Shown here one piece after another: positions 1 to 64,000 of a stretch of DNA of 64,000 bases (its first letter is position 1; every line of letters starts with the position of its first letter). The notes beneath the pieces are model-generated. The model was not told the origin of the DNA. It searched no databases and worked only from the letters and a program-made list of their open reading frames with translations. The position numbers and the translations under genes were made by a program. Origin of the DNA: Pseudomonadota bacterium. Its GTDB lineage: Bacteria; Pseudomonadota; Gammaproteobacteria; Steroidobacterales; Rariloculaceae. Where the stretch lies: assembly GCA_036337035.1 (NCBI GenBank), contig JAYZFC010000002.1, forward strand, positions 16,138-80,137. Reading direction: 5' to 3'.

Positions 1-27
1 ATAATTAAATTTTATTAGTATAGGATT

Positions 28-2094
28 ATGAAAAATATTCATCTCCTTTTCTTATTGTTAACAATATCTGTATCTATTTATGCTCAGGATGACCATGACC
101 ATGATCATGATCATGACCATGACCATGACCATAACTTTAGTGAAGAGGTTATTGTTAGTAGCGTAGGTGAAAGACCTGCTAATGAAATAATTTCTAGTAC
201 CTATAATGTCCCCCACGAATTACTTGATAGAGCAATTAATTCAAATCTTGGTAACATTATTGAAAATGTTGTAGGTGTCAACTCGAGTAATTTTGGTAGA
301 GGCGTTGGCAAGCCTCAAATTAGAGGTTTAGGTGAATATAGGGTTAAAGTTTTAGAAAATGATCTCGCATCTGGTGACATGGCGGACAATGGTGCAGATC
401 ATCCGCATGCTTTTAATGTGCTTGCTTTTTCTAGAATAGAGGTACTAAAAGGCCCTGCTGCTCTAAGATATGGACCGTTCTCTGCTTCTGGTGTTATCAA
501 TATGTTATCAGAATACAAATTAATTGATGAAAATACACCTAGTTTTGGGGATATCATATATGGAAATAGCTCAGTAGCTGATGAAAACTCAATTCACTTT
601 CATTCATTACTTAGAAGTGGTAACTGGTTCTGGGGACTATCTGGTAACAAAAGAAATGGAAAAGACTATAAAATTCCTGGCTTTATGGAGACAGATGCTT
701 TGCATGCAAAACATGAAGATCAAGGAGAAACGGACACTAGAGTGTCAGGTACTGCAAAAAATACGGCGCTTAAAGAAGATGGAGTTAATTTTCATAACAC
801 ATGGTTAAGTAATAACAAAAAATTTACTTATTTTATTAATAGAAGTGAAGCAGGATTTGGTATTCCAGGGCATGAGCATGAGGAGGAAAATGAAAAAGAA
901 GAGTTAATGACTCTTGACATGGATAGAACCAGATATGGTTTTGAATATACTCAAGACATGAGTGGCTTTTTCAATAAATTTTCTTTTAATTCAGCCTTTG
1001 TCGATTATCAACATGCAGAACTAGAGGGTAATAAAGAAGTTTCTATATTTACCAATGATTCTAATAACATAAGAATAGAACTTACTTTTGACGGTTATAA
1101 CGCTCTTCCTGACCAGAAAGATCACCCTCTATCCTTTAATGGAGTTATTGGATTTTCCAACGAAAAAAACAACACAATAATAGCTGGAGAAGAAGCAGGA
1201 TATATCCCAAGCTTTAACCAATCTAGCGAAGCCTTGTACTTTATTCAAAATATAGAACATTCAAATCTTCTTTTTGAAATAGCTGCTCGATTTGAAAATA
1301 ACAAATTAAATCCTAAAGCTATCAATCTTAAAGAGAAAAATAAAAATAATAGTAATTATTCTATTGGAAGTGGTTTAAAGCTCTCAAATAATTCTTTGAT
1401 AGGCGTATCAATTTCAAAAAATTCAAGGGCTCCTAGTATTTCTGAGATTTATGCAGAAGGGGTGCATCATGATGCCGGAATATACGAAAAAGGAAATAGT
1501 TTATTAAAAAATGAAGATTCTATATCTACAGAAATATACTATAGATATAGTAACGATCTTTTTAATTTAAATGCTGCATACTTTAGCAATGACTTTAATA
1601 GCTTTATTTATAGACATATTACTAATATCAAAGTAGGTAAAATACCTGTAATTGAGTATAGGCAAAAAGGTGCAGAAATTTCTGGTACTGAACTTGAAAT
1701 TAGTTTTGATAACATAGCTCTAGGAAACTTTATTGTTTCTCATTCATTGATGATGTCTAAAATTAATGGAAAACTTAATAATGGTGCATACATACCGAGA
1801 ATCCCTCCTCTAAACTTTCAATATACGCTTGATGCAATGTCAGATAATTGGCTATATACACTTAGATATAAATATAGTGACAAACAAGACTCACTTGCTT
1901 TCAATGAAATGCTAACTGATTCTTATAATAGATTAGATTTTGAAGTTAGTTATAAAGCAAGCAATAATATATTTTTTATATTGCTTATGAGAAATATAGG
2001 TGATGAAGATATCAGAAATCATACTTCTTGGTTGAAAGATAAACTGCCAGAGCCTGGTAGAGATTATAATTTATCTGTTCAATATAGCTTCTAG
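28..2094 (+). CDS. TonB-dependent outer-membrane receptor with N-terminal (Asp-His)7 tract
   Basis: 688-aa ORF. Signal peptide MKNIHLLFLLLTISVSIYA/Q. Plug-like N-terminus (EEVIVSS, GKPQIRGLGEYRVKVL, IEVLKGPAALRYG). Barrel-type C-terminus ending NLSVQYSF with terminal aromatic. Confidence 0.85.
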   Translation: MKNIHLLFLLLTISVSIYAQDDHDHDHDHDHDHDHNFSEEVIVSSVGERPANEIISSTYNVPHELLDRAINSNLGNIIENVVGVNSSNFGRGVGKPQIRGLGEYRVKVLENDLASGDMADNGADHPHAFNVLAFSRIEVLKGPAALRYGPFSASGVINMLSEYKLIDENTPSFGDIIYGNSSVADENSIHFHSLLRSGNWFWGLSGNKRNGKDYKIPGFMETDALHAKHEDQGETDTRVSGTAKNTALKEDGVNFHNTWLSNNKKFTYFINRSEAGFGIPGHEHEEENEKEELMTLDMDRTRYGFEYTQDMSGFFNKFSFNSAFVDYQHAELEGNKEVSIFTNDSNNIRIELTFDGYNALPDQKDHPLSFNGVIGFSNEKNNTIIAGEEAGYIPSFNQSSEALYFIQNIEHSNLLFEIAARFENNKLNPKAINLKEKNKNNSNYSIGSGLKLSNNSLIGVSISKNSRAPSISEIYAEGVHHDAGIYEKGNSLLKNEDSISTEIYYRYSNDLFNLNAAYFSNDFNSFIYRHITNIKVGKIPVIEYRQKGAEISGTELEISFDNIALGNFIVSHSLMMSKINGKLNNGAYIPRIPPLNFQYTLDAMSDNWLYTLRYKYSDKQDSLAFNEMLTDSYNRLDFEVSYKASNNIFFILLMRNIGDEDIRNHTSWLKDKLPEPGRDYNLSVQYSF
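88..132 (+). repeat. In-frame hexanucleotide microsatellite (GAY-CAT)n encoding D(DH)7
   Basis: Read directly: GAT GAC CAT GAC CAT GAT CAT GAT CAT GAC CAT GAC CAT GAC CAT. It lies immediately after the predicted signal-peptide cleavage site of the receptor. Confidence 0.9.
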
Positions 2095-2116
2095 ATAATA
2101 ACAATAATATTATTAC

Positions 2117-2635
2117 TTACTTTAGCAGATTGCCTTCATCATCAAGATCTAAGCCAGTCTTTCTTGCTTGATCAAGCACTTTAGCTGGCCAGATCACATG
2201 GCCTGCATCCGTCCCACCTACAATTGTCATCATTAACGCATATTCTTTGCCAATGTTTCTAAAACTTCTCATAACACCTGCAGGAACGGAAACAATATCG
2301 AATGCGTTTAACTCAATTCTATTCTCCTCCTCATCACCCCAAAGTATCTCCCAATTACCTGACATAGCAAAAAAAACTTCTACTGTATCGTGAGAGTGAA
2401 GTGACGCACCTTTTTCTGCATTAGCTCCTATGTAAGTAACATTAAAACCTTCTACTGCTTTAATTGCTGGAGATAAGTTAATATCTTCTGTTACTCCTGA
2501 ACCAATTACAGTGAAAACATCTCTTTCCATGCCTGGAATAAGAGAATCTACAAAGGCTTTTTGCGTTGGCTTTAAATCATCAAAACGAGCTAGACGCTCA
2601 TTCATTTGCTCAGGTGTAAAAGTCTTAGATTTCAT
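2117..2635 (-). CDS. Cupin-domain protein (no export signal)
   Basis: 172 aa. Cupin motif 1 is SLHSHDTVEVFFAMSG (HxHx3E) and the motif 2 region is VPAGVMRSFRN. Its ATG overlaps the TGA of the upstream gene (ATGA at 2632-2635). Confidence 0.7.
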   Translation of the reverse strand: MKSKTFTPEQMNERLARFDDLKPTQKAFVDSLIPGMERDVFTVIGSGVTEDINLSPAIKAVEGFNVTYIGANAEKGASLHSHDTVEVFFAMSGNWEILWGDEEENRIELNAFDIVSVPAGVMRSFRNIGKEYALMMTIVGGTDAGHVIWPAKVLDQARKTGLDLDDEGNLLK

Positions 2636-4698
2636 CTAATTACGTACTCCCATATATTAGTAGCTTGCTCAAGAATAGCAGGTAGATCAGATTCAAGAAG
2701 ATAACCCTCTTCAATCAACTCTTTTGCCTCCTGAGAAAGTAAATCAAGATAGTGATCTAAGTTATCATACCTTTCTTCTACAGAAAGGCGGGGGTCTTCA
2801 TTAGATAATCTAGTTTCCCTATCTTTTGGAAAAGGTAAAAAAGAGCCTGACATATGTGAAACTGTGTCAGTTGGTCCGTAATCAGAATTATATAGATTCC
2901 AACCCGTATATGTTGCTAAAGGAACTATATGACCAAGAGTTTTAAGGCCACCAATTTCATTACCATCCTCATCTACTTGAGGAACAAAAACAGGAAACGC
3001 ATCACTCACTTCTGGTGGCTCTTTAGTGATGACTCCATCAGTTGCAAAAAAAGGTCCATAATCTACTCGGTAAGCTTTATGAGTTTTAGTTGGAAAATTT
3101 ATATTTGGTATTTTAGGAAAATTAACCATATCTGGCTCAACAAGAGTTCCGTCTTTCAAAAGCGGATATCTACTTGGTGGTGCTGGTATATCATTTGCAA
3201 CCCAGTCATTCATCCTTATCAATAGAGCACGCATTAGCCAAGAAAAATCATTTGGATTATTTAAGTTCTGCCCATTTGTCTGTGATGGAGGAAAGTCTGA
3301 AGGCAGATGTTGAGCGCCAGACAAATGATAAACTCTTGAATAATCATCTAGCATAGGTACATCAACTAATCCATCAACTGAAGTAGTTAAAAGCGAAACA
3401 ACCCTACCCCAATATTCATAAGAAGAATTTACATTATATACTTTAGGCATAAATGCTTCTGGTAAATGAGATAACACTCCATCAGTAATTCCAGTTAAAG
3501 GATCGGTTTGCTCAATATCTGTGAATGGAAAAATATCAGTAGGATAAAAGAAATTTAAAAAGGGATGAGCATCTCTTGAAGCTTGTCCAAATCTTAAATT
3601 AAAACTCCCTCTTGCAGCTCCACCAATTTGGGCAATTACTCCATCAAGAGCTTTTCTATTAGACTCATCTTCATTAAAACCCATATAGAGATAAGTCCTT
3701 AGCGTTCTTCCAGGTTGCGACATTCCATACGCAATAATATGATCTATAGAGTTTTCTGAAAGATTTAAGTCAGCTAAGGAGTCATATTTTAGAGCAGAAG
3801 CAGTATCGCGAATTGCAGCAAGACCTAAACCAATAATTTCAGGATTCTCTGATACATATACTACTTCATAAATTAGTTTGGGTTTAAAACCTGAGGACAA
3901 ATAAATTCTATCCATATCAGGAACTACCTTGCCTTGCTCTAATCTTGCAAAGCTCCATTGATCCCTTGCGATAATTCTTCTCTCTCCTTCAACAGAATCT
4001 CTAACAGTTAAAATATTTTCTGGTGAATCAGGATCAGAAACAGAGTATGGGATATGGCCTCTATCAGCCAAAGTCCTATCAAAAACCTCTGAAGTAACAA
4101 CAAAATCACTTCTAACCAAGCCTTCAATTGTATTTTCTGGATCTATTTTAGGAATAAAAATTCTCGATCCTGCTGTTCTACTGGCTGGCACATCAAATTG
4201 CCAACCTACCCAAAATAGAGAAAAACCATTTTCCATTAAAAAACCATCGCCAAAGTCTGACTCTATCGTTGGATTAGCAGCATCCCAATATTCTCCTCCT
4301 GTATAAACAACTCCACCATCGGTTGCATCAGCATGATTAAAAAAAGTTAGCATTCGTCTGGTACCTCGATTAGCAATACCAAGGAGCGTTGTTCCATTAG
4401 ACTTATCCATGTTTTTTGGTTTTAAAAAAGTAAAATTAGCCGAAAACTCAACCATACCTTGGGCGTTTAATGGAGCATATTCGATATCAACAATTTTATG
4501 ATTAACTAGGTTGGCTGGGTCAACTTCAAAAAAAATAGTGCCAAGAAACTTTTCATATGCGCCTGTTTCACCAAACTCATAACTATCAAGAACATCCTCA
4601 TGGATTTCTATATCAAAACCAACAACTTTTGCTTCTATAGTTGTGAATAATGAAAAAAGAAAAAAGAGAAATGTAATTTTTTTGAAATCAAGTTTCAT
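2632..4698 (-). CDS. Secreted uncharacterised protein, alpha/beta-hydrolase-like (tentative); paralogue of 17088..19064
   Basis: 688 aa. Sec signal MKLDFKKITFLFFLFSLFTTIEA/K. Colinear with the 658-aa ORF at 17088..19064; shared blocks are DRGHIPYSV, SQPGRTLRTYLYMGFN vs SQSGRLLRTFLYDGFN, and RLS.EERYDNLDHYL. The Ser sits in a small-x-Ser-x-small context like a nucleophile elbow. Family name is recalled from memory only. Confidence 0.6.
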   Translation of the reverse strand: MKLDFKKITFLFFLFSLFTTIEAKVVGFDIEIHEDVLDSYEFGETGAYEKFLGTIFFEVDPANLVNHKIVDIEYAPLNAQGMVEFSANFTFLKPKNMDKSNGTTLLGIANRGTRRMLTFFNHADATDGGVVYTGGEYWDAANPTIESDFGDGFLMENGFSLFWVGWQFDVPASRTAGSRIFIPKIDPENTIEGLVRSDFVVTSEVFDRTLADRGHIPYSVSDPDSPENILTVRDSVEGERRIIARDQWSFARLEQGKVVPDMDRIYLSSGFKPKLIYEVVYVSENPEIIGLGLAAIRDTASALKYDSLADLNLSENSIDHIIAYGMSQPGRTLRTYLYMGFNEDESNRKALDGVIAQIGGAARGSFNLRFGQASRDAHPFLNFFYPTDIFPFTDIEQTDPLTGITDGVLSHLPEAFMPKVYNVNSSYEYWGRVVSLLTTSVDGLVDVPMLDDYSRVYHLSGAQHLPSDFPPSQTNGQNLNNPNDFSWLMRALLIRMNDWVANDIPAPPSRYPLLKDGTLVEPDMVNFPKIPNINFPTKTHKAYRVDYGPFFATDGVITKEPPEVSDAFPVFVPQVDEDGNEIGGLKTLGHIVPLATYTGWNLYNSDYGPTDTVSHMSGSFLPFPKDRETRLSNEDPRLSVEERYDNLDHYLDLLSQEAKELIEEGYLLESDLPAILEQATNIWEYVIR

Positions 4699-4715
4699 AA
4701 TCTTCCTTTTAATAT

Positions 4716-5834
4716 CTAAATATCTCTACTTAATTTCAATAATCTAATTAAATTACCGCCAAGAATAGCTTCTTTTTCTGAATTATTAAGGAATTGAGAA
4801 TTTAAGATAAGATGCATAGTATCTGGCCAACCTAAAGGCATATCTGTTCCATAAACTACCTGACTTGGTCCCATCTCTGCTACTAGATGACGAAGACCTT
4901 CATCTGAAAAAACCATGGAATCAGCAAAAATTTGTGTCCTCAGGTACTCTCTCGGAGGCTTCTGATTCTTACAGTCATCAGCTTGAATTGGATCATTACC
5001 TATAAATTCCCCAGAAGAATTTCTAGCAGCACCTCCAAATGCATCGCAAGCTACATCTAGCCTTCCAAAATACGAGGGCAAGTAACCTCCTCCATGAGCT
5101 CCACAAATCTTAAGTCCTGGGAAACGGTCAAATGTTCCATCTAAGATAAACCTAGATAGAAGAAAACCCGTTTCAAGAGGATTGCCAACAATATTGCCTA
5201 AATCTCCACTAAAATCTAAGCCACCTTCTTTAACAATATTAACCGCATTCGCTGGATGCATAAAGACTGGCACATCAAGTTCTTCAGCTTTTGCCCAAAA
5301 TGGATCATACTTTTCTGATGCAGGAACTTCTCCCTCAACATGGCCACCAATAGAAGCACCCTTAAAGCCTAAAGTTTTCACAGCATACTCTAGTTGTTCA
5401 GCTGCCAGCTCTGGAAATTGAAGTGCTACAGAAGTCAACGCAACAAATCGATCAGGATAACGCTCTACCCAACGAGCAAATCCTTCATCTTGAACACGAA
5501 TAATATCTCTAGCTAAATCGTAATCTGCTCTATACCACCAGTATTGATTAGCACTAATAACTGAAACATCTATTCCCCACTCATTCATCAAATCAAGTCT
5601 TGATGGCTCCAATAATCTTGGACCTCCAATTCTTCTCTCAAGAGGAGTGCCGTTAATTACATTCTCAACTTCTTTAATTGAAGCATGAGCATGGATATCT
5701 ACAGTTTTAACTCTTTTCCCTGCTATATATATTTCTTTTCTTGTTTGAGAAAAAACAGAAGGAGAGGAAAATGAACCAATAGCACCTACTCCCAAAGCAT
5801 GAAGAAAATGTCGCCTATTTTTAATAATGCTCAT
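4716..5834 (-). CDS. Tat-exported amidohydrolase_2 family metal-dependent hydrolase/decarboxylase-like enzyme
   Basis: 372 aa. Twin-arginine leader KNRRHFLHALGVGAIGSFSSPSVFSQ. Blocks VDIHAHAS (HxH), FMHPAN, AHGGGYLPSY and VYGTDMP. Paralogue of 10144..11208. Confidence 0.75.
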   Translation of the reverse strand: MSIIKNRRHFLHALGVGAIGSFSSPSVFSQTRKEIYIAGKRVKTVDIHAHASIKEVENVINGTPLERRIGGPRLLEPSRLDLMNEWGIDVSVISANQYWWYRADYDLARDIIRVQDEGFARWVERYPDRFVALTSVALQFPELAAEQLEYAVKTLGFKGASIGGHVEGEVPASEKYDPFWAKAEELDVPVFMHPANAVNIVKEGGLDFSGDLGNIVGNPLETGFLLSRFILDGTFDRFPGLKICGAHGGGYLPSYFGRLDVACDAFGGAARNSSGEFIGNDPIQADDCKNQKPPREYLRTQIFADSMVFSDEGLRHLVAEMGPSQVVYGTDMPLGWPDTMHLILNSQFLNNSEKEAILGGNLIRLLKLSRDI

Positions 5835-5837
5835 TAT

Positions 5838-7103
5838 TTATTCTCCTGAAACAATTGGTGGTCCCATAAGAAAATCAGGGTTGGCCCCTTCTCTAGGAGT
5901 AAATTTTTGAACGCCACCTTTATTATCAACTTGGGCTAAATAAACATTACCCTCCTGATCAACACTCATCCCATGAACACCAGCAATGCCTCCAGGATAA
6001 TTACCATAGGATCCCCAAGAATATAGAAAGTTCCCGTCTAGATCATATTTTAAAATCTTATGTGTATTGCGATCAGCAGCCCAAAGATAACCATCCGCGG
6101 TAATATTAAATAAATGAAGATTTCCTACTGGGCCAACATTCCATTCAAAAAGATACTCACCATCTTCAGTAAAGACCTGAATTCTCTGATTAGCCCTATC
6201 ATTTACAAATACTCGATTTGTTTCTGGATCAACCGCAACACCATGGACGTTATTCATATAGCCAGGTCTTGTTTCATTAGGAGGGTTACCAGCTTGACCC
6301 CAAGAAGTTAAATAATTACCATCTTTATCAAACTTAACAATCCTAGTCCCGTTATATCCATCCGCTACTACAAAACTGCCATCAGGAAACCAATCCATGA
6401 AAGCAGGTCTATTAAAATGTGTTTCATCATCACCTGGTTGTCCGTAAGTTCCTATTGTCTGAAGGAGGGTTTTACCATCATTAGTAAATTTATGAATAAC
6501 ATGCTTATGATCATCAACTATCCAAACATTCTTTTCTTCGTCATATGGACTAATAGCTACAAAATGAGGCCTTTGAAGCATAGAATCCCACTGATTCCAA
6601 GCTTCAATTACATTACCTTCTCTATCAAAAACTAAAATACAATATTCCCATTTAGAGTCGACACCAAGTCTGCCTCCACCTTTGATCCAATTAATTACGC
6701 CATCTTCAGCTATATTGCCTGTCCCACCACCACTCGGTAAGCTTGCTCTTGTTGCATTTCTCCATACATTTGTAGGAGGAAATTGCATACTAGGTCCCAC
6801 CTCAGGCAGTCTTCTAGTTCCTGGATTAGAAACATCTGGCAGCAGACCTCTTTGAAGATAAAAAACTCTATCGGGGCTCTGTGCAAAAACACTTTGTCCC
6901 GCTCCAAATGTCCAGCCCTCTGCTCCAGGCAAACCAGAAATGTCTTTTGGCCAATCTATAACAACATCATAAGGGCCAAATGCATCCTGCCCTCCTATTT
7001 CACCAGGAATAGCAGCATAGCTTTGAGAAGCATCCTGTGAATACAAATAATTACTAATAAATAAAAAGCTAATAAAAAATAATATTTTTTTAACCTTGAA
7101 CAT
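5838..7103 (-). CDS. Secreted NHL-repeat beta-propeller protein
   Basis: 421 aa. Signal peptide ending NYLYS/Q. Repeated NHL-like blocks: YNGTRIVKFDKDGNYL, HGVAVDPETNRVFVNDRANQRIQVF, HGMSVDQEGNVYLAQ. Confidence 0.65.
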   Translation of the reverse strand: MFKVKKILFFISFLFISNYLYSQDASQSYAAIPGEIGGQDAFGPYDVVIDWPKDISGLPGAEGWTFGAGQSVFAQSPDRVFYLQRGLLPDVSNPGTRRLPEVGPSMQFPPTNVWRNATRASLPSGGGTGNIAEDGVINWIKGGGRLGVDSKWEYCILVFDREGNVIEAWNQWDSMLQRPHFVAISPYDEEKNVWIVDDHKHVIHKFTNDGKTLLQTIGTYGQPGDDETHFNRPAFMDWFPDGSFVVADGYNGTRIVKFDKDGNYLTSWGQAGNPPNETRPGYMNNVHGVAVDPETNRVFVNDRANQRIQVFTEDGEYLFEWNVGPVGNLHLFNITADGYLWAADRNTHKILKYDLDGNFLYSWGSYGNYPGGIAGVHGMSVDQEGNVYLAQVDNKGGVQKFTPREGANPDFLMGPPIVSGE

Positions 7104-7146
7104 AATTTTTCCCTCTAGATCTAATTTAACTTAATAATTACAGAAT

Positions 7147-8154
7147 TTACTCAAACCCTGCAAACTCAGGATCACAGTTATATTCTTGAATTGAGTATTC
7201 AGGAGTATAGTCAAGTTGCATTGTACCACTCCATGACTCAGCTAAATATTCTGGATCCTCCACAAGAATATCTACATTCATTCTATTACCTTCTTTGTTT
7301 AAATAAAAACGCTCTATAGTATGTTTTTTCGAACCGTTAGGTACACCCCTATCAAATGAAGAACGGTGATCTGCAAATAATACTGTATCAACAACCAATA
7401 CATCATCTTCCCAAAAACCAATCGAGTGTCCCTGATTAGTTCTTTCACCAGCTTCAGGATGACTTCTTCCATCCATATAAATGATTCTTTGGTTATCAAA
7501 AAATTCATTCTTAATGATTATCCTATCGTCCAATATATCAAATTCAGTTAGGTAGATAATCATGCCTCTTAACCAAGTCGGTGTAGGAGGAGGAACACAC
7601 TGAGCAATTGGGCTATGTAATCTATAATCATAGGAGCTCTTTGCTAAGGCAGCTTTGTCAGTCAATGAAGCTTCTGACATCGCCTTAGAGAACTCAATTA
7701 TTGTTGAACCCCTTCCTTTCCAGACCCCTTCAAAACTATCTGTAGTAGAAGTACCAATATAATCGCTCTCATCCTGAATGTATACTGAACCATCAGCTGT
7801 CTGAATATTGATCAACATAACATCATGATCTTGGGGGTCTCTATTTGGATAAGCTGTAGCTTGGACCAAATCACCTTCCTTAAGTAGATCTCTTGACCAG
7901 CCGCTTCTAGTCATAATCATGGTGCTCCCAATCTCTAACGCCCATTCAGCAATATCTCCATTACTATCAGGAGCCTCAACATAAATAGTCACATGAGGAT
8001 TTCTCCAAACATAATTTGTCACTACTCCCTGTAATGTTATTGTCTTAGTCTGATCATAACTAGCATCACTATGATGAGCATTAGATGAAACAACAAAGAA
8101 AAAGCTCAAACAGATAAAAAAACTAAAGAATCTAGTCATAATAACCTCAGCCAA
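7147..8154 (-). CDS. Secreted two-domain protein of unknown function (DUF6152-like N-terminus plus C-x-P-P / DGR-HP domain)
   Basis: 335 aa. Signal ending VVSSNA/HH. N-terminal HHSDASYD...WRNPHVTIYVE block (DUF6152-like, from memory). The C-terminal half (AQCVPPPTP, IIYMDGRSHPE, VDILVEDPEYL) is homologous to 23962..24750. Confidence 0.5.
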   Translation of the reverse strand: MAEVIMTRFFSFFICLSFFFVVSSNAHHSDASYDQTKTITLQGVVTNYVWRNPHVTIYVEAPDSNGDIAEWALEIGSTMIMTRSGWSRDLLKEGDLVQATAYPNRDPQDHDVMLINIQTADGSVYIQDESDYIGTSTTDSFEGVWKGRGSTIIEFSKAMSEASLTDKAALAKSSYDYRLHSPIAQCVPPPTPTWLRGMIIYLTEFDILDDRIIIKNEFFDNQRIIYMDGRSHPEAGERTNQGHSIGFWEDDVLVVDTVLFADHRSSFDRGVPNGSKKHTIERFYLNKEGNRMNVDILVEDPEYLAESWSGTMQLDYTPEYSIQEYNCDPEFAGFE

Positions 8155-8204
8155 TGTTTATTGAATTAAAAATCATATTATAAAAAGTTCAAAATAAAAA
8201 GTTG

Positions 8205-9011
8205 TTATAGTGCATTAAACTGGGCAATCTCAAAATGAATATTATTCATACCTTCAAAAAACATTAGCAAAGTTGTGCTTCCTGGTCGTGCAGGCCTAAT
8301 AACATATGGTTCATAGCCACTTTCCCTAATCCTAGCAACTAAATTATCCATATCATTTACAGAAAAGCCAAAATGATCTAATGAGCGACCTCTACTTGGT
8401 AAAATAGCTTGATCTGTTTCTGAAATATGGATCCAGATTCCTTCATATTTAATTATTTTAAGATCACTTATATCATCTTGAGGATAAGATTCTCCGCCAA
8501 AGATTTCTAAAAACCAATCTCTTAATAATGAACTATTTGTTGTAAATATATGAACATGATGAATGCCCTTATAAGTAGGATGCTCTAACAATTCTACTTT
8601 AGCTCCCCATGGATCTCTAAACATAGCTATCTGATTTGAAAGAATACCTTGCGTCGGTTGTAGCTCAATTGAGGCACCCATGATTTCTGCTTTTTCAAGC
8701 ATTAGAGGGACATTAGGAACTGCGAAACCAAAATGATGGATAGCACCACCCTCAAGAGAACCCGCTAGACCATTGTCTTGCATAGTAGCAATATTCCCAT
8801 GTGAATATGCAACTGAACCCATACCACCAGAAAAATCTCTTAACTCACCACCAAAGAGAGTTTGATACCATTCAGCACTAGCCTCTGGATCTGCTGATCT
8901 TAAGTGAACATGAGTGAAGCTTTGGCTATAAACAGGAAGAGAGCTTGATAAGAAAAAAAATAACAAGCTTGCTTTGAGTAAGCTAGTAATCGAAAAGTAT
9001 GATAAAAACAT
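8205..9011 (-). CDS. Secreted tandem VOC (glyoxalase/bleomycin-resistance/extradiol-dioxygenase) family protein
   Basis: 268 aa. Signal peptide ending SSSLPVYS/Q. Two VOC modules with His contexts THVHLRS, IHHFGFAVPN, HHVHIFT and LDHFGFSVND. Confidence 0.7.
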   Translation of the reverse strand: MFLSYFSITSLLKASLLFFFLSSSLPVYSQSFTHVHLRSADPEASAEWYQTLFGGELRDFSGGMGSVAYSHGNIATMQDNGLAGSLEGGAIHHFGFAVPNVPLMLEKAEIMGASIELQPTQGILSNQIAMFRDPWGAKVELLEHPTYKGIHHVHIFTTNSSLLRDWFLEIFGGESYPQDDISDLKIIKYEGIWIHISETDQAILPSRGRSLDHFGFSVNDMDNLVARIRESGYEPYVIRPARPGSTTLLMFFEGMNNIHFEIAQFNAL

Positions 9012-9220
9012 ATCTTTTACTCCCTATTTAAAAAAACTATATTAAAAAAGATAAATTTAAAAGAATTAATACTGTTATATATATATTGTTTTTAGATTGC
9101 TTTAAAGAAAAATTATTATAATATTTTAATATTAAGTAATGAAGTTTCTTAAAATTATGATAAATTCTTTACAAACATATCAATTTATCTTGTTAATTGA
9201 ATTTTAAGGAGCCATAAACA
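9012..9220. promoter_or_regulatory. Divergent promoter region (longest non-coding stretch in window)
   Basis: 209-nt very AT-rich gap between divergently oriented genes. AAGGAG at 9206..9211 lies 9 nt before ATG 9221. Several TATAAT-like hexamers occur (e.g. 9117..9122), but these are not discriminating in this composition. Confidence 0.5.
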
Positions 9221-10054
9221 ATGATTGAATTTGATGTTTCTGATTATACTAATATTAATCCTGCCCAATATGTAAATGAAAAAAGAAAACTACAAATAGA
9301 GCTACTCAAGCTACAAAAATGGGTGATTTCTCAAAAGAAAAATATAGCAATAGTTTTCGAAGGTCGTGATACAGCGGGTAAGACAGGAAGTATTTCAGTG
9401 CTGTCAAGATACCTAATTCCTTCAAATTTCAGGCTAGTCAAATTTGGTATACCAACAAAAAATGAATCAAGAAACTGGTTTAAGAGGTACGAGAATACAC
9501 TACCCAAAACAGGAGAAATAGTATTTTATGATAGATCTTGGTATACAAGAGCTCTTGTTGAAATTACCCTTGGATACTGTTCAAAATCTCAATATGCATA
9601 CTTTATGAAAAATGTTGTTGAGTGGGAAAAAAAATTAATAAATAAAGACACTACAATAATTAAGTTATATCTCTCGATTAATAAAGATATTCAACAAAAA
9701 AGATTTAAGAAAAGAATTTCTAGTCCTCTTGTTCACTGGAAAGTTAGTCAAACTGATATGAAAATGCTTAGAGAATGGGATTCTTTTACATTCTATAAGA
9801 ATGAAGTATTTAATAGAACTTCTCATAAAAAAGCTCCATGGATTATTTTAAATTCTAATATTAAAATGGTAGCAGTATTAAACGCTTTTAGATATGTCCT
9901 TGACCAATTTGATTACCCGAATAAAAAAATATCTACACCAAGGGCATGGTCAAAGAGTCTTAAAGCATATGAGCTTAAAGTTAACAATGTTTTATTTAGT
10001 AACCTTACATTTGAGCAATATCATGCTCTAAAAGGATTAGAAGATACAGTCTAA
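9221..10054 (+). CDS. ppk2: Polyphosphate kinase 2 family protein
   Basis: 277 aa. P-loop-like FEGRDTAGKTGSI plus PPK2 blocks FYDRSWYTRALVE and KAPWIILNSN. Confidence 0.85.
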   Translation: MIEFDVSDYTNINPAQYVNEKRKLQIELLKLQKWVISQKKNIAIVFEGRDTAGKTGSISVLSRYLIPSNFRLVKFGIPTKNESRNWFKRYENTLPKTGEIVFYDRSWYTRALVEITLGYCSKSQYAYFMKNVVEWEKKLINKDTTIIKLYLSINKDIQQKRFKKRISSPLVHWKVSQTDMKMLREWDSFTFYKNEVFNRTSHKKAPWIILNSNIKMVAVLNAFRYVLDQFDYPNKKISTPRAWSKSLKAYELKVNNVLFSNLTFEQYHALKGLEDTV

Positions 10055-10143
10055 TGACCTAAATAAGTTCATAATTATCAATTTTTATTGCTATTTAATC
10101 CTAAATTATGATCAAATCTAATCATTAATATGGAGAGAAGACA

Positions 10144-11208
10144 ATGTCAAATAGAAGAGAATTTATAAAAAAAATCAGTCATCTTGCAATAGGATTAAAC
10201 CTTCTTGCAGTAAGTTTTAACTTAATAGCTCAGCCTGAAAGGCTAGAGGTTACTCTAAATGGCAGCCGCATAAAAACAATAGATATTCATGCTCACCTTG
10301 TTGTTCCAGAAGTTGCGGACCTTCTTACTAATACAGTATTTAGCGAGATATCATTTGCTCCTTGGCAAGCACTGAGCTCTGACAGAATAGACCTAATGGA
10401 TGAAAGAGGTATTGATGTCCAGGCTCTTTCAATCAATAGATATTGGTGGTATGCAGCTGAACGTGACCTTGCTAGTAGAATTGTAAAGTTACACGACGAA
10501 CATTTAGCAAACTGGGTTAATCAACACCCTAATAGATTTGTTGCACTAAGTTCAGTTGCTCTTCAATACCCTGACCTTGCTGCACAACAATTAGAGTATG
10601 CTATGAATGAACTTGGCCATAAAGGAGCTTCAATAGGAGGACATGTGCTAGGCTCAAATCTTGCTGATCCAAAGTATGATGTATTTTGGGCTAAAGCAGA
10701 AGAATTGCAAGCACCTATCTTTATGCACCCGGATGGAGCTAAAAATGTTATTAAAGAAGGAAGTCTTTCTGGAAGAGGAGAATTAAATAATATAATCGGT
10801 AACCCCCTTGAAACAACTATATTTCTCTCACAGTTAATTTATGGTGGTGTCTTTGATCGGTTCCCTAACTTAAAAGTAGTAGCAGCTCATGGAGGTGGAT
10901 ATATGCCCTCTTACCTTGGTAGATCTGAAGTGGCTTGCCAAGTTAGGCCAAATGCTGACTGCTTAAATGAAAAAAATCCTAGCGACTATCTCAAAGAACA
11001 AATTTTTGTTGATACTATAGTTTTTGATCATGAAGGGTTAAGACATTTAGTAGCGACTGTAGGCTCTAGTCAAGTAGTGTACGGAACTGACGCTCCTTTC
11101 AATTGGCCAGATAGTATTGATACAGTAATGACTTCACCATCATTAAGCGACAGTGAGAAAGAAGCTATATTAGGCGGCAATTTGGGCAGATTATTGAAAA
11201 TAAAATAA
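10144..11208 (+). CDS. Tat-exported amidohydrolase_2 family enzyme (paralogue of 4716..5834)
   Basis: 354 aa. Leader MSNRREFIKKISHLAIGLNLLAVSFNLIAQ. Blocks IDIHAHL, FMHPDG, AHGGGYMPSY, VYGTDAP. Long colinear identity runs with 4716..5834 (e.g. RFVALSSVALQYPDLAAQQLEY vs RFVALTSVALQFPELAAEQLEY). Confidence 0.75.
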   Translation: MSNRREFIKKISHLAIGLNLLAVSFNLIAQPERLEVTLNGSRIKTIDIHAHLVVPEVADLLTNTVFSEISFAPWQALSSDRIDLMDERGIDVQALSINRYWWYAAERDLASRIVKLHDEHLANWVNQHPNRFVALSSVALQYPDLAAQQLEYAMNELGHKGASIGGHVLGSNLADPKYDVFWAKAEELQAPIFMHPDGAKNVIKEGSLSGRGELNNIIGNPLETTIFLSQLIYGGVFDRFPNLKVVAAHGGGYMPSYLGRSEVACQVRPNADCLNEKNPSDYLKEQIFVDTIVFDHEGLRHLVATVGSSQVVYGTDAPFNWPDSIDTVMTSPSLSDSEKEAILGGNLGRLLKIK

Positions 11209-11223
11209 ACTAGTTACATTCTT

Positions 11224-11967
11224 TTATTTATTTTTCTTTTTATTTAATATGGCATTAATAATATTCTGTGTGTTTTTCGTGCCTAAAAGATCTCTGAATT
11301 TTTGGTGTTCTCTTGCCATTCGGTCAGTAACAGATTCTTCTTCTGTGCAAAGCAACTTCTTAGTAAGGCATAAAGATTCTCTAGGTTTAGTAGTTAATAA
11401 GTTTGCTAAATTATTAACTTCATCTAATAAATTCTTTTCAGGACATATCTTAGAAATAAAGCCCATCTCTAGAGCTTCCTCTGAATAAAAAGGCTTTCCA
11501 AGCATTAATAACTCTGAAGCTTTTTTGTGACCAACTAATTTCGGAAGAAGTAAAGAAGCAGCAGCTTCAGGAACCAAACCAAGATCAATAAACGGAAAGC
11601 TAAAATAAGTATCTGGTGAAGAGTAAACAAAATCACAATGCAATAGCATTGTGGCACCAATACCAACAGCAACACCATTTACCGCAGCAACTATAGGTAA
11701 ACTTGAACTACTAATTGATTCAAGAAAGTTAATAACTGAGGGATTATAAGGGTCATTAATAAAGTCAAATAAATCATTACCTGAAGAAAAACTTCCTCCT
11801 GAGCCAGATAAAATAATAACACTCACTGATAAATCTGATTCAGCTTTGCTAATTTCATTAGAAGCAAAGTGATACATATCAGAAGTTAAGGCATTCTTCT
11901 TATCTGGATTATTAAATATAATACTTAATTTACCCTCTTCTTTTTTTAGAACGATCTTATCTGTCAT
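11224..11967 (-). CDS. Enoyl-CoA hydratase/isomerase (crotonase) family protein
   Basis: 247 aa. Crotonase blocks SGSGGSFSSGNDL, AAVNGVAVGIGATMLLHCDF, FPFIDLGLVPEAAAS. Confidence 0.8.
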   Translation of the reverse strand: MTDKIVLKKEEGKLSIIFNNPDKKNALTSDMYHFASNEISKAESDLSVSVIILSGSGGSFSSGNDLFDFINDPYNPSVINFLESISSSSLPIVAAVNGVAVGIGATMLLHCDFVYSSPDTYFSFPFIDLGLVPEAAASLLLPKLVGHKKASELLMLGKPFYSEEALEMGFISKICPEKNLLDEVNNLANLLTTKPRESLCLTKKLLCTEEESVTDRMAREHQKFRDLLGTKNTQNIINAILNKKKNK

Positions 11968-12075
11968 AAATAATTTTATTATTGATCTGTTATAATATTA
12001 GCTTTAATGTAATAGTACTGATTTTTTAATAAAAAAGATAATTTTGTTTATAATGTTTTTCTAGGTAACACAATT

Positions 12076-13686
12076 ATGATTTTAAAATTGAAGAAATTTT
12101 TTTTTGTTATTTCGCTTACATTTATAGCAATCTTATCTAGTCAGCTTTCATATCAAAAAGAAAATTATCCTGAAAATATAATTATTGGAAAACCAACTAA
12201 TAATTCAATAACGATTAGTATAATGGCTGAAGAAAACACAGCGATCTATATCGATTATGGCCTTGATAAAAGAAACTACACTAATAAAACAGAAATTATA
12301 CATTCCTCAAAAGATCAAACTTCGATATTTAATATAGATAATCTTATACCTAATACTAAATACTATTATAGTGTTAACTATAAAAACTTAGATAATGAAA
12401 AATTTTATGCTGGAGATATAAACTCTTTCTGGACTCAAAGATCTTTAGGCAGTTCATTTACTTTTGGAGTTCAAGGAGACTCCCACCCAGAAAGGCTTTG
12501 TGATGAATCTGGTTGGGGCACGAGTGTATCTGAGAGTCAAAGAATCTCAGGGGAAAGAAGAGGATGTATGTATGATCCAGAATTATATAGAAAAACCTTA
12601 GAAATGGTTGATGAAGACCGTCCAGATCTTTACTTTATGCTTGGCGATGATTTTAGCATTTCTGGATTATTACCAAATTATTTTCAAGGTGATGATAGTG
12701 GGTTCAGTCAAAGTATCGTTGATGATATTTATATTAATCAAAGAAATTTTCTTGGATTAATGGCAAATTCAACGGCACTCTTTCCTATAAATGGAAACCA
12801 TGAAGAGGCTAGGCTATCATTATTAAATACACCACTTCATAATTCTTCAATTTTTGCTGGTAATGCTAGAAAACGATATTTTCCTGTACCAATTCCAAAT
12901 ACATTTTATTCTGGCAATGAAAAACCTATTGAAGGAATCGGCCTACTAGGTGATTATTTTTCATTTACCTGGGGAGATGCATTATTTATATCAATTGACC
13001 CCTACTGGCATTCTCCTAGGATTGCTAAATCAATCGGAAGAATGGGTTCTGGTACTAATCCAGGATCTAGCACTGGTGGTATGAATGCTGGTACAGCAAA
13101 GGAGGATTATAAAATAAAATCATGGAATGAGGTAGAACAGGACTGGATAAGACTAACTCAATCCAGTGGAAATTTCTGGGAGGCAACGATAGGAGATGCT
13201 CAGTATCAATTTTTAAAAAAAACCCTAGAAGAAAGTGATGCAAAATATAAATTTATCTTTACACATCATATTTTTGGGACTGGCCGTGGAGGCATAGAAT
13301 TAGCAACTAAATACGAGTGGGGGGGATATAATAATCAAGGTAAATGGGAGTTTGACCAAAAACGCCCTTCATGGGAGCTTCCAATTCATCAATTACTGGT
13401 AAAACATGATGTTTCAATTGTCTTTCAAGGGCATGATCATTTATTTGCTAAACAAGAACTTGATGGAATTATATATCAATCAGTTCCAAACCCCGCTGAC
13501 CCCGCATATCAAGAAATCAACTTCCAAGCTTATAAAACAGGAGATCTTTTACCAGGTTCAGGATATCTAAATGTAGAAGTTTCTCCTGAAAATGTTAAAG
13601 TAACTTATAAAAGATCATATTTAGATAAAGATGAAACAGACAGTGCAATGCATGGTCAAATCGATTATCAATATACAATAAACTAA
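12076..13686 (+). CDS. Secreted metallophosphoesterase (purple-acid-phosphatase-like)
   Basis: 536 aa with an N-terminal hydrophobic leader. Calcineurin-like motif series GVQGDSHPE (GDxH), MLGDDFS (GDD), NGNHE, FTHH, QGHDH. The N-terminal beta-sandwich-like segment ends TKYYYSV. Confidence 0.8.
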   Translation: MILKLKKFFFVISLTFIAILSSQLSYQKENYPENIIIGKPTNNSITISIMAEENTAIYIDYGLDKRNYTNKTEIIHSSKDQTSIFNIDNLIPNTKYYYSVNYKNLDNEKFYAGDINSFWTQRSLGSSFTFGVQGDSHPERLCDESGWGTSVSESQRISGERRGCMYDPELYRKTLEMVDEDRPDLYFMLGDDFSISGLLPNYFQGDDSGFSQSIVDDIYINQRNFLGLMANSTALFPINGNHEEARLSLLNTPLHNSSIFAGNARKRYFPVPIPNTFYSGNEKPIEGIGLLGDYFSFTWGDALFISIDPYWHSPRIAKSIGRMGSGTNPGSSTGGMNAGTAKEDYKIKSWNEVEQDWIRLTQSSGNFWEATIGDAQYQFLKKTLEESDAKYKFIFTHHIFGTGRGGIELATKYEWGGYNNQGKWEFDQKRPSWELPIHQLLVKHDVSIVFQGHDHLFAKQELDGIIYQSVPNPADPAYQEINFQAYKTGDLLPGSGYLNVEVSPENVKVTYKRSYLDKDETDSAMHGQIDYQYTIN

Positions 13687-13706
13687 TTAATAAGGATTAA
13701 AACATT

Positions 13707-15131
13707 ATGAAAAGTTATAAAAATATTTTATCAATTATTTTGTCAGCTCTATTTTTAATTCCCCTGCTTGCTAAAAGCGGTCCTCAAGATGGAGCATTCC
13801 TTAGAACTGCTCAAATACTTGATGAGCCGAGAGGCTATTGTCTAGATATAGCTGGGTATGGTGAAACCATTCGAACTGAAGCAGCTTTAAGGTTTCATAC
13901 ATGTAAATATAAAGAACTAAATACAGATCAATATTTTGGACTTGGTTCATCAGATCAACAAATCTACGTACCTGCATATGACATCTGCCTTCATGCAACT
14001 AGTATCTCAGAAGGCTCTGAGTTATTTACTCAACCTTGTTCATCGATAGATAATCAAATATGGGATATATTTCCAAATGGTTTTATTAGTCCTGCATCTA
14101 ATCATAATTTATGCATAACAGCAGGAGCTGAATCTCGTAATGTTGGAACTTCTGGTGGTGACTGGTTAATTGATAATTATAGAGCTCGATCTGCTACTCT
14201 TGAGATCTGTGAGAATAACTCTGATTTCCAAGAGCTGCGTTGGGGGTATGATGCTGAACAGGAAAGAAGTTTTACAAACACAATTAGGTTAGGGGTGCCT
14301 GATGATATACAAGATTTAATTAATGAAGGGCCGCCCATGAATCGACCATTAAATGATGTGCTCCAAGGCCTTGAAAGAACCTATACTCCAGACGAATTAG
14401 AGATTACAGAAAATATTGCTTATGGGCCTAAAGAAAGAAATTTACTCAATGTTTATAGAGATTTATATCGAACAAATCGAGAGCCAGTTCCAGTCGTTAT
14501 CTATTTTCATGGTGGTGGCTTTGCAAGAGGTGGATTTGAAACTGCTCCAAATGTTCCTGCATATTTTGCAAGCCTAGGTATGGTCGGAGTCAATGCTACC
14601 TATAGTCTTATACCTGAAGCTAGATGGCCTGATGGGGCTGTTGATGTTGGAGCAGCAGTAAGTTGGGTTAGAGAAAATATTTCTGAATATGGTGGGGATC
14701 CAGAGCAAATTTATGTTATAGGATCATCTGCTGGAGCTCATAATGTCGCAACATATGTGTTTAGACCAGACGTGCTTCCAATAGGTACTCCTGAAGTAGC
14801 TGGTGCAATCCTAATATCTGGAATTTATTCATCTCCCCCGGGAGATGAATTACTATATTTTAGTGATACTATTGGTGATGAAGCTGCTATTATAAATAAT
14901 ATCAAAAGAACTAGCATTCCAACACTCATTGCTATAGCTGATAATGATATCCCTAGGGCAACGAATGACTTCACAAGCATAATTCACGATCTTAATATTA
15001 ATCACGGACATCTGCCTTCATTAATTCTAGTACAAGGACATAATCATACATCCTATACAAGAACGATAGGAACCGCTGATAAATACATGAGTGCTGAAAT
15101 ACTTGATTTTATTCTTAATAATAAAAATTAA
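13707..15131 (+). CDS. Secreted ricin-type lectin domain plus alpha/beta-hydrolase (esterase/lipase, HGGG type)
   Basis: 474 aa with a signal peptide. The N-terminal half has repeated C-containing trefoil-like blocks (YCLDIAG, ICLHATS, LCITAGA) and a Q-x-W (NQIWDI). The C-terminal half has the oxyanion motif YFHGGGF and nucleophile elbow GSSAGAH. Confidence 0.7.
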   Translation: MKSYKNILSIILSALFLIPLLAKSGPQDGAFLRTAQILDEPRGYCLDIAGYGETIRTEAALRFHTCKYKELNTDQYFGLGSSDQQIYVPAYDICLHATSISEGSELFTQPCSSIDNQIWDIFPNGFISPASNHNLCITAGAESRNVGTSGGDWLIDNYRARSATLEICENNSDFQELRWGYDAEQERSFTNTIRLGVPDDIQDLINEGPPMNRPLNDVLQGLERTYTPDELEITENIAYGPKERNLLNVYRDLYRTNREPVPVVIYFHGGGFARGGFETAPNVPAYFASLGMVGVNATYSLIPEARWPDGAVDVGAAVSWVRENISEYGGDPEQIYVIGSSAGAHNVATYVFRPDVLPIGTPEVAGAILISGIYSSPPGDELLYFSDTIGDEAAIINNIKRTSIPTLIAIADNDIPRATNDFTSIIHDLNINHGHLPSLILVQGHNHTSYTRTIGTADKYMSAEILDFILNNKN

Positions 15132-15511
15132 GTTAGTAGACTTCTAGTCTTTCTATAGCGCCATAGTGCTATTAGAAAGACTAGAAGCTCAGCTAAAATA
15201 ACAATCCATAAAGTGTTACTTGGAGCACCATCCGCAATAATGCTAATAACTCTTCCGAAAAGATAACTACCACACATAAAAATATAAATTAAATAAGTTA
15301 ATGGAATTAAATTTCTTTTAAATAGTGATACAAAAGAAAGCAGTCCAATAAAACAAAAAAAGCTATAGTTTGCTCTGATTTCGCTAAGAGATATTAATTC
15401 ATTTAGGCTAAATCCAACTAAAGAAGCTGCAGATAATGGGTCAATTAAACCTAATAATCCAAAACCTAGATATTCTATCCCAAAAATTATTAATATAAAC
15501 TTATCTATCAT
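15128..15511 (-). CDS. Small polytopic membrane protein (DUF4345-like, tentative)
   Basis: 127 aa with four hydrophobic segments. Its stop overlaps the convergent gene stop (TTAA at 15128-15131). Confidence 0.45.
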   Translation of the reverse strand: MIDKFILIIFGIEYLGFGLLGLIDPLSAASLVGFSLNELISLSEIRANYSFFCFIGLLSFVSLFKRNLIPLTYLIYIFMCGSYLFGRVISIIADGAPSNTLWIVILAELLVFLIALWRYRKTRSLLT

Positions 15512-15538
15512 TCCAGCTTAAAACCTCATAGGAGTTGA

Positions 15539-16132
15539 TTATATTTGGGGAATAAGTAAGCCATAATGAAGCCTTAGAGTCTTAACCTTACCAAACCATG
15601 GAATAGTAACAATATAAATATTATCAAACTCATCTCTCTCAATTATTGGGATATTTTTACTGCCATGTAATTCAACTATTAAATCCGAAATAATATCGCT
15701 ATGAGTTACTACTAGAATTATTTTTCCTTTATGCTGGCTTAATATTTCTCTCATGAAATCATCTACTTCGTATGGATTTCTGCTAATTGGAGAAATATCT
15801 AATCTAGAAGCTAAAGGTTCAGCTGTCTGAATTGTTCTTGCAGTTTCATCGACATAAATTTCATCAACACTCGCTATAACATCGATATCTTGAAGGACAT
15901 TAGCTAGCAAGATAGATCTTTCTATTCCCAATATACTGAGCGATGGATCAGAATTTTCCTCTAGACTTATCTGTGTATCAGCATGTTTAACAAAAATAAT
16001 AGTTGTTGTAGCTTGGGACTCGAGAAACCATGCTAGCGAAACACTCAATACAACAAAGAAAAGTATTGGCAGCAAGCGGAATCTTAATCTTCTTTTATTC
16101 TTGTTAGGTTTAATATTTTTTAAATCAGGCAA
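15539..16132 (-). CDS. Membrane-anchored histidine-phosphatase-superfamily protein (variant catalytic motif)
   Basis: 197 aa. Basic N-terminus plus one TM segment. IFVKHADT sits at the position of the RHG/RHA motif (Arg to Lys), and the C-terminal VVTHSDII block is typical of the fold. Confidence 0.5.
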   Translation of the reverse strand: MPDLKNIKPNKNKRRLRFRLLPILFFVVLSVSLAWFLESQATTTIIFVKHADTQISLEENSDPSLSILGIERSILLANVLQDIDVIASVDEIYVDETARTIQTAEPLASRLDISPISRNPYEVDDFMREILSQHKGKIILVVTHSDIISDLIVELHGSKNIPIIERDEFDNIYIVTIPWFGKVKTLRLHYGLLIPQI

Positions 16133-16156
16133 CTCTAGTTTTATCCATTATATAAA

Positions 16157-16444
16157 TTAATCTTCAGAATTTTCATCTACTATACTATATTCACCATCTA
16201 TTATCCTATCTGAAGAATTTTTATCTTTATTATGATGTTTATTTTTAGAATTTCTTATGCTTCGATTTCTAAAAAAGAAGAATAAAGATAGAAAACTAGC
16301 CAGTACTATAAATAACAGAAAAATGATAGCGCCCAGAAAAAATGTTGCAATAAAAGATACGATAACTAATAGAAAAAAAAACAATCTAATTAATGGATTG
16401 TTAGATGATCGTAATTTAAAATAATGCCTATTATTAAAAAACAT
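16157..16444 (-). CDS. Small membrane protein, unknown function
   Basis: 95 aa. Two Phe/Leu-rich hydrophobic segments followed by a basic then acidic tail. No recognisable motif. Confidence 0.4.
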   Translation of the reverse strand: MFFNNRHYFKLRSSNNPLIRLFFFLLVIVSFIATFFLGAIIFLLFIVLASFLSLFFFFRNRSIRNSKNKHHNKDKNSSDRIIDGEYSIVDENSED

Positions 16445-16522
16445 ATTTTTCCTAATATTTTAATGTTAATCTTAATACTAACGAATAAGTTTGCCTAGCA
16501 ATGTCTTTAAATAATTTTTCTA

Positions 16523-16612
16523 GGAGAGGTGGCAGAGCGGTCGAATGCGGCGGTCTTGAAAACCGTTGTCCGTTTGCGCGGACCGGGGGTTCGAATCCCT
16601 CCCTCTCCGCCA
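16523..16612 (+). tRNA. tRNA-Ser (anticodon UGA)
   Basis: GGAGAGG...CCTCTCC acceptor stem with encoded GCCA end. Anticodon arm GCGGT-CTTGAAA-ACCGT gives UGA. Long variable arm TGTCCGTTTGCGCGGACCG and T-arm GGGGGTTCGAATCCCTC. 90 nt. Confidence 0.9.
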
Positions 16613-16628
16613 GTTTTATAATAACTCT

Positions 16629-17072
16629 ATGAAATTAATTTTTTTAATACCCATATTTTTCTTTCTAATTAATACAAGTAAATCTGATGATAGCTTAAGT
16701 AGTTTTTTATGGAAAAATAGGCTTCTTCTTATTTTTTTAGATAATGAAGATACAGAAACTGTAGAATCTATATCTAGTAGTTTAAATAAATTAAGTTGTG
16801 ATTTGAACGATAGAGATATGTTAATTGGATGGTTTACTAATGAAAAACAGGAAATTAACAATATCCAAATAAATGATAATGAAATAAAAAATATCAAAAC
16901 ACGAGCAAAAATAAACAGCAATACTACAACTGTATTACTTATTGGTAAGGATGGAGGAATTAAGGCTAGGTACAATAATATGCCTGATCTAAAAGAGATA
17001 TTTTCATTAATTGATAGAATGCCTATGAGAAGATCTGAAATGAAAAAAAATAAGACTTTTTGTTCCTCTTAA
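16629..17072 (+). CDS. Secreted DUF4174-like protein (tentative)
   Basis: The track ORF starts at 16566 inside the tRNA, so I use ATG 16629 (MKLIFLIPIFFFLINTSKS signal). The WKNRLLLIF...DRDMLIGWF pattern resembles DUF4174 as I recall it. Confidence 0.5.
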   Translation: MKLIFLIPIFFFLINTSKSDDSLSSFLWKNRLLLIFLDNEDTETVESISSSLNKLSCDLNDRDMLIGWFTNEKQEINNIQINDNEIKNIKTRAKINSNTTTVLLIGKDGGIKARYNNMPDLKEIFSLIDRMPMRRSEMKKNKTFCSS

Positions 17073-17087
17073 AAAATAAAATAACTT

Positions 17088-19064
17088 TTATCTCCAATAT
17101 TTTTCAGCAGAAATCATCAAATAATCTAAATCTTCTTCAAGAATAAACCTTTTATCAATTAACTGTTCGCTATAATCTTTAAAAAGTCTCAAGTAGTGAT
17201 CCAAGTTATCGTACCTTTCTTCCAATGATAGTCTGGCATCTCCATTGTCTAAACGCTCAACTCTAGTTCTACTAAACGGAAGAACAAAACCTAAGCCTCC
17301 TTTTGGGCTATTTGGATACCATCCAGTGAAAGTTCCTATAGGTACAGAGATAAAGGGTGATTTTAAACCTCCTAATTCATTACCATCTATATCTACCTGA
17401 GGAATAAGAAAAGGCAAGGTTGATAATATTTGTGGCGGCTCAATTGTAATTACACCATTATGATTAAATGAAGTGCCATAATTAAGCTGATATCCTCTAC
17501 TAATATCTACTGGAACACTTAAATTTTTTAAAATTGGAAAATCTAATTCTTCTAATCTTACTAAGGTATTATCTAGTAACTTAGGATAGACAGAGCTAGG
17601 AGGCGAAGTATCTTTCTGAACCCAATCTGTCATAGCTATTAGCAAGCCTCTAAGAAACCATCGATAATTATTTGGATTACCTCGATTTATAGCGTGATAA
17701 TTTATAGAATCAAAACTTGATGGTACATGCTGCGTACCAGAAAAATGATATATCCTTGAATTTTTTAGATGATTAATATCTTTATCGCCATTAACGTTAG
17801 TATGTATTAAAGCAGCAGGACGCCTCCAATACTCAGTAGATGAATTAGTAAAAAATATTTTAGGGGAACCAGACTTACTATCATCGATAAGAGAGTCCTC
17901 CTTACCATCTAATGGATTAATCTGCTTAATATCAGAAAATGGAAAATGCGTACCTGGATAAAGATAACTTACATCTGTTGCTCTTGATGGCTGAGCGAAT
18001 CTGTGATTAAAGCTACCTCTAGAGCTCGCTCCTAAGTGAACCATCAAACCATCAAAAACTAATCTCCCTTTAATATCTAAATTAAAACCATCGTAAAGAA
18101 AAGTTCTTAATAACCTTCCACTTTGAGAAGAGCCAAAAGATATAGCCTGACTTACAGATGCTGGAAATATTTCATCAGTTTTATTATCATACTTTATGAA
18201 AGAAACTAGATCCCTAATTGAGGCTAAACCTAATCCTGCTACTGATGAATTTCCAGAATAATAAACTACCTCATAAACTCTATTAGGAGAAAATCCATCT
18301 TCTTTATAAATGTAATTTGGGTCACTAATAAAAATATTATCTTCAAGGTATCCAAATTTCCAAAGAGATTTATCGATAGCTACTCTTTCTCCATCTACAG
18401 GTTCTCTCTCTGTAAGAATATTTCTTTCATCATTAATATCTAAAACTGAATAAGGTATATGGCCCCTATCCCCCAATGAGTGAGAATAGCTCAATTCTTG
18501 AACCTGAAAGTCACTCCTAACTATTCCTTCAACAATGCCATTATCACTAGAAAGATTAGGTACATATGCCTTCAATAATATGTCTGACTTAGGTACATCA
18601 AATTGCCATCCCAAGAATAGAAGCGTATATCCACGATTTATAAGAAAATCTATACCAGTAGAATTATCATTCGGAACATCAAAATATGCTGATAAAGTTT
18701 TTTTTCCACGGTTTAAAATATCTACTAATAAAATACCATTTGATTTAGAGCTATCTTTTGGCCTCAATAAATGAAAATCTGATGAAAAAGTAACCGTATT
18801 TTTCTCTATTAAATTTATAGAAGCACGATCAATATCAACAATTAAGCTATTTTCTGATAGAGTAGGATCTAACTCAAAAAAAACCTTTCCTTCTATTAGC
18901 TCATAATTTATTTTTGATATGCCTTCATCCAAAACAGTATCAGTATAATCATATCTTTTATCTATACTAAAGCTAGCAACTTCGGCAAATATTTGTAATG
19001 AGAAAAATAGAGTAATAAAAAATAGACATACCAGTTTAAAAAAAATCATATTTTTATAATTCAC
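17088..19064 (-). CDS. Secreted uncharacterised protein, alpha/beta-hydrolase-like (tentative); paralogue of 2632..4698
   Basis: 658 aa with a signal peptide ending LQIFA/E. GTG 19064 overlaps the TGA of the upstream sulfatase (GTGA); the alternative ATG at 19049 is only 11 nt downstream of that stop. Shared blocks with 2632..4698 are listed there. Confidence 0.6.
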   Translation of the reverse strand: MNYKNMIFFKLVCLFFITLFFSLQIFAEVASFSIDKRYDYTDTVLDEGISKINYELIEGKVFFELDPTLSENSLIVDIDRASINLIEKNTVTFSSDFHLLRPKDSSKSNGILLVDILNRGKKTLSAYFDVPNDNSTGIDFLINRGYTLLFLGWQFDVPKSDILLKAYVPNLSSDNGIVEGIVRSDFQVQELSYSHSLGDRGHIPYSVLDINDERNILTEREPVDGERVAIDKSLWKFGYLEDNIFISDPNYIYKEDGFSPNRVYEVVYYSGNSSVAGLGLASIRDLVSFIKYDNKTDEIFPASVSQAISFGSSQSGRLLRTFLYDGFNLDIKGRLVFDGLMVHLGASSRGSFNHRFAQPSRATDVSYLYPGTHFPFSDIKQINPLDGKEDSLIDDSKSGSPKIFFTNSSTEYWRRPAALIHTNVNGDKDINHLKNSRIYHFSGTQHVPSSFDSINYHAINRGNPNNYRWFLRGLLIAMTDWVQKDTSPPSSVYPKLLDNTLVRLEELDFPILKNLSVPVDISRGYQLNYGTSFNHNGVITIEPPQILSTLPFLIPQVDIDGNELGGLKSPFISVPIGTFTGWYPNSPKGGLGFVLPFSRTRVERLDNGDARLSLEERYDNLDHYLRLFKDYSEQLIDKRFILEEDLDYLMISAEKYWR

Positions 19065-20503
19065 TCGCTGTTTCTAAGTGTTTCGATCTGTTGTTTTAGA
19101 GCTAAATAATTTTCTGATTGCTCTTCAGTCAGATCTCCTTCCAATAAGTTGTTATATTCATAAGGATCTGCTTGTAAATCATAAAAATGTTCTTCTAAAT
19201 TATTTCTTAATAATTTATAGCGGTGGTTTCGCATGGCGTAATCTGCTGTTGGTATGCCAATAAAGCCCCCTGGAAACATATCAGCATAAACCCACTCTCG
19301 TTGTGAAGGAGTATTTAAATCTTTTAAGATCGGTAAAAAACTCACAGAGTCTGTTGTCACTTCTTCAGGTACAGCTTCTTCAGGATCAATACCTGCCATT
19401 TCCATAATGGTGGCAAATAAATCAGTAGAATTAACAAGTGCGTCAGAGACACCATTTACAATCCCCGGTCCAGCAACAATCAAGGGCACATTAACACCGC
19501 CTTGATACATAGTCTGTTTAGCGTAATAAGGACGAAATGGTGATGAAACTATTCTTAAGTCTGTCCCATTATCACCCATAAAAATAACATAGGTATTGGC
19601 ACGAACTTCTGCAGATAAAGAATCTAAGATTCGACCGATTTGTGTATCCATAGCTTCAAGCATGGATTGGAAATAATCTGGGTTATCATAGCTAGGTACT
19701 GAATTTCTTCCAAGATGAGAATAATCAGACTGCCAGTGTTCTTCTGGAGAAAGATGCAAAGGGGTATGAGGTAAATTAAGTGCAAACCACAAAAACCAAG
19801 GATTGTCCTCCTGCTCGGCAATCCAATTAATAGCATCGTTTGTTTTATCCACAGGTGCATAACCAACAGTACCAATTACCTCACCATTGACTACCTTATT
19901 CCAAGAAAAATAGTTTTCTGGCGACCCAAAAGGCAAAGTAACAGCATGATCAAAGCCAACCAGATTGGGATGATCAATTCCTCCATTTTTATCATCTCCT
20001 AAGTGCCATTTACCAATTGCTGCAGTTTTGTAATTTAGATGATCATCAAATGCTTTAGGTAAAGTATATTCATCTAAGTCTAGACCTGCACGGGGAATGC
20101 TACTAAGGCTGTCTATTGCTTCTATACCTGAAAGACCTGGTCCTGGCTGATTACGCATACCTGGAGGAGATGGTACTGCCCATGCAGGTAAAGGAGGTGG
20201 ATCATCAAGCTGGAGCCCACCACCAGGACCACCAACAGGACGCCCTATTCCTGTTCTAAAGCCATATCTTCCAGTTAATAAAGTAGCTCTGGTTGGAGAG
20301 CAAACTGGTTGTGTCCAAAAATTATTAAAACGTATGCCTTCATTTGCTAATTGATCAAGGGTTGCTGTTGTTGCTGTGTCATCGCTCAAACCATAAGAGG
20401 CAAGAGTCTCGTTACCCATATCGTCACCGATGATCAATAAGATGTTCGGAGCTGAGTAGCAAAGGTTACTAAAAAAGAAAAGGATACAAAATTTTAATTT
20501 CAT
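19061..20503 (-). CDS. Secreted type I sulfatase, tandem copy A
   Basis: 480 aa. Signal MKLKFCILFFFSNLCYS/A. Metal site IIGDDMG. Formylglycine motif CSPTRATLLTGR. GKWHLG and FMGDNG blocks. Confidence 0.9.
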   Translation of the reverse strand: MKLKFCILFFFSNLCYSAPNILLIIGDDMGNETLASYGLSDDTATTATLDQLANEGIRFNNFWTQPVCSPTRATLLTGRYGFRTGIGRPVGGPGGGLQLDDPPPLPAWAVPSPPGMRNQPGPGLSGIEAIDSLSSIPRAGLDLDEYTLPKAFDDHLNYKTAAIGKWHLGDDKNGGIDHPNLVGFDHAVTLPFGSPENYFSWNKVVNGEVIGTVGYAPVDKTNDAINWIAEQEDNPWFLWFALNLPHTPLHLSPEEHWQSDYSHLGRNSVPSYDNPDYFQSMLEAMDTQIGRILDSLSAEVRANTYVIFMGDNGTDLRIVSSPFRPYYAKQTMYQGGVNVPLIVAGPGIVNGVSDALVNSTDLFATIMEMAGIDPEEAVPEEVTTDSVSFLPILKDLNTPSQREWVYADMFPGGFIGIPTADYAMRNHRYKLLRNNLEEHFYDLQADPYEYNNLLEGDLTEEQSENYLALKQQIETLRNSE

Positions 20504-20509
20504 AATAAT

Positions 20510-21943
20510 TTACTCGCTGTTTCTAAGTGTTTCGATCTGTTGTTTTAGGGCTAAGTAATTTTCTGATTGCTCTTCAGTCAGATCTCCTTCCAATAAGTTA
20601 TTATGCTCATAAGGGTCTGCTTGTAGATCATAAAAATTTTCTGCGGGTGTAGCTCTAAAATCTCTTAATAATTTATAGCGGTGATTACGCATTGCATATT
20701 CTGAAAATGGAATACCCTCAAAACCATAAAATCTATCAGCATAAACCCACTCTCGTTGTGAAGGAGCATTTAAATCTTTTAAGATCGGTAAAAAGCTCAC
20801 AGAGTCTGTTGTCACATCTTCAGGTACAGCTTCTTCAGGATCAATGCCTGCCATTTCCATAATGGTGGCAAATAAATCAGTAGAATTAACAAGTGCATCA
20901 GAGACACCATTTACAACCCCCGGTCCAGTGACAATCAAGGGCACATTAATACCGCCTTGAAAAACATATCCCTTAGTATTACCAGAATGAAATGGTGATG
21001 AAGCCATTCTTGTATCTGTTCCATTATCACTCATAAAAATAACATAGGTATTGGCACGAACTTCTGCAGATAAAGAATCTAATAACCGACCGATTTGTGT
21101 ATCCATAGCTTCAAGCATGGATTGGAAATAATCTGGGTTGTCATAGCTAGGCACTGAATTTCTTCCAAGATGGGAATAATCAGACTGCCAGTGTTCTTCT
21201 GGAGAAAAATGCAAAGGAGCATGAGGCAAATTAAGTGCAAACCACAAAAACCAAGGATTGTCCTCCTGCTCGGCAATCCAATTAATAGCATCGTTTGTTT
21301 TATCCACAGGTGCATAACCAACAGTACCGATTAGCTCACCATTGACTACCTTATGCCAAGAAAAATAATTTCCTGGACCACCGTTAGGCAAAGTAGCAGC
21401 ATGATCAAAGCCAACCAGATTGGGATGATCAATTCCTCCATTTTTATCATCTCCTAAGTGCCATTTACCAATTGCTGCAGTTTTGTAATTTAGATGATCA
21501 TCAAATGCTTTAGGTAAAGTATATTCATCCAAACTAAGGCCTAAACCAGGCACTCTTCTTAACCTCTCTATTTCTTCTATGCCTGTGCTCGGATTTGGTA
21601 TGAATCCCCTGCCTGGAGATGGTGTCGCCCATGCAGGTAATGGCAGTCGGTCTTCACTGATAGAAACAGAATTACGAGGGGTCCCTAAGCCTGTTCTAAA
21701 GCCATATCTTCCAGTTAATAAAGTAGCTCTGGTTGGAGAGCAAACTGGTTGTGTCCAAAAATTATTAAAACGTATGCCTTCATTTGCTAATTGATCAAGC
21801 GTTGCTGTTGTTGCTGTGTCATCGCTCAAACCATAAGAGGCAAGAGTCTCGTTACCCATATCATCACCGATGATTAATAAGATGTTCGGAGCTGAGTAGC
21901 AAAGGTTACTAAAAAAGAAAAGGATAAAAAATTTTAATTTCAT
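20510..21943 (-). CDS. Secreted type I sulfatase, tandem copy B
   Basis: 477 aa. Same signal peptide, CSPTRATLLTGR, GKWHLG and FMSDNG. TAA stop at 20510-20512, 6 nt upstream of copy A. Confidence 0.9.
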   Translation of the reverse strand: MKLKFFILFFFSNLCYSAPNILLIIGDDMGNETLASYGLSDDTATTATLDQLANEGIRFNNFWTQPVCSPTRATLLTGRYGFRTGLGTPRNSVSISEDRLPLPAWATPSPGRGFIPNPSTGIEEIERLRRVPGLGLSLDEYTLPKAFDDHLNYKTAAIGKWHLGDDKNGGIDHPNLVGFDHAATLPNGGPGNYFSWHKVVNGELIGTVGYAPVDKTNDAINWIAEQEDNPWFLWFALNLPHAPLHFSPEEHWQSDYSHLGRNSVPSYDNPDYFQSMLEAMDTQIGRLLDSLSAEVRANTYVIFMSDNGTDTRMASSPFHSGNTKGYVFQGGINVPLIVTGPGVVNGVSDALVNSTDLFATIMEMAGIDPEEAVPEDVTTDSVSFLPILKDLNAPSQREWVYADRFYGFEGIPFSEYAMRNHRYKLLRDFRATPAENFYDLQADPYEHNNLLEGDLTEEQSENYLALKQQIETLRNSE

Positions 21944-21950
21944 TAATAAT

Positions 21951-23420
21951 TTACTCGCTGTTTCTAAGTGTTTCGATCTGTTGTTTTAGAGCTAAATAAT
22001 TTTCTGATTGTTCTTCAGTTAGATCTCCTTCCAATAAGTTATTATTTTCATAAGGGTCTGCTTGTAGATCATAAAAATTTTCTTCTAGCTGATGTCTTAA
22101 TAATTTATAGCGGTGATTACGCATTGCATAATCTGCTGTTGGTATGCCTTCAAAAGAGCCAAAAAATGCATCAGCATAAACCCAATCTCGTTGTGAAGGA
22201 GTATTTAAATCTTTTAAGATCGGTAAAAAGCTCACAGAGTCTGTTGTCACATCTTCAGGTACAACTTCTTCAGGATCAATGCCTGCCATTTCCATAATGG
22301 TGGCAAATAAATCAGTAGAATTAACAAGTGCATTAGCAGTACCAATAGGTATATTAGGTCCTGTTACTATTAAAGGTACATTAACACCACCTTGAAAAAC
22401 AGATCCCTTAGATTTATCAGCAGAAAATGGTGGTGAAATTGATTGCCCAGTTGTTCCATTATCACCCATAAAAATAACATAGGTATTGGCACGAACTTCT
22501 GCAGATAAAGAATCTAAGATTCGGCCGATTTGTGTATCCATAGCTTCAAGCATGGATTTAAAATTGTCAGGAGAGTTTGATTGCCAATTTTCTTCTGGAG
22601 AAATATGCATTGGAGTATGAACAAGATTAAAAGCTAACCACAAAAACCAAGGGTTATCTTCCTGCTCAGCAATCCAATTAATAGCATCGTTTGTTTTATC
22701 CACGGGTGCATAACCAACGGTACCAGTTACTTCACCATTGACTACTTTGTTCCAAGAAAAATAATTTTCTGGGCCTCCCGCAGGCAAAGTAGCAGCATAA
22801 TCAAAACCAACCATGTTGGGATGATGGGCTGCTCCATTATTTATTCCACCTAAGTGCCATTTACCAATTGCTGCAGTTTTGTAATTTAGATGATTATCAA
22901 ATGCTTTAGGTAAGGTATATTCATCTAAGTCTAGACCTGGACGAGGAATAGGTCTCACCCTATCTATTTCTTCTATACCTGTAAGTGGGGCTCCCATAGC
23001 CCTATAACGCTGACCTCCTGAAGGAGTAAGTGGGGGTCCCATAGCCCTACCTCCTGAAGGAGTAAGTGGGGGTCCCATAGCCATACCTCCTGAAGGAGAT
23101 AGTGTTGCCCATGCAGGTAAAGGAGGTGGATCATCAAGCTCAAACCCTCCAGCAGGACGCCCTATTCCTGTTCTAAAGCCATATCTTCCAGTTAAAAGCG
23201 TAGCTCTGGTTGGAGAACAAACTGGCTGTGACCAAAAATTATTAAAGCGTATGCCTTCATTTGCTAATTGATCAAGCGTTGCTGTTGTTGCTGTGTCATC
23301 GCTCAAACCATAAGAGGCAAGAGTATCGTTACCCATATCATCACCGATGATTAATAAGATGTTCGGAGCTGAGTAGCAAAGGTTACTAAAAAAGAAAAGG
23401 ATAAAAAATTTTAATTTCAT
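21951..23420 (-). CDS. Secreted type I sulfatase, tandem copy C (carries internal 12-aa repeat insertion)
   Basis: 489 aa. Same signal peptide, CSPTRATLLTGR, GKWHLG and FMGDNG. Contains GGMAMGPPLTPSGGRAMGPPLTPSGGQRYRAMGAPLTG. Confidence 0.9.
   Translation of the reverse strand: MKLKFFILFFFSNLCYSAPNILLIIGDDMGNDTLASYGLSDDTATTATLDQLANEGIRFNNFWSQPVCSPTRATLLTGRYGFRTGIGRPAGGFELDDPPPLPAWATLSPSGGMAMGPPLTPSGGRAMGPPLTPSGGQRYRAMGAPLTGIEEIDRVRPIPRPGLDLDEYTLPKAFDNHLNYKTAAIGKWHLGGINNGAAHHPNMVGFDYAATLPAGGPENYFSWNKVVNGEVTGTVGYAPVDKTNDAINWIAEQEDNPWFLWLAFNLVHTPMHISPEENWQSNSPDNFKSMLEAMDTQIGRILDSLSAEVRANTYVIFMGDNGTTGQSISPPFSADKSKGSVFQGGVNVPLIVTGPNIPIGTANALVNSTDLFATIMEMAGIDPEEVVPEDVTTDSVSFLPILKDLNTPSQRDWVYADAFFGSFEGIPTADYAMRNHRYKLLRHQLEENFYDLQADPYENNNLLEGDLTEEQSENYLALKQQIETLRNSE
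22978..23100 (-). repeat. 36-nt in-frame tandem repeat inside sulfatase copy C
   Basis: Units 23014-23049 and 23050-23085 (cctcctgaaggagtaagtgggggtcccatagccCta / ...ccAta) differ at 1 of 36 positions. Degenerate partial copies flank them on both sides. The unit encodes GGxAMGPPLTPS. Confidence 0.85.
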
Positions 23421-23545
23421 TAGGCAGGTCTCTATGATTACAAAATTTTAAATTATTAATAAAAAACATTACAATAATAACTAACCTGTGTAACACTATA
23501 AAAAAAAAGTATAATTCTCAAATATTTAATGTGAGTTAAATCTTT

Positions 23546-23935
23546 ATGAAATTAATAAATTGCTTAAAGCTAGTCGCTCATTGGCCTATTAGATTAACCA
23601 TATCATTAACATATTTTGTACATGGGATAGGTAAACTACCTCATCCCGCCATTATTGATAATTTTGGAATTCCACCTGTCTTTGCATATTTTATAGCTTT
23701 TTGTGAGCTCTCAATCCCTTGCCTTCTAATAATTGGTGGTATTACTAGCATAAGATTATTTAATATTGAAGACTTCTTGACTAGATTAGGTGGCCTATTG
23801 ATTATATCTACAATGATTGGAGCAATTATAGTTGTACATAATTCTGCTTGGGATTACAGACATGAAGGAATGGAGTTTCAAGTTCTTATATTAAGTTGTG
23901 GTTTATATTTTCTATTGAGAGGCAATAAAGTATAA
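23546..23935 (+). CDS. DoxX-family membrane protein
   Basis: 129 aa with four hydrophobic segments. The RLTISLTYFVHGIGKL block is typical of DoxX as I recall it. Confidence 0.6.
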   Translation: MKLINCLKLVAHWPIRLTISLTYFVHGIGKLPHPAIIDNFGIPPVFAYFIAFCELSIPCLLIIGGITSIRLFNIEDFLTRLGGLLIISTMIGAIIVVHNSAWDYRHEGMEFQVLILSCGLYFLLRGNKV

Positions 23936-23961
23936 TTTATTGATGAGGGGTAAAAAATAAT

Positions 23962-24750
23962 ATGAAATTTTCTAGTGTATTTTTTTTAATACTGATTTTT
24001 TTTACAAATGCAGCCTATGCTCAGTATGGTACAGGCACGCCAACTGATGTTCAGCCTCGTGTGCTTGGTGACGCACCGATCAGAGATCTAAGTGGTGTTT
24101 GGGTAAGAACACCAAGAAGATTGTCACCAGAAAATGCCTTTATAAGTGGATCTACTTTCACACCTGAACCTCCTAAATTAACTGAATATGGTCAAGAGTT
24201 ACTTGACGCTTCAAAAAACTCTAATGCTGGAGATTTTGCATTAGTGGATACAAACGATCCAGTTTTAACTAAATGCTATCCGCCTGGCTTACCAAGAGTT
24301 TATCTACACCCATATCCTTTTCAGTTTGTTAACACGGATAAAGAAATAATTATCTTATATGAATATGATCATACTGTAAGAAGGGTGTATATTGATGGTA
24401 GACCTAATCTTGATGACCCTCCCCCATTATGGAATGGAAATTCTGTTGGCCAGTGGACAGATGATTATACTTTTGTTATCACTACAGTTGGTATAGATGA
24501 AAGAGCTTGGGTTGATAGATCAGGTATTCAGCATAGCGATCAATTAAAAATTACTGAAACATTTACAATAGTTGATAATCTTAATTTAACATTAGATATT
24601 CTAATGGAAGATCCTCTTGTTTTCGAAGAGCCGTGGGAAGCAGAAAGATGGTACATTACCCGAACTCCAGAACATTGGGAGATTAGCGAAATAAGTTGTG
24701 CCGGCGATTATCTTAATCACGCTGCATTTGAAGCTGTAATCACAAACTAA
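23962..24750 (+). CDS. Secreted protein of unknown function (C-x-P-P-G-x-P-R / DGR domain; paralogous to C-terminal half of 7147..8154)
   Basis: 262 aa. Signal ending TNAAYA/Q. Blocks LTKCYPPGLPRVY, VRRVYIDGRPN and LDILMEDPLVFEEPW parallel AQCVPPPTP, RIIYMDGRSHP and VDILVEDPEYLAESW. Confidence 0.5.
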   Translation: MKFSSVFFLILIFFTNAAYAQYGTGTPTDVQPRVLGDAPIRDLSGVWVRTPRRLSPENAFISGSTFTPEPPKLTEYGQELLDASKNSNAGDFALVDTNDPVLTKCYPPGLPRVYLHPYPFQFVNTDKEIIILYEYDHTVRRVYIDGRPNLDDPPPLWNGNSVGQWTDDYTFVITTVGIDERAWVDRSGIQHSDQLKITETFTIVDNLNLTLDILMEDPLVFEEPWEAERWYITRTPEHWEISEISCAGDYLNHAAFEAVITN

Positions 24751-24760
24751 TATAGCTTTC

Positions 24761-26074
24761 TTAAATTTCTCCCATAAGATAATTTGGGAGAAATGTAACT
24801 ATCTCAGGAAAAATTGATAGCAAAATAATAGTCAATACCATTATCAATGCATAAGGTATAGCTCCAAGAAGAACTTTAGTTAGATCAACATCAGGTGCTA
24901 TTCCATTAATAACATATAAATTTAAACCAACAGGTGGAGTAATAAGCCCAATTTCCATATTTATAGTCAAAATAACTGCAAACCAATAAGGATCAAAACC
25001 TGCTTGAGTGATAAGAGGTAATAATATAGGCGCTGTCATAACTATCACAGCAACGGGAGGCAAGAAAAAGCCAGCTAAAAGTAGAAAAATATTAACAGCA
25101 GCTAATAAAAACCATCTATTAAGCTCTAAGAGAGCTATCCACTCAGCGATAGATTGTGTCACAAATAAACTAGATAATGTATAGCTAAAAAGACTAGCTG
25201 CTGCAATGATCATCATAATCATAATGCTTTCGCGAGAGCTTTCTTTTAGTATATGCCAAATCTTCAAAGGATTTCTTACTTTATAAATAACAGCAATGAG
25301 GATAAAACACATCATCGCACCCACTCCTGCAGCTTCAGATGGGGTTGCAACACCGCCATATAGCACAAATAGAATCGCCAAGATCAAAAGTAAAAATGGT
25401 GCGACCTTTGGTATTAGTTCTAATTTCTCTTTAAATGAAAATTTTTTTTTGTTAAAGGCTGCTAAGTTATTATTTTTTGATCCATAAAAAATAGCCCAAA
25501 AAATAAAAAATAAAGTCAAAAGCAATCCTGGAATAATCCCTGATATAAATAAACGACCTATAGAAGTACCAGTTGAAATACCATAAACGATCATGGTAAC
25601 ACTTGGTGGAATTAAAATGCCTAGGGTACCTCCTGCTGCAATAGATCCAGTGGCAAGCTCATCTGAATAGCCTCTTTTTCTCATTTCAGGAATACCCATT
25701 TTCCCGATAGCTGCACAAGTAGCAGGAGAAGATCCGCTTAAGGCTGCAAAAATTGAGCAAGCAAAAATATTAGAAATAGCTAACCCACTTGGTACACGAT
25801 AGAGCCATCTTTCTAAGGCTCCATAAAGATCACTTGATGCTGGAGATGAGGCAATAGCACCACCCATTGCAATAAACATAGGAATAGATATAAGTGTAAA
25901 ATCTGATATGCCAGAAAAAAATAACTCACCTAAAAAATTTAGCGAGTAGAACCCTTCAAAAAACAACAAAAAGCTTATTGCTATAAAAATAAGACCAAAA
26001 GCAACAGGAATACCTGTTGCCAGAATAATAATAGTTGATAATGCAATTAAGCTTCCTATTTCTAAAGGGCTCAT
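24761..26074 (-). CDS. dctM: TRAP transporter large permease subunit
   Basis: 437 aa, about 12 TM segments, typical DctM blocks (IPMFIAMGG, GSSPATCAAIGKMGIPEM). Overlaps dctQ by 4 nt. Confidence 0.9.
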   Translation of the reverse strand: MSPLEIGSLIALSTIIILATGIPVAFGLIFIAISFLLFFEGFYSLNFLGELFFSGISDFTLISIPMFIAMGGAIASSPASSDLYGALERWLYRVPSGLAISNIFACSIFAALSGSSPATCAAIGKMGIPEMRKRGYSDELATGSIAAGGTLGILIPPSVTMIVYGISTGTSIGRLFISGIIPGLLLTLFFIFWAIFYGSKNNNLAAFNKKKFSFKEKLELIPKVAPFLLLILAILFVLYGGVATPSEAAGVGAMMCFILIAVIYKVRNPLKIWHILKESSRESIMIMMIIAAASLFSYTLSSLFVTQSIAEWIALLELNRWFLLAAVNIFLLLAGFFLPPVAVIVMTAPILLPLITQAGFDPYWFAVILTINMEIGLITPPVGLNLYVINGIAPDVDLTKVLLGAIPYALIMVLTIILLSIFPEIVTFLPNYLMGEI

Positions 26075-26598
26075 AATATGCCATCTTTAATAGAAGATTG
26101 CTTAAAAAGCTCTAGCTTATTAGTATAAATAGAATAAATATCAGCTAATAATTGTAAGGATAACAAACTAAAGCCTATAGCTAGAGGTAAAGTGGGTATC
26201 CATAAAGGAGGTGCCCATATTGAAGGGGTTCTCCAATCATTAATCCATGCCTCATAAAAATAAAACCAACTTGCCCAAGCCAAAATAACACATCCAAATA
26301 AAGATAAAAAAGATGAAAATATAGCTAGGTATTTTCTTGCGTTAGAATTTAAAAAATGTGGAACTAGATCAACATTTACATGACCTCGAGTTAAGAGTAC
26401 GTATGGACTACCAATTAAGGTTGCAGATACTACTGCAAAGATAACAAACTCATATTGCCAAATTGTAGATTGGCCTAAAATATATCTAATAAATACCATA
26501 TAGCAAACAACTACACAGGCGATTGCCAAAAGAAAGGCTGCTATTGCTCCACAAAGCCTAGATAAAAAATGAATAAAAGAAATAATCTTATCAATCAT
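26071..26598 (-). CDS. dctQ: TRAP transporter small permease subunit
   Basis: 175 aa, four TM segments, positioned between dctP and dctM. Confidence 0.8.
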   Translation of the reverse strand: MIDKIISFIHFLSRLCGAIAAFLLAIACVVVCYMVFIRYILGQSTIWQYEFVIFAVVSATLIGSPYVLLTRGHVNVDLVPHFLNSNARKYLAIFSSFLSLFGCVILAWASWFYFYEAWINDWRTPSIWAPPLWIPTLPLAIGFSLLSLQLLADIYSIYTNKLELFKQSSIKDGIL

Positions 26599-26606
26599 TC
26601 AAATAC

Positions 26607-27599
26607 CTATTCAACTGAAAGAGCTTGCCTGATTAGCTCTTCACCACCTTCAACCTCTTCTGAAAACACCCTATAGGAAGTCTCAATTGCAAGATTTTTC
26701 CAAAGTGAAGCCTGTTCAGAATCCATATGCACAACCTCTACTCCAGCATCACTAAAGGTTTTCTCCATATCTAAATCAAGTTGCTGCGCCTCTGCAAAAA
26801 AGAAATCTTCAGCTTTCTCTCCTGCTCTTAGCAATGCATTTTGTTGGTCTTCAGACAGTCGATCCCATTTTCTTTTTGAAACTAAAACTGGTTCATACAT
26901 AAACCATAAAGCATTGTTTCCAGGAGCTGTTAAGCATTGAGTATGTTCAAAAATTCTAAATGAGGTAAAACTTGCTGAACTTGTATTAGCAGCATCCAGA
27001 ACACCGGTCTGCATAGCTGTATAAATGTCAGAACTAGGCATAGCAGCAATAGAAGCACCAGCAGCTACTAACATTCTTTCAAAAGCCGCTCCTCCTGCTC
27101 TAATAACTTGCCCTTGTATATCATCTGGTTCAAGAATACATGCCTGTGATGAAACAAAACCTCCAGCCAGCCAAGCATCCGCAATAACAATAACGCCTGC
27201 TTCGTTTATTATCCTTCTAATTGAATCCATAAACTCTGAATTATTCAATCGTTTAGCATGTTCATGATTTTTTACTAAACCAGGCATCAATGTGGCATTA
27301 AACTGTGGGTGCCTCCCACTAGCATAAATTAGAGGTAAGGCAGTTATATCTAATTGCCCTCGCACAATGGCAGGCCATTGATCAGCTGCCTTAAATAAAG
27401 ATTGGCCAGAATAAATTCTAATTTGAAGATCAACATTTGCTAGCTCTACCTCTTCTGCAATGATCTGAACCATTTCATGCCTAATATCTCCCGAATTTCC
27501 TGGAAATTGATGGGACGCTCTAAGAGTAGTTTGAGGGCTAGAAACTTCTAGAAAAAATAAGCTAATAAAAGCTGTAAAAAAATAATTTCGATACAACAC
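26607..27599 (-). CDS. dctP: TRAP transporter periplasmic substrate-binding subunit
   Basis: The track ORF runs to GTG 27749. I prefer GTG 27597-27599 (V in KKVLYRNYFFTAFISLFFLEVSS): it gives a normal signal peptide, has GAGGGA 9-10 nt upstream, and removes a 29-nt head-to-head overlap with 27721..28113. DctP-like body follows (RASHQFPG...). Confidence 0.75.
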   Translation of the reverse strand: MLYRNYFFTAFISLFFLEVSSPQTTLRASHQFPGNSGDIRHEMVQIIAEEVELANVDLQIRIYSGQSLFKAADQWPAIVRGQLDITALPLIYASGRHPQFNATLMPGLVKNHEHAKRLNNSEFMDSIRRIINEAGVIVIADAWLAGGFVSSQACILEPDDIQGQVIRAGGAAFERMLVAAGASIAAMPSSDIYTAMQTGVLDAANTSSASFTSFRIFEHTQCLTAPGNNALWFMYEPVLVSKRKWDRLSEDQQNALLRAGEKAEDFFFAEAQQLDLDMEKTFSDAGVEVVHMDSEQASLWKNLAIETSYRVFSEEVEGGEELIRQALSVE

Positions 27600-27613
27600 T
27601 TTTTTTTCTTCCC

Positions 27614-27641
27614 TCTGTTTATTTTTAAATAATCTGTTTAT
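27614..27641. promoter_or_regulatory. Exact 9-nt direct repeat TCTGTTTAT x2 in divergent promoter region (candidate operator)
   Basis: TCTGTTTAT occurs at 27614-27622 and 27633-27641 (19 nt start to start), between dctP and the (GM)n gene. TATAAT at 27671-27676 and GGAG at 27709-27712 precede ATG 27721. Confidence 0.25.
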
Positions 27642-27720
27642 ACTAGAAACTAACTTTGATATTACCTTTGTATAATTATAACAAATATATTTAATATTAT
27701 TCGAAATTGGAGCAATAATT

Positions 27721-28113
27721 ATGAATTCTATTTTTAGCAAAATATTCACTTTTTTTCTAGCTTATCTTATAAGTGCTAGCTTTATCTGGGCTCAAAATGC
27801 CGGAATGGGTGGCATGGGCATGGGCATGGGTATGGGAGGAGCTAGATGTGTAATGCCTGATATGCCAACTGTGCCAGATGGGAATACAGCAACCGAAGAA
27901 GAGCTTATTGCAGCAGTGAATGAAGTTAAAAACTTCCAAGAGCTTAATGCTGCATTCAGAGAGTGTTTGGATAATCAAGAAAGAGCTTTTGGTGAAGAGA
28001 TACCTGAAAATGCCCTTAGAAGAATATTAGGTCAGTATAACGAATCTGTAGAAAATGAAGAAAATCTTGGCGCTCAAGTCAATGATGCAATAAGAGCATT
28101 TAGATCAAGATAA
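27721..28113 (+). CDS. Small secreted protein with (Gly-Met)n tract, unknown function
   Basis: 130 aa. Signal ending SFIWA/Q. GMGGMGMGMGMGG is encoded at 27802-27840. Two Cys (ARCVMPD, FRECLDN). Stop lies 1 nt before the next gene start. Confidence 0.5.
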   Translation: MNSIFSKIFTFFLAYLISASFIWAQNAGMGGMGMGMGMGGARCVMPDMPTVPDGNTATEEELIAAVNEVKNFQELNAAFRECLDNQERAFGEEIPENALRRILGQYNESVENEENLGAQVNDAIRAFRSR

Positions 28114-28114
28114 A

Positions 28115-29776
28115 ATGCAGAAACAATGGTCTTCTGTAATTCTATTTTCAGCATATCTGATAGGATGCTCTGGTAATAATGATCTTAATTCGTTAAATAT
28201 AGAAGATAAACCTAATAAACCAAACATACTAATAATTGTTGCTGATGACATAGGTTTTACAGATATTGGCTCTTTTGGTAGTGAAATTAATACTCCCAAT
28301 CTAGATAGATTGGCTCTTGAAGGAGTTCGCCTTAATAATCTTCATGCAAATTCCTCCTGTCAGCCTATGAGAGCAATGCTAATGACAGGAATGAGCCCTA
28401 GCTCAGTAATTCAGAATGGTCCACGGCTTCCCCGTTCAGGAGAAAGGGGTAACTGGATAAAACCAGAAGTTCCTATGCTTCAAGAAATGCTTAAACATGA
28501 AGGCTATTCAACTTATATGGCAGGTAAATGGGATCTTGGACCGCTTCCTGGGCATACCCCAATATCAAGAGGGTTTGATAGATATTTCACACAACTAAAT
28601 GGTTCAGCTAACTACTTTCCTGCACCGCTTCTATCTGAGGATGCAATGTACGAAGAAGATGGAATATCATTAGATTTCAAAGATTTACCAGATGACTTTT
28701 ATGCTACAAAACACTATACAGATAAGATGATTGAGTATCTTGAATCTCATAACCAAGATTCTCCATGGTTTGCTTTCGTTCCATATACAGCACCACATTG
28801 GCCGCTTATGTTGCCAGAAGACTGGTTAGATCGCTACAAAGGACAATATGAAGAAGGTTATGATGTACTTAGAAAAGAAAGATTTAAAAAGGCTACTGAA
28901 CTTGGCGTGCTCCCAAAAAATGCAAATCTTAATTCCTATAAGCCCACGGCTACTCTATGGAATGACTTAAGTATGGATGAAAAAATGAAGCTATCTAGAG
29001 CCCAAGAAATATTTTCTGGTATGGTTGAATACATGGACATGAGTATTGGAAGAATTATTCAAACTTTAGAATCAACAAATCAACTAGAAGATACTATTAT
29101 TATCTATACTGCAGATCATGGAGCATCTAGAGCAGATTATGCATTAAGCACAAACTTAAATCCCTATGACTCAAAAAATCTAGGCGGGCCGAGAATACCA
29201 TGGGATAAAATAAATAATAATATTGAAAACTTTGGATATAGTGATTCTTTTATTGATAGAGGCTTAGGATTTGCCACAGCAGCAACTGCACCATTTAAAG
29301 GTAGTAAGTCATTCTTAGATGAAGGTGGTTTGAGGGCTGCTGCATTTATCAGGTATCCTAAAGAAATTAAGGGTGGTGAAGTTGACTCTACCTTCCTAAC
29401 TATGATGGATTTTTTTCCAACATTTATAGATATAACTGACTCAAATTTTTTAAGTGAAGAGGATTATCAAGCACTTAAAGGAGATTCATTTTGGAAGTAT
29501 ATTACAAAACAAGCTAGCTCCTTCAGAGATGAAGATTTCTCAGCAGGATGGATCAGAGGTAATGATGCTCCAGCCGAAGGCCAAAATAATTTTGGTGGTG
29601 CATTAATCAAAGGTAAGTATAAGATTATTAATATGCCACAAGAAAGATTAGGGTCATATACAGAATGGAGACTTTATAATCTAGATGAAGATCCAGGTGA
29701 ACATAATGATCTGGCTAAAAATTATCCAAATATTGTTAACGATCTAGTAAATACGCTTCAATCAGACTGGCCTTAA
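28115..29776 (+). CDS. Lipoprotein type I sulfatase
   Basis: 553 aa. Lipobox LIGC. VADDIGFTDIGSFGS. Formylglycine motif CQPMRAMLMTG. GKWDLG and YTADHG. Confidence 0.85.
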   Translation: MQKQWSSVILFSAYLIGCSGNNDLNSLNIEDKPNKPNILIIVADDIGFTDIGSFGSEINTPNLDRLALEGVRLNNLHANSSCQPMRAMLMTGMSPSSVIQNGPRLPRSGERGNWIKPEVPMLQEMLKHEGYSTYMAGKWDLGPLPGHTPISRGFDRYFTQLNGSANYFPAPLLSEDAMYEEDGISLDFKDLPDDFYATKHYTDKMIEYLESHNQDSPWFAFVPYTAPHWPLMLPEDWLDRYKGQYEEGYDVLRKERFKKATELGVLPKNANLNSYKPTATLWNDLSMDEKMKLSRAQEIFSGMVEYMDMSIGRIIQTLESTNQLEDTIIIYTADHGASRADYALSTNLNPYDSKNLGGPRIPWDKINNNIENFGYSDSFIDRGLGFATAATAPFKGSKSFLDEGGLRAAAFIRYPKEIKGGEVDSTFLTMMDFFPTFIDITDSNFLSEEDYQALKGDSFWKYITKQASSFRDEDFSAGWIRGNDAPAEGQNNFGGALIKGKYKIINMPQERLGSYTEWRLYNLDEDPGEHNDLAKNYPNIVNDLVNTLQSDWP

Positions 29777-29821
29777 ATTTATTACAGGAATAAAGTTAAA
29801 AAAAATAATTTATATTTTAAA

Positions 29822-31522
29822 TTAAAGTTTTGAATGATTGATATACTCTAATAATAGATTTTTGTTTTCCCATTCTGATATTAATTGATTAAGAAGATCT
29901 GGATTCTCAGAAGCAAGATCATTATGTTCACCTGGATCTTCATCTAAGTTGAACAGCTTCCATTCATTTCCATCCCAATTAGAGCTACTTGAATTTGGTT
30001 CAGACCTTCCTCGAGCCGAAAATTTAATAATCTTATAATTTCCCATTATAAACGCCCCAAAACCTCTCGAGCTATTAACCCATCCTATACCTTGATTTTC
30101 AGATCTGACGTATTCTGATTCACCAATAATGAAAGGCCAAAAAGAATAGCCCAAAATATCATTAATTTCACGATCTTTATAATAACCAGCACCAGGATGT
30201 TCAGTGCCAGCAATATTTAAGAAAGATGGTAATATATCTATCATCCCCATAAGTTCATTGGTAACCCCTGGATCTATTAATTTTGGAAAATAAATAAATC
30301 CGGCTCCCCTTGTACCGCCTTCAGTTAAGCTGCCCTTATAAAATTTAAATGGAGCACTCGCGGCTTCGCCAAAACCAGTTCCATGATCAATAAAAGAGTT
30401 TGGTCTACCAAAATTTTCAAGGCTATTATTAAAATCCCTCCATCCACCAGTAACAGCTATTTGGTTTTCTGGATTCACGCCATAATCTGCTGCTGAACCA
30501 CCATGATCACTAACAAACATAATGACTGTATTATCTATTTCGCCAGACTCTTCAAGTAAATTAATAATTCTCCCCACACTCATATCCATATATTCAACCA
30601 TTCCAGCATAGATCTCTTGAGCTCTTGAATGTCTTGCCTGAGCTGAAGGGGTTAAGCTCTCCCAAGAAGCTGCAGTCGGCTCAAAATTCTCTAATGAGCC
30701 TCCGGGAGGAACAACGCCTAATTCTAAAGCTTTTTTGAATCGTTCAGCTCTAAGTAAATCATAACCTTCATCATACCTTCCATCATAACGATCTAACCAA
30801 TCATCTGGCAAACCTAGTGGCCAGTGTGGAGCTGTATAAGGTACATAAGCAAACCACGGAGATTCATTAGAGCTAGAAGAAATATACTCAATAATCTTAT
30901 CCGTGTAATACTCAGTTGCATAAAAATCTTCAGGTAGATCCTCATTAGCTAAAAGCTTGCCATTATCTTGATACGAATATGGGTACTGATAAATCCTCTC
31001 CTTAAAATGACTATTAGATGGTCCAGAATTTATAAATGAACGATCAAAACCTCTAGTAGAAGGATTGTGTCCTACTCTAGGCCCTAAATCCCACTTGCCT
31101 GCCATAAAAGTTTGATAACCAGCATCTTGAAGTAATTCAGGAAGTAATGCCCAATTTTCACTAACACCAATGCCTCTCTCACCTCCTCTATAAAGCTCAC
31201 CGCCAAAGATTGATTTTGTATTCTCTAATACTGCATCAGCCTCATAACTAGTCATCATTCTTGCCCGAGTAGTAAGGCAAGCTTCTGCCGTTCTAAAGTT
31301 AGTTAGCCTCATACCATTAAAAGCTAGAGTATCAAGATTAGGTGTAGAAATTTCACTGCCAAATGAACCTATATCACTATAGCCTAAATCATCTGCAACT
31401 ATAAAAAGTATATTGGGCCTTCCATCAGAGATAATATTTTGGGATTGGTTTATTTCTGGCGAACATCCAGAAAAAATTAGAGTAAAAGACACTAAAACTA
31501 TGCTTTTATAACTAGATAACAT
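29822..31522 (-). CDS. Lipoprotein type I sulfatase with non-canonical C-L-T-T-R maturation motif
   Basis: 566 aa. Lipobox FSGC. VADDLGYSDIGSFGS, GKWDLG, FVSDHG. The motif codons TGC CTT ACT ACT CGG are read on the minus strand at 31265-31279. Confidence 0.85.
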   Translation of the reverse strand: MLSSYKSIVLVSFTLIFSGCSPEINQSQNIISDGRPNILFIVADDLGYSDIGSFGSEISTPNLDTLAFNGMRLTNFRTAEACLTTRARMMTSYEADAVLENTKSIFGGELYRGGERGIGVSENWALLPELLQDAGYQTFMAGKWDLGPRVGHNPSTRGFDRSFINSGPSNSHFKERIYQYPYSYQDNGKLLANEDLPEDFYATEYYTDKIIEYISSSSNESPWFAYVPYTAPHWPLGLPDDWLDRYDGRYDEGYDLLRAERFKKALELGVVPPGGSLENFEPTAASWESLTPSAQARHSRAQEIYAGMVEYMDMSVGRIINLLEESGEIDNTVIMFVSDHGGSAADYGVNPENQIAVTGGWRDFNNSLENFGRPNSFIDHGTGFGEAASAPFKFYKGSLTEGGTRGAGFIYFPKLIDPGVTNELMGMIDILPSFLNIAGTEHPGAGYYKDREINDILGYSFWPFIIGESEYVRSENQGIGWVNSSRGFGAFIMGNYKIIKFSARGRSEPNSSSSNWDGNEWKLFNLDEDPGEHNDLASENPDLLNQLISEWENKNLLLEYINHSKL

Positions 31523-31567
31523 TATGCATTCCTTTGTTTAGAAAATGATTTAATTTAGATTAACTGA

Positions 31568-33772
31568 TTAATAACGAAAAGTCTTACTATATTTAATAGA
31601 AAACTGGGAATAAGTAGAATTAAATCTTGAAAAATTATCGAGTGTATTAGCGTTATGGTCAAAAACAAGGTAAAGATTTTCGCCAGCTTCTCGATTGAAT
31701 CTTAACCTTGTATTGAAACCTACATTAGATGATGTATTGTCATACTGTAATGAAGTATATAAATAAAGTCTATTTGTAAAATTATAGTTTGATGATATTT
31801 GAACTAATCGCGTTGTAAAATTACCATTGGGTAAATCAACATCATAGTTTTTTATACTACTAGATAAGAAAAACTTATTACTAGGTCTCCACCTAAGAGT
31901 TGCCTCTAAATCATTTCTTGTTCCATTATAGAATCCGCCTCCTTTTACAACTATCTTTGGAGAAAAGTTGCTGTTTTGAGAAAAGTCAGCTTCTATCTGC
32001 CACTCATCATAGCTGTGAGAACCAATTGGTACAATGACGCCTTTTGAAACCTCAAAAGGTTCAGTAAGAACTTCTGTAATTTTATTAAAAGCCACGCTGT
32101 AATTGTGACCAGATCTAGTAATTAATCTGATTGGTCTTATAAAACCATAATAACTTTCTAAATTACCAGTTTGGTCATTATTATGTGATTGAGTACTAAT
32201 AAACAACTCAGCACTTCTTATCCAAGGATGATTATCAAAATTCCTTCGATAACCACTCCACCACCTTACCCTTTTAAAGTCTTTTCGATTAACAAAGCCA
32301 AGAGCTGGGTTGTAGTTTTTTTCTACTACCTCATACTCAATTTTTCCTCTTATACCCTCTTCACCCTGAATTGCAAAGGTTACACCAAGTGTATCTTGAT
32401 CTTGATCTACTCCTGGAGTATCTGTTGCTGTGTACCATATATCCCCTTCAACCCTTTTAGAAGGATAAATAGATGTATTTCTATATCTAAAATCAAGTCC
32501 AGCTACTTTGTTATCTAAATTAGATCTTGGATTACCACTAGTAAATAATAACCCTATATTTGACTCATCTAAAACATTCGCCATAACTCTTGCTACAAAA
32601 AGATCTGACTTATCAAGTGATTGATGACTGTCTTGTTGAACACCAAGCACTCCAATGTTCAAACGGCCAGATCTACCCGTAAGCTTTAAACCTGAGTTGA
32701 TATCTATTGGCTGACCGGCAGCACTTAAACCAATTCTTCTTGTAAAAAAAGGATTTGCATTTCTATTCCACTGGTCATAATTGGCAAAGCTAAAAATATC
32801 CATATCTTGTAGAAAGAAGTTTCTTTTTTCAGGAAAAAAAAGTGAAAAACGGGTGAGATTAAGTTGTCGATCATCCACCTCAGTATCTGAAAAATCAGTA
32901 TTTAGCGTTAATACACCTGTCAATGTTGGATTAAACTTATAAAAAATATCTGCTGATGGCTCAACTGAACTTTCATTTTTGTTCTTAGCAAAATCCTTAT
33001 TTTGTTTTAAAGAAACAGAAGGAATAATATCTAATCCTAAACCTTGATTAATATCATTGAAGCCTTTAACAACACCAAAGCTATCTAAATTTGCATTGCG
33101 GTCAAATTCACTCCAAAAAACTCTCTCATTCTTTCGCCTAATTAATCTAACGAAATTAAAACCCCAATCAGGGTTACTAGGATCAAAATTGATAGATTTA
33201 AAAGGTATAGCTATTTCTGCAGACCAGCCCCATTCTGTTATTTGTGATTGAGCATACCAAATACCATTCCAGTTACTATTACCGGTAATTTTAGTGTCAA
33301 AAATGGATTCTTGTCTGGTACCTATTGCATTTAACCAAAAACTATAGCCAGAAGTCTTTTGATTAAAAGGATCAAGCCGAACACCTATGAGATCATCAGT
33401 AATAACGCCTGTATTGTGCGTCATTACTCTAGCAATAATTGCACTAGGATCAGAGTCTTCTAATCTAGCAGCAACATATAGAAAATCACTATCATAAGTA
33501 ACATAAAATGTAGTTTTTTCAGTTGGCTCTGATAAGTAAGCAGGGTCTACCTGAATAAAATCATCAATAATGGTTGCACTATTCCAAACATCATCGTCAA
33601 TAACACCATCAATAACTGGTGCAACCTCAGTTTTATAAATATTGGCTACCTTTAATGACTCATTTTGAGCAAAAACTGGTGAAATGAGAAAAAATAAAGT
33701 GGATAATTTAATTAATGTATTAAACTTAACAGCATAAAGTATATTTAAAAAATAACGGTGAATATGTTTCAT
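31568..33772 (-). CDS. Outer-membrane protein, CBM9-like N-terminal domain plus DUF5916-like beta-barrel (tentative)
   Basis: 734 aa. Signal ending SPVFA/Q. N-terminal VIDGVIDDDVWNSA block typical of CBM9-like modules. Alternating beta-strand pattern and C-terminal KYSKTFRY. Confidence 0.6.
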   Translation of the reverse strand: MKHIHRYFLNILYAVKFNTLIKLSTLFFLISPVFAQNESLKVANIYKTEVAPVIDGVIDDDVWNSATIIDDFIQVDPAYLSEPTEKTTFYVTYDSDFLYVAARLEDSDPSAIIARVMTHNTGVITDDLIGVRLDPFNQKTSGYSFWLNAIGTRQESIFDTKITGNSNWNGIWYAQSQITEWGWSAEIAIPFKSINFDPSNPDWGFNFVRLIRRKNERVFWSEFDRNANLDSFGVVKGFNDINQGLGLDIIPSVSLKQNKDFAKNKNESSVEPSADIFYKFNPTLTGVLTLNTDFSDTEVDDRQLNLTRFSLFFPEKRNFFLQDMDIFSFANYDQWNRNANPFFTRRIGLSAAGQPIDINSGLKLTGRSGRLNIGVLGVQQDSHQSLDKSDLFVARVMANVLDESNIGLLFTSGNPRSNLDNKVAGLDFRYRNTSIYPSKRVEGDIWYTATDTPGVDQDQDTLGVTFAIQGEEGIRGKIEYEVVEKNYNPALGFVNRKDFKRVRWWSGYRRNFDNHPWIRSAELFISTQSHNNDQTGNLESYYGFIRPIRLITRSGHNYSVAFNKITEVLTEPFEVSKGVIVPIGSHSYDEWQIEADFSQNSNFSPKIVVKGGGFYNGTRNDLEATLRWRPSNKFFLSSSIKNYDVDLPNGNFTTRLVQISSNYNFTNRLYLYTSLQYDNTSSNVGFNTRLRFNREAGENLYLVFDHNANTLDNFSRFNSTYSQFSIKYSKTFRY

Positions 33773-36700
33773 AAAAATAAAATAGTATATTTTGGTGTAA
33801 TTTCCTGCTTCATTTTATCAGGTTTTGCTGCGCTATTGTACCAAACTGCATGGATGAGGCAATTCTCTGTTATCTTTGGTACTTCAGAATTAGCTGTTGC
33901 AACTATTCTTTCAGCCTATATGGCAGGACTTGCTCTAGGCGCGGAAATTGCAGGTCGATATGTTGAAAAAATAAGAAGACCTATTTTATTCTATGGCATT
34001 CTTGAAGCAGCAATAGCTATCAGTGCACTATGCGTTCCATTCTTAATGGGCTTAGCAAGTTTATTATATATTAATTTTCTGGGTGATCAGCCAGCACCAG
34101 GTGATGCAAGCGGTCTTGGTCAATCAATATTTTATCTTGTAGTCGCTTTTTTAGTTCTAATTATTCCAACAGGCTGTATGGGTGCAACTCTACCTTTGCT
34201 AACAAAATATGTAGTAAGAAGTGAAGATCAAATTGGACCAAGAGTTGGCATGCTGTATGCCATGAACACGGCTGGAGCAATTGGCGGAACAACTACCGCT
34301 GGATTTTTATTGCTTCCTTTAATTGGCTTATCAGGAACAATATGGGTTGGTGTAGGAATTAATTTTTTAGTTTTTCTTATAGCAGCAGCAATTGCTAGAG
34401 AAATAAAAACGTCAACTGAAGAAAAAATTATAGAGCCAATAAAGAATAATACTAATAATATCTTTACTGATGCACCAAAATATAAGTGGATTTTACCTCT
34501 AATGTTGCTATCTGGCATGAATACTTTTACTTATGAAGTATTATGGACAAGATTATTAGGCCATATACTAGGAGGAAGCGTTGCTGCATTTTCAACTATG
34601 TTAGCCAGCTTCCTTTCAGGCATAGCAATTGGTAGCGCTATTGCATCTAGATTTTCAAAAATAAGAGAAAATTCGGTAAAAGTATTTATTTTTGTTCAAT
34701 GTGCTATAGCAATAACCTCTATCTTTGTTTATCAATACTTTGATTATCTTAATCCAGGTATGGGGCTTAATAGCAATATTATTATCGCATTTAGTATTTT
34801 AATGCCGGCTACTTTATTTATTGGGGCTACTTTTCCACTAGCTGTCAGAATGCTAGCTGACAATGAGAGAGTGGCAGCTCAAGCCTCTGCAAAGGTTTAT
34901 GCATGGAATACTTTTGGAGCCATCGCAGGTGCTGCAATAGCAGGGTTTTTCTTGATCCCATTACTTAAATATGAGGGCGCAATAAAGTTAGCAGTTAGTA
35001 TCAATTTATTTATTGCTCTACTTACTTCTCTTATTATTCTTAAAGAAAAAAGATTATTAACCTCATCTATAGGTTTTATTTTTCTAATTTCTTTATTTTT
35101 ATATAGACCAGATATGCCTGAAAATATTCTTAGAGCATCTTCAATTGTAGATAGAAGTGAAGGAGAAATTATCTATTATGATGTTGGCAGATCTGCTACG
35201 GTTATTGTTTTTGAAGAGGATGGTTTTTTAAACCTTAGAACAAATGGTTTGCCTGAAGCAGGTACTAATTTAAAAGGATCGCCACCATCAAAAAATAGTC
35301 AACAACTTCTAGCTACATTACCAGTATTAGCAAGACCTAATACATCTGAGATGTTAATAATTGGTTTTGGAGCTGGTGTTGCTGTTGAAGGTGTTCCATC
35401 TACTGTAAATAATATTGATGTTATTGAACTAGAGCCAAAGGTAATTGAGGCAAATAAAATTATTGGTAATAGCAGAGCCATAGACCCACTAAAAGATGAT
35501 CGTATAAATATTATCACTAATGATGCTAGAAGTGCCCTAGCTTTAACATCAAAAAAATATGATGCAATTGTTTCACAGCCCTCTCACCCTTGGACTGCAG
35601 GAGCGTCTCATCTATATACTCGTGAATTTATGAATTTAGCTAAAGATCATCTAAATCCAGATGGTATTTTTTTACAGTGGATGAATAGTCAATTCTTAAC
35701 TGAAGATCTCTTAAAGAGCCTTTGTGCAACTATGCTTGATGTTTATAGATTTGTAAGGGTGTATCAATGGGCACCTGAAGTTTTATTCTTTATAGGGTCA
35801 CAGCAGCCAATCAATCCTGAATATAATATGAGTATCACAGGAAGACCTGTGATAGATGATCCAGTTCATTATCTTGAAAGAGGAATAGGATCTGTGGAAG
35901 ACTTAGTAATAGCACTGAATATGGATCAAGAAAATATAAAAGAGTTTTCTAACGGGGCAAAGTTATTAACTGATAATATGAATCTTATGGCTACTGAATC
36001 TGGCCAAGCACAAGAAAGAGGAAAGGCTTTAAATTATAGAGATCTAGAAGATTTATTTTTACCCTATGACCCATTACTTCAAGATGAGAGCTTTCTTCAT
36101 AATAATTTTCCTATTGATCTAGAATTCTCCTATATTGCAGAAAGACTAGAAAACACTGGATTTAGGCAAAGAGCAATTACTTTAGGTAATGCTTTAGAAG
36201 CAAAAAATCTAAGTCAATCTTTGCTAGTAATTGCATTAGGTATGCAAAGACAAGGTCAAATAGAAGAATCTCAAAATCTACTAAGAAGATCATTAGAGGC
36301 AGATCCAACAAATGAACAAGCTCGCTTTAATATAGTTAAGCCATGGTTAGATAAAATAAATGATCCAGATACGCCAGATTATATAAAAGAAACTGCTAGT
36401 CAAATCAGAGGTTCAGCTGCAGCTGTTATAAAAGGATGGGAAGCTGTTTTACAAGAAAATTATAATTTATTGGTGGATTCAGATGAATTGATTGCAACTA
36501 CCAAAATAACTGACCAGTGGTATCTTGAATCAGTTAAGCTAAGAGCTGATTGGAGGATAAAAGTTAACAATCCTGAATACCAACCAGATCTTGCTAGAGA
36601 AGCAAGAAGAATCATTGATAATGCTATAGCAATTATTGATGATACAGAGCTTTATGGCTTAAGAATTTCAGCTGCTTATGTAGCTGAAGATATACCAGAA

Positions 36701-36943
36701 ATACTAGAGACTTCAAGAAGGTTAATTTATATTATCAACGGTGAAATTAATCTAGTAAAAGATGGCCTGTATAATATTACTACTGAAATAATTGATCGAA
36801 AAATTATTCAAATTGAAGCGCTTAAAATTGTTTTAAATGAAATGATAATAAATCAAGATGTTGATACATATGATATTGATAGCATAACGAATAATTTAGA
36901 TAATATTCTAGAAGAGCTTATAGATCTTAAGCTAATAGTTTAA
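33758..36943 (+). CDS. Fused polytopic-membrane / spermidine-synthase-like (class I SAM-fold) / TPR-like protein
   Basis: 1061 aa. N-terminal ~450 aa has many TM segments (SGFAALLYQTAWMRQFSVIFGTS). The middle has IGFGAGVAVEG, VIELEPKV, ITNDARSAL and SQPSHPW. The C-terminal ~350 aa is helical-repeat-like. GTG 33758 or ATG 33764 is the start. Confidence 0.7.
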   Translation: MNMFHKNKIVYFGVISCFILSGFAALLYQTAWMRQFSVIFGTSELAVATILSAYMAGLALGAEIAGRYVEKIRRPILFYGILEAAIAISALCVPFLMGLASLLYINFLGDQPAPGDASGLGQSIFYLVVAFLVLIIPTGCMGATLPLLTKYVVRSEDQIGPRVGMLYAMNTAGAIGGTTTAGFLLLPLIGLSGTIWVGVGINFLVFLIAAAIAREIKTSTEEKIIEPIKNNTNNIFTDAPKYKWILPLMLLSGMNTFTYEVLWTRLLGHILGGSVAAFSTMLASFLSGIAIGSAIASRFSKIRENSVKVFIFVQCAIAITSIFVYQYFDYLNPGMGLNSNIIIAFSILMPATLFIGATFPLAVRMLADNERVAAQASAKVYAWNTFGAIAGAAIAGFFLIPLLKYEGAIKLAVSINLFIALLTSLIILKEKRLLTSSIGFIFLISLFLYRPDMPENILRASSIVDRSEGEIIYYDVGRSATVIVFEEDGFLNLRTNGLPEAGTNLKGSPPSKNSQQLLATLPVLARPNTSEMLIIGFGAGVAVEGVPSTVNNIDVIELEPKVIEANKIIGNSRAIDPLKDDRINIITNDARSALALTSKKYDAIVSQPSHPWTAGASHLYTREFMNLAKDHLNPDGIFLQWMNSQFLTEDLLKSLCATMLDVYRFVRVYQWAPEVLFFIGSQQPINPEYNMSITGRPVIDDPVHYLERGIGSVEDLVIALNMDQENIKEFSNGAKLLTDNMNLMATESGQAQERGKALNYRDLEDLFLPYDPLLQDESFLHNNFPIDLEFSYIAERLENTGFRQRAITLGNALEAKNLSQSLLVIALGMQRQGQIEESQNLLRRSLEADPTNEQARFNIVKPWLDKINDPDTPDYIKETASQIRGSAAAVIKGWEAVLQENYNLLVDSDELIATTKITDQWYLESVKLRADWRIKVNNPEYQPDLAREARRIIDNAIAIIDDTELYGLRISAAYVAEDIPEILETSRRLIYIINGEINLVKDGLYNITTEIIDRKIIQIEALKIVLNEMIINQDVDTYDIDSITNNLDNILEELIDLKLIV

Positions 36944-39172
36944 ATGTTTTATAAAAAACAAGTCATTAAAGATCTACTGCTAATTGGCGGAGGTCACAGC
37001 CATATAAAAGTTATAAAATCTTTTGGCATGAATCCAATACCAGGCGTTAGATTAACTTTGATTAATCCTGATATGTATTCACTTTATTCAGGTATGTTGC
37101 CTGGTATTATTTCTGGACATTATAGTTTTGATGATGCTCATATAGATCTTATTAAATTAACAAGTTATTCAAATTGTAGGTTTATAAAAGGCAAAGTTAT
37201 AGGAATCCAGTCAGATAATAATAGAGTCATTATAGAAGGCCGGCCTCCTTTAACTTATGACCTTCTATCGATAAATTCAGGATCTAGTTCAAACTATAAA
37301 GAAATTGAAGATATTGATAGCATTGCAATACCAGTAAAACCAATTAATAGTTTTTTATCCCAATGGAAATATATTAAAAGCAAGATTAATAATTCAAAGA
37401 AAGATAGAAATATTGCAGTAATAGGAGGTGGAGCTGGAGGAGTAGAAATTATAACCGCAATGAGACATTCTTTAGGTGAAAAGAACAACCTAACTTTAAT
37501 TACAAAAGAAAATAAAATCCTTTCAGGTTTCCCAAAAAAAACAATTAATTATTTTGAGGATCACTTAAAAAAAAATAGCATTGAATTAATTAAAAATATA
37601 GAAGTAATAAAAATAACCAAAGGAAAGGTTATTAGTAAAAAAGAAGAAGAGTTTCTATTTGATGATATTTTTCTGGTAGCACAGACTGCTGGTCCTCAAT
37701 GGCTTAAGGAATCTAATTTAGACCTAAATGATGAAGGCTTCTTACTAGTTAATAATAAACTTCAATCATTAACAAAGGAAAATATTTTTGGATCAGGAGA
37801 TATTATAAAGTTTGATAAATATAATCTTAAGAAAGCAGGAGTCTATGCTGTAAGACAGGGCGATACATTAAATAAAAATATTAGAAACTTCTTTAAAAAA
37901 AGAAATTTAAATAAATACAAGCCACAAAAAAACTTTTTATCGATTATCACAATGGGGGGTAAGAATGCTGTTGTATCTAAATACTCTCTATCATTCAAAG
38001 GAAAATGGGTATGGCATTGGAAAAATTATATTGATAAGAATTTTATTTCCAAATTTACCAACCTTTCTCTTATTGAGATGAAAAGTGATGAAAAAATTCC
38101 AAAGATATTTCTTACTGAGGAGGTTAAAAAGCTAAATGATGATATGAGATGTGGCGGTTGCGGTGCTAAAGCTGCTAAAGAAATACTTAATTCAGCACTT
38201 GATGGCCTAAATATTAAAAAAAGGAATGATGTTGTGATAGGTCTCGATAATCCTGATGATGCCTCAATTATAAAAACACCAAAAGGAAAATTATCTACTA
38301 TTTCCTTAGATTTCTTTCCTCCTATGATCTCAGATCCATACTTATTTGGAAAAATAACTGCTCACCACTGTTTAAGTGATCTTTACGCAATGGGTGCTGA
38401 ACCTCAATCAGCCATGGCAATTGCTTGCCTTCCTTTGTGGCCAGAGCACAAGATCTCTGAAGAACTAAAATCTATGTTATTAGGATCTATAGAAATATTT
38501 AATGAAGAAAATACTCAATTAGTTGGAGGTCATACAAGTGAAGCAAATGAGTGTATATATGGCTTTTCTGTTACTGGTTTAATTGATAAAGATGAGATTT
38601 TAGCTAAATCTAAATTAAAGAAAGGGGATATTTTAGTTTTAACTAAAGCTATTGGAACTGGAACTATCCTTGCAGCTAATATGAGAGCAAAAGCAAAAGG
38701 GTTATGGGTTGATAAAGCAATAGAATCTATGTTGATCTCAAACAAAAAGTCAGTTGAAATAATTAAGAAATATGGTGGTACTGCTTGTACTGATATTACT
38801 GGCTTTGGTTTAATTGGTCACTTACTAGAAATGCTTGAAAAAAATCAACTAACAGCTAATATTAATCTTGAAAATATTCCAATATTAGATGGAGCAGATG
38901 AAACTATTTCTAAAAAAATTATCTCAACATTACAAGATAAGAATGAAAAATTTTCTAGATATATAAAAAATTGTTCTAAATTTAATAAATCACCAAATTA
39001 CAAATTACTTTTTGATCCACAAACAGCTGGTGGGATGTTAGCTGGAATTCCAAAAGATCATGTTGAAGACTGCTTAAACGATTTAACTAAAAATAACTAC
39101 ATAAATGCTAGAAAAATTGGAACCGTTGAAGAACAGACAAAAGTAAAAGAAAAAATATGTATTATAAAATAA
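36944..39172 (+). CDS. selD: Bifunctional FAD-dependent pyridine-nucleotide-disulfide-type oxidoreductase :: selenide, water dikinase
   Basis: 742 aa. N-terminal Rossmann motifs LLLIGGGHSH and IAVIGGGAGGVE. The C-terminal half has SelD motifs MRCGGCGAKA (Cys plus Lys), NPDDASII, SLDFFPP, LSDLYAMGA, VGGHTSE. ATG directly follows the TAA of the upstream gene. Confidence 0.85.
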   Translation: MFYKKQVIKDLLLIGGGHSHIKVIKSFGMNPIPGVRLTLINPDMYSLYSGMLPGIISGHYSFDDAHIDLIKLTSYSNCRFIKGKVIGIQSDNNRVIIEGRPPLTYDLLSINSGSSSNYKEIEDIDSIAIPVKPINSFLSQWKYIKSKINNSKKDRNIAVIGGGAGGVEIITAMRHSLGEKNNLTLITKENKILSGFPKKTINYFEDHLKKNSIELIKNIEVIKITKGKVISKKEEEFLFDDIFLVAQTAGPQWLKESNLDLNDEGFLLVNNKLQSLTKENIFGSGDIIKFDKYNLKKAGVYAVRQGDTLNKNIRNFFKKRNLNKYKPQKNFLSIITMGGKNAVVSKYSLSFKGKWVWHWKNYIDKNFISKFTNLSLIEMKSDEKIPKIFLTEEVKKLNDDMRCGGCGAKAAKEILNSALDGLNIKKRNDVVIGLDNPDDASIIKTPKGKLSTISLDFFPPMISDPYLFGKITAHHCLSDLYAMGAEPQSAMAIACLPLWPEHKISEELKSMLLGSIEIFNEENTQLVGGHTSEANECIYGFSVTGLIDKDEILAKSKLKKGDILVLTKAIGTGTILAANMRAKAKGLWVDKAIESMLISNKKSVEIIKKYGGTACTDITGFGLIGHLLEMLEKNQLTANINLENIPILDGADETISKKIISTLQDKNEKFSRYIKNCSKFNKSPNYKLLFDPQTAGGMLAGIPKDHVEDCLNDLTKNNYINARKIGTVEEQTKVKEKICIIK

Positions 39173-39176
39173 AAAA

Positions 39177-39207
39177 ATCCGCCCTAATTAAAAAAACTAG
39201 GGCGGAT
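39177..39207. terminator. Bidirectional intrinsic terminator hairpin
   Basis: Perfect 10-bp stem ATCCGCCCTA (39177-39186) / TAGGGCGGAT (39198-39207). It is flanked by an A-run on one side and a T/A-rich tract on the other, between convergent genes. It is the only GC-rich hairpin I saw in an intergenic gap. Confidence 0.75.
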
Positions 39208-39232
39208 ATATATTAGTATATAAAATTAAATA

Positions 39233-41845
39233 CTAATCAAAGTACCGTTGGTATCTAACAAAAGACTCGCTTGGTCTATTCAGATTAACAGCTGCATTAC
39301 CATTACCAGTAGAAAAAGAGCCATTAGAAGAATAAACTTCATTCGTAGCATTTCTAATACCAAAGGTAAGTGACCAATCTTCAGCCGCGCTGTTATATGT
39401 AGTGTTAAAGTTAACAACCCTATAAGCATCTTCTCTCATTAACATATGAGGTTCAAACTTAAATCTTTGAGCATCCATATACATATAATCAAGTCGAGAA
39501 GTAATATTACCACCTGAAACTAAAGGAATACGATGAGTTATACCAAACGTATAATTATTTTCAGGAGCGTAAGGAAGTACTGCTTCTGAAAGTGGAATAC
39601 ATGTCGTAGTAGGACAATTAGTCTTTGATACTAATGGTGTTGAAAGAGTGCTATCTGTATAACCCGGAGCATACCACAGGTATGTACCTGATTGCATAGC
39701 ATTACCAGCTAGCGAATCAATCTTTGCATCTAATAGGCCGACAGTAGCATCAACACGAAGAGTATCACTCACAATCCATAATGCCTCTAATTCGGCACCA
39801 GTTAGAATACCCTTACCAACATTCTCAATACCAGTTCCCCCACTTGCTAATCCTGCTGGTCTAGCGTTGACCTGCATATCATCGTAGGTAGAATTAAATA
39901 TCGCACCATTTAATCTTAAAGCACCGCCAAATAAATCAGCTTTAGCTCCAATCTCATAATTTGTTACGTATTCAGGTCTGAAAGCTGGCATAGGTTGAGG
40001 CATCCCTTCAGGGAAACGACTAGCAAAACCACCATCACGGAACCCTTTAGCAAAAGAGCCATAGATCATAGCAGTATCACTAATATCATAAACTAAGCTC
40101 AACATAGGATCGGTTTGCGTCCATTCAGCTGTACCCACTGCTTCTTCACAAATATCAGTAACCTTATCTCTTTCAATCCTTCCATCTCCATTTGAAGTTG
40201 GACCACCTGCTGGTTGAGGATTGTTTGCATTTGCAGGGCAATAGTCCCTATGAATAGTTACATCAAATGTTTTCTTATCAGTAGTTGTTCTAAGTCCGCC
40301 AGTTAAGTGAAGCCTATCTGAAATATGATAGGTTAACTGAGTAAAAAGAGCATTAGAGGTATTATCGATGTCTCGGGCAATACGCTGGAATTTTAAACCG
40401 CCCACTCCATCGTGCACTGCGTTCATACCACTAGCTCCAGTATAAACAGTACCTGGATGATAGCTCGTGTTTTGCTTACGGCCTTGAACCACCCACAAGC
40501 CATTTACACCAATTAATGATACGACCTCAGTACCTGTTTCTTTAAACAGATATGCACCAGCTGTGTAATCCAACCTGCCATCCATTGCTTGGCCAGTCAA
40601 CTGGAACTCTTGAGATCTTCCATCTTGGTGGAAATCATCATTAATATTAGAAAATATTGGGAGTGGGCTATAATCATGATCATTCATAAAGCTTGATTTA
40701 AAGCCACGATAAGCTGTAATCGACCTTAATGTACCATATGCAGTCTCTGTTTCTACTGTTAAGGCGCTGCCATAGGTAGTTAACCAATTTTCAGGTGTAT
40801 AATCCACATTACCATTCACATCATAATAAATGGCACCTGTTTCATAAACATCTACACCAGGATTATTTGCTTCACCATAACAAAGTTTGTTTGTGTTTCT
40901 TCCCTCTGCTGTTGCACAAGCTGCAACTCCTGAAAAAGATGCGCCGCCCATAGGTGTTGAAACATTCCACCAGTTACCTTGCATCAAGACAGAAACAAAT
41001 TCGCCTGTCGTAGTACCATCAGCACTATAAAGCGCTGCTGGAACTAAAGGAGCTGGGGCCGCCTTATTATGAGACCAATCTCCAGTAAGATTAACTCTTA
41101 AACTATCTGAAGGAGAAAATTCTAACTGGGCACGAACTGCCGAAGTATTATCATCGCCTAACCAAAGATTATCATAACTAGTAGCCTTAACATAACCGCC
41201 TCTAGTTCTTTGCATGATAGAAACCCTGGCTGCTAAGTCATCTACGGCTTCTATAGGTAGATTAAATGAAGCTCTAAGATTGCTATAACTGTTTTCACCA
41301 AATGAAATACTCACTTTTGATTCATAAGCGTCAGGATTAGGTCTTTTAGTCACTAAGTTAACTGCTCCAGCTAAAGTGTTCCTTCCAAAAAGCGTTCCCT
41401 GCGGGCCTCTTAAAACCTCTGCTCTTTCTAAATCAACAAGATCCATCATGCTTCCAATTGATCTAGCAACATAAACGCCATCAATGTAGATACCTACTGC
41501 TGGATCAGTGTTAATTACAAAATCTGATTGTCCAACACCACGCATAAAAATAGTTGGTGAAGCTGTTAGTCCACTTGTTTGCGATGCTGCCTCAATCATA
41601 ACATTTGGTGTTGCCTGTGCTAAATCATTAACATTCAACGCACCACGAAGATCAATCTCATCCTCTGTAAAAGCAGTAACTGCTATTGGAGTATCTTGAA
41701 GTGACTCTTCTCTTCTTCTAGCAGTAACCACTATCTCCTCAATTGCAAAAGCACCTCCCGTAGCTTGGGCAGATGCTTTATCGAAAGAAAAAAATAGTGG
41801 AAACAATACAACAGAAAAAAGAGCTGTATATCTCTTATAATTCAC
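39233..41845 (-). CDS. TonB-dependent outer-membrane receptor
   Basis: 870 aa. GTG start with AGGAGA 5 nt upstream. Signal ending DKASA/Q. Plug blocks EEIVVTARRREESLQDTPIAVTAF and VEVLRGPQGTLFGRNTLAGAVN. Long barrel. Confidence 0.9.
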   Translation of the reverse strand: MNYKRYTALFSVVLFPLFFSFDKASAQATGGAFAIEEIVVTARRREESLQDTPIAVTAFTEDEIDLRGALNVNDLAQATPNVMIEAASQTSGLTASPTIFMRGVGQSDFVINTDPAVGIYIDGVYVARSIGSMMDLVDLERAEVLRGPQGTLFGRNTLAGAVNLVTKRPNPDAYESKVSISFGENSYSNLRASFNLPIEAVDDLAARVSIMQRTRGGYVKATSYDNLWLGDDNTSAVRAQLEFSPSDSLRVNLTGDWSHNKAAPAPLVPAALYSADGTTTGEFVSVLMQGNWWNVSTPMGGASFSGVAACATAEGRNTNKLCYGEANNPGVDVYETGAIYYDVNGNVDYTPENWLTTYGSALTVETETAYGTLRSITAYRGFKSSFMNDHDYSPLPIFSNINDDFHQDGRSQEFQLTGQAMDGRLDYTAGAYLFKETGTEVVSLIGVNGLWVVQGRKQNTSYHPGTVYTGASGMNAVHDGVGGLKFQRIARDIDNTSNALFTQLTYHISDRLHLTGGLRTTTDKKTFDVTIHRDYCPANANNPQPAGGPTSNGDGRIERDKVTDICEEAVGTAEWTQTDPMLSLVYDISDTAMIYGSFAKGFRDGGFASRFPEGMPQPMPAFRPEYVTNYEIGAKADLFGGALRLNGAIFNSTYDDMQVNARPAGLASGGTGIENVGKGILTGAELEALWIVSDTLRVDATVGLLDAKIDSLAGNAMQSGTYLWYAPGYTDSTLSTPLVSKTNCPTTTCIPLSEAVLPYAPENNYTFGITHRIPLVSGGNITSRLDYMYMDAQRFKFEPHMLMREDAYRVVNFNTTYNSAAEDWSLTFGIRNATNEVYSSNGSFSTGNGNAAVNLNRPSESFVRYQRYFD

Positions 41846-41951
41846 ACTGTTCTCCTATAAAAAATTATTACTCTAACACTCTATCTTATATTCATATCTT
41901 TATCATTAAATTTCTAAAAAAAACAACATATTTTTGTAAAAAAACAACAAA

Positions 41952-42045
41952 TGGCGGAGGTGGATGGGAATCGAACCCACCACCCGATATTATTCAAGTC
42001 ACTGGTTTTGAAGACCAGGAGAGTCACCAGACTCCATTCACCTCC
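41952..42045 (-). tRNA. selC: tRNA-Sec (anticodon UCA)
   Basis: Minus-strand read: GGAGGTGAATGGAGTCTGGTGACTCTCCTGGTCTTCAAAACCAGTGACTTGAATAATATCGGGTGGTGGGTTCGATTCCCATCCACCTCCGCCA. 6-bp D-stem (GGAGTC/GACTCT) with a 4-nt loop. Anticodon arm CTGGT-CTTCAAA-ACCAG gives UCA. Long variable arm. 94 nt, 13 nt downstream of selB. Confidence 0.9.
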
Positions 42046-42058
42046 TCATTTTTAAAAA

Positions 42059-43594
42059 TTAAAACTTATTTTTGAGCCTTCTATAATCACCAAATCTTTC
42101 TGTTATACCAGTAGCGTCAAAATGCTCCATTATTGGTATCACTGATTTTCTAGAACTCGCTAATAAGTCCCTAACTTGAGAAATAGTAAATTTATCAGGA
42201 TATGGAAATTCTTGCTCTATAATTTTCTTTACTTTGTCTAAATTAATTCTATGAGTTAGATATTTTATTCTTCTATCATAAAGCTTTAAAGACACTAGCT
42301 TTCCTTGTTTTAGTAGCAAGCGATTCATTTGTTTGGCTATTTCGCTACCATCCAAAATATTCTCTTCAGATTCAATATTGTACTCAAGAGAAAGATATTT
42401 CTCTTCAATATTCTTAATCACTTCTAATTGATCTTTATCTAAATTAATATCTAATATGTCTTTTTTAGAGTGGTTTATTTTTTTTCTTGGTGTTAATACT
42501 TCTTTCTTAAAATCTTGTGTATCTATAATCTTAGTTATCTCACCTCCACCTATTGTTTTAGAAGGAGAAAATGATCTTATTACAAATTTTTCATGTTCAT
42601 GAGTTACAACAGGTGTATTGAAGAAAAACTTTACTAATGCTTCTTCACCTTGACTCAAAATATTTTTTTTACTTATTTTTATTCTAGCTGAAACATCTAA
42701 AGTACCAACTAGAACATGAACAATAGAATTATTTTTTAATCTACATGAGGGCCTTTCTAATATCTTAATCTTAGCTTCAAATGCTATAGTCTTCTTTAAA
42801 AAATTTTGTGAAGAAACGACATTGCCTCTATTTAAATTACTTATCTTTATCCCCCTAAGGTTAATTGCAACTCTTTGTCCTTTTTCTGCCTGAGGTACTT
42901 CCTTGTTATTAACATGAATACTTCTAATTGACAGCTTTTCTTCCTGTGGAAGTAAAATAACTTCACTCTTATTATCTAAATTTCCATGTCTTAAAGTACC
43001 AGTAACAATCGTTCCAAAACCCTGCTTGTGAAAAACTCTATCTATTGGAAGAAAAAAATTACTTTCAATGATTTCTTTTTTTTCAAAACTAGCGGCATCT
43101 TTAACAAGCAAGCCCTTTAAAGCATCTATTCCAGATCTGCTAATAGAAGATACTTCATGTAAATTGAAATTTTTTAAGAAAGTATCTTTCAAAAAGTTCT
43201 TAATTTTTTCTCGCTCTTTAATAATTTCATTTTTTGACAATAAATCTATTTTAGTTAAGACAACTATGCCTTTATTAATCCCTAGAACAGAAGCAATATC
43301 AAGATGTTCTATAGTTTGTGGCATGATTCCTTCATTCACTGCAATTACTAATAAAATACTACTAATCCCAGATGCCCCAGAAACCATATTTTTTATAAAA
43401 GATTCATGGCCAGGCAAATCAATTAAGTCTATAAATGTATTATTAGAATGAATATAAGCAAAGCCTGGAACAATAGAAAGCCCCCTTTCATGTTCTTCTT
43501 TTAAAAGATCTGTATCTATCCCAGTTAATGCTTTAACTAATGATGTCTTACCATGATCAACGTGGCCAAGCACACCAATTGACATATGTTTCAT
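42059..43594 (-). CDS. selB: Selenocysteine-specific translation elongation factor (short form)
   Basis: 511 aa. G-domain GHVDHGKTSL, DLPGHESF, TKID. EF-Tu-like domains II/III end near SPSKTIGGGEI (about residue 350), leaving only ~150 C-terminal residues. ATG shares one nt with the selA TGA. Confidence 0.85.
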   Translation of the reverse strand: MKHMSIGVLGHVDHGKTSLVKALTGIDTDLLKEEHERGLSIVPGFAYIHSNNTFIDLIDLPGHESFIKNMVSGASGISSILLVIAVNEGIMPQTIEHLDIASVLGINKGIVVLTKIDLLSKNEIIKEREKIKNFLKDTFLKNFNLHEVSSISRSGIDALKGLLVKDAASFEKKEIIESNFFLPIDRVFHKQGFGTIVTGTLRHGNLDNKSEVILLPQEEKLSIRSIHVNNKEVPQAEKGQRVAINLRGIKISNLNRGNVVSSQNFLKKTIAFEAKIKILERPSCRLKNNSIVHVLVGTLDVSARIKISKKNILSQGEEALVKFFFNTPVVTHEHEKFVIRSFSPSKTIGGGEITKIIDTQDFKKEVLTPRKKINHSKKDILDINLDKDQLEVIKNIEEKYLSLEYNIESEENILDGSEIAKQMNRLLLKQGKLVSLKLYDRRIKYLTHRINLDKVKKIIEQEFPYPDKFTISQVRDLLASSRKSVIPIMEHFDATGITERFGDYRRLKNKF

Positions 43595-44982
43595 CAGGAA
43601 AATATTTTCTCTAAAGCCTTGTATATATCTTGTACTTGATCCTCTCTTACTGCCCTAAGGTCAATATAAACAAAACCTGAATTAATCCTTGAAATAATTG
43701 GCGGCTCTGAATCTCTTAGCTGCTTAGCTAAATTATTAGCAGAAATTTTTAATGGCTCAAGCTTGATAACTGGTGAGGGTATTTTATTATTGGGTAGCGT
43801 ACCTCCACCAGAATAACTAAATCCATCTTCTATATAGTGTTTAATATTTTTTATATTCTTCAAAAGATCTGAAAGAAGGACTATTCTTTCTCTAACTTTA
43901 TCCTGATCTTCACAAATCATTCTTAAAGTTGGAATATCTTTTTTTGGATTATATGGGGGGAAATAAAGCCTTAAGGTCTCTGCCAGAGCAGCTAAACTCA
44001 GCTTATCAATCCTAAGAGCTCTAAGTAGAGGATTTTTTTTAATTAATGCTATTAGCTCTGCTCTACCCACCAAGATGCCAGATTGAGGGCCTCCTAATAA
44101 TTTATCCCCGCTAAAGCTAATTAAATCAACCCCTGCTTCTATACTTTTATGGATTGATGAACTAAGTCTAATATCATCATTAGAAAGTTCAACCAATGAG
44201 CCACATCCTAAATCTTCAATTGTTATTATTTCCTTATTGTGAGCTAGACTCGTAATTTCTTTAATATCAGGCTTAGAGGTGTGGCCATATAATTTATAAT
44301 TACTAGGATGAACAACTAAAATTGCCTTTGATCTTTCAGTTAATGCAGTCCTATAGTCACTAAGAGCAGTAATATTAGTTGTACCAACTTCTATCATATT
44401 AGCGCCACTTTGCTTAATGACATCAGGCATACGAAATGAGTCACCAATTTCAACTAACTCGCCTCTAGATATAACCACTTCTTGATCTTTAGCAAAAGAA
44501 TTTATCGCTAACATAAATGCTGCGGCACAATTATTTACAACAATTGCTGCCTCTGCTCCAGTTAGTTTAGTTATTAAAGACTCAACATGTTTATACCTTG
44601 AAGAGCGCTCACCTTTATCTAAACTATATTCTAAATTAGAATAGTTTCTAGCAACCTTATTCATCTCTAAAATCGCTTGATCTGCTAGGCACGCCCTACC
44701 CAGATTTGTATGCAAAATAACTCCTGTTGCATTTATTACCGGCCTAAAGCTTTTCTTTCTTTTATCTAATAATTCATCACGCAATCTATTTAAATAGTCT
44801 TGGTTATCAAAAATGGGCAAATAATATGAGCCTTCTTTAACTAATTTTCTGTAATGAGATAAATGGCTCCTCATAACATCAGCTACCTCAGAGTGAGAAA
44901 ATTCATTAGATAATCTCTTTCCTATATCTGAACTCAACCAGCTATCAATCGATGGAATTTTTCTCAAAAGTTCTTTAATCAT
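43594..44982 (-). CDS. selA: L-seryl-tRNA(Sec) selenium transferase
   Basis: 462 aa. The PLP-lysine block FSGDKLLGGPQSGI is typical of SelA. ATG overlaps the TGA of the upstream membrane-protein gene (ATGA at 44979-44982). Confidence 0.9.
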   Translation of the reverse strand: MIKELLRKIPSIDSWLSSDIGKRLSNEFSHSEVADVMRSHLSHYRKLVKEGSYYLPIFDNQDYLNRLRDELLDKRKKSFRPVINATGVILHTNLGRACLADQAILEMNKVARNYSNLEYSLDKGERSSRYKHVESLITKLTGAEAAIVVNNCAAAFMLAINSFAKDQEVVISRGELVEIGDSFRMPDVIKQSGANMIEVGTTNITALSDYRTALTERSKAILVVHPSNYKLYGHTSKPDIKEITSLAHNKEIITIEDLGCGSLVELSNDDIRLSSSIHKSIEAGVDLISFSGDKLLGGPQSGILVGRAELIALIKKNPLLRALRIDKLSLAALAETLRLYFPPYNPKKDIPTLRMICEDQDKVRERIVLLSDLLKNIKNIKHYIEDGFSYSGGGTLPNNKIPSPVIKLEPLKISANNLAKQLRDSEPPIISRINSGFVYIDLRAVREDQVQDIYKALEKIFS

Positions 44983-45704
44983 TGTTTCGACTTTCTATCA
45001 TATAAGAAAAATGGAAGATAAATTAAAAAAAAGATACCAATACCTATAATAATGTAAAAAGGGATCTGGTAAGGAGGATTAGGCATAAAATTAGTTATAT
45101 TAGTCCCTCCTGGTAAATCTATTAAATACCAATAATTAGCTGGATTACCAGGTGCAAAAAAATTAATAGTCAAATTAATAATGTAAATAAAAATAACCAT
45201 GGCTAAACTAATTGGTATTACTTTTAATAATGATTGAAAGTTAGGGCGCATTTTAAAAACTATTGCGGAATAAGAAATGCCCAACCACATAAGCCAATGT
45301 CCAAAAAAGAATAATATAAATTGAATATCAGGAAATCCTAAAATTATATCTGGTTGAGTATTTGCCATCAAACCGCCTGAAATTCCCCAAAAAAAAGCAA
45401 TTTCAAAGAAAATCTTTCTTTTAGTTAATAAAAAAATAGCAATAGTAAATGAAGAGAAGTGGCAAAGATGCAAAGGCAACATATTGAGTATTGAAAAAGA
45501 CTCAGGCCATAAAAAAGGATAGTAGATCGGCTTTGCTAGTTCATTAAGAATAAGTAAGCAGGCTAATAAATTACCAAGACTATTTTTTAATTTATCGTTA
45601 TAAGGCAATAGGAGCCAAGGAAATAGCAAAACTGATATAAATATCAATGCCAATACAGTTAAATGGTCAAAACCAAATATTTGAAATGGAGCAATTGTTT
45701 TCAT
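44979..45704 (-). CDS. Polytopic membrane protein of unknown function, first gene of the selA-selB-selC string (YwaF/TIGR02206-like, tentative)
   Basis: 241 aa with about 7 hydrophobic segments. N-terminal FGFDHLTVLALIF, internal LPLHLCHFSSF. Translationally coupled to selA. Confidence 0.5.
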   Translation of the reverse strand: MKTIAPFQIFGFDHLTVLALIFISVLLFPWLLLPYNDKLKNSLGNLLACLLILNELAKPIYYPFLWPESFSILNMLPLHLCHFSSFTIAIFLLTKRKIFFEIAFFWGISGGLMANTQPDIILGFPDIQFILFFFGHWLMWLGISYSAIVFKMRPNFQSLLKVIPISLAMVIFIYIINLTINFFAPGNPANYWYLIDLPGGTNITNFMPNPPYQIPFYIIIGIGIFFLIYLPFFLYDRKSKQ

Positions 45705-45788
45705 CTATATATTTCTGCTCAAGCGCTATAATAAAAATATTGTTTAGTTTAGAGTATTTTATGAGAAACTGTATAATTATTTTCTTAT

Positions 45789-45812
45789 ATTTAGGTAAAA
45801 ATATACCTAAAT
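45789..45812. promoter_or_regulatory. Perfect 9-bp inverted repeat ATTTAGGTA-N6-TACCTAAAT (candidate operator or 5' UTR hairpin)
   Basis: Arms at 45789-45797 and 45804-45812. Lies 12 nt downstream of a perfect TATAAT (45772-45777) and 30 nt upstream of ATG 45843. Confidence 0.3.
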
Positions 45813-45842
45813 TTAGCTACTTTTAATTTTAGTGGAAAAAAT

Positions 45843-47036
45843 ATGGCTAATAAAAAAGTTATCGATTACAAAAGCGGTCGGCATTTTTTACAGGTTCCAG
45901 GGCCAACTAATGTGCCTGACAGAATTATCCAAGCAATAGCTAAACCAACAATAGATCATAGGGGGCCAGCTTTCTCAGAGCTTGTTCTTAATATAATTCC
46001 CAGACTAAAAAAAATATTTAATACAGATTCACCAATAATGATTTACCCAAGTTCTGCAACTGGTAGTTGGGAATCAAGTATCGTCAATACTCTAAGCCCT
46101 AAAGATAAAATTATGATGTTTGATAGTGGTGATTTTGCTCTTAAATGGAAAATTGTTGCTGAAAGATTTGGTCTAGAGATTATTTATGTACCTTGTAATT
46201 GGAGAGAGGGTATAGACCCAAATGTGATTGAAGAACTGCTCAAAAAAGATACAAAACAAGAAATTAAATCAGTAATGGTTGTTCATAATGAAACATCAAC
46301 TGGGGTTGCCAATTCAATGAAAGAGATTAGGGAAGCAATCAACCAATCGAGGCATCCAGCATTGCTAATGGTTGATGCTGTTTCTTCGGCTTTCTCAATC
46401 GAGTATCTTCAAGATGAATGGGATGTAGATGTAACAATTGCTGGATCTCAAAAAGGACTAATGTTGCCCCCTGGTTTATCATTTAATGTAGTAAGTGAAA
46501 AAGCTCTTAATGCTCATAAAAAAGCAAGCTTGCCAAAAAGCTACTGGAATTGGTCAGATGTGTTACCTTCAAACGAAACTGGATTTTATCCATACACCCC
46601 AGCTACAACTTTACTTTTTGGCTTAAAAGAAGCTCTCATTATGATAGAGGAAGAAGGTATGGAAAATATCTATAAACGACATTATCATCATTCTCAAGCA
46701 ACTCAAAAAGCAGTAAAAGCATGGGGATTAGAAAATCATTGTTCAATTCCTAAAAAAAGTAGTCACACGGTAACCACAGTAAAAATACCAGAAAACTATA
46801 GTGCTAATAATCTTCGTTCAGTAATTCTTGAAGAATTTGATATGTCATTAGGAACTGGTCTTGGAAAATTAATAGATAAAGTATTTAGAATAGGTCATTT
46901 AGGTAGCTTTAATGATCTAATGCTCTTAGGTACTCTTTCAGGAGTTGAAATGGGGCTTGAGCTAGCCAATGTTCCACATAATAAAGGGGGCGTTCAAGCT
47001 GCAATGAGTTATTTAATATCTAATAAAAATAATTAA
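45843..47036 (+). CDS. Class V PLP-dependent aminotransferase (serine-glyoxylate / alanine-glyoxylate type)
   Basis: 397 aa. N-terminal VPGPTNVPDRI, HNETSTGV, and the PLP-lysine block AGSQKGLMLPPGLSF. Confidence 0.8.
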   Translation: MANKKVIDYKSGRHFLQVPGPTNVPDRIIQAIAKPTIDHRGPAFSELVLNIIPRLKKIFNTDSPIMIYPSSATGSWESSIVNTLSPKDKIMMFDSGDFALKWKIVAERFGLEIIYVPCNWREGIDPNVIEELLKKDTKQEIKSVMVVHNETSTGVANSMKEIREAINQSRHPALLMVDAVSSAFSIEYLQDEWDVDVTIAGSQKGLMLPPGLSFNVVSEKALNAHKKASLPKSYWNWSDVLPSNETGFYPYTPATTLLFGLKEALIMIEEEGMENIYKRHYHHSQATQKAVKAWGLENHCSIPKKSSHTVTTVKIPENYSANNLRSVILEEFDMSLGTGLGKLIDKVFRIGHLGSFNDLMLLGTLSGVEMGLELANVPHNKGGVQAAMSYLISNKNN

Positions 47037-47055
47037 ATAACAATCGATTTAACTA

Positions 47056-48540
47056 ATGGGGGTCATCATGAAAATAATATTATGCATATCAAAGATTGTC
47101 AGTTTATTTATTTGTATTTCTTCTTTATCGGTTGCGCAGGAATTTCAAATTTATGGCGAGACCAATTTTGAAGCAAGTGGAAATCATGAAGCTCATAAGA
47201 AATTTATAGAAGGTTTATTACAGCTCCATAACTTTGAATATGACGATGCGAGGAATAGTTTTTTATTAGCTCAAGATATTGATCCAGATTTTGTTATGGC
47301 CTATTGGGGAGAAGCATTAACTTTTGAGCACCCACTGTGGAGTAGACATAATTTACAAGCTTCAAGAAATGCCTTGGCAAAAATAGCTCAATCAAAAGAA
47401 GAAAGAATAAACAAAGCAATAACTGAGAGAGAGAAACATTATATAGAATCTATAGAAATTCTATTTGGTGAAGGTAGCCAAGAAGAAAGAGAAATAAATT
47501 ACTCATTAAAATTAAAAGAAATTTATGAACAATATCCTGATGATCTTGATGCTGCAGCCTTCTATGCTTTATCGCTTATCACAATTAGTCACGAAGGTAG
47601 AGATTTTTCGCTGTATATGAGGGCTGGCGCTATAACAGAAGATATTTTATTAATTAATCCAAGGCATCCAGGTGCACTTCATTACGCCATTCATTCCTAT
47701 GATGATCCAATCCATGCTCCTCTAGGGCTTAGAGCTGCAAAAACTTATGTTGAAGTAGCGCCTTCTGCTGTTCATGCACTTCATATGGGTTCACACATCT
47801 ACTTTGCCTTAGGCATGTGGGAATTAGGAACAGAGAGGAATACTCGTTCTTTCGAGGAGGCAATTGCAAGAAGAGCAAGCCCCGACGATCCCTATGGAAA
47901 CCAGGCATACCACGCTTTAACTTGGTTAATCTACTCACTAAACCAAGAGGGTAAACATGATCAAGCTGCAGAAAAATTATCGATAATAGAAAAACAAATG
48001 AAGCTTCATAATAGAGTTATGGATAGACAAAATTTTATTGCTGGCAGATCATCTTACCTTATCGATACTCAAGATTGGCTTGGTCACTTTGCTAAAATTG
48101 AGGTTAATTATGAAGGTTTATCTCCTTATTTCGTCTCGACAGATCAATATATTCAAGGAGTAATAGCACTCAAAAATAAAGACTTAGAAAGCGCGTTAGT
48201 TGCTTTACAAAATATTAATGGTTCAGAGCCAATTCAAACAAAAAGCAGGTCAGCAATGGCGCCAAGATTAATGCATCTATCACTAGAAGCTCAAATAGAG
48301 CTTATTAAAGGAAATGAAAAAATTGCAATAGATTTAATGCAGCAGGCAGTAGAAATGGAATTAAGTGTCTCACCTGAATATGGCCCACCAGTTCCGGTTC
48401 AACCTACAGCAGAACTACTAGGAAATATATACCTTATACTAGACAAAAAAACTCTAGCTAAAGAGTCATATGAAGAATCCCTAAAAAATACTTTTGGTAG
48501 ACTAATATCAGAAAATGGACTTAAAAAATCTATAGAATAA
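47056..48540 (+). CDS. Secreted all-helical (TPR-like) protein, unknown function
   Basis: 494 aa. Signal ending SSLSVA/Q. Helical-repeat-like composition and a His-rich conserved-looking block HPGALHYAIHSYDDPIHA...HALHMGSH. Confidence 0.4.
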   Translation: MGVIMKIILCISKIVSLFICISSLSVAQEFQIYGETNFEASGNHEAHKKFIEGLLQLHNFEYDDARNSFLLAQDIDPDFVMAYWGEALTFEHPLWSRHNLQASRNALAKIAQSKEERINKAITEREKHYIESIEILFGEGSQEEREINYSLKLKEIYEQYPDDLDAAAFYALSLITISHEGRDFSLYMRAGAITEDILLINPRHPGALHYAIHSYDDPIHAPLGLRAAKTYVEVAPSAVHALHMGSHIYFALGMWELGTERNTRSFEEAIARRASPDDPYGNQAYHALTWLIYSLNQEGKHDQAAEKLSIIEKQMKLHNRVMDRQNFIAGRSSYLIDTQDWLGHFAKIEVNYEGLSPYFVSTDQYIQGVIALKNKDLESALVALQNINGSEPIQTKSRSAMAPRLMHLSLEAQIELIKGNEKIAIDLMQQAVEMELSVSPEYGPPVPVQPTAELLGNIYLILDKKTLAKESYEESLKNTFGRLISENGLKKSIE

Positions 48541-48605
48541 ATAAATCTAAATTATACAAATTATGCTAGTTTCAATTTCTAAATGAAAAGAAATCAAAAA
48601 AAATC

Positions 48606-49724
48606 TTAACTTGTAGTATCTGAATCGATAGGCAATTCAATTTCCTTTGCTAGCTGAGCTGATTTGTCCATAGCCATAGTTAACATCAAATTTCTATGCC
48701 CTTCTTCTGCGGTCGCATGTGGTGTATCAATATCATATAAAATTCTTGTAAACCAAGATATAGTTTCCTCTTTCATAGGTCCCCAAAATTGATTATTCCA
48801 AATATCACCAGGAGGATAGCTTGTAAGAAAATCAACATGGCGCTCCATAGGAGGTTGAAAATTATTAGTAGTATAACCAGCTGGTAAAGGCTCTTCAGTC
48901 GCTAAAATTAAATCCCTATGCGTATCCTCAACATCTATAACACCTTTTGATCCAACTATACCTATCTCCAATCCGTAAACAGAACCAGGCCATACTGATG
49001 GTAGGCCCCAGCTAATATTCATTGAAAAAATGCTTCCGTCATCCATAGTAAAAAGACCAAAAGTTGAATCTTTTGTTCCTAAATGAGAAAGTGCTTTCTC
49101 TGTAGATCTTGCATATACAGAAATTGGATTCTTACCTTCCATAAGCCACATAGACATATCCAGACTATGAGTTCCAGAAACTACCATAGGAGTTAAATTA
49201 TCTCTATTCTTAGTCTTCGAAATAGTAGCAATAGGAACCATGCGGTTCATTAAAGCGCGAGTAATAACAGAATGGACATCACCTATTTGTCCGTTAGAAA
49301 TTCTCTCTTTAATTGCCAAAAATCTTCTTCTAAACCTTTGGGTGTATCCTACACACGCATCTACTTTATTCTGTTTTAATGCATTAATAATCGATAATGA
49401 CTCACTTATATCGGTAGCTAGAGGCTTCTCAACAAAAATTTTATGATTATGCTCAATTGCTAAAAGTGTTGGCTCTGTATGACAATTTTCATCTGTAAGA
49501 ATCATAGCGGCATTAACTTCAGGACGCCTTAATAACTCTGACATATCAGTTGTAAAGTAATCCGCTTTAATATCTTTCGCTAACTTATTTCCAAGATCCT
49601 TATTTAAATCACATAAGCCAATCCATTCCACTCCTGGATAATCTCTAGCGATACTAGATCTTATTCTTCCAATAGTTCCACACCCAATAACCGCTAAGCC
49701 AATTTTTTTTGAATCATTACTCAC
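48606..49724 (-). CDS. Gfo/Idh/MocA family NAD(P)-dependent oxidoreductase
   Basis: 372 aa. Rossmann IGLAVIGCGTIGR, and EKPLATD typical of the family. GTG start overlaps the tctA TGA (GTGA). Confidence 0.8.
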   Translation of the reverse strand: MSNDSKKIGLAVIGCGTIGRIRSSIARDYPGVEWIGLCDLNKDLGNKLAKDIKADYFTTDMSELLRRPEVNAAMILTDENCHTEPTLLAIEHNHKIFVEKPLATDISESLSIINALKQNKVDACVGYTQRFRRRFLAIKERISNGQIGDVHSVITRALMNRMVPIATISKTKNRDNLTPMVVSGTHSLDMSMWLMEGKNPISVYARSTEKALSHLGTKDSTFGLFTMDDGSIFSMNISWGLPSVWPGSVYGLEIGIVGSKGVIDVEDTHRDLILATEEPLPAGYTTNNFQPPMERHVDFLTSYPPGDIWNNQFWGPMKEETISWFTRILYDIDTPHATAEEGHRNLMLTMAMDKSAQLAKEIELPIDSDTTS

Positions 49725-51217
49725 AAGACACCTTTTTTATTATTAAAAATACCATCATAAAATGTATACAAAACTACAAATAGAAGAATCGTTCCAAGTT
49801 TTCTATCCCATAAAACACTAATAAAGCCTTGATCCTGAAAAACTAAAAGAGCGCGCCTAAAATTCTCATCAGCTAATGGTCCCAAAATTATTGCTAATAC
49901 TATAGGAGCTAAAGGAAAATTTAAACGAAAAAGAATATATCCTATGACTCCAGAAATAAGCATTACATATACATCAAAATAATTAAAATTAACTGCGAAT
50001 GATCCAAGAACACAAATTGGGATGATTAAAGGCATTAATATAGCTTTTGGAAAATTAAATAGTTTAACACATGGTTTAATTAACAATATTGCCATGCCAT
50101 ACATAAAAAAATTCGCGATTATAAGGCCAAGATAAATATAGAAAATTAAGCCTGGATTTTCTGTTTGGATTAATGGCCCAACCACAACATTCTTCAATTC
50201 GAGTGCTGCCAAAATAGCAGCTGCAGCGGCGTTACCTGGAATACCTAAAGCCAAGGTTGGTAACATTGATCCTCCAACATTTGCATTATTTGCTACCTCT
50301 GAACAAACAATTGCCTCATAACTACCTTTTCCCCATTTTTTCCTTTCTTTTTTACTTGCTCTTCTTCTACCAATATCATAAGAGAAGAAAGATGCTATAT
50401 TAGCACCTGCTCCAGGAATAGCGCCTACCAAAGTCCCTATTAGCCCAGAACGTATACTAGGCTTGGCATATTTAATGAGCGTTTTAAATGAGGGTAAAAT
50501 ATTGCTAACTGCCGAGGTTTGGTTTGAGTTATCTCTTTGAGGAAGAACCCTAAGAATTTCAGTTAAACCAAATAATCCAATCAATACAGGTATAAAGCTA
50601 ATTCCATCTTCTAGATTATATGAATTAAAACTAAATCTAGGAACACCGTGGATAGAATCGAGGCCAACAAATGAAATAATTAAACCTATACAACCAGCAA
50701 TCCAACCTTTTAACGGAGATTCTCTAGAAGACATGGAGCCACAGATTGCTATACCCCAAATAGACAGTAAAAACATCTCCCAAGATCTAAACTGAAGAGC
50801 AAAAAATAAAATAGCTGGAATTAAGGCAATCAACAAAATAATACCAATCCAGTTTCCTAGAAATGAAGCCGAGATCGCAGTACCTAAAGCTAGGCCTCCT
50901 TCTCCTTTTTTAGCTAGGATATTACCCTCAAGCATTGTAGGGACTGCATCAGGCGTGCCCGGTATATTCAAAAGAACTGCAGATATAGCGCCGCCAAAAA
51001 CACATCCAGTATATACACCTAACATAAAAAAAATGGCGACTGATTGAGTCATTCCAATGGTTAATCCAATCAGCAAAGTCATTGCCATCGTTGTTGATAA
51101 CCCAGGCATAGCTCCCCACAAGATTCCTAATGTGACTCCAGATAAGCATGCAAACCATAAGATAGGATTATTTAAGATATAAAATAATTGATCCTGAACT
51201 TGTAAAAAAACTTCCAT
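49721..51217 (-). CDS. tctA: Tripartite tricarboxylate transporter large permease
   Basis: 498 aa, polytopic. Blocks LGILWGAMPGLSTTMAM, IPGTPDAVPT, LALGIPGNAAAAA. Confidence 0.9.
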   Translation of the reverse strand: MEVFLQVQDQLFYILNNPILWFACLSGVTLGILWGAMPGLSTTMAMTLLIGLTIGMTQSVAIFFMLGVYTGCVFGGAISAVLLNIPGTPDAVPTMLEGNILAKKGEGGLALGTAISASFLGNWIGIILLIALIPAILFFALQFRSWEMFLLSIWGIAICGSMSSRESPLKGWIAGCIGLIISFVGLDSIHGVPRFSFNSYNLEDGISFIPVLIGLFGLTEILRVLPQRDNSNQTSAVSNILPSFKTLIKYAKPSIRSGLIGTLVGAIPGAGANIASFFSYDIGRRRASKKERKKWGKGSYEAIVCSEVANNANVGGSMLPTLALGIPGNAAAAAILAALELKNVVVGPLIQTENPGLIFYIYLGLIIANFFMYGMAILLIKPCVKLFNFPKAILMPLIIPICVLGSFAVNFNYFDVYVMLISGVIGYILFRLNFPLAPIVLAIILGPLADENFRRALLVFQDQGFISVLWDRKLGTILLFVVLYTFYDGIFNNKKGVL

Positions 51218-51227
51218 TAAAATTCTC

Positions 51228-51758
51228 TTAAAAATATCCAGGCATCAATATGCCAAAACCGTATCTAAAAATAGCTGATAAACTTTCAACAAAAATAAAC
51301 ACAATAGAGAAACATCTTAATATTTTTTTATCCCAAAATATTTTCACAATAATAGTGATCATAATTGTAGAAATAATTTGAAAACTACTTAGCCTATAAT
51401 CAAATAAAATAATTGGCACAATAAACTCAAATCTAGTGAAGCCAACTGTAAAGACATAAATAGAAATTAATGCTAATAAAAGAAAAGTTCTCTTATTTTC
51501 TTGAGTAATATCTAATTCAAAATCGAGCTTTCTTAACTTGAAAAAGCCATTTGATCTTATTGCTTGTATGGCAAGCAAGATAGAAAGAAATAATAGTGCT
51601 AACGAGGCAATAAAAGGCAATAATCCAGGAGCAGTATAAATACTTCCAGGAACATCTAAATTAAGAGATAAAACCATTACTATAATTGAGAAAATAGAAA
51701 GCACTAGAGCGCTTAAAAGATCCTTAAAGAAATCATTACTTTTTCTTTCGTCAATCAC
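51228..51758 (-). CDS. tctB: Tripartite tricarboxylate transporter small membrane subunit
   Basis: 176 aa, 4-5 TM segments, located between tctC and tctA, with an 8-nt overlap with tctC. Confidence 0.7.
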   Translation of the reverse strand: MIDERKSNDFFKDLLSALVLSIFSIIVMVLSLNLDVPGSIYTAPGLLPFIASLALLFLSILLAIQAIRSNGFFKLRKLDFELDITQENKRTFLLLALISIYVFTVGFTRFEFIVPIILFDYRLSSFQIISTIMITIIVKIFWDKKILRCFSIVFIFVESLSAIFRYGFGILMPGYF

Positions 51759-52833
51759 CCTCTAATTCCTCTAAAGGCTGATAGTTAATAGGAGGCCACC
51801 ATAAATGAAACTCTTCTGGTGAAGGAAGGTTTAAGATAGCTGGAGATCTTGCCTCTGGTATAGCCAGTCTTTCAAATGTCGCTGCTGATATAACTTCCAA
51901 CTCTGCTGCCCTTCTGTCAGCTTCACTTCCAAGAACTAGATCTAATTTAAAGTTTCTACTTGCTAAAAAATCTCTAAAGCCCTTAGAGTTAGCTGCATTA
52001 ATAAATGCTTCTTGTAATTGAATGATTATATCTATCGGTGTATCTCTTCTAATACCAAGATTATAGTTACCATTAGGCGGAAGCTGCTCGTTAACAGAAG
52101 ATAAAAAATTATATATAGAGGGCAAAATAATGCTATTTGAGAGAGAGATATCATTTGGGCTAGTTTGCTGAATTGAATCTAATTGTCCAGATTGAAAAAA
52201 CTGAATATGTTCGTGTATTCCACCTCCTGCAATATCAACTTCTCCATTAATTCCTGCCAGAGTTGCTAATCTTCCACTTCCATAAGGTATATATTTAAGC
52301 TCTATTCCTGCAGAATGAGCAACAACTGCAGCTAATTCATGCCATTGACCGCCAGTACCAGATGTAGAAATAGTTATTTCACCAGGAGCCTCTCTTGCGG
52401 CTGCAACAATATCATTAAAATTTTTAAATCTGGAATCAGGGCGTACAGCCCAACTACCAGTATTTGAAGCTGCTTGCATAAAATACCAATCTTCCCAAGA
52501 AATAGAGTCATCTCCACCACTTATTCTAGAATATTTATTAAAATTTGATGCTCCTAATAAAGTATAGCCATCATTCCTTTTGTTCAAAACATAGCGGGTA
52601 GCTAAAGCTCCAGCTCCACCAGGCCTATTAACAATGTTTATTCTCCAACCTGTAGCTTCACTCATTTCCTTTGCTAGCGCGCGCAGAACCGTATCAGTTC
52701 CTCCACCAGTAGAGTACATAACCACAATCGTGATTGGTCGATCTGGCCAATCTGCTATAGCATGGCTTATATAGAAGTAAGCACCAAAAAAAAAGATAAG
52801 CAGATAAAATTTTTTAAGATTTTTTATTCTCAT
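51751..52833 (-). CDS. tctC: Tripartite tricarboxylate transporter substrate-binding protein (Bug family)
   Basis: The track ORF extends to 52956. I prefer ATG 52831-52833 (MRIKNLKKFYLLIFFFGAYFYISHAIA signal) with GGAAG upstream. Mature start DWPDRPITIVV and blocks GGGTD, NRPGGAG. Confidence 0.8.
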   Translation of the reverse strand: MRIKNLKKFYLLIFFFGAYFYISHAIADWPDRPITIVVMYSTGGGTDTVLRALAKEMSEATGWRINIVNRPGGAGALATRYVLNKRNDGYTLLGASNFNKYSRISGGDDSISWEDWYFMQAASNTGSWAVRPDSRFKNFNDIVAAAREAPGEITISTSGTGGQWHELAAVVAHSAGIELKYIPYGSGRLATLAGINGEVDIAGGGIHEHIQFFQSGQLDSIQQTSPNDISLSNSIILPSIYNFLSSVNEQLPPNGNYNLGIRRDTPIDIIIQLQEAFINAANSKGFRDFLASRNFKLDLVLGSEADRRAAELEVISAATFERLAIPEARSPAILNLPSPEEFHLWWPPINYQPLEELEGD

Positions 52834-52970
52834 TAGCTTCCTAAAGATATAAGAGTTTCCAGCCTCCTTCAAGTGGTTAAAAAAATAATTTATAAGGATT
52901 GAAAAAATAGTATAATCAACTACTATCATAATAATTAAGATTAATAACCTACACATAAAGGAGATTAGTT

Positions 52971-54254
52971 ATGGCCAACTTTGGCATAGGTGGAGTTGAT
53001 TGGCAACAAAGAGTTAACTGGGAACGTATGAGAACCTATCGACTTGAAAGAGCAAGAGATCATATGAAAAAACATGGTTTAAGCGCTCTAGTATTGATGT
53101 ACGACGAAAATATTCGCTATGTTACAGCTACGATGACTCCAGGTTGGTGTCGGCTAAAACCAGGACTAAGGTATGCAATGTTATGTGGAGATGATGCTCC
53201 AGTAATTTTTGAGCAGGGAGATATTGGAATGCAGATCAAGAGGCACTCCCCTTGGATACCCCCAGAAAATGTTCGCTATTCCTATGCATGGATTAAAGGA
53301 GCTGCTGGTCCTGCTTCTAAGCAACAAGTAGGTAAATTTGTTAAAGCAGTAAAACAAGAAATGAAAAAAAGCGGTGTTGCTGGTGGAAAAGTTGGAGTTG
53401 ATTTTGTTGATATTAATCTTATGAAGGCTTTCGAAGAAGAAGGAATTGACTGGACTGATGGAATGACTCCAATGATGGAATCAAGAGCAGTTAAAAATGT
53501 AGATGAACAAGAATGCTTCAGAATGGTTGGAGCTATTGGCGATGCTGCTCATTGGGAAACAATGAAGTTTCTTAGACCCGGTATCACTGAAAACCAAGTT
53601 ACTGCTCATATAATGAAATTCTTATACGATATTCCTGGTATAGAAGATGTTGAAGACGTTATTGTTTCATCAGGGCCAAATACTTGGCCAAACTGGAGAA
53701 ATTTCTCAGATCGTATAATTAAGCCAGGTGATATTGTCTTTATGGATTTAGCTGCTCTAACTTGGAATGGCTATAAATCATGCTATTACAGAACTTATTG
53801 TGTTGGCAAAGAACCAAGTGAGCAACAAAAAGAGACTTATGCTACTGCCTTGGATTGGCTCTATAAAGCTATTAATGAGGTAAAACCAGGAGCGACTACT
53901 AGAGATATTGCCTCTGTATGGCCTTCCTCAAAAGAAGTTTGGGGTTATGAAGAAGAAGATCAAGCAGCCGCAAATCTCTGGGGCCATGGGCTTGGGCTTG
54001 CTCAATATGACCCCCCTGTAATTTCAAGAATATGGTCTTTAGATCATCCTATAGAAATTCAGGAAGGAATGACATTTGCTCTAGAAACTCAGCATGGGAT
54101 CCCTTTTGAATATGGTGTTAGGATTGAAGAAATGCTTATTGTTCACTCTGATCATACAGAAATTGTTTCTAATTTCCCTGTAGAAAAGATAACTGTAGTT
54201 GATCCAATTTCAGGCTACGCTGCACCAGATTCTAGAGATAGAAAACTAGTGTAA
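52971..54254 (+). CDS. M24-fold (creatinase/prolidase-like) hydrolase with variant metal site
   Basis: 427 aa. AAGGAG at 52958-52963. Creatinase-like N-domain. Pita-bread domain with FMDL (Asp259), GYKSCYYRT (Cys271 where the second Asp is expected), WGHGLGL, FALETQ, VRIEE. Confidence 0.75.
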   Translation: MANFGIGGVDWQQRVNWERMRTYRLERARDHMKKHGLSALVLMYDENIRYVTATMTPGWCRLKPGLRYAMLCGDDAPVIFEQGDIGMQIKRHSPWIPPENVRYSYAWIKGAAGPASKQQVGKFVKAVKQEMKKSGVAGGKVGVDFVDINLMKAFEEEGIDWTDGMTPMMESRAVKNVDEQECFRMVGAIGDAAHWETMKFLRPGITENQVTAHIMKFLYDIPGIEDVEDVIVSSGPNTWPNWRNFSDRIIKPGDIVFMDLAALTWNGYKSCYYRTYCVGKEPSEQQKETYATALDWLYKAINEVKPGATTRDIASVWPSSKEVWGYEEEDQAAANLWGHGLGLAQYDPPVISRIWSLDHPIEIQEGMTFALETQHGIPFEYGVRIEEMLIVHSDHTEIVSNFPVEKITVVDPISGYAAPDSRDRKLV

Positions 54255-54282
54255 AATACTAAAATAATAGGGTCTTGATTAT

Positions 54283-55563
54283 ATGAAAAACTTAATCATT
54301 CCTCTCAGTTCGAAAGAGGCGATGGATCCTGTTCGTTTTGGTCCAAAAGCTGCAAATCTTTCAGCGCTTGGATTTCAAGATATTCCTACTCCTGGGGGAT
54401 ACTGTCTCGATGCAGAAGCATATAGAATTCAAATAAAACACCTTAAACTTGAAAAAGCTGCTAAAGGTGTATTTTCTGCAGAAGACGCTAAAGCTAGAAG
54501 ATTTGCTTTAGATATGAAAATAGGTCTACTAGATAACCCAATTAAAGAGGAAATATCTAATCAATTAATTAGTATCTGGAATAAAATTAATACCGAAGAA
54601 AATAAAGGAGTCGTTGTCCGTTCTTCAGCATTAGTTGAAGATAGATATGGCTCTAGCTTTGCCGGTCAATTTGAAAGTTTTTTAGGTATAGATAATATTG
54701 AAGACTTTTTTACATCTATTCGTTCATGCTGGTGTGCGCTTTGGTCTACAAGAGCCTTAAGATATATGGCAACTCATGATGTTGACGCAGCGGATACTGC
54801 TATGGGATTAATAATTCAGCCTCTTATTGATGCTAAAGTTTCTGGAGGAGGTCTTAGTAAAACTTCAGAAGGAAATATGTCAATAAGTGCAACCTCGGGG
54901 CTTGGTACTTTGATAGCGCAAGGTGAAGTAGTACCAGATAGATATGAACTTACAAGAGAAGGTGAAATTACTGATATTGTTTTAGGAAATACGTCTCATA
55001 ACCTTACATGTGGTCATGGCTCAGAAAAGGTAAATAAAAAAACTAATAGGATTCCTGAGAAGCCCTATCTAAATGAAATAGAGCTGACTGAACTTTCAAA
55101 ATACTTATTGGAAGCAGAAAATGTTACTAATGGACCAACTGAAATCGAATGGGCTATGGATGAAAATGGTATAAAACTTGTACAAGCAAGACCTCTGCAT
55201 GTAGAAGAACCTCATACAGTCGATGAGGTATGGGAAAAAAAACCAAGACTTAGGGGTCACCCAGCTGGAGTTGGATGGGATACAGGAAAGGCATGTGTAA
55301 TTAACTGTGAATGCGAGTTATCAAGAGTCGCTCCTGGTGATGTGTTGGTAACAAGAGTAGCAAGTCCTGCCCTTAGCCAAATATTACCCCAGGTTTCAGC
55401 GGTTGTAGCCGAGCTTGGAGGAAGCACCTCACATCTTGCATCGTTAGCTAGAGAAAGAGGTATACCAATGGTTTTAGGTGTTGCTAATGCAACAAGATCA
55501 ATTCCAGATAAATCCACAGTAGCAGTAGATGGAGTAGCTGGTATCGTTAGATGGATGGAGTAA
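54283..55563 (+). CDS. Two-domain PEP-synthase-like protein (ATP-grasp PPDK_N domain plus phosphohistidine swivel domain, no PEP/pyruvate TIM barrel)
   Basis: 426 aa. N-terminal FGPKAANLSAL...PTPGGYCL, VVVRSSALVEDRYGSSFAGQFESFLG. C-terminal swivel block GDVLVTRVASP...AELGGSTSHLASLARERGIPMV with the T-S-H phospho-His motif. Confidence 0.75.
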   Translation: MKNLIIPLSSKEAMDPVRFGPKAANLSALGFQDIPTPGGYCLDAEAYRIQIKHLKLEKAAKGVFSAEDAKARRFALDMKIGLLDNPIKEEISNQLISIWNKINTEENKGVVVRSSALVEDRYGSSFAGQFESFLGIDNIEDFFTSIRSCWCALWSTRALRYMATHDVDAADTAMGLIIQPLIDAKVSGGGLSKTSEGNMSISATSGLGTLIAQGEVVPDRYELTREGEITDIVLGNTSHNLTCGHGSEKVNKKTNRIPEKPYLNEIELTELSKYLLEAENVTNGPTEIEWAMDENGIKLVQARPLHVEEPHTVDEVWEKKPRLRGHPAGVGWDTGKACVINCECELSRVAPGDVLVTRVASPALSQILPQVSAVVAELGGSTSHLASLARERGIPMVLGVANATRSIPDKSTVAVDGVAGIVRWME

Positions 55564-55570
55564 ATTTAAT

Positions 55571-56560
55571 ATGACAAATAAATTTAAAGTTGTACTTACT
55601 GACTATGTTTGGGAGTCTATAGAAATAGAAAAAAATATCTTAGGCGATGTTGCAGATATAGTTGCCTTACAGGTAGCTGATACAAATTCTTTTTTTCCCG
55701 AATCAGAAAATTGTGATGCTCTTCTTAATACTTATGCTGGACCAATAACAGAAGAAGTAATGCTAAAAATGCCAAATTGTAAAATTATAGCTCGGTATGG
55801 AATTGGAGTAGATACAATTGACCTGAAAGCAGCCACTAAGGCAGGGATCATAGTGACTAATAATCCTACTTACTGTATTGAAGAAGTTGCTGAACATACT
55901 ATTGCTATGCTTTTATCGTCAGCAAGAAAGATTTCTTTCTACGATAGGACGGTTAGAAATGGTGAATGGGCAGTTCCTCCAGGAAAACCAATTTATAGGA
56001 TAGCAGGAAGTACTTTAGGTCTCATTGGTTACGGAAATATTGCTAGGAGAGTAGCTACAGCTGCTAAAGGTCTAGAGATGAATGTAATTTATTCAGATCC
56101 TTTTGTTGAAGAAGGTCAATTTGAAACGCCTGGGAAAAAAGTTGAAATGTCAGAGTTATTAGCTAATTCCGACTTCATATGTATACACGCTCCATTAATT
56201 GATCAAACACGATATATGATTAATGAAAATGCATTTTCGCAAATGAAAAATTCAGCTATTGTTATTAATTGCTCTAGAGGGCCAATTATTCATACTGAAG
56301 ATCTGATAAATGCTCTAGATAATAATAAAATATCTGGTTGTGCATTAGATACAACAGATCCAGAGCCCTTACCAGAAAAGCATGCTCTAAGAAATAGAGA
56401 AAATGTAATTATAAATCCTCATGCAGCTTGGTATAGCGAGCAAGCAATGGTTAGATTGCAAGAAGGAGCGCCTAATGAAGTTCTAATGGCTCTAACTGGA
56501 AAGTGGCCAAATAATGTAGTAAATAAAGAGGTTAAAAATAATAATAGAGCAGGTATATGA
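55571..56560 (+). CDS. D-isomer-specific 2-hydroxyacid dehydrogenase family protein
   Basis: 329 aa. NAD motif GLIGYGNIARRVA and catalytic contexts INCSRGPII, ALDTTDPEP, NPHAAWYS. Confidence 0.85.
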   Translation: MTNKFKVVLTDYVWESIEIEKNILGDVADIVALQVADTNSFFPESENCDALLNTYAGPITEEVMLKMPNCKIIARYGIGVDTIDLKAATKAGIIVTNNPTYCIEEVAEHTIAMLLSSARKISFYDRTVRNGEWAVPPGKPIYRIAGSTLGLIGYGNIARRVATAAKGLEMNVIYSDPFVEEGQFETPGKKVEMSELLANSDFICIHAPLIDQTRYMINENAFSQMKNSAIVINCSRGPIIHTEDLINALDNNKISGCALDTTDPEPLPEKHALRNRENVIINPHAAWYSEQAMVRLQEGAPNEVLMALTGKWPNNVVNKEVKNNNRAGI

Positions 56561-56565
56561 AACGC

Positions 56566-57459
56566 TTAATTATTTTTTAATTTTTTTACTATCTCATAAA
56601 CTGCTGCCGTATCCTCACTTCCTAAGCCTTCTTCTAGAGCCTTGCTATATATATCTTTAGCTGCTTCAAAGGTTGGCGAGATTAAATCATGATTATCTAT
56701 AAAATTAGAGATAAGTTCCATATCCTTTTTCCAAATATCAATTTTCATGGTAGCAGGCTTGTATTTACCCTTAACCATCATTGGTGCCCTCATTTCAAAC
56801 ATTCTAGAACTTCCTGCTCCTGAACCAATGATGTCACATATAGTATGAGGATCTAATCCTCCTTTCAGACCTAAGGATATGGCTTCTGCTGCTACAACAT
56901 TATGGACATGGACTAATAAATTAGCTATTAACTTCATCTTAGTTCCATTTCCATATTCTCCTAGAAAATATTGTACTCTAGAAAATCCTTTAAAAATATC
57001 TAGAAAATTATTATAGCCTTCTTCATCACCACTTGCGTAAATTGCTAAATCACGATCTAATGCTTGAGCGCCTGTTCCGCTTAACGGACAATCAAGCATC
57101 ACAATATTATTTCTTAATAAAATATTATAGCTTTCCTGTTTAGAAGTAATAGGAAAAGTGCTTAATTCAGCAACTAAGATCTTTCTATCTTTTATACTAT
57201 TCGATTGAATTATTTGTTGAGAAAAAAAATCTAAAGCCTCAACTGTAGGTAAGCTAGTTAAAATATAATCTGCCTTTTGAGAAATTTCATCAATAGATTT
57301 AACTATCTTAACTCCATAAGCCTCAGCTTTCTTCAGCTGATTTAAAGCTATATCAAAACCAAAAACCGTAAAACCAGACTTAACTAAATTTTGAGATATG
57401 GCGCCTCCCATTATCCCTAAACCTACAACTCCAACATATTTAGATCTATCTATATTCAT
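56566..57459 (-). CDS. 3-hydroxyisobutyrate/6-phosphogluconate-dehydrogenase-like NAD(P) oxidoreductase
   Basis: 297 aa. N-terminal VGVVGLGIMGGAISQNL, and a mid-protein GNGTKMKLIANLL block typical of the HIBADH family. Confidence 0.85.
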   Translation of the reverse strand: MNIDRSKYVGVVGLGIMGGAISQNLVKSGFTVFGFDIALNQLKKAEAYGVKIVKSIDEISQKADYILTSLPTVEALDFFSQQIIQSNSIKDRKILVAELSTFPITSKQESYNILLRNNIVMLDCPLSGTGAQALDRDLAIYASGDEEGYNNFLDIFKGFSRVQYFLGEYGNGTKMKLIANLLVHVHNVVAAEAISLGLKGGLDPHTICDIIGSGAGSSRMFEMRAPMMVKGKYKPATMKIDIWKKDMELISNFIDNHDLISPTFEAAKDIYSKALEEGLGSEDTAAVYEIVKKLKNN

Positions 57460-57463
57460 TAAA

Positions 57464-58441
57464 TTATTTACTTACTCTTATTGAGTTAACCAACTTACTA
57501 TAATCAATTGATTGTTGTTGTCTTACCTCTTCATAATCAACGCCGTCCATATACTCAACATTTTCACCCATCTGTCTCATGGTATCAATGTAGCGCTGAT
57601 CGTTTTGTAGCTCCTTTAATGCTTTTCTCACTTTTAATAGTCTATCTTTTGGCATTTCAATTGGCGCCATAACTATTCTATGAATAAAACCAGTTGTTGC
57701 TGACAAACCAATCTCAGTAAATGATGGAACATTGGCAATTTGTCTTTCTTGCCCAGCAGTGGCAAGAATCCTTATTCTTCCTGACTTAACATCTTCAGCT
57801 ACAGTAGCTGGAAAAGCCATAGAAATATCAACATCTCCCGACAGAAGTGCTGCTTTAGCTGGACCGCCACCTCTATAAGGAATCATCCTAAATCTAAGAT
57901 CTAAGTTTTGCATTATCTCCCATTCTGGAACAAATAATGCTGCCCAAAGACCGCTATGGGAAATTCTTAATTTACCAGGTCGAAGCTTTGCATCACTCTC
58001 AACATCATCCCATGTTTTATAAGGCCCATCTCCTCTAACAATAATTGCAATCTGTCCATAATTTATTCTAGCAACCGGAACTAAATCCTCATTAGTATCA
58101 TAATGATCATTAGGGAAGGTAAACTGATGTAGTTGGTCACGATAATTATCTGTAAAAACTAAAGTATAGCCATCTGGTACTGATCTAATTGCCTCCAAAG
58201 TACCCTTCTGACCAGCCTGTCCAGGAACTAACTTTATTAACATTTGCTGGCCTAAATAATCAGAGAGGTAACTAGTAAAAACTCTAGCAGTTAAATCATT
58301 AGAACCGCCAGCTGCATAAGGTGTAATTAAAGTTATTGGTTTCTCTGGGTAATCAGCATTTAAAGAACCAACAAAAAAATTACTCAAAAAAAATAAAAGA
58401 ATAGGGCATAACTTAAAAAAATATTTAAAACTAATTTTCAT
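57464..58441 (-). CDS. tctC: Tripartite tricarboxylate transporter substrate-binding protein (Bug family)
   Basis: 325 aa. Signal ending GSLNA/D. YPEKPITLITPYAAGGSND. One-nt overlap with the tctA stop. Confidence 0.85.
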   Translation of the reverse strand: MKISFKYFFKLCPILLFFLSNFFVGSLNADYPEKPITLITPYAAGGSNDLTARVFTSYLSDYLGQQMLIKLVPGQAGQKGTLEAIRSVPDGYTLVFTDNYRDQLHQFTFPNDHYDTNEDLVPVARINYGQIAIIVRGDGPYKTWDDVESDAKLRPGKLRISHSGLWAALFVPEWEIMQNLDLRFRMIPYRGGGPAKAALLSGDVDISMAFPATVAEDVKSGRIRILATAGQERQIANVPSFTEIGLSATTGFIHRIVMAPIEMPKDRLLKVRKALKELQNDQRYIDTMRQMGENVEYMDGVDYEEVRQQQSIDYSKLVNSIRVSK

Positions 58442-59937
58442 TAATTTGATGCCCTCTTTCTAAATCGATTCATCCTAATTCCTAAAAAAGTACCTATTAA
58501 TGGAGTTAAAATCAATATTATAGTCATACCAATTCTTTCATTTAATGCAAAGCTGATCCAATCACTTCCTGCTAGAGCTAAAGTTTGTCCAAAAGTATAT
58601 TCTAGTTCTCTCCCTAGAATAAATCCCATAACCATAGGAGCAACATCAAATTTAGATTCCCTAGCTGCTATCCCTACTAAGCCGAACAATATCAAAGTTA
58701 ATATATCGAAAGGATTAGACCTCGCTAAATAAGTTCCTGCAAAAGCAAGCATTATAGTAATAGGAATTAAAAGTGATTTTTTTATTGTTACAATTCGTGC
58801 AAAAAATGGAATAGTAATATAGCCAATCATTAAAAATAAAAAATTAGCTAAAACCATTGCAATTAATATAGCGAAAACTATATCTCCACTTGATTCTAAT
58901 AAAGTTGGACCAGGTCTTAGTCCTTGCATCATAAAGGCACCTAGCAATAAAGCAGTTACAGCATCTCCTGGTATTCCCAGAGTTAATAAAGGGACCATAG
59001 TTGGTCCATTAACTGCATTATTTGCTGCCTCAGCAGCTGCAACTCCATTGAGCTCTCCTTTACCAAACTTCTCAGGTTGGCTTGACGAATTCTTAGCAGC
59101 AATATATCCCATCATTGCAGCTATTGGTTGGCCGAGACCAGGAATGATTCCTATACCAGTACCAATAAAAGTAGACCTAAAGATTGTTTTAAGAGATTTT
59201 TTTAATTCATTTAATCCAAGTTTATCGCCAATAAATTTTGATACCTTCTCTCTTGATATATCGCCTTCTTTAGCAGCACCAAAAATTTCAGGCAACGCAA
59301 AAAGACCAATTAATATTGGAATTAAATGAAAACCGTCATAAAGTTCTGAAGTGCCAAAAGTATATCTTGGCATTGAAGAAAATGGATCTGCTCCTATAAA
59401 GCCAACCCATATCCCTATACCAAGCATTATCAATCCCTTTATAACTGGACCAGTAGCAGTAACAGCAATAATAACTAAGCTTAAAAACATTACTGATGCT
59501 ATTTCAGGTGGGCCAAAGCTTAGAACTAAAGCAGCAACTGGGATAATCATAAAAAGAGTAAAAAGATCGCTAAAAAGATCTGATATCGCTGAAGCAAATA
59601 GACTCATTTCTAACGCTTTTCTAGGTTGGCCCTTTCTAGTTAATGCATATCCATCTTGGACTGTGGCTATCGAAGCTCCAGTACCCGGCATAGAAATTAA
59701 TATAGCTGGAACACTACCTCCATATATACCTCCTTTATATACTCCTATTAAAAAAGGAATACCTATTAAGGGATCGCCTACAATAAAAGATATTGGTACT
59801 AGTACCGACATACCCATAGATGTTGTGAAACCAGGTAGAGAACCCATAAGCATACCTAATAACAGGCCTCCGCTTATCCAAATAAAAGTATCAATCCTTA
59901 GTGCTAATTCTAACCCTGTAATTAAATTCTCAATCAT
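58441..59937 (-). CDS. tctA: Tripartite tricarboxylate transporter large permease
   Basis: 498 aa, polytopic. LGMLMGSLPGFTTSMGM, MPGTGASIAT, LTLGIPGDAVTALL. Confidence 0.9.
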   Translation of the reverse strand: MIENLITGLELALRIDTFIWISGGLLLGMLMGSLPGFTTSMGMSVLVPISFIVGDPLIGIPFLIGVYKGGIYGGSVPAILISMPGTGASIATVQDGYALTRKGQPRKALEMSLFASAISDLFSDLFTLFMIIPVAALVLSFGPPEIASVMFLSLVIIAVTATGPVIKGLIMLGIGIWVGFIGADPFSSMPRYTFGTSELYDGFHLIPILIGLFALPEIFGAAKEGDISREKVSKFIGDKLGLNELKKSLKTIFRSTFIGTGIGIIPGLGQPIAAMMGYIAAKNSSSQPEKFGKGELNGVAAAEAANNAVNGPTMVPLLTLGIPGDAVTALLLGAFMMQGLRPGPTLLESSGDIVFAILIAMVLANFLFLMIGYITIPFFARIVTIKKSLLIPITIMLAFAGTYLARSNPFDILTLILFGLVGIAARESKFDVAPMVMGFILGRELEYTFGQTLALAGSDWISFALNERIGMTIILILTPLIGTFLGIRMNRFRKRASN

Positions 59938-59939
59938 AT

Positions 59940-60470
59940 CTATACTGTAGGTAGATTTTGTAAAATGGGGTTAAGCAATTTTTGTATAAAGTCTATTTCT
60001 GGTAGCTGGGTCCTTAATACATGTGTAACCAATATATAAAAAGTTATAGGAATAAAAATACTCATTATAATAATTTGAAATATATTTCTATTGCCTAATA
60101 AAATTGACGTAAAAGACATTAAAATAAACATAGTTATTATAAATCCTAACTTAGTTAAGACTAATGCTGAAATAATAGTTAAAATAATAAATAATGTTTG
60201 TCTTAAAAGCTTAGAATCTTCTTCTTTGATCTTTTGATTGGCTGAGTGAAATTTAGAATTGTTTGATAACTCTATATATAAAAAAATAGAAGATACTATA
60301 GAAACTAAAATAAGGATAAGGTTAGGGAACACTCTTGGGTTCATAGCAAGAATATCTTCTCCAAGAAAAATAGGAGTTAAATCTATAAGAGAATTTCTAA
60401 AAAATAGAGCCGTTATAGCCATAAATAAAACAATGGCTGTAAAAATTATATCAGCACGAAATTTAAACAT
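59940..60470 (-). CDS. tctB: Tripartite tricarboxylate transporter small membrane subunit
   Basis: 176 aa, 4-5 TM segments, immediately upstream of tctA (2-nt gap). The assignment rests mainly on position and topology. Confidence 0.65.
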   Translation of the reverse strand: MFKFRADIIFTAIVLFMAITALFFRNSLIDLTPIFLGEDILAMNPRVFPNLILILVSIVSSIFLYIELSNNSKFHSANQKIKEEDSKLLRQTLFIILTIISALVLTKLGFIITMFILMSFTSILLGNRNIFQIIIMSIFIPITFYILVTHVLRTQLPEIDFIQKLLNPILQNLPTV

Positions 60471-60493
60471 CCAACTTCAAAAAAATTAAATGA

Positions 60494-61552
60494 TTATGCA
60501 ACTGCTGTAGATAAATTTAGCTTATTAAGAGGTAGGTCAACTGCCTTATTTGATTCATCTGATAAATCTGCAGCCATATAAACTTCCATTACTCCTTTAG
60601 CATGTTCAGCTGATACCATGACAGGGCGATCAAAACATACTGCCTCTAAATAATGTATAGTCTCATTATGCATTGGACCAGCAAATACATGGCCAAGTGG
60701 CTCACCAGGCATTGAAGACATGGGTAGCTGTATCCCATTATCTAAAGAATTAAAAATTACATCTCTATGAGTATCATCTACAACAAGCATTCCGTCCGTA
60801 CCTAAAACCTCTACCCATGTTCCTGAATAATTTGGGTAACCTGGGGGCATATTCCATCCTGCACCAATGCTCAGAACAACTCCATTATCCATAGTAATAA
60901 GTATCCATTGGGAATCAGCTGAACCAGTTACCTCTTGCATAGCTCCGAAAGCGCTTTGAGAATAGACACGGACAGGCTTAGCTGGCTCCATACACCATAG
61001 AACAAAATCTAAATCATGAGTTGCTTCCATAGCAGCTGGCGATAACTTAACCCTACTACTGATTTTTTTACCTAGGCCTCTTGTTATATGCCTACTTACT
61101 AATGCTGAAACCGGTCTCCCAATCTTATTTTCATCAATACATTTCTTTATATAAGCAAATTTTGGATTAAATCTTTGAGAATACCCAATAGCAAATTTTA
61201 ATTTATTCTTTGAGCTAATTTCTATCAGCTCATCAGCTTCATCCAAGGTTAATGCTAAAGGTTTCTCAAGAAAAACATGCTTTCCTGACTCTAAAGATTC
61301 CTTGGCCATTGGGTAATGGGTTGTTTCTGGTGTAGCTGAAATTATTATTGTATCTAAGTTCTTATTAGAAATAAGCTCTTTATAATCTACTGTTGAGTAT
61401 GTTGGGTGTACCTCTTTTTTAACCTCTTCTAGTCTATCCTGATTTATTTCAGCTATATGCAATTCATTAACTATTGGGCTTGACGAGCAACTATTAGCTC
61501 TTATACCGCCACACCAACCAGTGCCTATAATACCTACATTAATTTTACCCAT
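60494..61552 (-). CDS. Gfo/Idh/MocA family NAD(P)-dependent oxidoreductase
   Basis: 352 aa. Rossmann VGIIGTGWCGGIR and EKPLALT. Confidence 0.8.
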   Translation of the reverse strand: MGKINVGIIGTGWCGGIRANSCSSSPIVNELHIAEINQDRLEEVKKEVHPTYSTVDYKELISNKNLDTIIISATPETTHYPMAKESLESGKHVFLEKPLALTLDEADELIEISSKNKLKFAIGYSQRFNPKFAYIKKCIDENKIGRPVSALVSRHITRGLGKKISSRVKLSPAAMEATHDLDFVLWCMEPAKPVRVYSQSAFGAMQEVTGSADSQWILITMDNGVVLSIGAGWNMPPGYPNYSGTWVEVLGTDGMLVVDDTHRDVIFNSLDNGIQLPMSSMPGEPLGHVFAGPMHNETIHYLEAVCFDRPVMVSAEHAKGVMEVYMAADLSDESNKAVDLPLNKLNLSTAVA

Positions 61553-61611
61553 AACAAATCTACTCCAAAAATCTCATAATTTAGTTCAATAATAATTCTA
61601 TCCTAATACAC

Positions 61612-62928
61612 CTACAAGAGTAAATTTGGCAACCATAAAGACAAATTTGGAAAAAGCATTATTAATGAAGCAATTAAAAGTATCATAAGCCAATATGGAA
61701 TTGAGCCTTTAAAAATATCAGATAATGTCACGTCAGGATCAGGCACTGAGGCCTTTACAGTAAACACTAATAAGCCCATTGGAGGGGTCAACAAGCCTGC
61801 TTCAATAACCAATATTCCATAGATTGCAAAAACAATCTCATTAATGCCGGCAGTAGCAGCAATAGGCACAAAGATAGGGACAGTTAATAAAATAATAGAA
61901 ATTGAATCTACTAATGCACCCAAAAGCAACCAGATAACGGTCATAATAATTATTACCATTAATACAGATAAGCCAGTATCTAAAAAAAGAGTCTGTAACA
62001 TATTTATACCGCCACTAACTGCAAGTAGTTTTGCATACATGGAGCCAGCAATCAGAAGAAACATTATTGGAGCAGTTGATCTCCCGGCATTAAAAATAGC
62101 TTCTTTGAATGCTTGGAATCTCATCCCTTTTATAAAACCAAGTATAATGCTGCCAAGAACTCCAAAGCCTGCTGCCTCTGTTGGTGTAAAAACTCCTAAC
62201 CAAATTCCTCCTAAAACTAAAACTATGAGAGAAAAAATTCCTATGGCGCTTACTATTCCTGAATCTTTTGAAGACTGATTATCAAAAGAAAGCTTAGAAT
62301 CTATTATAGGAGCTATAGACGGGTTTCTTATTGCCATAAATACGCAATATAATATAAAGGTTAGTCCTAATAACAAACCTGGGACTACTCCAGCAAAAAA
62401 TAAAGCCCCTACCGAAGCTTCGGTCAGTATAGCCCAAACAATTAATAAAATACTTGGAGGAATAAGCATACCTAAACATCCACAACCAGTTATTACTCCA
62501 AGTGCATATGATTTATCGTATCCTGCTTTTCTCATCTCGGGGTAAGCTATTCGACTAAAAGTTGCAGCTGCAGCTATTGATACTCCTGACACAGCAGCAA
62601 AGGCTGCATTACCGATTACAGTTGCTGCAGCTAACCTTCCAGGAAGGCGTTTTAAGGCCTTATCACAAGTTAAATAAAGATCATTTGCTGCACCAGAACG
62701 ACTTATGATTTCTCCCATCAACATAAATAGTGGAATTACTGCTAAAGTGTTACTCCTAATAGAATCATACGCAGTAGAGCCAAGTACTGACAAAGCTATA
62801 CTTAAATCTCCATAACTCAAGTAAACTCCAATTACACTTGCAATTCCCAAAGAAATACCAATATGTATACCTAAAATCACAAATATAAATAGCATTGCTA
62901 AAGAATAAAAAACTACTTCGGGTCCCAT
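61612..62928 (-). CDS. dctM: TRAP transporter large permease subunit
   Basis: 438 aa, polytopic. IPLFMLMGE and SGVSIAAAATFSRIAYPEM are typical DctM blocks. Confidence 0.9.
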   Translation of the reverse strand: MGPEVVFYSLAMLFIFVILGIHIGISLGIASVIGVYLSYGDLSIALSVLGSTAYDSIRSNTLAVIPLFMLMGEIISRSGAANDLYLTCDKALKRLPGRLAAATVIGNAAFAAVSGVSIAAAATFSRIAYPEMRKAGYDKSYALGVITGCGCLGMLIPPSILLIVWAILTEASVGALFFAGVVPGLLLGLTFILYCVFMAIRNPSIAPIIDSKLSFDNQSSKDSGIVSAIGIFSLIVLVLGGIWLGVFTPTEAAGFGVLGSIILGFIKGMRFQAFKEAIFNAGRSTAPIMFLLIAGSMYAKLLAVSGGINMLQTLFLDTGLSVLMVIIIMTVIWLLLGALVDSISIILLTVPIFVPIAATAGINEIVFAIYGILVIEAGLLTPPMGLLVFTVKASVPDPDVTLSDIFKGSIPYWLMILLIASLIMLFPNLSLWLPNLLL

Positions 62929-62956
62929 AATATTTCTCTAATATATAAATTAATAA

Positions 62957-63472
62957 CTACGCTTCTTGATTGTTAAATTTTGGCTTGCCAGAACAATCAA
63001 GATATAAAATATGTAAATAAACAAAGGCAGAAAATAAAGAAGTCAAAACCACTAAAAATCTAATTGGATATGTTGGAACCCTAAGTGCTCCCTCCCCTTC
63101 GTATTCACTTACACCTAAAGCTTCAATAGCTGGGCCCCAAGCGCTTAAAGCAGTTCCAATAAAAAATATGAAGCCAAAAATATTAGCTATAGATCTTAAT
63201 ATTTTTTTCCAATCATCTCCAACAGAACCCAAAAGCAGAGTTGTACGAATCATTCCATCATTATAAATAGCGAATGGTAGTTGCAAAAAAGTTATAGCTA
63301 CCACTGAATTTTTAATTATCTCAGTAGCACCAAGAAGAGGAAGGCTAAAAAAATATCTGCCCATAACATCTATAAAAATAACTAAGGCTAAAACAATTAC
63401 CCAAAAAGCAGAAATTATATGTATAGTTCTTGTAATTTTTTCTGTCATTATTTTATTTAAACATCTACCCAT
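62957..63472 (-). CDS. dctQ: TRAP transporter small permease subunit
   Basis: 171 aa, four TM segments, immediately upstream of dctM. Confidence 0.75.
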   Translation of the reverse strand: MGRCLNKIMTEKITRTIHIISAFWVIVLALVIFIDVMGRYFFSLPLLGATEIIKNSVVAITFLQLPFAIYNDGMIRTTLLLGSVGDDWKKILRSIANIFGFIFFIGTALSAWGPAIEALGVSEYEGEGALRVPTYPIRFLVVLTSLFSAFVYLHILYLDCSGKPKFNNQEA

Positions 63473-64000
63473 TTTTTTGATTTAACAGATTGAGCAATTG
63501 CTTCAAGAACGGCAACATTCTCTACTCGCTGCTCATTGGTAAATCTATATAGCTTATTATTAATAACTGCATCAGCCCATTCTTCTAAATTAGCTCTAAC
63601 TGGATCTTTAGCGCCAAATGTCTTTGAATGTTGCTTTCCATCCATACCACATGTTATTAAATGCGTTTTACCTCCATGTTGTGGATGTGAATCATCTCTT
63701 GCTTCAATCCACATTTTACTTCCAAAAACCGTAAATCTGCCATAATAAGGGGTAGCTGAAATAGCGCCCAAAAAGCCTGTGGCTCCGTTTTTAAATTTTA
63801 GTTCCACATTGACAATATCACCTGTGGGTAAATCAAGAACTCTCTGAGCTGATTGAGCAGCAAGAGATTCAATCGGTCCAAACATTGAAATAAAAAGATC
63901 AGTTAAATGAACTCCCATGCCAGTCATACCAGCTGCTGGCGCTTCTTCGTGAGATCCTCTCCAATTATCTGACTCTACAGATGCAAAAATACTATGAGAA
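63457..64000 (-). CDS. Gfo/Idh/MocA family oxidoreductase, C-terminal part (5' end beyond window)
   Basis: The frame stays open upstream of the track Met to the window edge (...SHSIFASVESDNWRGSHEEAPAAGMTGMGVHLTD). The C-terminal alpha/beta domain is typical of the family. 16-nt overlap with dctQ. Confidence 0.7.
   Translation of the reverse strand, partial: SHSIFASVESDNWRGSHEEAPAAGMTGMGVHLTDLFISMFGPIESLAAQSAQRVLDLPTGDIVNVELKFKNGATGFLGAISATPYYGRFTVFGSKMWIEARDDSHPQHGGKTHLITCGMDGKQHSKTFGAKDPVRANLEEWADAVINNKLYRFTNEQRVENVAVLEAIAQSVKSKKWVDV

Follow-up and report, generated by a model that had tools for sequence, protein, structure and literature searches.

In the 64-kb stretch of DNA analysed here (the window), the gene for an NADH-dehydrogenase-like::SelD (Ndh-SelD) fusion starts exactly where the gene for a large membrane protein with MFS and spermidine-synthase (SpdSyn) folds ends, and the question is whether this contact joins selenium activation to a membrane-embedded SAM-fold protein, as the initial annotation proposed, or is of no functional consequence. 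Both open reading frames and the zero-spacer junction, reading ...gtt taa ATG ttt..., are present in the sequence as that annotation had given them (Table 1).

Table 1. Features of the Ndh-SelD locus and its surroundings, in window coordinates
Feature	Position	Strand	Basis
DUF5916/CBM9 secreted protein, divergent	31568..33772	-	Pfam
MFS/SpdSyn-fold gene	33758..36943	+	ORF 1061 aa, GTG start
taaATG junction, zero spacer, MFS/SpdSyn-fold gene then Ndh-SelD gene	36941..36946	+	sequence read
Ndh-SelD fusion gene	36944..39172	+	ORF 742 aa, ATG start
NDH-2/SQR-like FAD + NAD(P)H flavoprotein half, ~residues 1-385	36944..38098	+	TIGR03169, Pfam
SelD (selenide, water dikinase) half, ~residues 395-742	38126..39172	+	TIGR00476, PDB matches
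RCGGCGAK, residues 402-409: CxxC (C403, C406) and catalytic Lys409, SelD glycine-rich loop	38147..38170	+	translation
Hairpin, 13-bp stem, G+C-rich, T runs	39177..39207		pattern scan match only
TonB-dependent receptor	39233..41845	-	Pfam Plug, TonB_dep_Rec_b-barrel
tRNA-Sec (selC)	41952..42045	-	ARAGORN anticodon tca; Rfam RF01852 79.5 bits (gathering score 47)
SelB, Sec-specific elongation factor	42059..43594	-	TIGR00475 290.9 bits (cutoff 242)
SelA, selenocysteine synthase	43594..44982	-	TIGR00474 529 bits (cutoff 268); Pfam SelA 436 bits

The 742-aa protein has been read correctly from its motifs as a two-Rossmann flavoprotein joined to a genuine SelD. Its N-terminal half matches Pyr_redox_2 (residues 10-292) and Pyr_redox (156-228) in Pfam and carries the dinucleotide-binding motifs GGGHSH (15-20) and GGGAGG (161-166) for FAD and NAD(P)H, while AIRS (438-547) and AIRS_C (559-735) are found in the SelD half. 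TIGR03169 ('Nterm_to_SelD') is matched over the full model length by residues 10-371 (429 bits; cutoff 310), and TIGR00476 (selD) scores 281 bits (cutoff 125). The best PDB relative of the flavoprotein half is the NDH-2-like YjlD (9pxk; 4e-12), further relatives being CoA-disulfide reductase, NDH-2, SQR and FSP1. The SelD half matches the SelDs of A. aeolicus (2yye; 4e-47) and E. coli (3u0o; 2.5e-40), and C406 and K409 align with Sec/Cys13 and Lys16 of the A. aeolicus enzyme. Among 79 aligned fusions, C403 and C406 are Cys in every one, and the full CxxC[GSA]AK string is kept in 77; C710 is the only other Cys conserved throughout. All three belong to the SelD half, and the reductase half has no Cys common to the 79 sequences.

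Judged by its sequence, the protein can be classified as an ordinary member of the known Ndh-SelD fusion family, an abundant and well-catalogued marine form of SelD. The initial annotation had rightly stated that such fusions were noted before: NADH-dehydrogenase-like (COG1252)::SelD fusions were reported by Zhang, Gladyshev and co-workers in 2006-2008 and by Mariotti et al. in 2015, and PMC4561486 calls them 'by far the most common' among SelD fusions. They account for ~40% of Cys-type SelDs in the GOS ocean metagenomes, all with the CxxC that is reported as their hallmark and that occurs in <5% of single-domain SelDs (PMC2398784). NCBI already holds a 100%-identical protein, annotated SelD. 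The protein shares with the family its architecture, its length (~750 aa), scores above cutoff for both models, the CxxC in the SelD loop, the Cys-type active site and a marine bacterial host with Sec machinery; nothing of substance is different, and its chromosomal position alone is lineage-specific. The whole SelD fold also aligns with the stand-alone enzymes (3u0o, 2yye), with catalytic Cys and Lys kept, but the fusion possesses an extra N-terminal flavoprotein of 385 aa and, three positions ahead of the catalytic Cys, another one that completes the CxxC.

The protein encoded upstream had been described as a 1061-aa membrane, spermidine-synthase-like and TPR protein. The MFS and SpdSyn parts of this description stand: Pfam places MFS_1 at residues 18-324 and Spermine_synth at 515-669, NF037959 ('fused MFS/spermidine synthase') scores 122 bits (cutoff 40), and Foldseek on an AlphaFold2 model (pLDDT 73.8) retrieves an MFS fold (NorA, TM 0.69) and a spermidine-synthase fold (TM ~0.6). 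For the TPR part, the C-terminal part has no Pfam TPR match at E<=0.01; residues 743-1060 are modelled as an all-helical repeat of paired 10-14-residue helices (pLDDT ~85-92), so that, as far as the predicted structure goes, 'TPR' is probably a helical-repeat resemblance only. The length of 1061 aa holds for the ORF from GTG 33758, but the probable start is ATG 33764, giving 1059 aa; the latter start is common to the Tara protein P0001 (97% identical) and the NCBI gene call.

This protein resembles the NF037959 fused MFS/spermidine synthases in scoring above their cutoff and in combining both folds in one chain. Compared with NF037959 and the membrane-anchored SpeE-like PRK03612 models, however, it is ~540 aa longer owing to a helical-repeat C-terminus, and the signature aminopropyltransferase residues are replaced (GFGAG, SQPSHPW). 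We rejected a canonical polyamine aminopropyltransferase (SpeE), because the scores lie below cutoff, far below for the SpeE equivalogs (TIGR00417, 68 vs 249.55; PRK00811, 70 vs 260) and likewise for PRK03612 (125 vs 472), and because, in an alignment with Arabidopsis SPDS1, the dcSAM loop GGGDG is replaced by GFGAG and DSSDP, with the catalytic Asp, by SQPSHP. Both replacements are invariant in the MFS/SpdSyn-fold family, as are Q607 and H610 in A1. Up to five paralogues of the family occur per genome.

The abutting codons at the junction are no more than chance in this genome, because same-strand genes in the window are separated by a median of 7.5 bp (34 neighbour pairs) and the coding share is ~96%; the gap is 0 bp or less in 10 of the 34 pairs. 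A pattern scan found no terminator-like site between the two genes. Their co-transcription is plausible but, given the median spacer, uninformative on function. Downstream, the SelD and TonB-receptor genes converge on a gap of 60 bp that contains the hairpin, which, on the pattern match, is a probable terminator common to both.

The distribution of the adjacency bears directly on the proposed partnership. We surveyed MFS-family loci for the best 80 relatives, out of at least 578 in genomes and at least 512 in metagenomes. SelD adjoins the MFS-family gene in a single one of 79 genome loci, that of TMED78, which is the closest among these best 80 relatives (82% identity) and has the same taaATG junction at 13173-13178 on an independently assembled contig (NHEF01000013), collinear over ~18 kb on both sides. 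The adjacency was not found in the other 77 family loci among the best 80 relatives, nor in L165 and L166, further contigs of a 66%-identical lineage. In the next relatives of the MFS protein (66-67%) SelD's place is occupied by a TonB receptor; for instance, at L002, L003, L165 and L166 a 61%-identical receptor gene directly follows the MFS gene with a spacer of ~56 bp and no SelD. In the reverse direction, none of 84 Ndh-SelD loci (1.02 Mb searched) has an MFS-family relative nearby, and on Rariloculaceae chromosomes with both genes these lie ~177 kb and ~650 kb apart. The recurrent neighbours of the family are TonB receptors, DUF5916/CBM9 proteins (homologues in 7 of the 79 loci among the best 80 relatives), DUF6152-like proteins and sulfatases rather than selenium genes, and in related lineages the TonB receptor gene is conserved as the convergent neighbour of the MFS/SpdSyn-fold gene. 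This receptor was also considered as a selenoprotein and rejected, its ORF being uninterrupted and its signal peptide being preceded by a stop codon. The MFS/SelD contact is very probably a local by-product of tight gene packing and not a conserved partnership, and the new pairing of SelD with a membrane SAM-fold protein fails on the gene-neighbourhood comparison that the initial annotation had itself suggested, the adjacency being confined, among the best 80 relatives, to this genome and TMED78. In that lineage the pair is stable and probably co-transcribed, since the junction is kept between two genomes with protein identities of 71-82%.

A dedicated operon with real functional coupling would have the MFS part import a selenium species, or the SAM-fold part methylate or alkylate selenium, thereby feeding or buffering SelD. 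The abutting stop and start codons here and in TMED78, the terminator-free junction and the shared strand, on which the closest intergenic space upstream precedes the MFS gene, are what such an operon would look like. However, the adjacency is missing from the other 77 family loci among the best 80 relatives, as well as from L165/L166 and all 84 SelD-fusion loci, the two genes coexist far apart on the same chromosomes, the MFS family is multi-copy with neighbours that are not selenium genes, spacers of 0 bp or less are frequent in the window, and spermidine-synthase residues at the SAM/dcSAM site are replaced. Coupling of this kind is thus very unlikely, and we give as little credence to the capture of Ndh-SelD behind the MFS gene as a real lineage-specific operon of this genome and TMED78, with the membrane protein aiding selenium supply; if true, it could imply, for example, selenium uptake via the MFS half or a selenium-containing small molecule handled in the altered SAM-fold pocket. 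That the contig is chimeric at the junction through assembly or binning might be suspected from its source, a metagenome-assembled genome, from the G+C content of the SelD gene (~30%, lower than the flanks) and from the identity of SelD to its TMED78 counterpart (71%, with neighbours at 82-89%), but the same gene order, junction and collinearity in the independent TMED78 assembly leave hardly any room for such an artefact.

The relevant context of Ndh-SelD at this locus is the Sec machinery, on which the initial annotation was silent: tRNA-Sec, SelB and SelA are encoded 2.8 kb downstream, SelB with its winged-helix and beta-barrel domains matched in Pfam. Selenophosphate is consumed by SelA. 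Looser linkage is seen at other Ndh-SelD loci, with tRNA-Sec and SelB 5.8 kb away at L086 and SelA and SelB adjacent at L155. Alternatively, the fusion might not be a Sec-pathway SelD at all, but a SenC-type enzyme (selenoneine/selenosugar) or a member of a separate 'fusion_not_SelD' family. Among the 84 Ndh-SelD loci, SenB (TIGR04348) is present in 31, an EgtB/SenA-like gene in 23-24, EgtD in 11 and a putative selenate ABC transporter in ~21-28; SenC of senABC clusters shares the SelD chemistry, the fused form is present in many environmental sen clusters, and the window protein aligns end to end with TIGR04369 ('fusion_not_SelD', oxidoreductase/SelD-related). Its 454 bits nevertheless remain below the cutoff of 700, as do those of all fusions tested (447-489 bits for seven others), and tblastn with six members per neighbour family detected no senA, senB, egtD or transporter homologues in the 64-kb window. 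Moreover, in the NJ tree the clade of the window protein is without sen neighbours and includes L086, and SelA, SelB and tRNA-Sec lie in cis with the fusion. The characterised SenC of V. paradoxus, in published descriptions, is without an oxidoreductase domain, unlike the fusion here. We consider a SenC-type or 'fusion_not_SelD' identity improbable.

In our opinion the locus very probably holds an ordinary Ndh-SelD that serves the Sec system in cis, with a reductase half that would keep selenium reduced and a contact to the MFS gene that is non-functional. The SelD half would make selenophosphate from reduced selenium and ATP, and the consumer here would be the Sec-decoding system (tRNA-Sec, SelB, SelA) 2.8 kb away. 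The flavoprotein half most likely draws on NAD(P)H, either to keep selenium reduced or to reduce it while it is attached to the invariant CxxC loop in the SelD half, and with such a built-in reductase the enzyme would be self-sufficient in oxic seawater. This role is suggested by domain logic together with a literature hypothesis; it is unproven, as the initial annotation had stated, and a supply of reduced selenium by this half was already proposed in print in 2008 (PMC2432076). As for its position, the SelD gene lies where related lineages have just the short convergent gap from the MFS gene to the TonB receptor, and probably it is only in the lineage shared by this genome and TMED78 that this position arose or was retained. 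The zero spacer would then reflect genome streamlining, and the two genes may well be transcribed together yet belong to separate pathways.

The locus as such matters little, since the fusion is abundant and catalogued and the proposed new pairing fails, and the function of the flavoprotein half is no more testable here than at hundreds of other loci, although the question is slightly sharpened by the comparative data. One fused enzyme serves Sec loci as well as many selenoneine (senA/senB) loci with a putative selenate ABC transporter. The conservation of Cys in the SelD half only and the occurrence of one enzyme at both kinds of loci are consistent with a built-in selenium reductase that is driven by NAD(P)H and acts ahead of whichever pathway uses the selenophosphate.

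Profile matches and alignments show that the predicted 742-aa product of selD is a true SelD of the Cys type that retains the catalytic residues and carries a two-dinucleotide-binding flavoprotein. The protein exceeds the NCBIfam cutoffs for both TIGR03169 'Nterm_to_SelD' (429 bits; cutoff 310) and the SelD equivalog TIGR00476 (281 bits; cutoff 125), while membership of TIGR04369 'fusion_not_SelD' was rejected (454 bits, under the cutoff of 700). Its C-terminal half aligns over the whole of the SelD proteins of A. aeolicus (2yye, 4e-47) and E. coli (3u0o, 2.5e-40), which places C406 and K409 at the catalytic Sec/Cys and Lys positions; the SelD loop reads RCGGCGAK. Both C403 and C406 are kept in all 79 fusion proteins collected, and the full string CxxC[GSA]AK in 77 of them. 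For the N-terminal half, the closest matches are NDH-2-like flavoproteins (YjlD 9pxk, 4e-12), CoA-disulfide reductases, NDH-2, sulfide:quinone reductase and FSP1; this half contains no cysteine that is universally conserved among the 79 proteins. The flavin-oxidoreductase::SelD fusion described in the initial annotation is hence confirmed, as is the remark that such fusions had been noted before. Hundreds of 'Ndh-SelD' fusions, all of them CxxC, make up ~40% of the Cys-type SelDs in Global Ocean Sampling data (PMC2398784), and the NADH-dehydrogenase-like fusion is 'by far the most common' SelD fusion (PMC4561486). The gene is also already annotated: a 100%-identical protein is named 'selenide, water dikinase SelD' in NCBI (GCA_002718775.1, contig PBFN01000042.1), on a contig whose genes are arranged as in the window.

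Our literature search found no published assay of the reductase half. The flavoprotein half may pass electrons from NAD(P)H via FAD to selenium on or near the CxxC loop, in which case a selenide-level substrate would be made in place and the loop would be re-reduced. This route is favoured because the reductase half lacks a conserved cysteine pair of its own, and because CxxC is universal in the fusions and reportedly rare in unfused SelDs (PMC2398784). For the details of the proposed reductase step, we see the chances as roughly even.

The initial annotation further suggested that the fusion and the membrane protein encoded just upstream might, unless their contact is coincidental, form a new pairing that couples a membrane-embedded SAM-fold enzyme to selenium activation. 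Both ORFs lie where it had placed them, and the stop and start codons are in direct contact (taaATG, 36941-36946). Nevertheless, a new functional pairing is not supported, and the locus is very probably a known fusion beside a coincidental neighbour. We searched one genome per GTDB species for the MFS/spermidine-synthase-fold family, a large one with at least 578 relatives, and examined the best 79 of these with flanks up to 10 kb, by tblastn with both fusion halves and by all-vs-all clustering. SelD occurs in just one of these 79 loci, that of 'Gammaproteobacteria bacterium TMED78', which is the closest relative (82% identity) and has the same taaATG junction. In the opposite direction, a metagenome scan together with four genome loci gave 84 Ndh-SelD loci (1.02 Mb), none of which has a relative of the membrane protein nearby. 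Among the loci examined, the adjacency is thus essentially unique to this genome, with only TMED78 sharing it; uniqueness of this kind is what the initial annotation had named as refuting its proposal. In complete Rariloculaceae chromosomes that possess both genes, these are ~177 kb (6.03-Mb chromosome) and ~650 kb (3.82-Mb chromosome) apart.

The gene order in sister lineages points the same way. In the next relatives, namely two genome loci with 66-67% identity (L002 and L003) and two JGI contigs of a 66%-identical lineage (L165 and L166), the gene directly after that of the membrane protein encodes the orthologous TonB receptor (61% identity), with a spacer of ~56 bp and no SelD. The selD gene of the window therefore sits in what is the ordinary convergent gap of these lineages, whether by gain or by loss. 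The zero spacer, which had been read as a sign of co-transcription, carries no information, since short gaps are common here: the 34 same-strand gene pairs of the window have a median gap of 7.5 bp, with 19 gaps of 10 bp or less and 10 of 0 bp or less, and ~96% of the window is coding. A promoter scan detected a sigma-70-like site (10/12) at 36876-36904, within the membrane protein gene, 40 nt upstream of the start codon of selD; as the region holds 36 promoter-type sites against 40.5 expected from shuffling, i.e. not above expectation, this site is evidence neither way. The fusion shares 71% amino acid identity with its TMED78 counterpart (L001, 13176-15404) while the flanking genes share 82-89%, and of all 2-kb bins in the window, the one in which it lies has the lowest G+C (0.297, 36001-38000). 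Both features would fit a later arrival of selD at this site.

The membrane and spermidine-synthase-like character that had been assigned to the 1061-aa protein is upheld by NF037959 'fused MFS/spermidine synthase' (122 bits; cutoff 40) in addition to its Pfam domains. Its proposed TPR part has no match to Pfam TPR models, although residues 743-1060, at the C-terminal end, form an all-helical repeat in the AlphaFold2 model (mean pLDDT 73.8). Foldseek matches this model to NorA-type MFS transporters (TM 0.69) and spermidine synthases (TM ~0.6). A hydropathy scan, like the model, points to 13 helices; should the thirteenth (432-448) cross the membrane, the spermidine-synthase-like and helical-repeat parts would be periplasmic. 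By its sequence, the spermidine-synthase-like domain is no canonical aminopropyltransferase: the protein falls far under all SpeE equivalog cutoffs, and GGGDG and DSSDP of Arabidopsis SPDS1 are replaced by GFGAG and SQPSHP, respectively. The whole family shares Q607, H610 and the SQPSHPWTAGASHLYTREF around them without variation. Translation probably begins at ATG 33764, the start used both in a 97%-identical Tara protein and by the NCBI gene call. From this ATG or GTG 33758, the 5' end overlaps by 9-15 nt that of a divergent DUF5916/CBM9 gene (start 33772, minus strand), so the promoter of each must lie inside the other gene; the overlap is also seen in TMED78 (-20 nt).

Nothing ties this protein to selenium, and a literature search on the fused MFS/spermidine-synthase family returned nothing relevant. 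Genomes can contain several members of the family, up to five paralogues, and four loci (L021, L024, L027 and L032) have two of them in tandem. Its recurrent neighbours among the best 79 of at least 578 relatives are TonB receptors (most often), DUF5916/CBM9, DUF6152-like genes and sulfatases (23 loci), not selenium genes. The window is itself rich in sulfatases at 19061-31522: three tandem ~480-aa paralogues (19061-23420), at least the last of which clusters with sulfatases, and two sulfatases (28115-29776 and 29822-31522) flank a DctP/Q/M TRAP transporter (24761-27749).

A feature on which the initial annotation was silent is the selenocysteine (Sec) machinery that the predicted genes show in cis with selD, whereby a consumer of selenophosphate is encoded 2.8 kb from it (see table). 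The Sec-decoding module is complete (tRNA-Sec, selB and selA, together with an acyltransferase gene). It is missing at the syntenic position in TMED78, where synteny stops right after the TonB receptor. Similarly loose linkage is found elsewhere: in L086, a fusion gene of 48% identity is separated by 5.8 kb from tRNA-Sec and SelB, and divergent SelA and SelB genes adjoin the fusion gene in L155.

Features of the selD region and the neighbouring Sec module
Feature	Position	Strand	Basis or remark
MFS/spermidine-synthase-fold ORF, 1061 aa	33758..36943	+	Pfam MFS_1 + Spermine_synth
Ndh-SelD fusion ORF, 742 aa	36944..39172	+	ORF read; N half Pfam Pyr_redox_2 + Pyr_redox, C half AIRS + AIRS_C
Hairpin, 13-bp stem	39177-39207		between selD and TonB receptor gene
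TonB-dependent receptor	39233..41845	-	convergent with selD; between selD and tRNA-Sec
tRNA-Sec (selC)	41952..42045	-	ARAGORN; Rfam 79.5 bits
SelB	42059..43594	-	TIGR00475, 291 bits (cutoff 242)
SelA	43594..44982	-	TIGR00474, 529 bits (cutoff 268)
TMEM164-related membrane acyltransferase	beyond SelA, in module 41952-45704	-	stop overlaps selA start by 4 nt

Several other candidates for a selenium function were rejected. The TonB receptor does not qualify as one of the recently named selenoprotein TonB receptors (22-45 bits against cutoffs of 800-850; no in-frame TGA). The class-V aminotransferase at 45843-47036 is not a selenium donor of the NifS/selenocysteine-lyase type, as cysteine desulfurases score only 26-41 bits; BhcA-like aspartate-glyoxylate aminotransferases are closest (407 bits, under cutoff). 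All selenoprotein candidates from TGA-interrupted ORFs across the whole window lie inside longer ORFs of another frame.

In the window's own Ndh-SelD clade, composed of Rariloculaceae and marine relatives, an 803-aa xanthine-dehydrogenase-family molybdopterin-binding protein is encoded just upstream of selD (L080-L082, L085 and L086), sometimes beside DUF6152 and AhpC/DsbD_N genes. Its position may recall the selenium-dependent molybdenum hydroxylase trait, or may be plain synteny.

Genes of the selenoneine (sen) cluster occur neither in the 64-kb window nor beside this clade. The NCBIfam models do not separate Sec-type from sen-type fusions, all of which score alike; only a neighbour-joining tree with neighbour flags does so. 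The sen literature searched describes SenC without an oxidoreductase domain, and we found no mention of one. Clusters of selenoneine type with Ndh-SelD are seen in the metagenome loci (L084-L163), for instance in L125, L134, L156 and L162. Of the 84 Ndh-SelD loci, 21-28 carry a 'putative selenate' ABC transporter, whose binding protein (TIGR04553) occurs in 21, accompanied by its permease and ATPase. Neighbour clustering places SenB (TIGR04348, 404 bits) in 31 of the 84, EgtB/SenA-like genes in 23-24 and EgtD in 11, and this recurrence indicates that the fused enzyme is frequently the SelD of selenoneine clusters.

Follow-up and report, generated by a model that had tools for sequence, protein, structure and literature searches.

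Introduction

Integral-membrane lipid enzymes of the superfamily that includes TMEM164 and YwaF share a proposed 6-helix core in which a "variable nucleophile, invariant His" pair is carried by core helices 2 and 4 (bioRxiv 10.1101/2022.07.06.498872). One member, human TMEM164, is a transacylase that acts from C20:4 phosphatidylcholine on lyso-ether-phospholipid and makes lipids prone to peroxidation in the context of ferroptosis, and proteins named YwaF are present in B. subtilis and S. pneumoniae (bioRxiv 10.1101/2022.07.06.498872). AIG1/ADTRP and LhaT/YpjA are likewise lipid-directed hydrolases or transferases (bioRxiv 10.1101/2022.07.06.498872; PMC12345273). In the literature that we searched on YwaF, TIGR02206, and PF14808 we found no experimentally characterized bacterial member, and neither those searches nor searches on SAR86 with selenocysteine returned a report of a link to selenium.

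Here, we analyze a gene for such a protein that lies directly upstream of selA in the window, that is, the whole 64,000-nt stretch of DNA under study. The first-pass annotation of this DNA described the product as an unknown polytopic membrane protein, translationally coupled to selA, and offered two readings of it: a candidate component of selenium import or handling, or a hitch-hiker in a compact genome.

A TMEM164/YwaF Protein Is Encoded at the Head of the sel Genes

The features of the locus are as follows.

45843..47036, plus strand: class-V aminotransferase (PF00266), divergently transcribed
44979..45704, minus strand: membrane-protein gene (TMEM164/YwaF, TIGR02206), 241 aa, predicted catalytic pair Cys81/His136
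44979..44982, minus strand: ATGA junction of the membrane-ORF stop and the selA start, read from the sequence
43594..44982, minus strand: selA, L-seryl-tRNA(Sec) selenium transferase, 462 aa (TIGR00474, 529 bits, cut-off 267.9)
42059..43594, minus strand: selB, Sec-specific elongation factor (TIGR00475, 290.9 bits, cut-off 242.25)
41952..42045, minus strand: selC, tRNA-Sec with anticodon TCA (ARAGORN; Rfam RF01852, 79.5 bits)
36944..39172, plus strand: pyridine-nucleotide-disulfide oxidoreductase–SelD fusion, 742 aa (Pfam Pyr_redox_2, AIRS, and AIRS_C)

The gene geometry given in the first-pass annotation was confirmed throughout, from the 241-aa ORF with its approximately seven transmembrane segments to the spacing of the sel genes. 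The end of the membrane ORF (AAA CAA TGA) overlaps the beginning of selA (ATG ATT) by 4 nt, the end of selA (TCC TGA) shares 1 nt with the start of selB (ATG AAA), an overlap that is kept in the relatives L001 and L068, and 13 nt separate the selB stop from tRNA-Sec. The selA product also matches PF03841 (E 1.1e-130 in Pfam). SelB is short, at 511 aa; compared with the 639-aa SelB of L077, its winged-helix region lacks about 125 aa. The oxidoreductase–SelD fusion, which scores 429 bits with TIGR03169 (cut-off 310) and 281 bits with the selD model TIGR00476 (cut-off 125), means that the window contains every gene of the Sec-trait set. The divergent aminotransferase is 68% identical to the aminotransferase that adjoins selA in L069, and L072 and L077 have the same arrangement of aminotransferase and selA-selB; because it is a companion of selA-selB in distant relatives too, this gene shows where the sel block originally ended.

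The membrane protein itself can be named. It matches the Pfam model PF14808 (TMEM164) with an E value of 5.8e-30 and 104.9 bits (cut-off 25) over residues 10–229, corresponding to profile positions 2–217 of 217, and it scores 117.5 bits (curated cut-off 75) over positions 2–218 of 222 with TIGR02206, the NCBIfam model entitled "TMEM164-related integral membrane acyltransferase". No other family in Pfam or NCBIfam was matched at E ≤ 0.01. By these profiles, the protein belongs clearly to the TMEM164/YwaF family, and the description "unknown" does not hold; the family is in turn part of the "ATGY" superfamily (AIG1/TMEM164/GPC1/YwaF/YpjA), whose members are integral-membrane lipid enzymes. Clustering at 50% identity divides the family into at least 5322 clusters, and distant matches carry the database names "YwaF family protein" and "TIGR02206 family membrane protein".

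Conservation points to the same assignment at the level of single residues. Among 278 family members that are 22–92% identical to the window protein, the position of His136 is occupied by His in all 278 and that of Cys81 by Cys in 276, the other two having Ser, and the pair is also invariant in our homolog alignment A1. An AlphaFold2 model (pLDDT 76, pTM 0.77) has seven long helices, with Cys81 at the start of helix 80–94 and His136 inside helix 127–149. If helix 12–31 is taken as an N-terminal extra, these two would become core helices 2 and 4, and the conserved pair would then match the predicted nucleophile/His pair of the superfamily. No structure of this fold was found in the PDB: a Foldseek search with the model returned only unrelated helical proteins (best E 0.78), and the profile of alignment A1 matched no PDB sequence at E ≤ 1.

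By analogy with human TMEM164, we infer that the window protein is an acyltransferase with a lipid substrate. Cys81 would take an acyl chain as a thioester from a donor lipid or acyl-CoA, with His136 acting as the general base, and a lyso-lipid or some other acceptor in the membrane would then receive the chain, resulting in remodeling of membrane lipids.

Homologs Occur in an Acyl-CoA Context, and the Adjacency to selA Is Derived

The window derives from a gammaproteobacterium of the marine SAR86 cluster. To place the gene among its relatives, we collected 56 homolog loci from genomes of the SAR86 cluster or of unclassified marine Gammaproteobacteria; the sample is confined to SAR86-type genomes because the search was built from only the 11 closest sequences. 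Just one of these 56 loci, that of the closest relative, TMED78, has selA or selB within 10 kb, and the same is true of none of the four homolog loci outside SAR86. In these loci, the enrichment of homologs beside sel genes that the first-pass annotation had proposed to look for was not seen: homologs are common and show no such association, and a recurrent link with sel genes across lineages, as would be expected of accessory genes of the Sec trait, was not observed. What recurs instead is a different neighborhood. About 34 loci share the gene order SDR, enoyl-CoA hydratase, acyl-CoA synthetase, SDR, [homolog], acyl-CoA synthetase, and in about 11 paralog loci a PF01553 (PlsC-type) acyltransferase gene starts anywhere from 55 nt ahead of the stop of the homolog to 5 nt past it. 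In four paralog loci, an Mpo1-like cluster, annotated from paralog locus L065, lies directly upstream. As genomic context, the acyl-CoA synthetase and PlsC-type neighbors of the SAR86 homologs support the predicted acyltransferase activity. The possibility that L073, a YwaF locus, and L077, a selA locus, adjoin each other in one genome was considered and rejected, since the two share only a paralogous DUF6152 stretch.

The reverse question, what adjoins selA elsewhere, was addressed by single look-ups of selA loci. No TMEM164 homolog lies beside selA in four distinct non-SAR86 selA neighborhoods, and in the nearest selA loci outside SAR86 a deiodinase-like selenoprotein gene is found upstream of selA, in the place of the membrane gene. 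A metagenome scan with selA gave a single locus, L068. Homologs are present in at least 55 SAR86-type species, and an AT-rich composition like that of such genomes was found in only 2 of the best 120 selA matches, which indirectly suggests that sel genes may be missing elsewhere in SAR86.

In a neighbor-joining tree, a simple distance tree from one 241-aa protein, the window protein and that of TMED78 group together in all 100 bootstrap replicates, and in 95 of the 100 their clade is nested within the group of orthologs with acyl-CoA context. Because the tree puts the window gene inside the acyl-CoA-context orthologs, the adjacency to selA is derived, a recent rearrangement in one small SAR86 branch. 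About 10 kb on either side of the locus is collinear between the window and TMED78; since the whole region is collinear, retention of the adjacency adds no signal beyond general synteny.

We consider it very probable, given these neighborhoods, the nested tree position, and the deletion described below, that the gene encodes a TMEM164/YwaF lipid enzyme whose link to selenium is positional only, a hitch-hiker, so that the fallback reading of the first-pass annotation is the one supported. The SAR86 ortholog usually resides among fatty-acid and acyl-CoA genes; in the small branch of the window and TMED78 it would have come between the class-V aminotransferase gene and selA-selB-selC; and in the window genome alone, a deletion, an instance of ordinary genome streamlining, then took out the spacer.

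The ATGA Overlap Is Private to One Genome

That deletion can be read from the alignment with L068, whose membrane protein is 92% identical and which has a 12-nt spacer before selA: a 19-nt gap falls exactly at the junction of the membrane ORF and selA. In TMED78 (76% identical), the spacer is 11 nt. The ATGA overlap is therefore present only in the window genome, where it was created by the 19-nt deletion. Nor is such an overlap out of the ordinary: of the 33 same-strand pairs of neighboring ORFs in the window, 9 overlap (5 by exactly 4 nt) and 22 are no more than 20 nt apart; in 12 other loci the ortholog overlaps an unrelated 151-aa ORF by the same 4 nt. The tight coupling had been read as a sign of functional linkage, and this reading is not borne out. 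An overlap of stop and start codons says little about functional linkage when a genome is streamlined; here the deletion arose within the divergence of relatives with 92% identical proteins.

One point weighs against a purely positional link. In each of the three known carriers (the window, L068, and TMED78), the membrane gene points the same way as selA and lies close against it, and a scan between the two genes found no terminator-like site; for these reasons, the membrane gene and selA-selB probably share a transcript, and some co-regulation is conceivable. In a further reading, the membrane ORF would supply promoter and ribosomes to selA and set the output of SelA without any shared function. 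The ATGA overlap leaves no room for an independent ribosome-binding site, and the 138-nt gap 5′ of the membrane ORF is the sole sizeable intergenic space before selA. Against this, L068 and TMED78 manage with their spacers, and promoter-like matches are no commoner than in shuffled sequence (17 found, 19.6 expected), so that a promoter is not located. As the main explanation of the arrangement, regulatory or structural coupling is unlikely, and it would follow from the hitch-hiker scenario more than compete with it.

Possible Links to Selenium

An indirect link would exist if selenoproteins and the lipid products of the acyltransferase served one process, for example, the control or repair of oxidized membrane lipids, and the enzyme had joined the sel operon of this branch for that reason. 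The probable co-transcription in three genomes is in keeping with this idea, as is a loose parallel to the relation of TMEM164 and GPX4 in human ferroptosis, where the selenoprotein GPX4 counters peroxidation of the lipids that TMEM164 makes. We regard it as very unlikely. Only one shallow branch, with a collinear neighborhood, has the adjacency, the spacer varies freely among the three carrier genomes, and the data indicate no peroxide-related partner. A search of the window for genes with an in-frame TGA gave only antisense or trivial cases and no selenoprotein gene. The ORFs at 33758–36943 and 36944–39172, which are in the same frame, were considered as one TGA-split selenoprotein, an idea that was rejected, as the stop between them is TAA.

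The proposal of a membrane protein that imports or handles selenium, stoichiometric with SelA and hence translationally coupled to it, fares no better. It draws on the position of the gene, directly upstream of selA and co-oriented in the window, L068, and TMED78, on the clustering of all four Sec-trait genes nearby, and on the polytopic nature of the protein. Yet none of the 55 other SAR86-type and none of the four non-SAR86 homolog loci is near sel genes, the coupling overlap is missing from L068 and TMED78, and selA loci of other Gammaproteobacteria are without the gene. Family members also occur in organisms that lack the Sec trait, which to our knowledge include B. subtilis and S. pneumoniae. 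Judged by the neighborhood test, the proposal is largely refuted, and we give it hardly any credence. Equally improbable is that the selA-selB-selC operon of this SAR86 sub-branch acquired the acyltransferase to serve a function, with lipid remodeling and selenoprotein synthesis under joint regulation (e.g., in a bacterial defense against lipid peroxides in which a membrane transacylase is paired with a selenoenzyme), or that the protein acylates or handles a selenium-carrying membrane compound.

For selenium biology, the positional reading that we prefer has little consequence other than to remove the false lead of a missing selenium transporter. The conserved SAR86 neighborhoods, with acyl-CoA synthetase, SDR, and enoyl-CoA hydratase genes in one case and a PlsC-type partner in the other, provide context for the wider family.

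Comparison with Known Systems

With selenium-associated transporters of the YedE and DedA types, some of which adjoin sel genes, the window protein has in common only its polytopic inner-membrane nature; with PF14808 as its only Pfam match and TIGR02206 as its only NCBIfam match at E ≤ 0.01, it has no sequence relation to them, and no association with the Sec trait was found at the homolog loci. AIG1/ADTRP hydrolases and LhaT/YpjA (DUF1405) share with it the same proposed 6-helix core and nucleophile/His pair; they differ in belonging to other Pfam families, none matched by the window protein at E ≤ 0.01, and in having Thr or another nucleophile.

Human TMEM164 is in the same Pfam family, and its Cys nucleophile and invariant His occupy putatively equivalent places in core helices 2 and 4, an equivalence drawn from conservation and helix position. 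The window protein is shorter (241 aa). We know of no arachidonoyl ether lipids from marine gammaproteobacteria, and its substrates must therefore differ from those of the human enzyme. With the TIGR02206/YwaF family, including B. subtilis YwaF and T. pallidum TP0381, it shares a length of about 240 aa, a multi-helix topology, the LPLHLC motif, and the invariant His. The sole difference from that family seen in the window gene is its placement beside selA in one branch.

A TMEM164-related gene at the head of the selA-selB-selC string

The membrane ORF that leads the sel string had been described in the first-pass annotation as an unknown polytopic protein; however, its 241-aa product matches PF14808 (TMEM164) over profile positions 2-217 of 217 (E 5.8e-30, Pfam search) and, with 117.5 bits, exceeds the cut-off (75) of NCBIfam TIGR02206, "TMEM164-related integral membrane acyltransferase". 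No further family in Pfam or NCBIfam was matched at an E value of 0.01. When 1.84 billion proteins were searched with a profile built from the window protein plus its homologues, 5322 clusters (representatives at 50% identity) matched at E ≤ 0.001, and the distant named matches are labelled "YwaF family protein" or "TIGR02206 family membrane protein". The genes of the string and those around it are as follows.

Features of the sel region in the window
36944-39172, plus strand: pyridine-nucleotide-disulfide oxidoreductase-SelD fusion, 742 aa (TIGR03169, "N-terminal to SelD", and TIGR00476)
39233-41845, minus strand: TonB-dependent receptor, between tRNA-Sec and selD
41952..42045, minus strand: tRNA-Sec (ARAGORN and Rfam)
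42059..43594, minus strand: selB, 511 aa (TIGR00475, 290.9 bits, cut-off 242.25)
43594..44982, minus strand: selA, 462 aa (TIGR00474, 529 bits, cut-off 267.9)
44979..45704, minus strand: membrane ORF, 241 aa (ORF call)
45843-47036, plus strand: class-V aminotransferase

The geometry reported at first pass agrees with the sequence. On the coding strand the membrane ORF ends AAA CAA TGA and the ATG ATT of selA starts inside it (a 4-nt ATGA overlap), selA ends TCC TGA with the last A opening the ATG AAA of selB (a 1-nt overlap), and tRNA-Sec follows selB by 13 nt. Both downstream genes exceed their NCBIfam cut-offs and are genuine selA and selB, and the approximately seven transmembrane segments correspond to seven long helices in an AlphaFold2 model (pLDDT 76, pTM 0.77). 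Given the position of the SelD fusion, selD, selC, selB, and selA therefore all lie inside 8 kb. The upstream gene, for a fused MFS/spermidine-synthase-like protein, ends in a TAA that the ATG of the SelD fusion directly abuts, and the two genes share one frame.

SelB is short in the window, with 511 aa versus 633-639 aa in its nearest non-SAR86 relatives: approximately 150 residues of the winged-helix region (residues 363-512 in L077, a selA locus outside SAR86) are represented by only 27, and the last winged helix (PF09107) is retained. The short form is shared by TMED78 (509 aa) and L068 (513 aa), two relatives described below. The TonB-dependent receptor also has an orthologue after tRNA-Sec in TMED78 (68% identity), and L068 has an 871-aa ORF in the same place; the window protein is not a selenoprotein-type TonB receptor as modeled in NCBIfam (45 bits vs a cut-off of 825).

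Homologues are rarely encoded near sel genes

The closest named homologue of the window protein (76% identity) is from Gammaproteobacteria bacterium TMED78 (locus L001), and the next (42-56%) are from SAR86-cluster single-cell and metagenome-assembled genomes; the G+C content of the window is 30-40%. The window therefore derives from a streamlined marine gammaproteobacterium of the SAR86 type. We sampled 56 loci together with their 10-kb flanks, taking one genome per GTDB species; as the search patterns were built on close homologues, the sample covers only SAR86-type genomes. The first-pass annotation had proposed association of homologues with sel genes as a check on its reading, and such association is almost absent from this sample. 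In tBLASTn searches with the window SelA and SelB, both were found near the homologue only in TMED78, whereas the other 55 loci had neither within 10 kb, giving only weak 33% GTPase-domain matches to another GTPase. Four further homologues, more remote and from GC-rich Gammaproteobacteria, likewise had no sel genes nearby. For two of these, the longest contig with the homologue equals in length (4,388,645 and 4,161,092 bp) the longest contig with a selA match, suggesting that their genomes decode Sec; the contig retrieved for one such selA match (P0126) was another, of 1.09 Mb, and had no overlap with the homologue locus.

Clustering of neighboring ORFs and annotation of representatives defined three contexts. 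In the first (approximately 34 loci, homologues 42-56% identical), a short-chain dehydrogenase, an enoyl-CoA hydratase, an AMP-binding acyl-CoA synthetase, a second short-chain dehydrogenase, and a small antisense ORF precede the homologue, which is followed by variable inserts, a second acyl-CoA synthetase, and then DSBA-like, PALP, and Cys/Met-metabolism enzymes. In the second (approximately nine loci), the homologue has Hsp20 and DsbD on its upstream side, with MscS and a CitMHS transporter on its downstream side. In the third (approximately 11 loci), the gene after the homologue encodes an acyltransferase of the PlsC type (PF01553), with a start anywhere from 55 nt ahead of the homologue stop to 5 nt past it, and in four loci an Mpo1-like (2-hydroxy fatty acid dioxygenase) cluster, annotated from L065, lies directly upstream. 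The first and third contexts are lipid or acyl-CoA settings and fit an acyltransferase.

The antisense ORF (conserved, approximately 121-127 aa, no Pfam match) lies just upstream of the orthologue in L013-L046 (about 9640-10023, minus strand) and overlaps its start by 23-42 nt in approximately 25 of the 28 loci that have it.

The adjacency to selA and the overlap are derived

In a neighbor-joining distance tree of 53 full-length homologues (a short protein; 100 bootstrap replicates), the window and TMED78 proteins form a clade in 100 replicates; 95 replicates place this clade inside the orthologue group of the first context, and 73 make it the sister of a single SAR86 subgroup. Therefore, the window gene is the usual SAR86 orthologue at a novel location, and its adjacency to selA is derived. 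TMED78 is collinear with the window throughout the stretch examined (TctABC, GFO/IDH oxidoreductase, TPR protein, class-V aminotransferase, homologue, selA, selB, tRNA-Sec, and TonB-dependent receptor), and the adjacency kept in both tells nothing beyond their close kinship.

Tight coupling had been taken as a sign of functional linkage; the overlap is, however, private to one genome. In L068, the locus of a 92% relative, the homologue ends in TAA with a 12-nt spacer before the selA ATG, the spacer in TMED78 is 11 nt, and alignment with L068 places a 19-nt gap in the window exactly at this junction; thus, the ATGA overlap is a recent deletion. The overlap of selA with selB, in contrast, persists in every relative (1 nt in TMED78 and L068; 4 nt in L069, L071, and L072, which are non-SAR86 loci). 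Overlaps are also frequent across the window, where nine of 33 same-strand neighbor pairs overlap, five of them by 4 nt (e.g., oxidoreductase/TctA), and the SAR86 orthologue itself shares 4 nt at its stop with an unrelated 151-aa ORF, without a Pfam match, in 12 loci. Overlap here is a feature of the genome and is not specific to the membrane ORF and selA.

A different gene precedes selA in other genomes

Among 5.8 billion proteins, the best selA matches are the cluster that contains the window SelA (100%) and TMED78 (71%), followed by matches of at most 55%. Of the best 120, only the top two have an AT-rich amino-acid composition (FYMINK/GARP 1.4-1.6; third-ranked match 0.93, median 0.5), indirectly suggesting that sel genes may be absent from other SAR86 genomes. 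In the non-SAR86 contexts covered (L069-L072 and L077; G+C 57-62%), a divergent class-V aminotransferase, 68% identical to that of the window, again lies ahead of selA-selB-tRNA-Sec, and L077 also has a GntP permease that shares 78% identity with its TMED78 counterpart. Another gene occupies the place upstream of selA in three of four neighborhoods (L069/L070, L072, and L077); in the fourth, L071, the contig ends 132 nt upstream of selA. This gene encodes a secreted thioredoxin-fold protein with a frame broken by TGA in G-C-L/F-T-TGA-P-P-F, and is a deiodinase-like CxxU selenoprotein gene that gene callers split in two (ORFs of 79-86 aa, or 48 aa in L072, and 285-297 aa). An opposite-strand NYN-domain gene separates it from selA in L077, and the window has no homologue of it.

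Deiodinase-like selenoprotein gene (TGA-interrupted frame) and class-V aminotransferase in other loci
L069, 4677-5837: selenoprotein gene
L070, 4677-5837: selenoprotein gene
L072, about 4742-5815: selenoprotein gene
L077, 2319-3500: selenoprotein gene
L001, 7283-9855: aminotransferase, GntP permease beside it
L077, 1-2193: aminotransferase, GntP permease beside it
L069, 423-1607: aminotransferase

Because the same block occurs elsewhere with another gene upstream of selA, the aminotransferase-to-selC block predates the arrival of the TMEM164 homologue in it.

The aminotransferase thus lies divergently beside selA-selB-selC in genomes of 32% and approximately 60% G+C. Its identity and that of GntP exceed those of SelA (50-53%) and SelB (44%), which might be explained by joint transfer of the whole block or by a genuine link to the Sec genes.

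Function of the membrane protein

We consider it quite likely that a TMEM164/YwaF-type membrane acyltransferase has come by rearrangement to lead the sel string, where it is probably co-transcribed and has no specific selenium role. The first-pass proposal of a selenium import or handling component retains a very small probability, as does an indirect functional link, mainly since the membrane ORF and the sel genes are probably expressed together: no terminator-like site was found between them, although a promoter scan performed no better than chance. The family of the protein and the scarcity of sel genes around its sampled homologues argue against such a component, and the fallback that the gene is a hitch-hiker is supported by the derived adjacency and the private deletion.

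Human TMEM164 acts as a transacylase that depends on Cys123 (Reed et al., bioRxiv 10.1101/2022.07.06.498872). The superfamily defined in that paper comprises AIG1, TMEM164, GPC1, YwaF, and YpjA and shares a six-helix core, in which helix 2 bears a nucleophile that can be Cys, Ser, or Thr and helix 4 bears a His that does not vary. Across 278 aligned family members (22-92% identity to the window protein), the residue at C81 is Cys in 276 and Ser in two, H136 is His in all, and H79 is less conserved (237). C81 opens helix 80-94 of the AlphaFold2 model and H136 lies within helix 127-149; if the first helix is set aside as an N-terminal addition, the pair would fall on the second and fourth helices of the core. 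Neither a sequence-profile search nor Foldseek with the model found this fold in the PDB. Conservation and helix position, rather than direct alignment, suggest that C81 and H136 are equivalent to human C123 and H181. The window protein is predicted to carry out acyl transfer on a lipid substrate. A SAR86 paralogue group with a 206-aa PF01553 partner (L052-L055, L057-L060, L065, and L067; about 10001-11100) resembles, together with that partner, a lipid-remodelling gene pair and may offer a handle on the function of the family.
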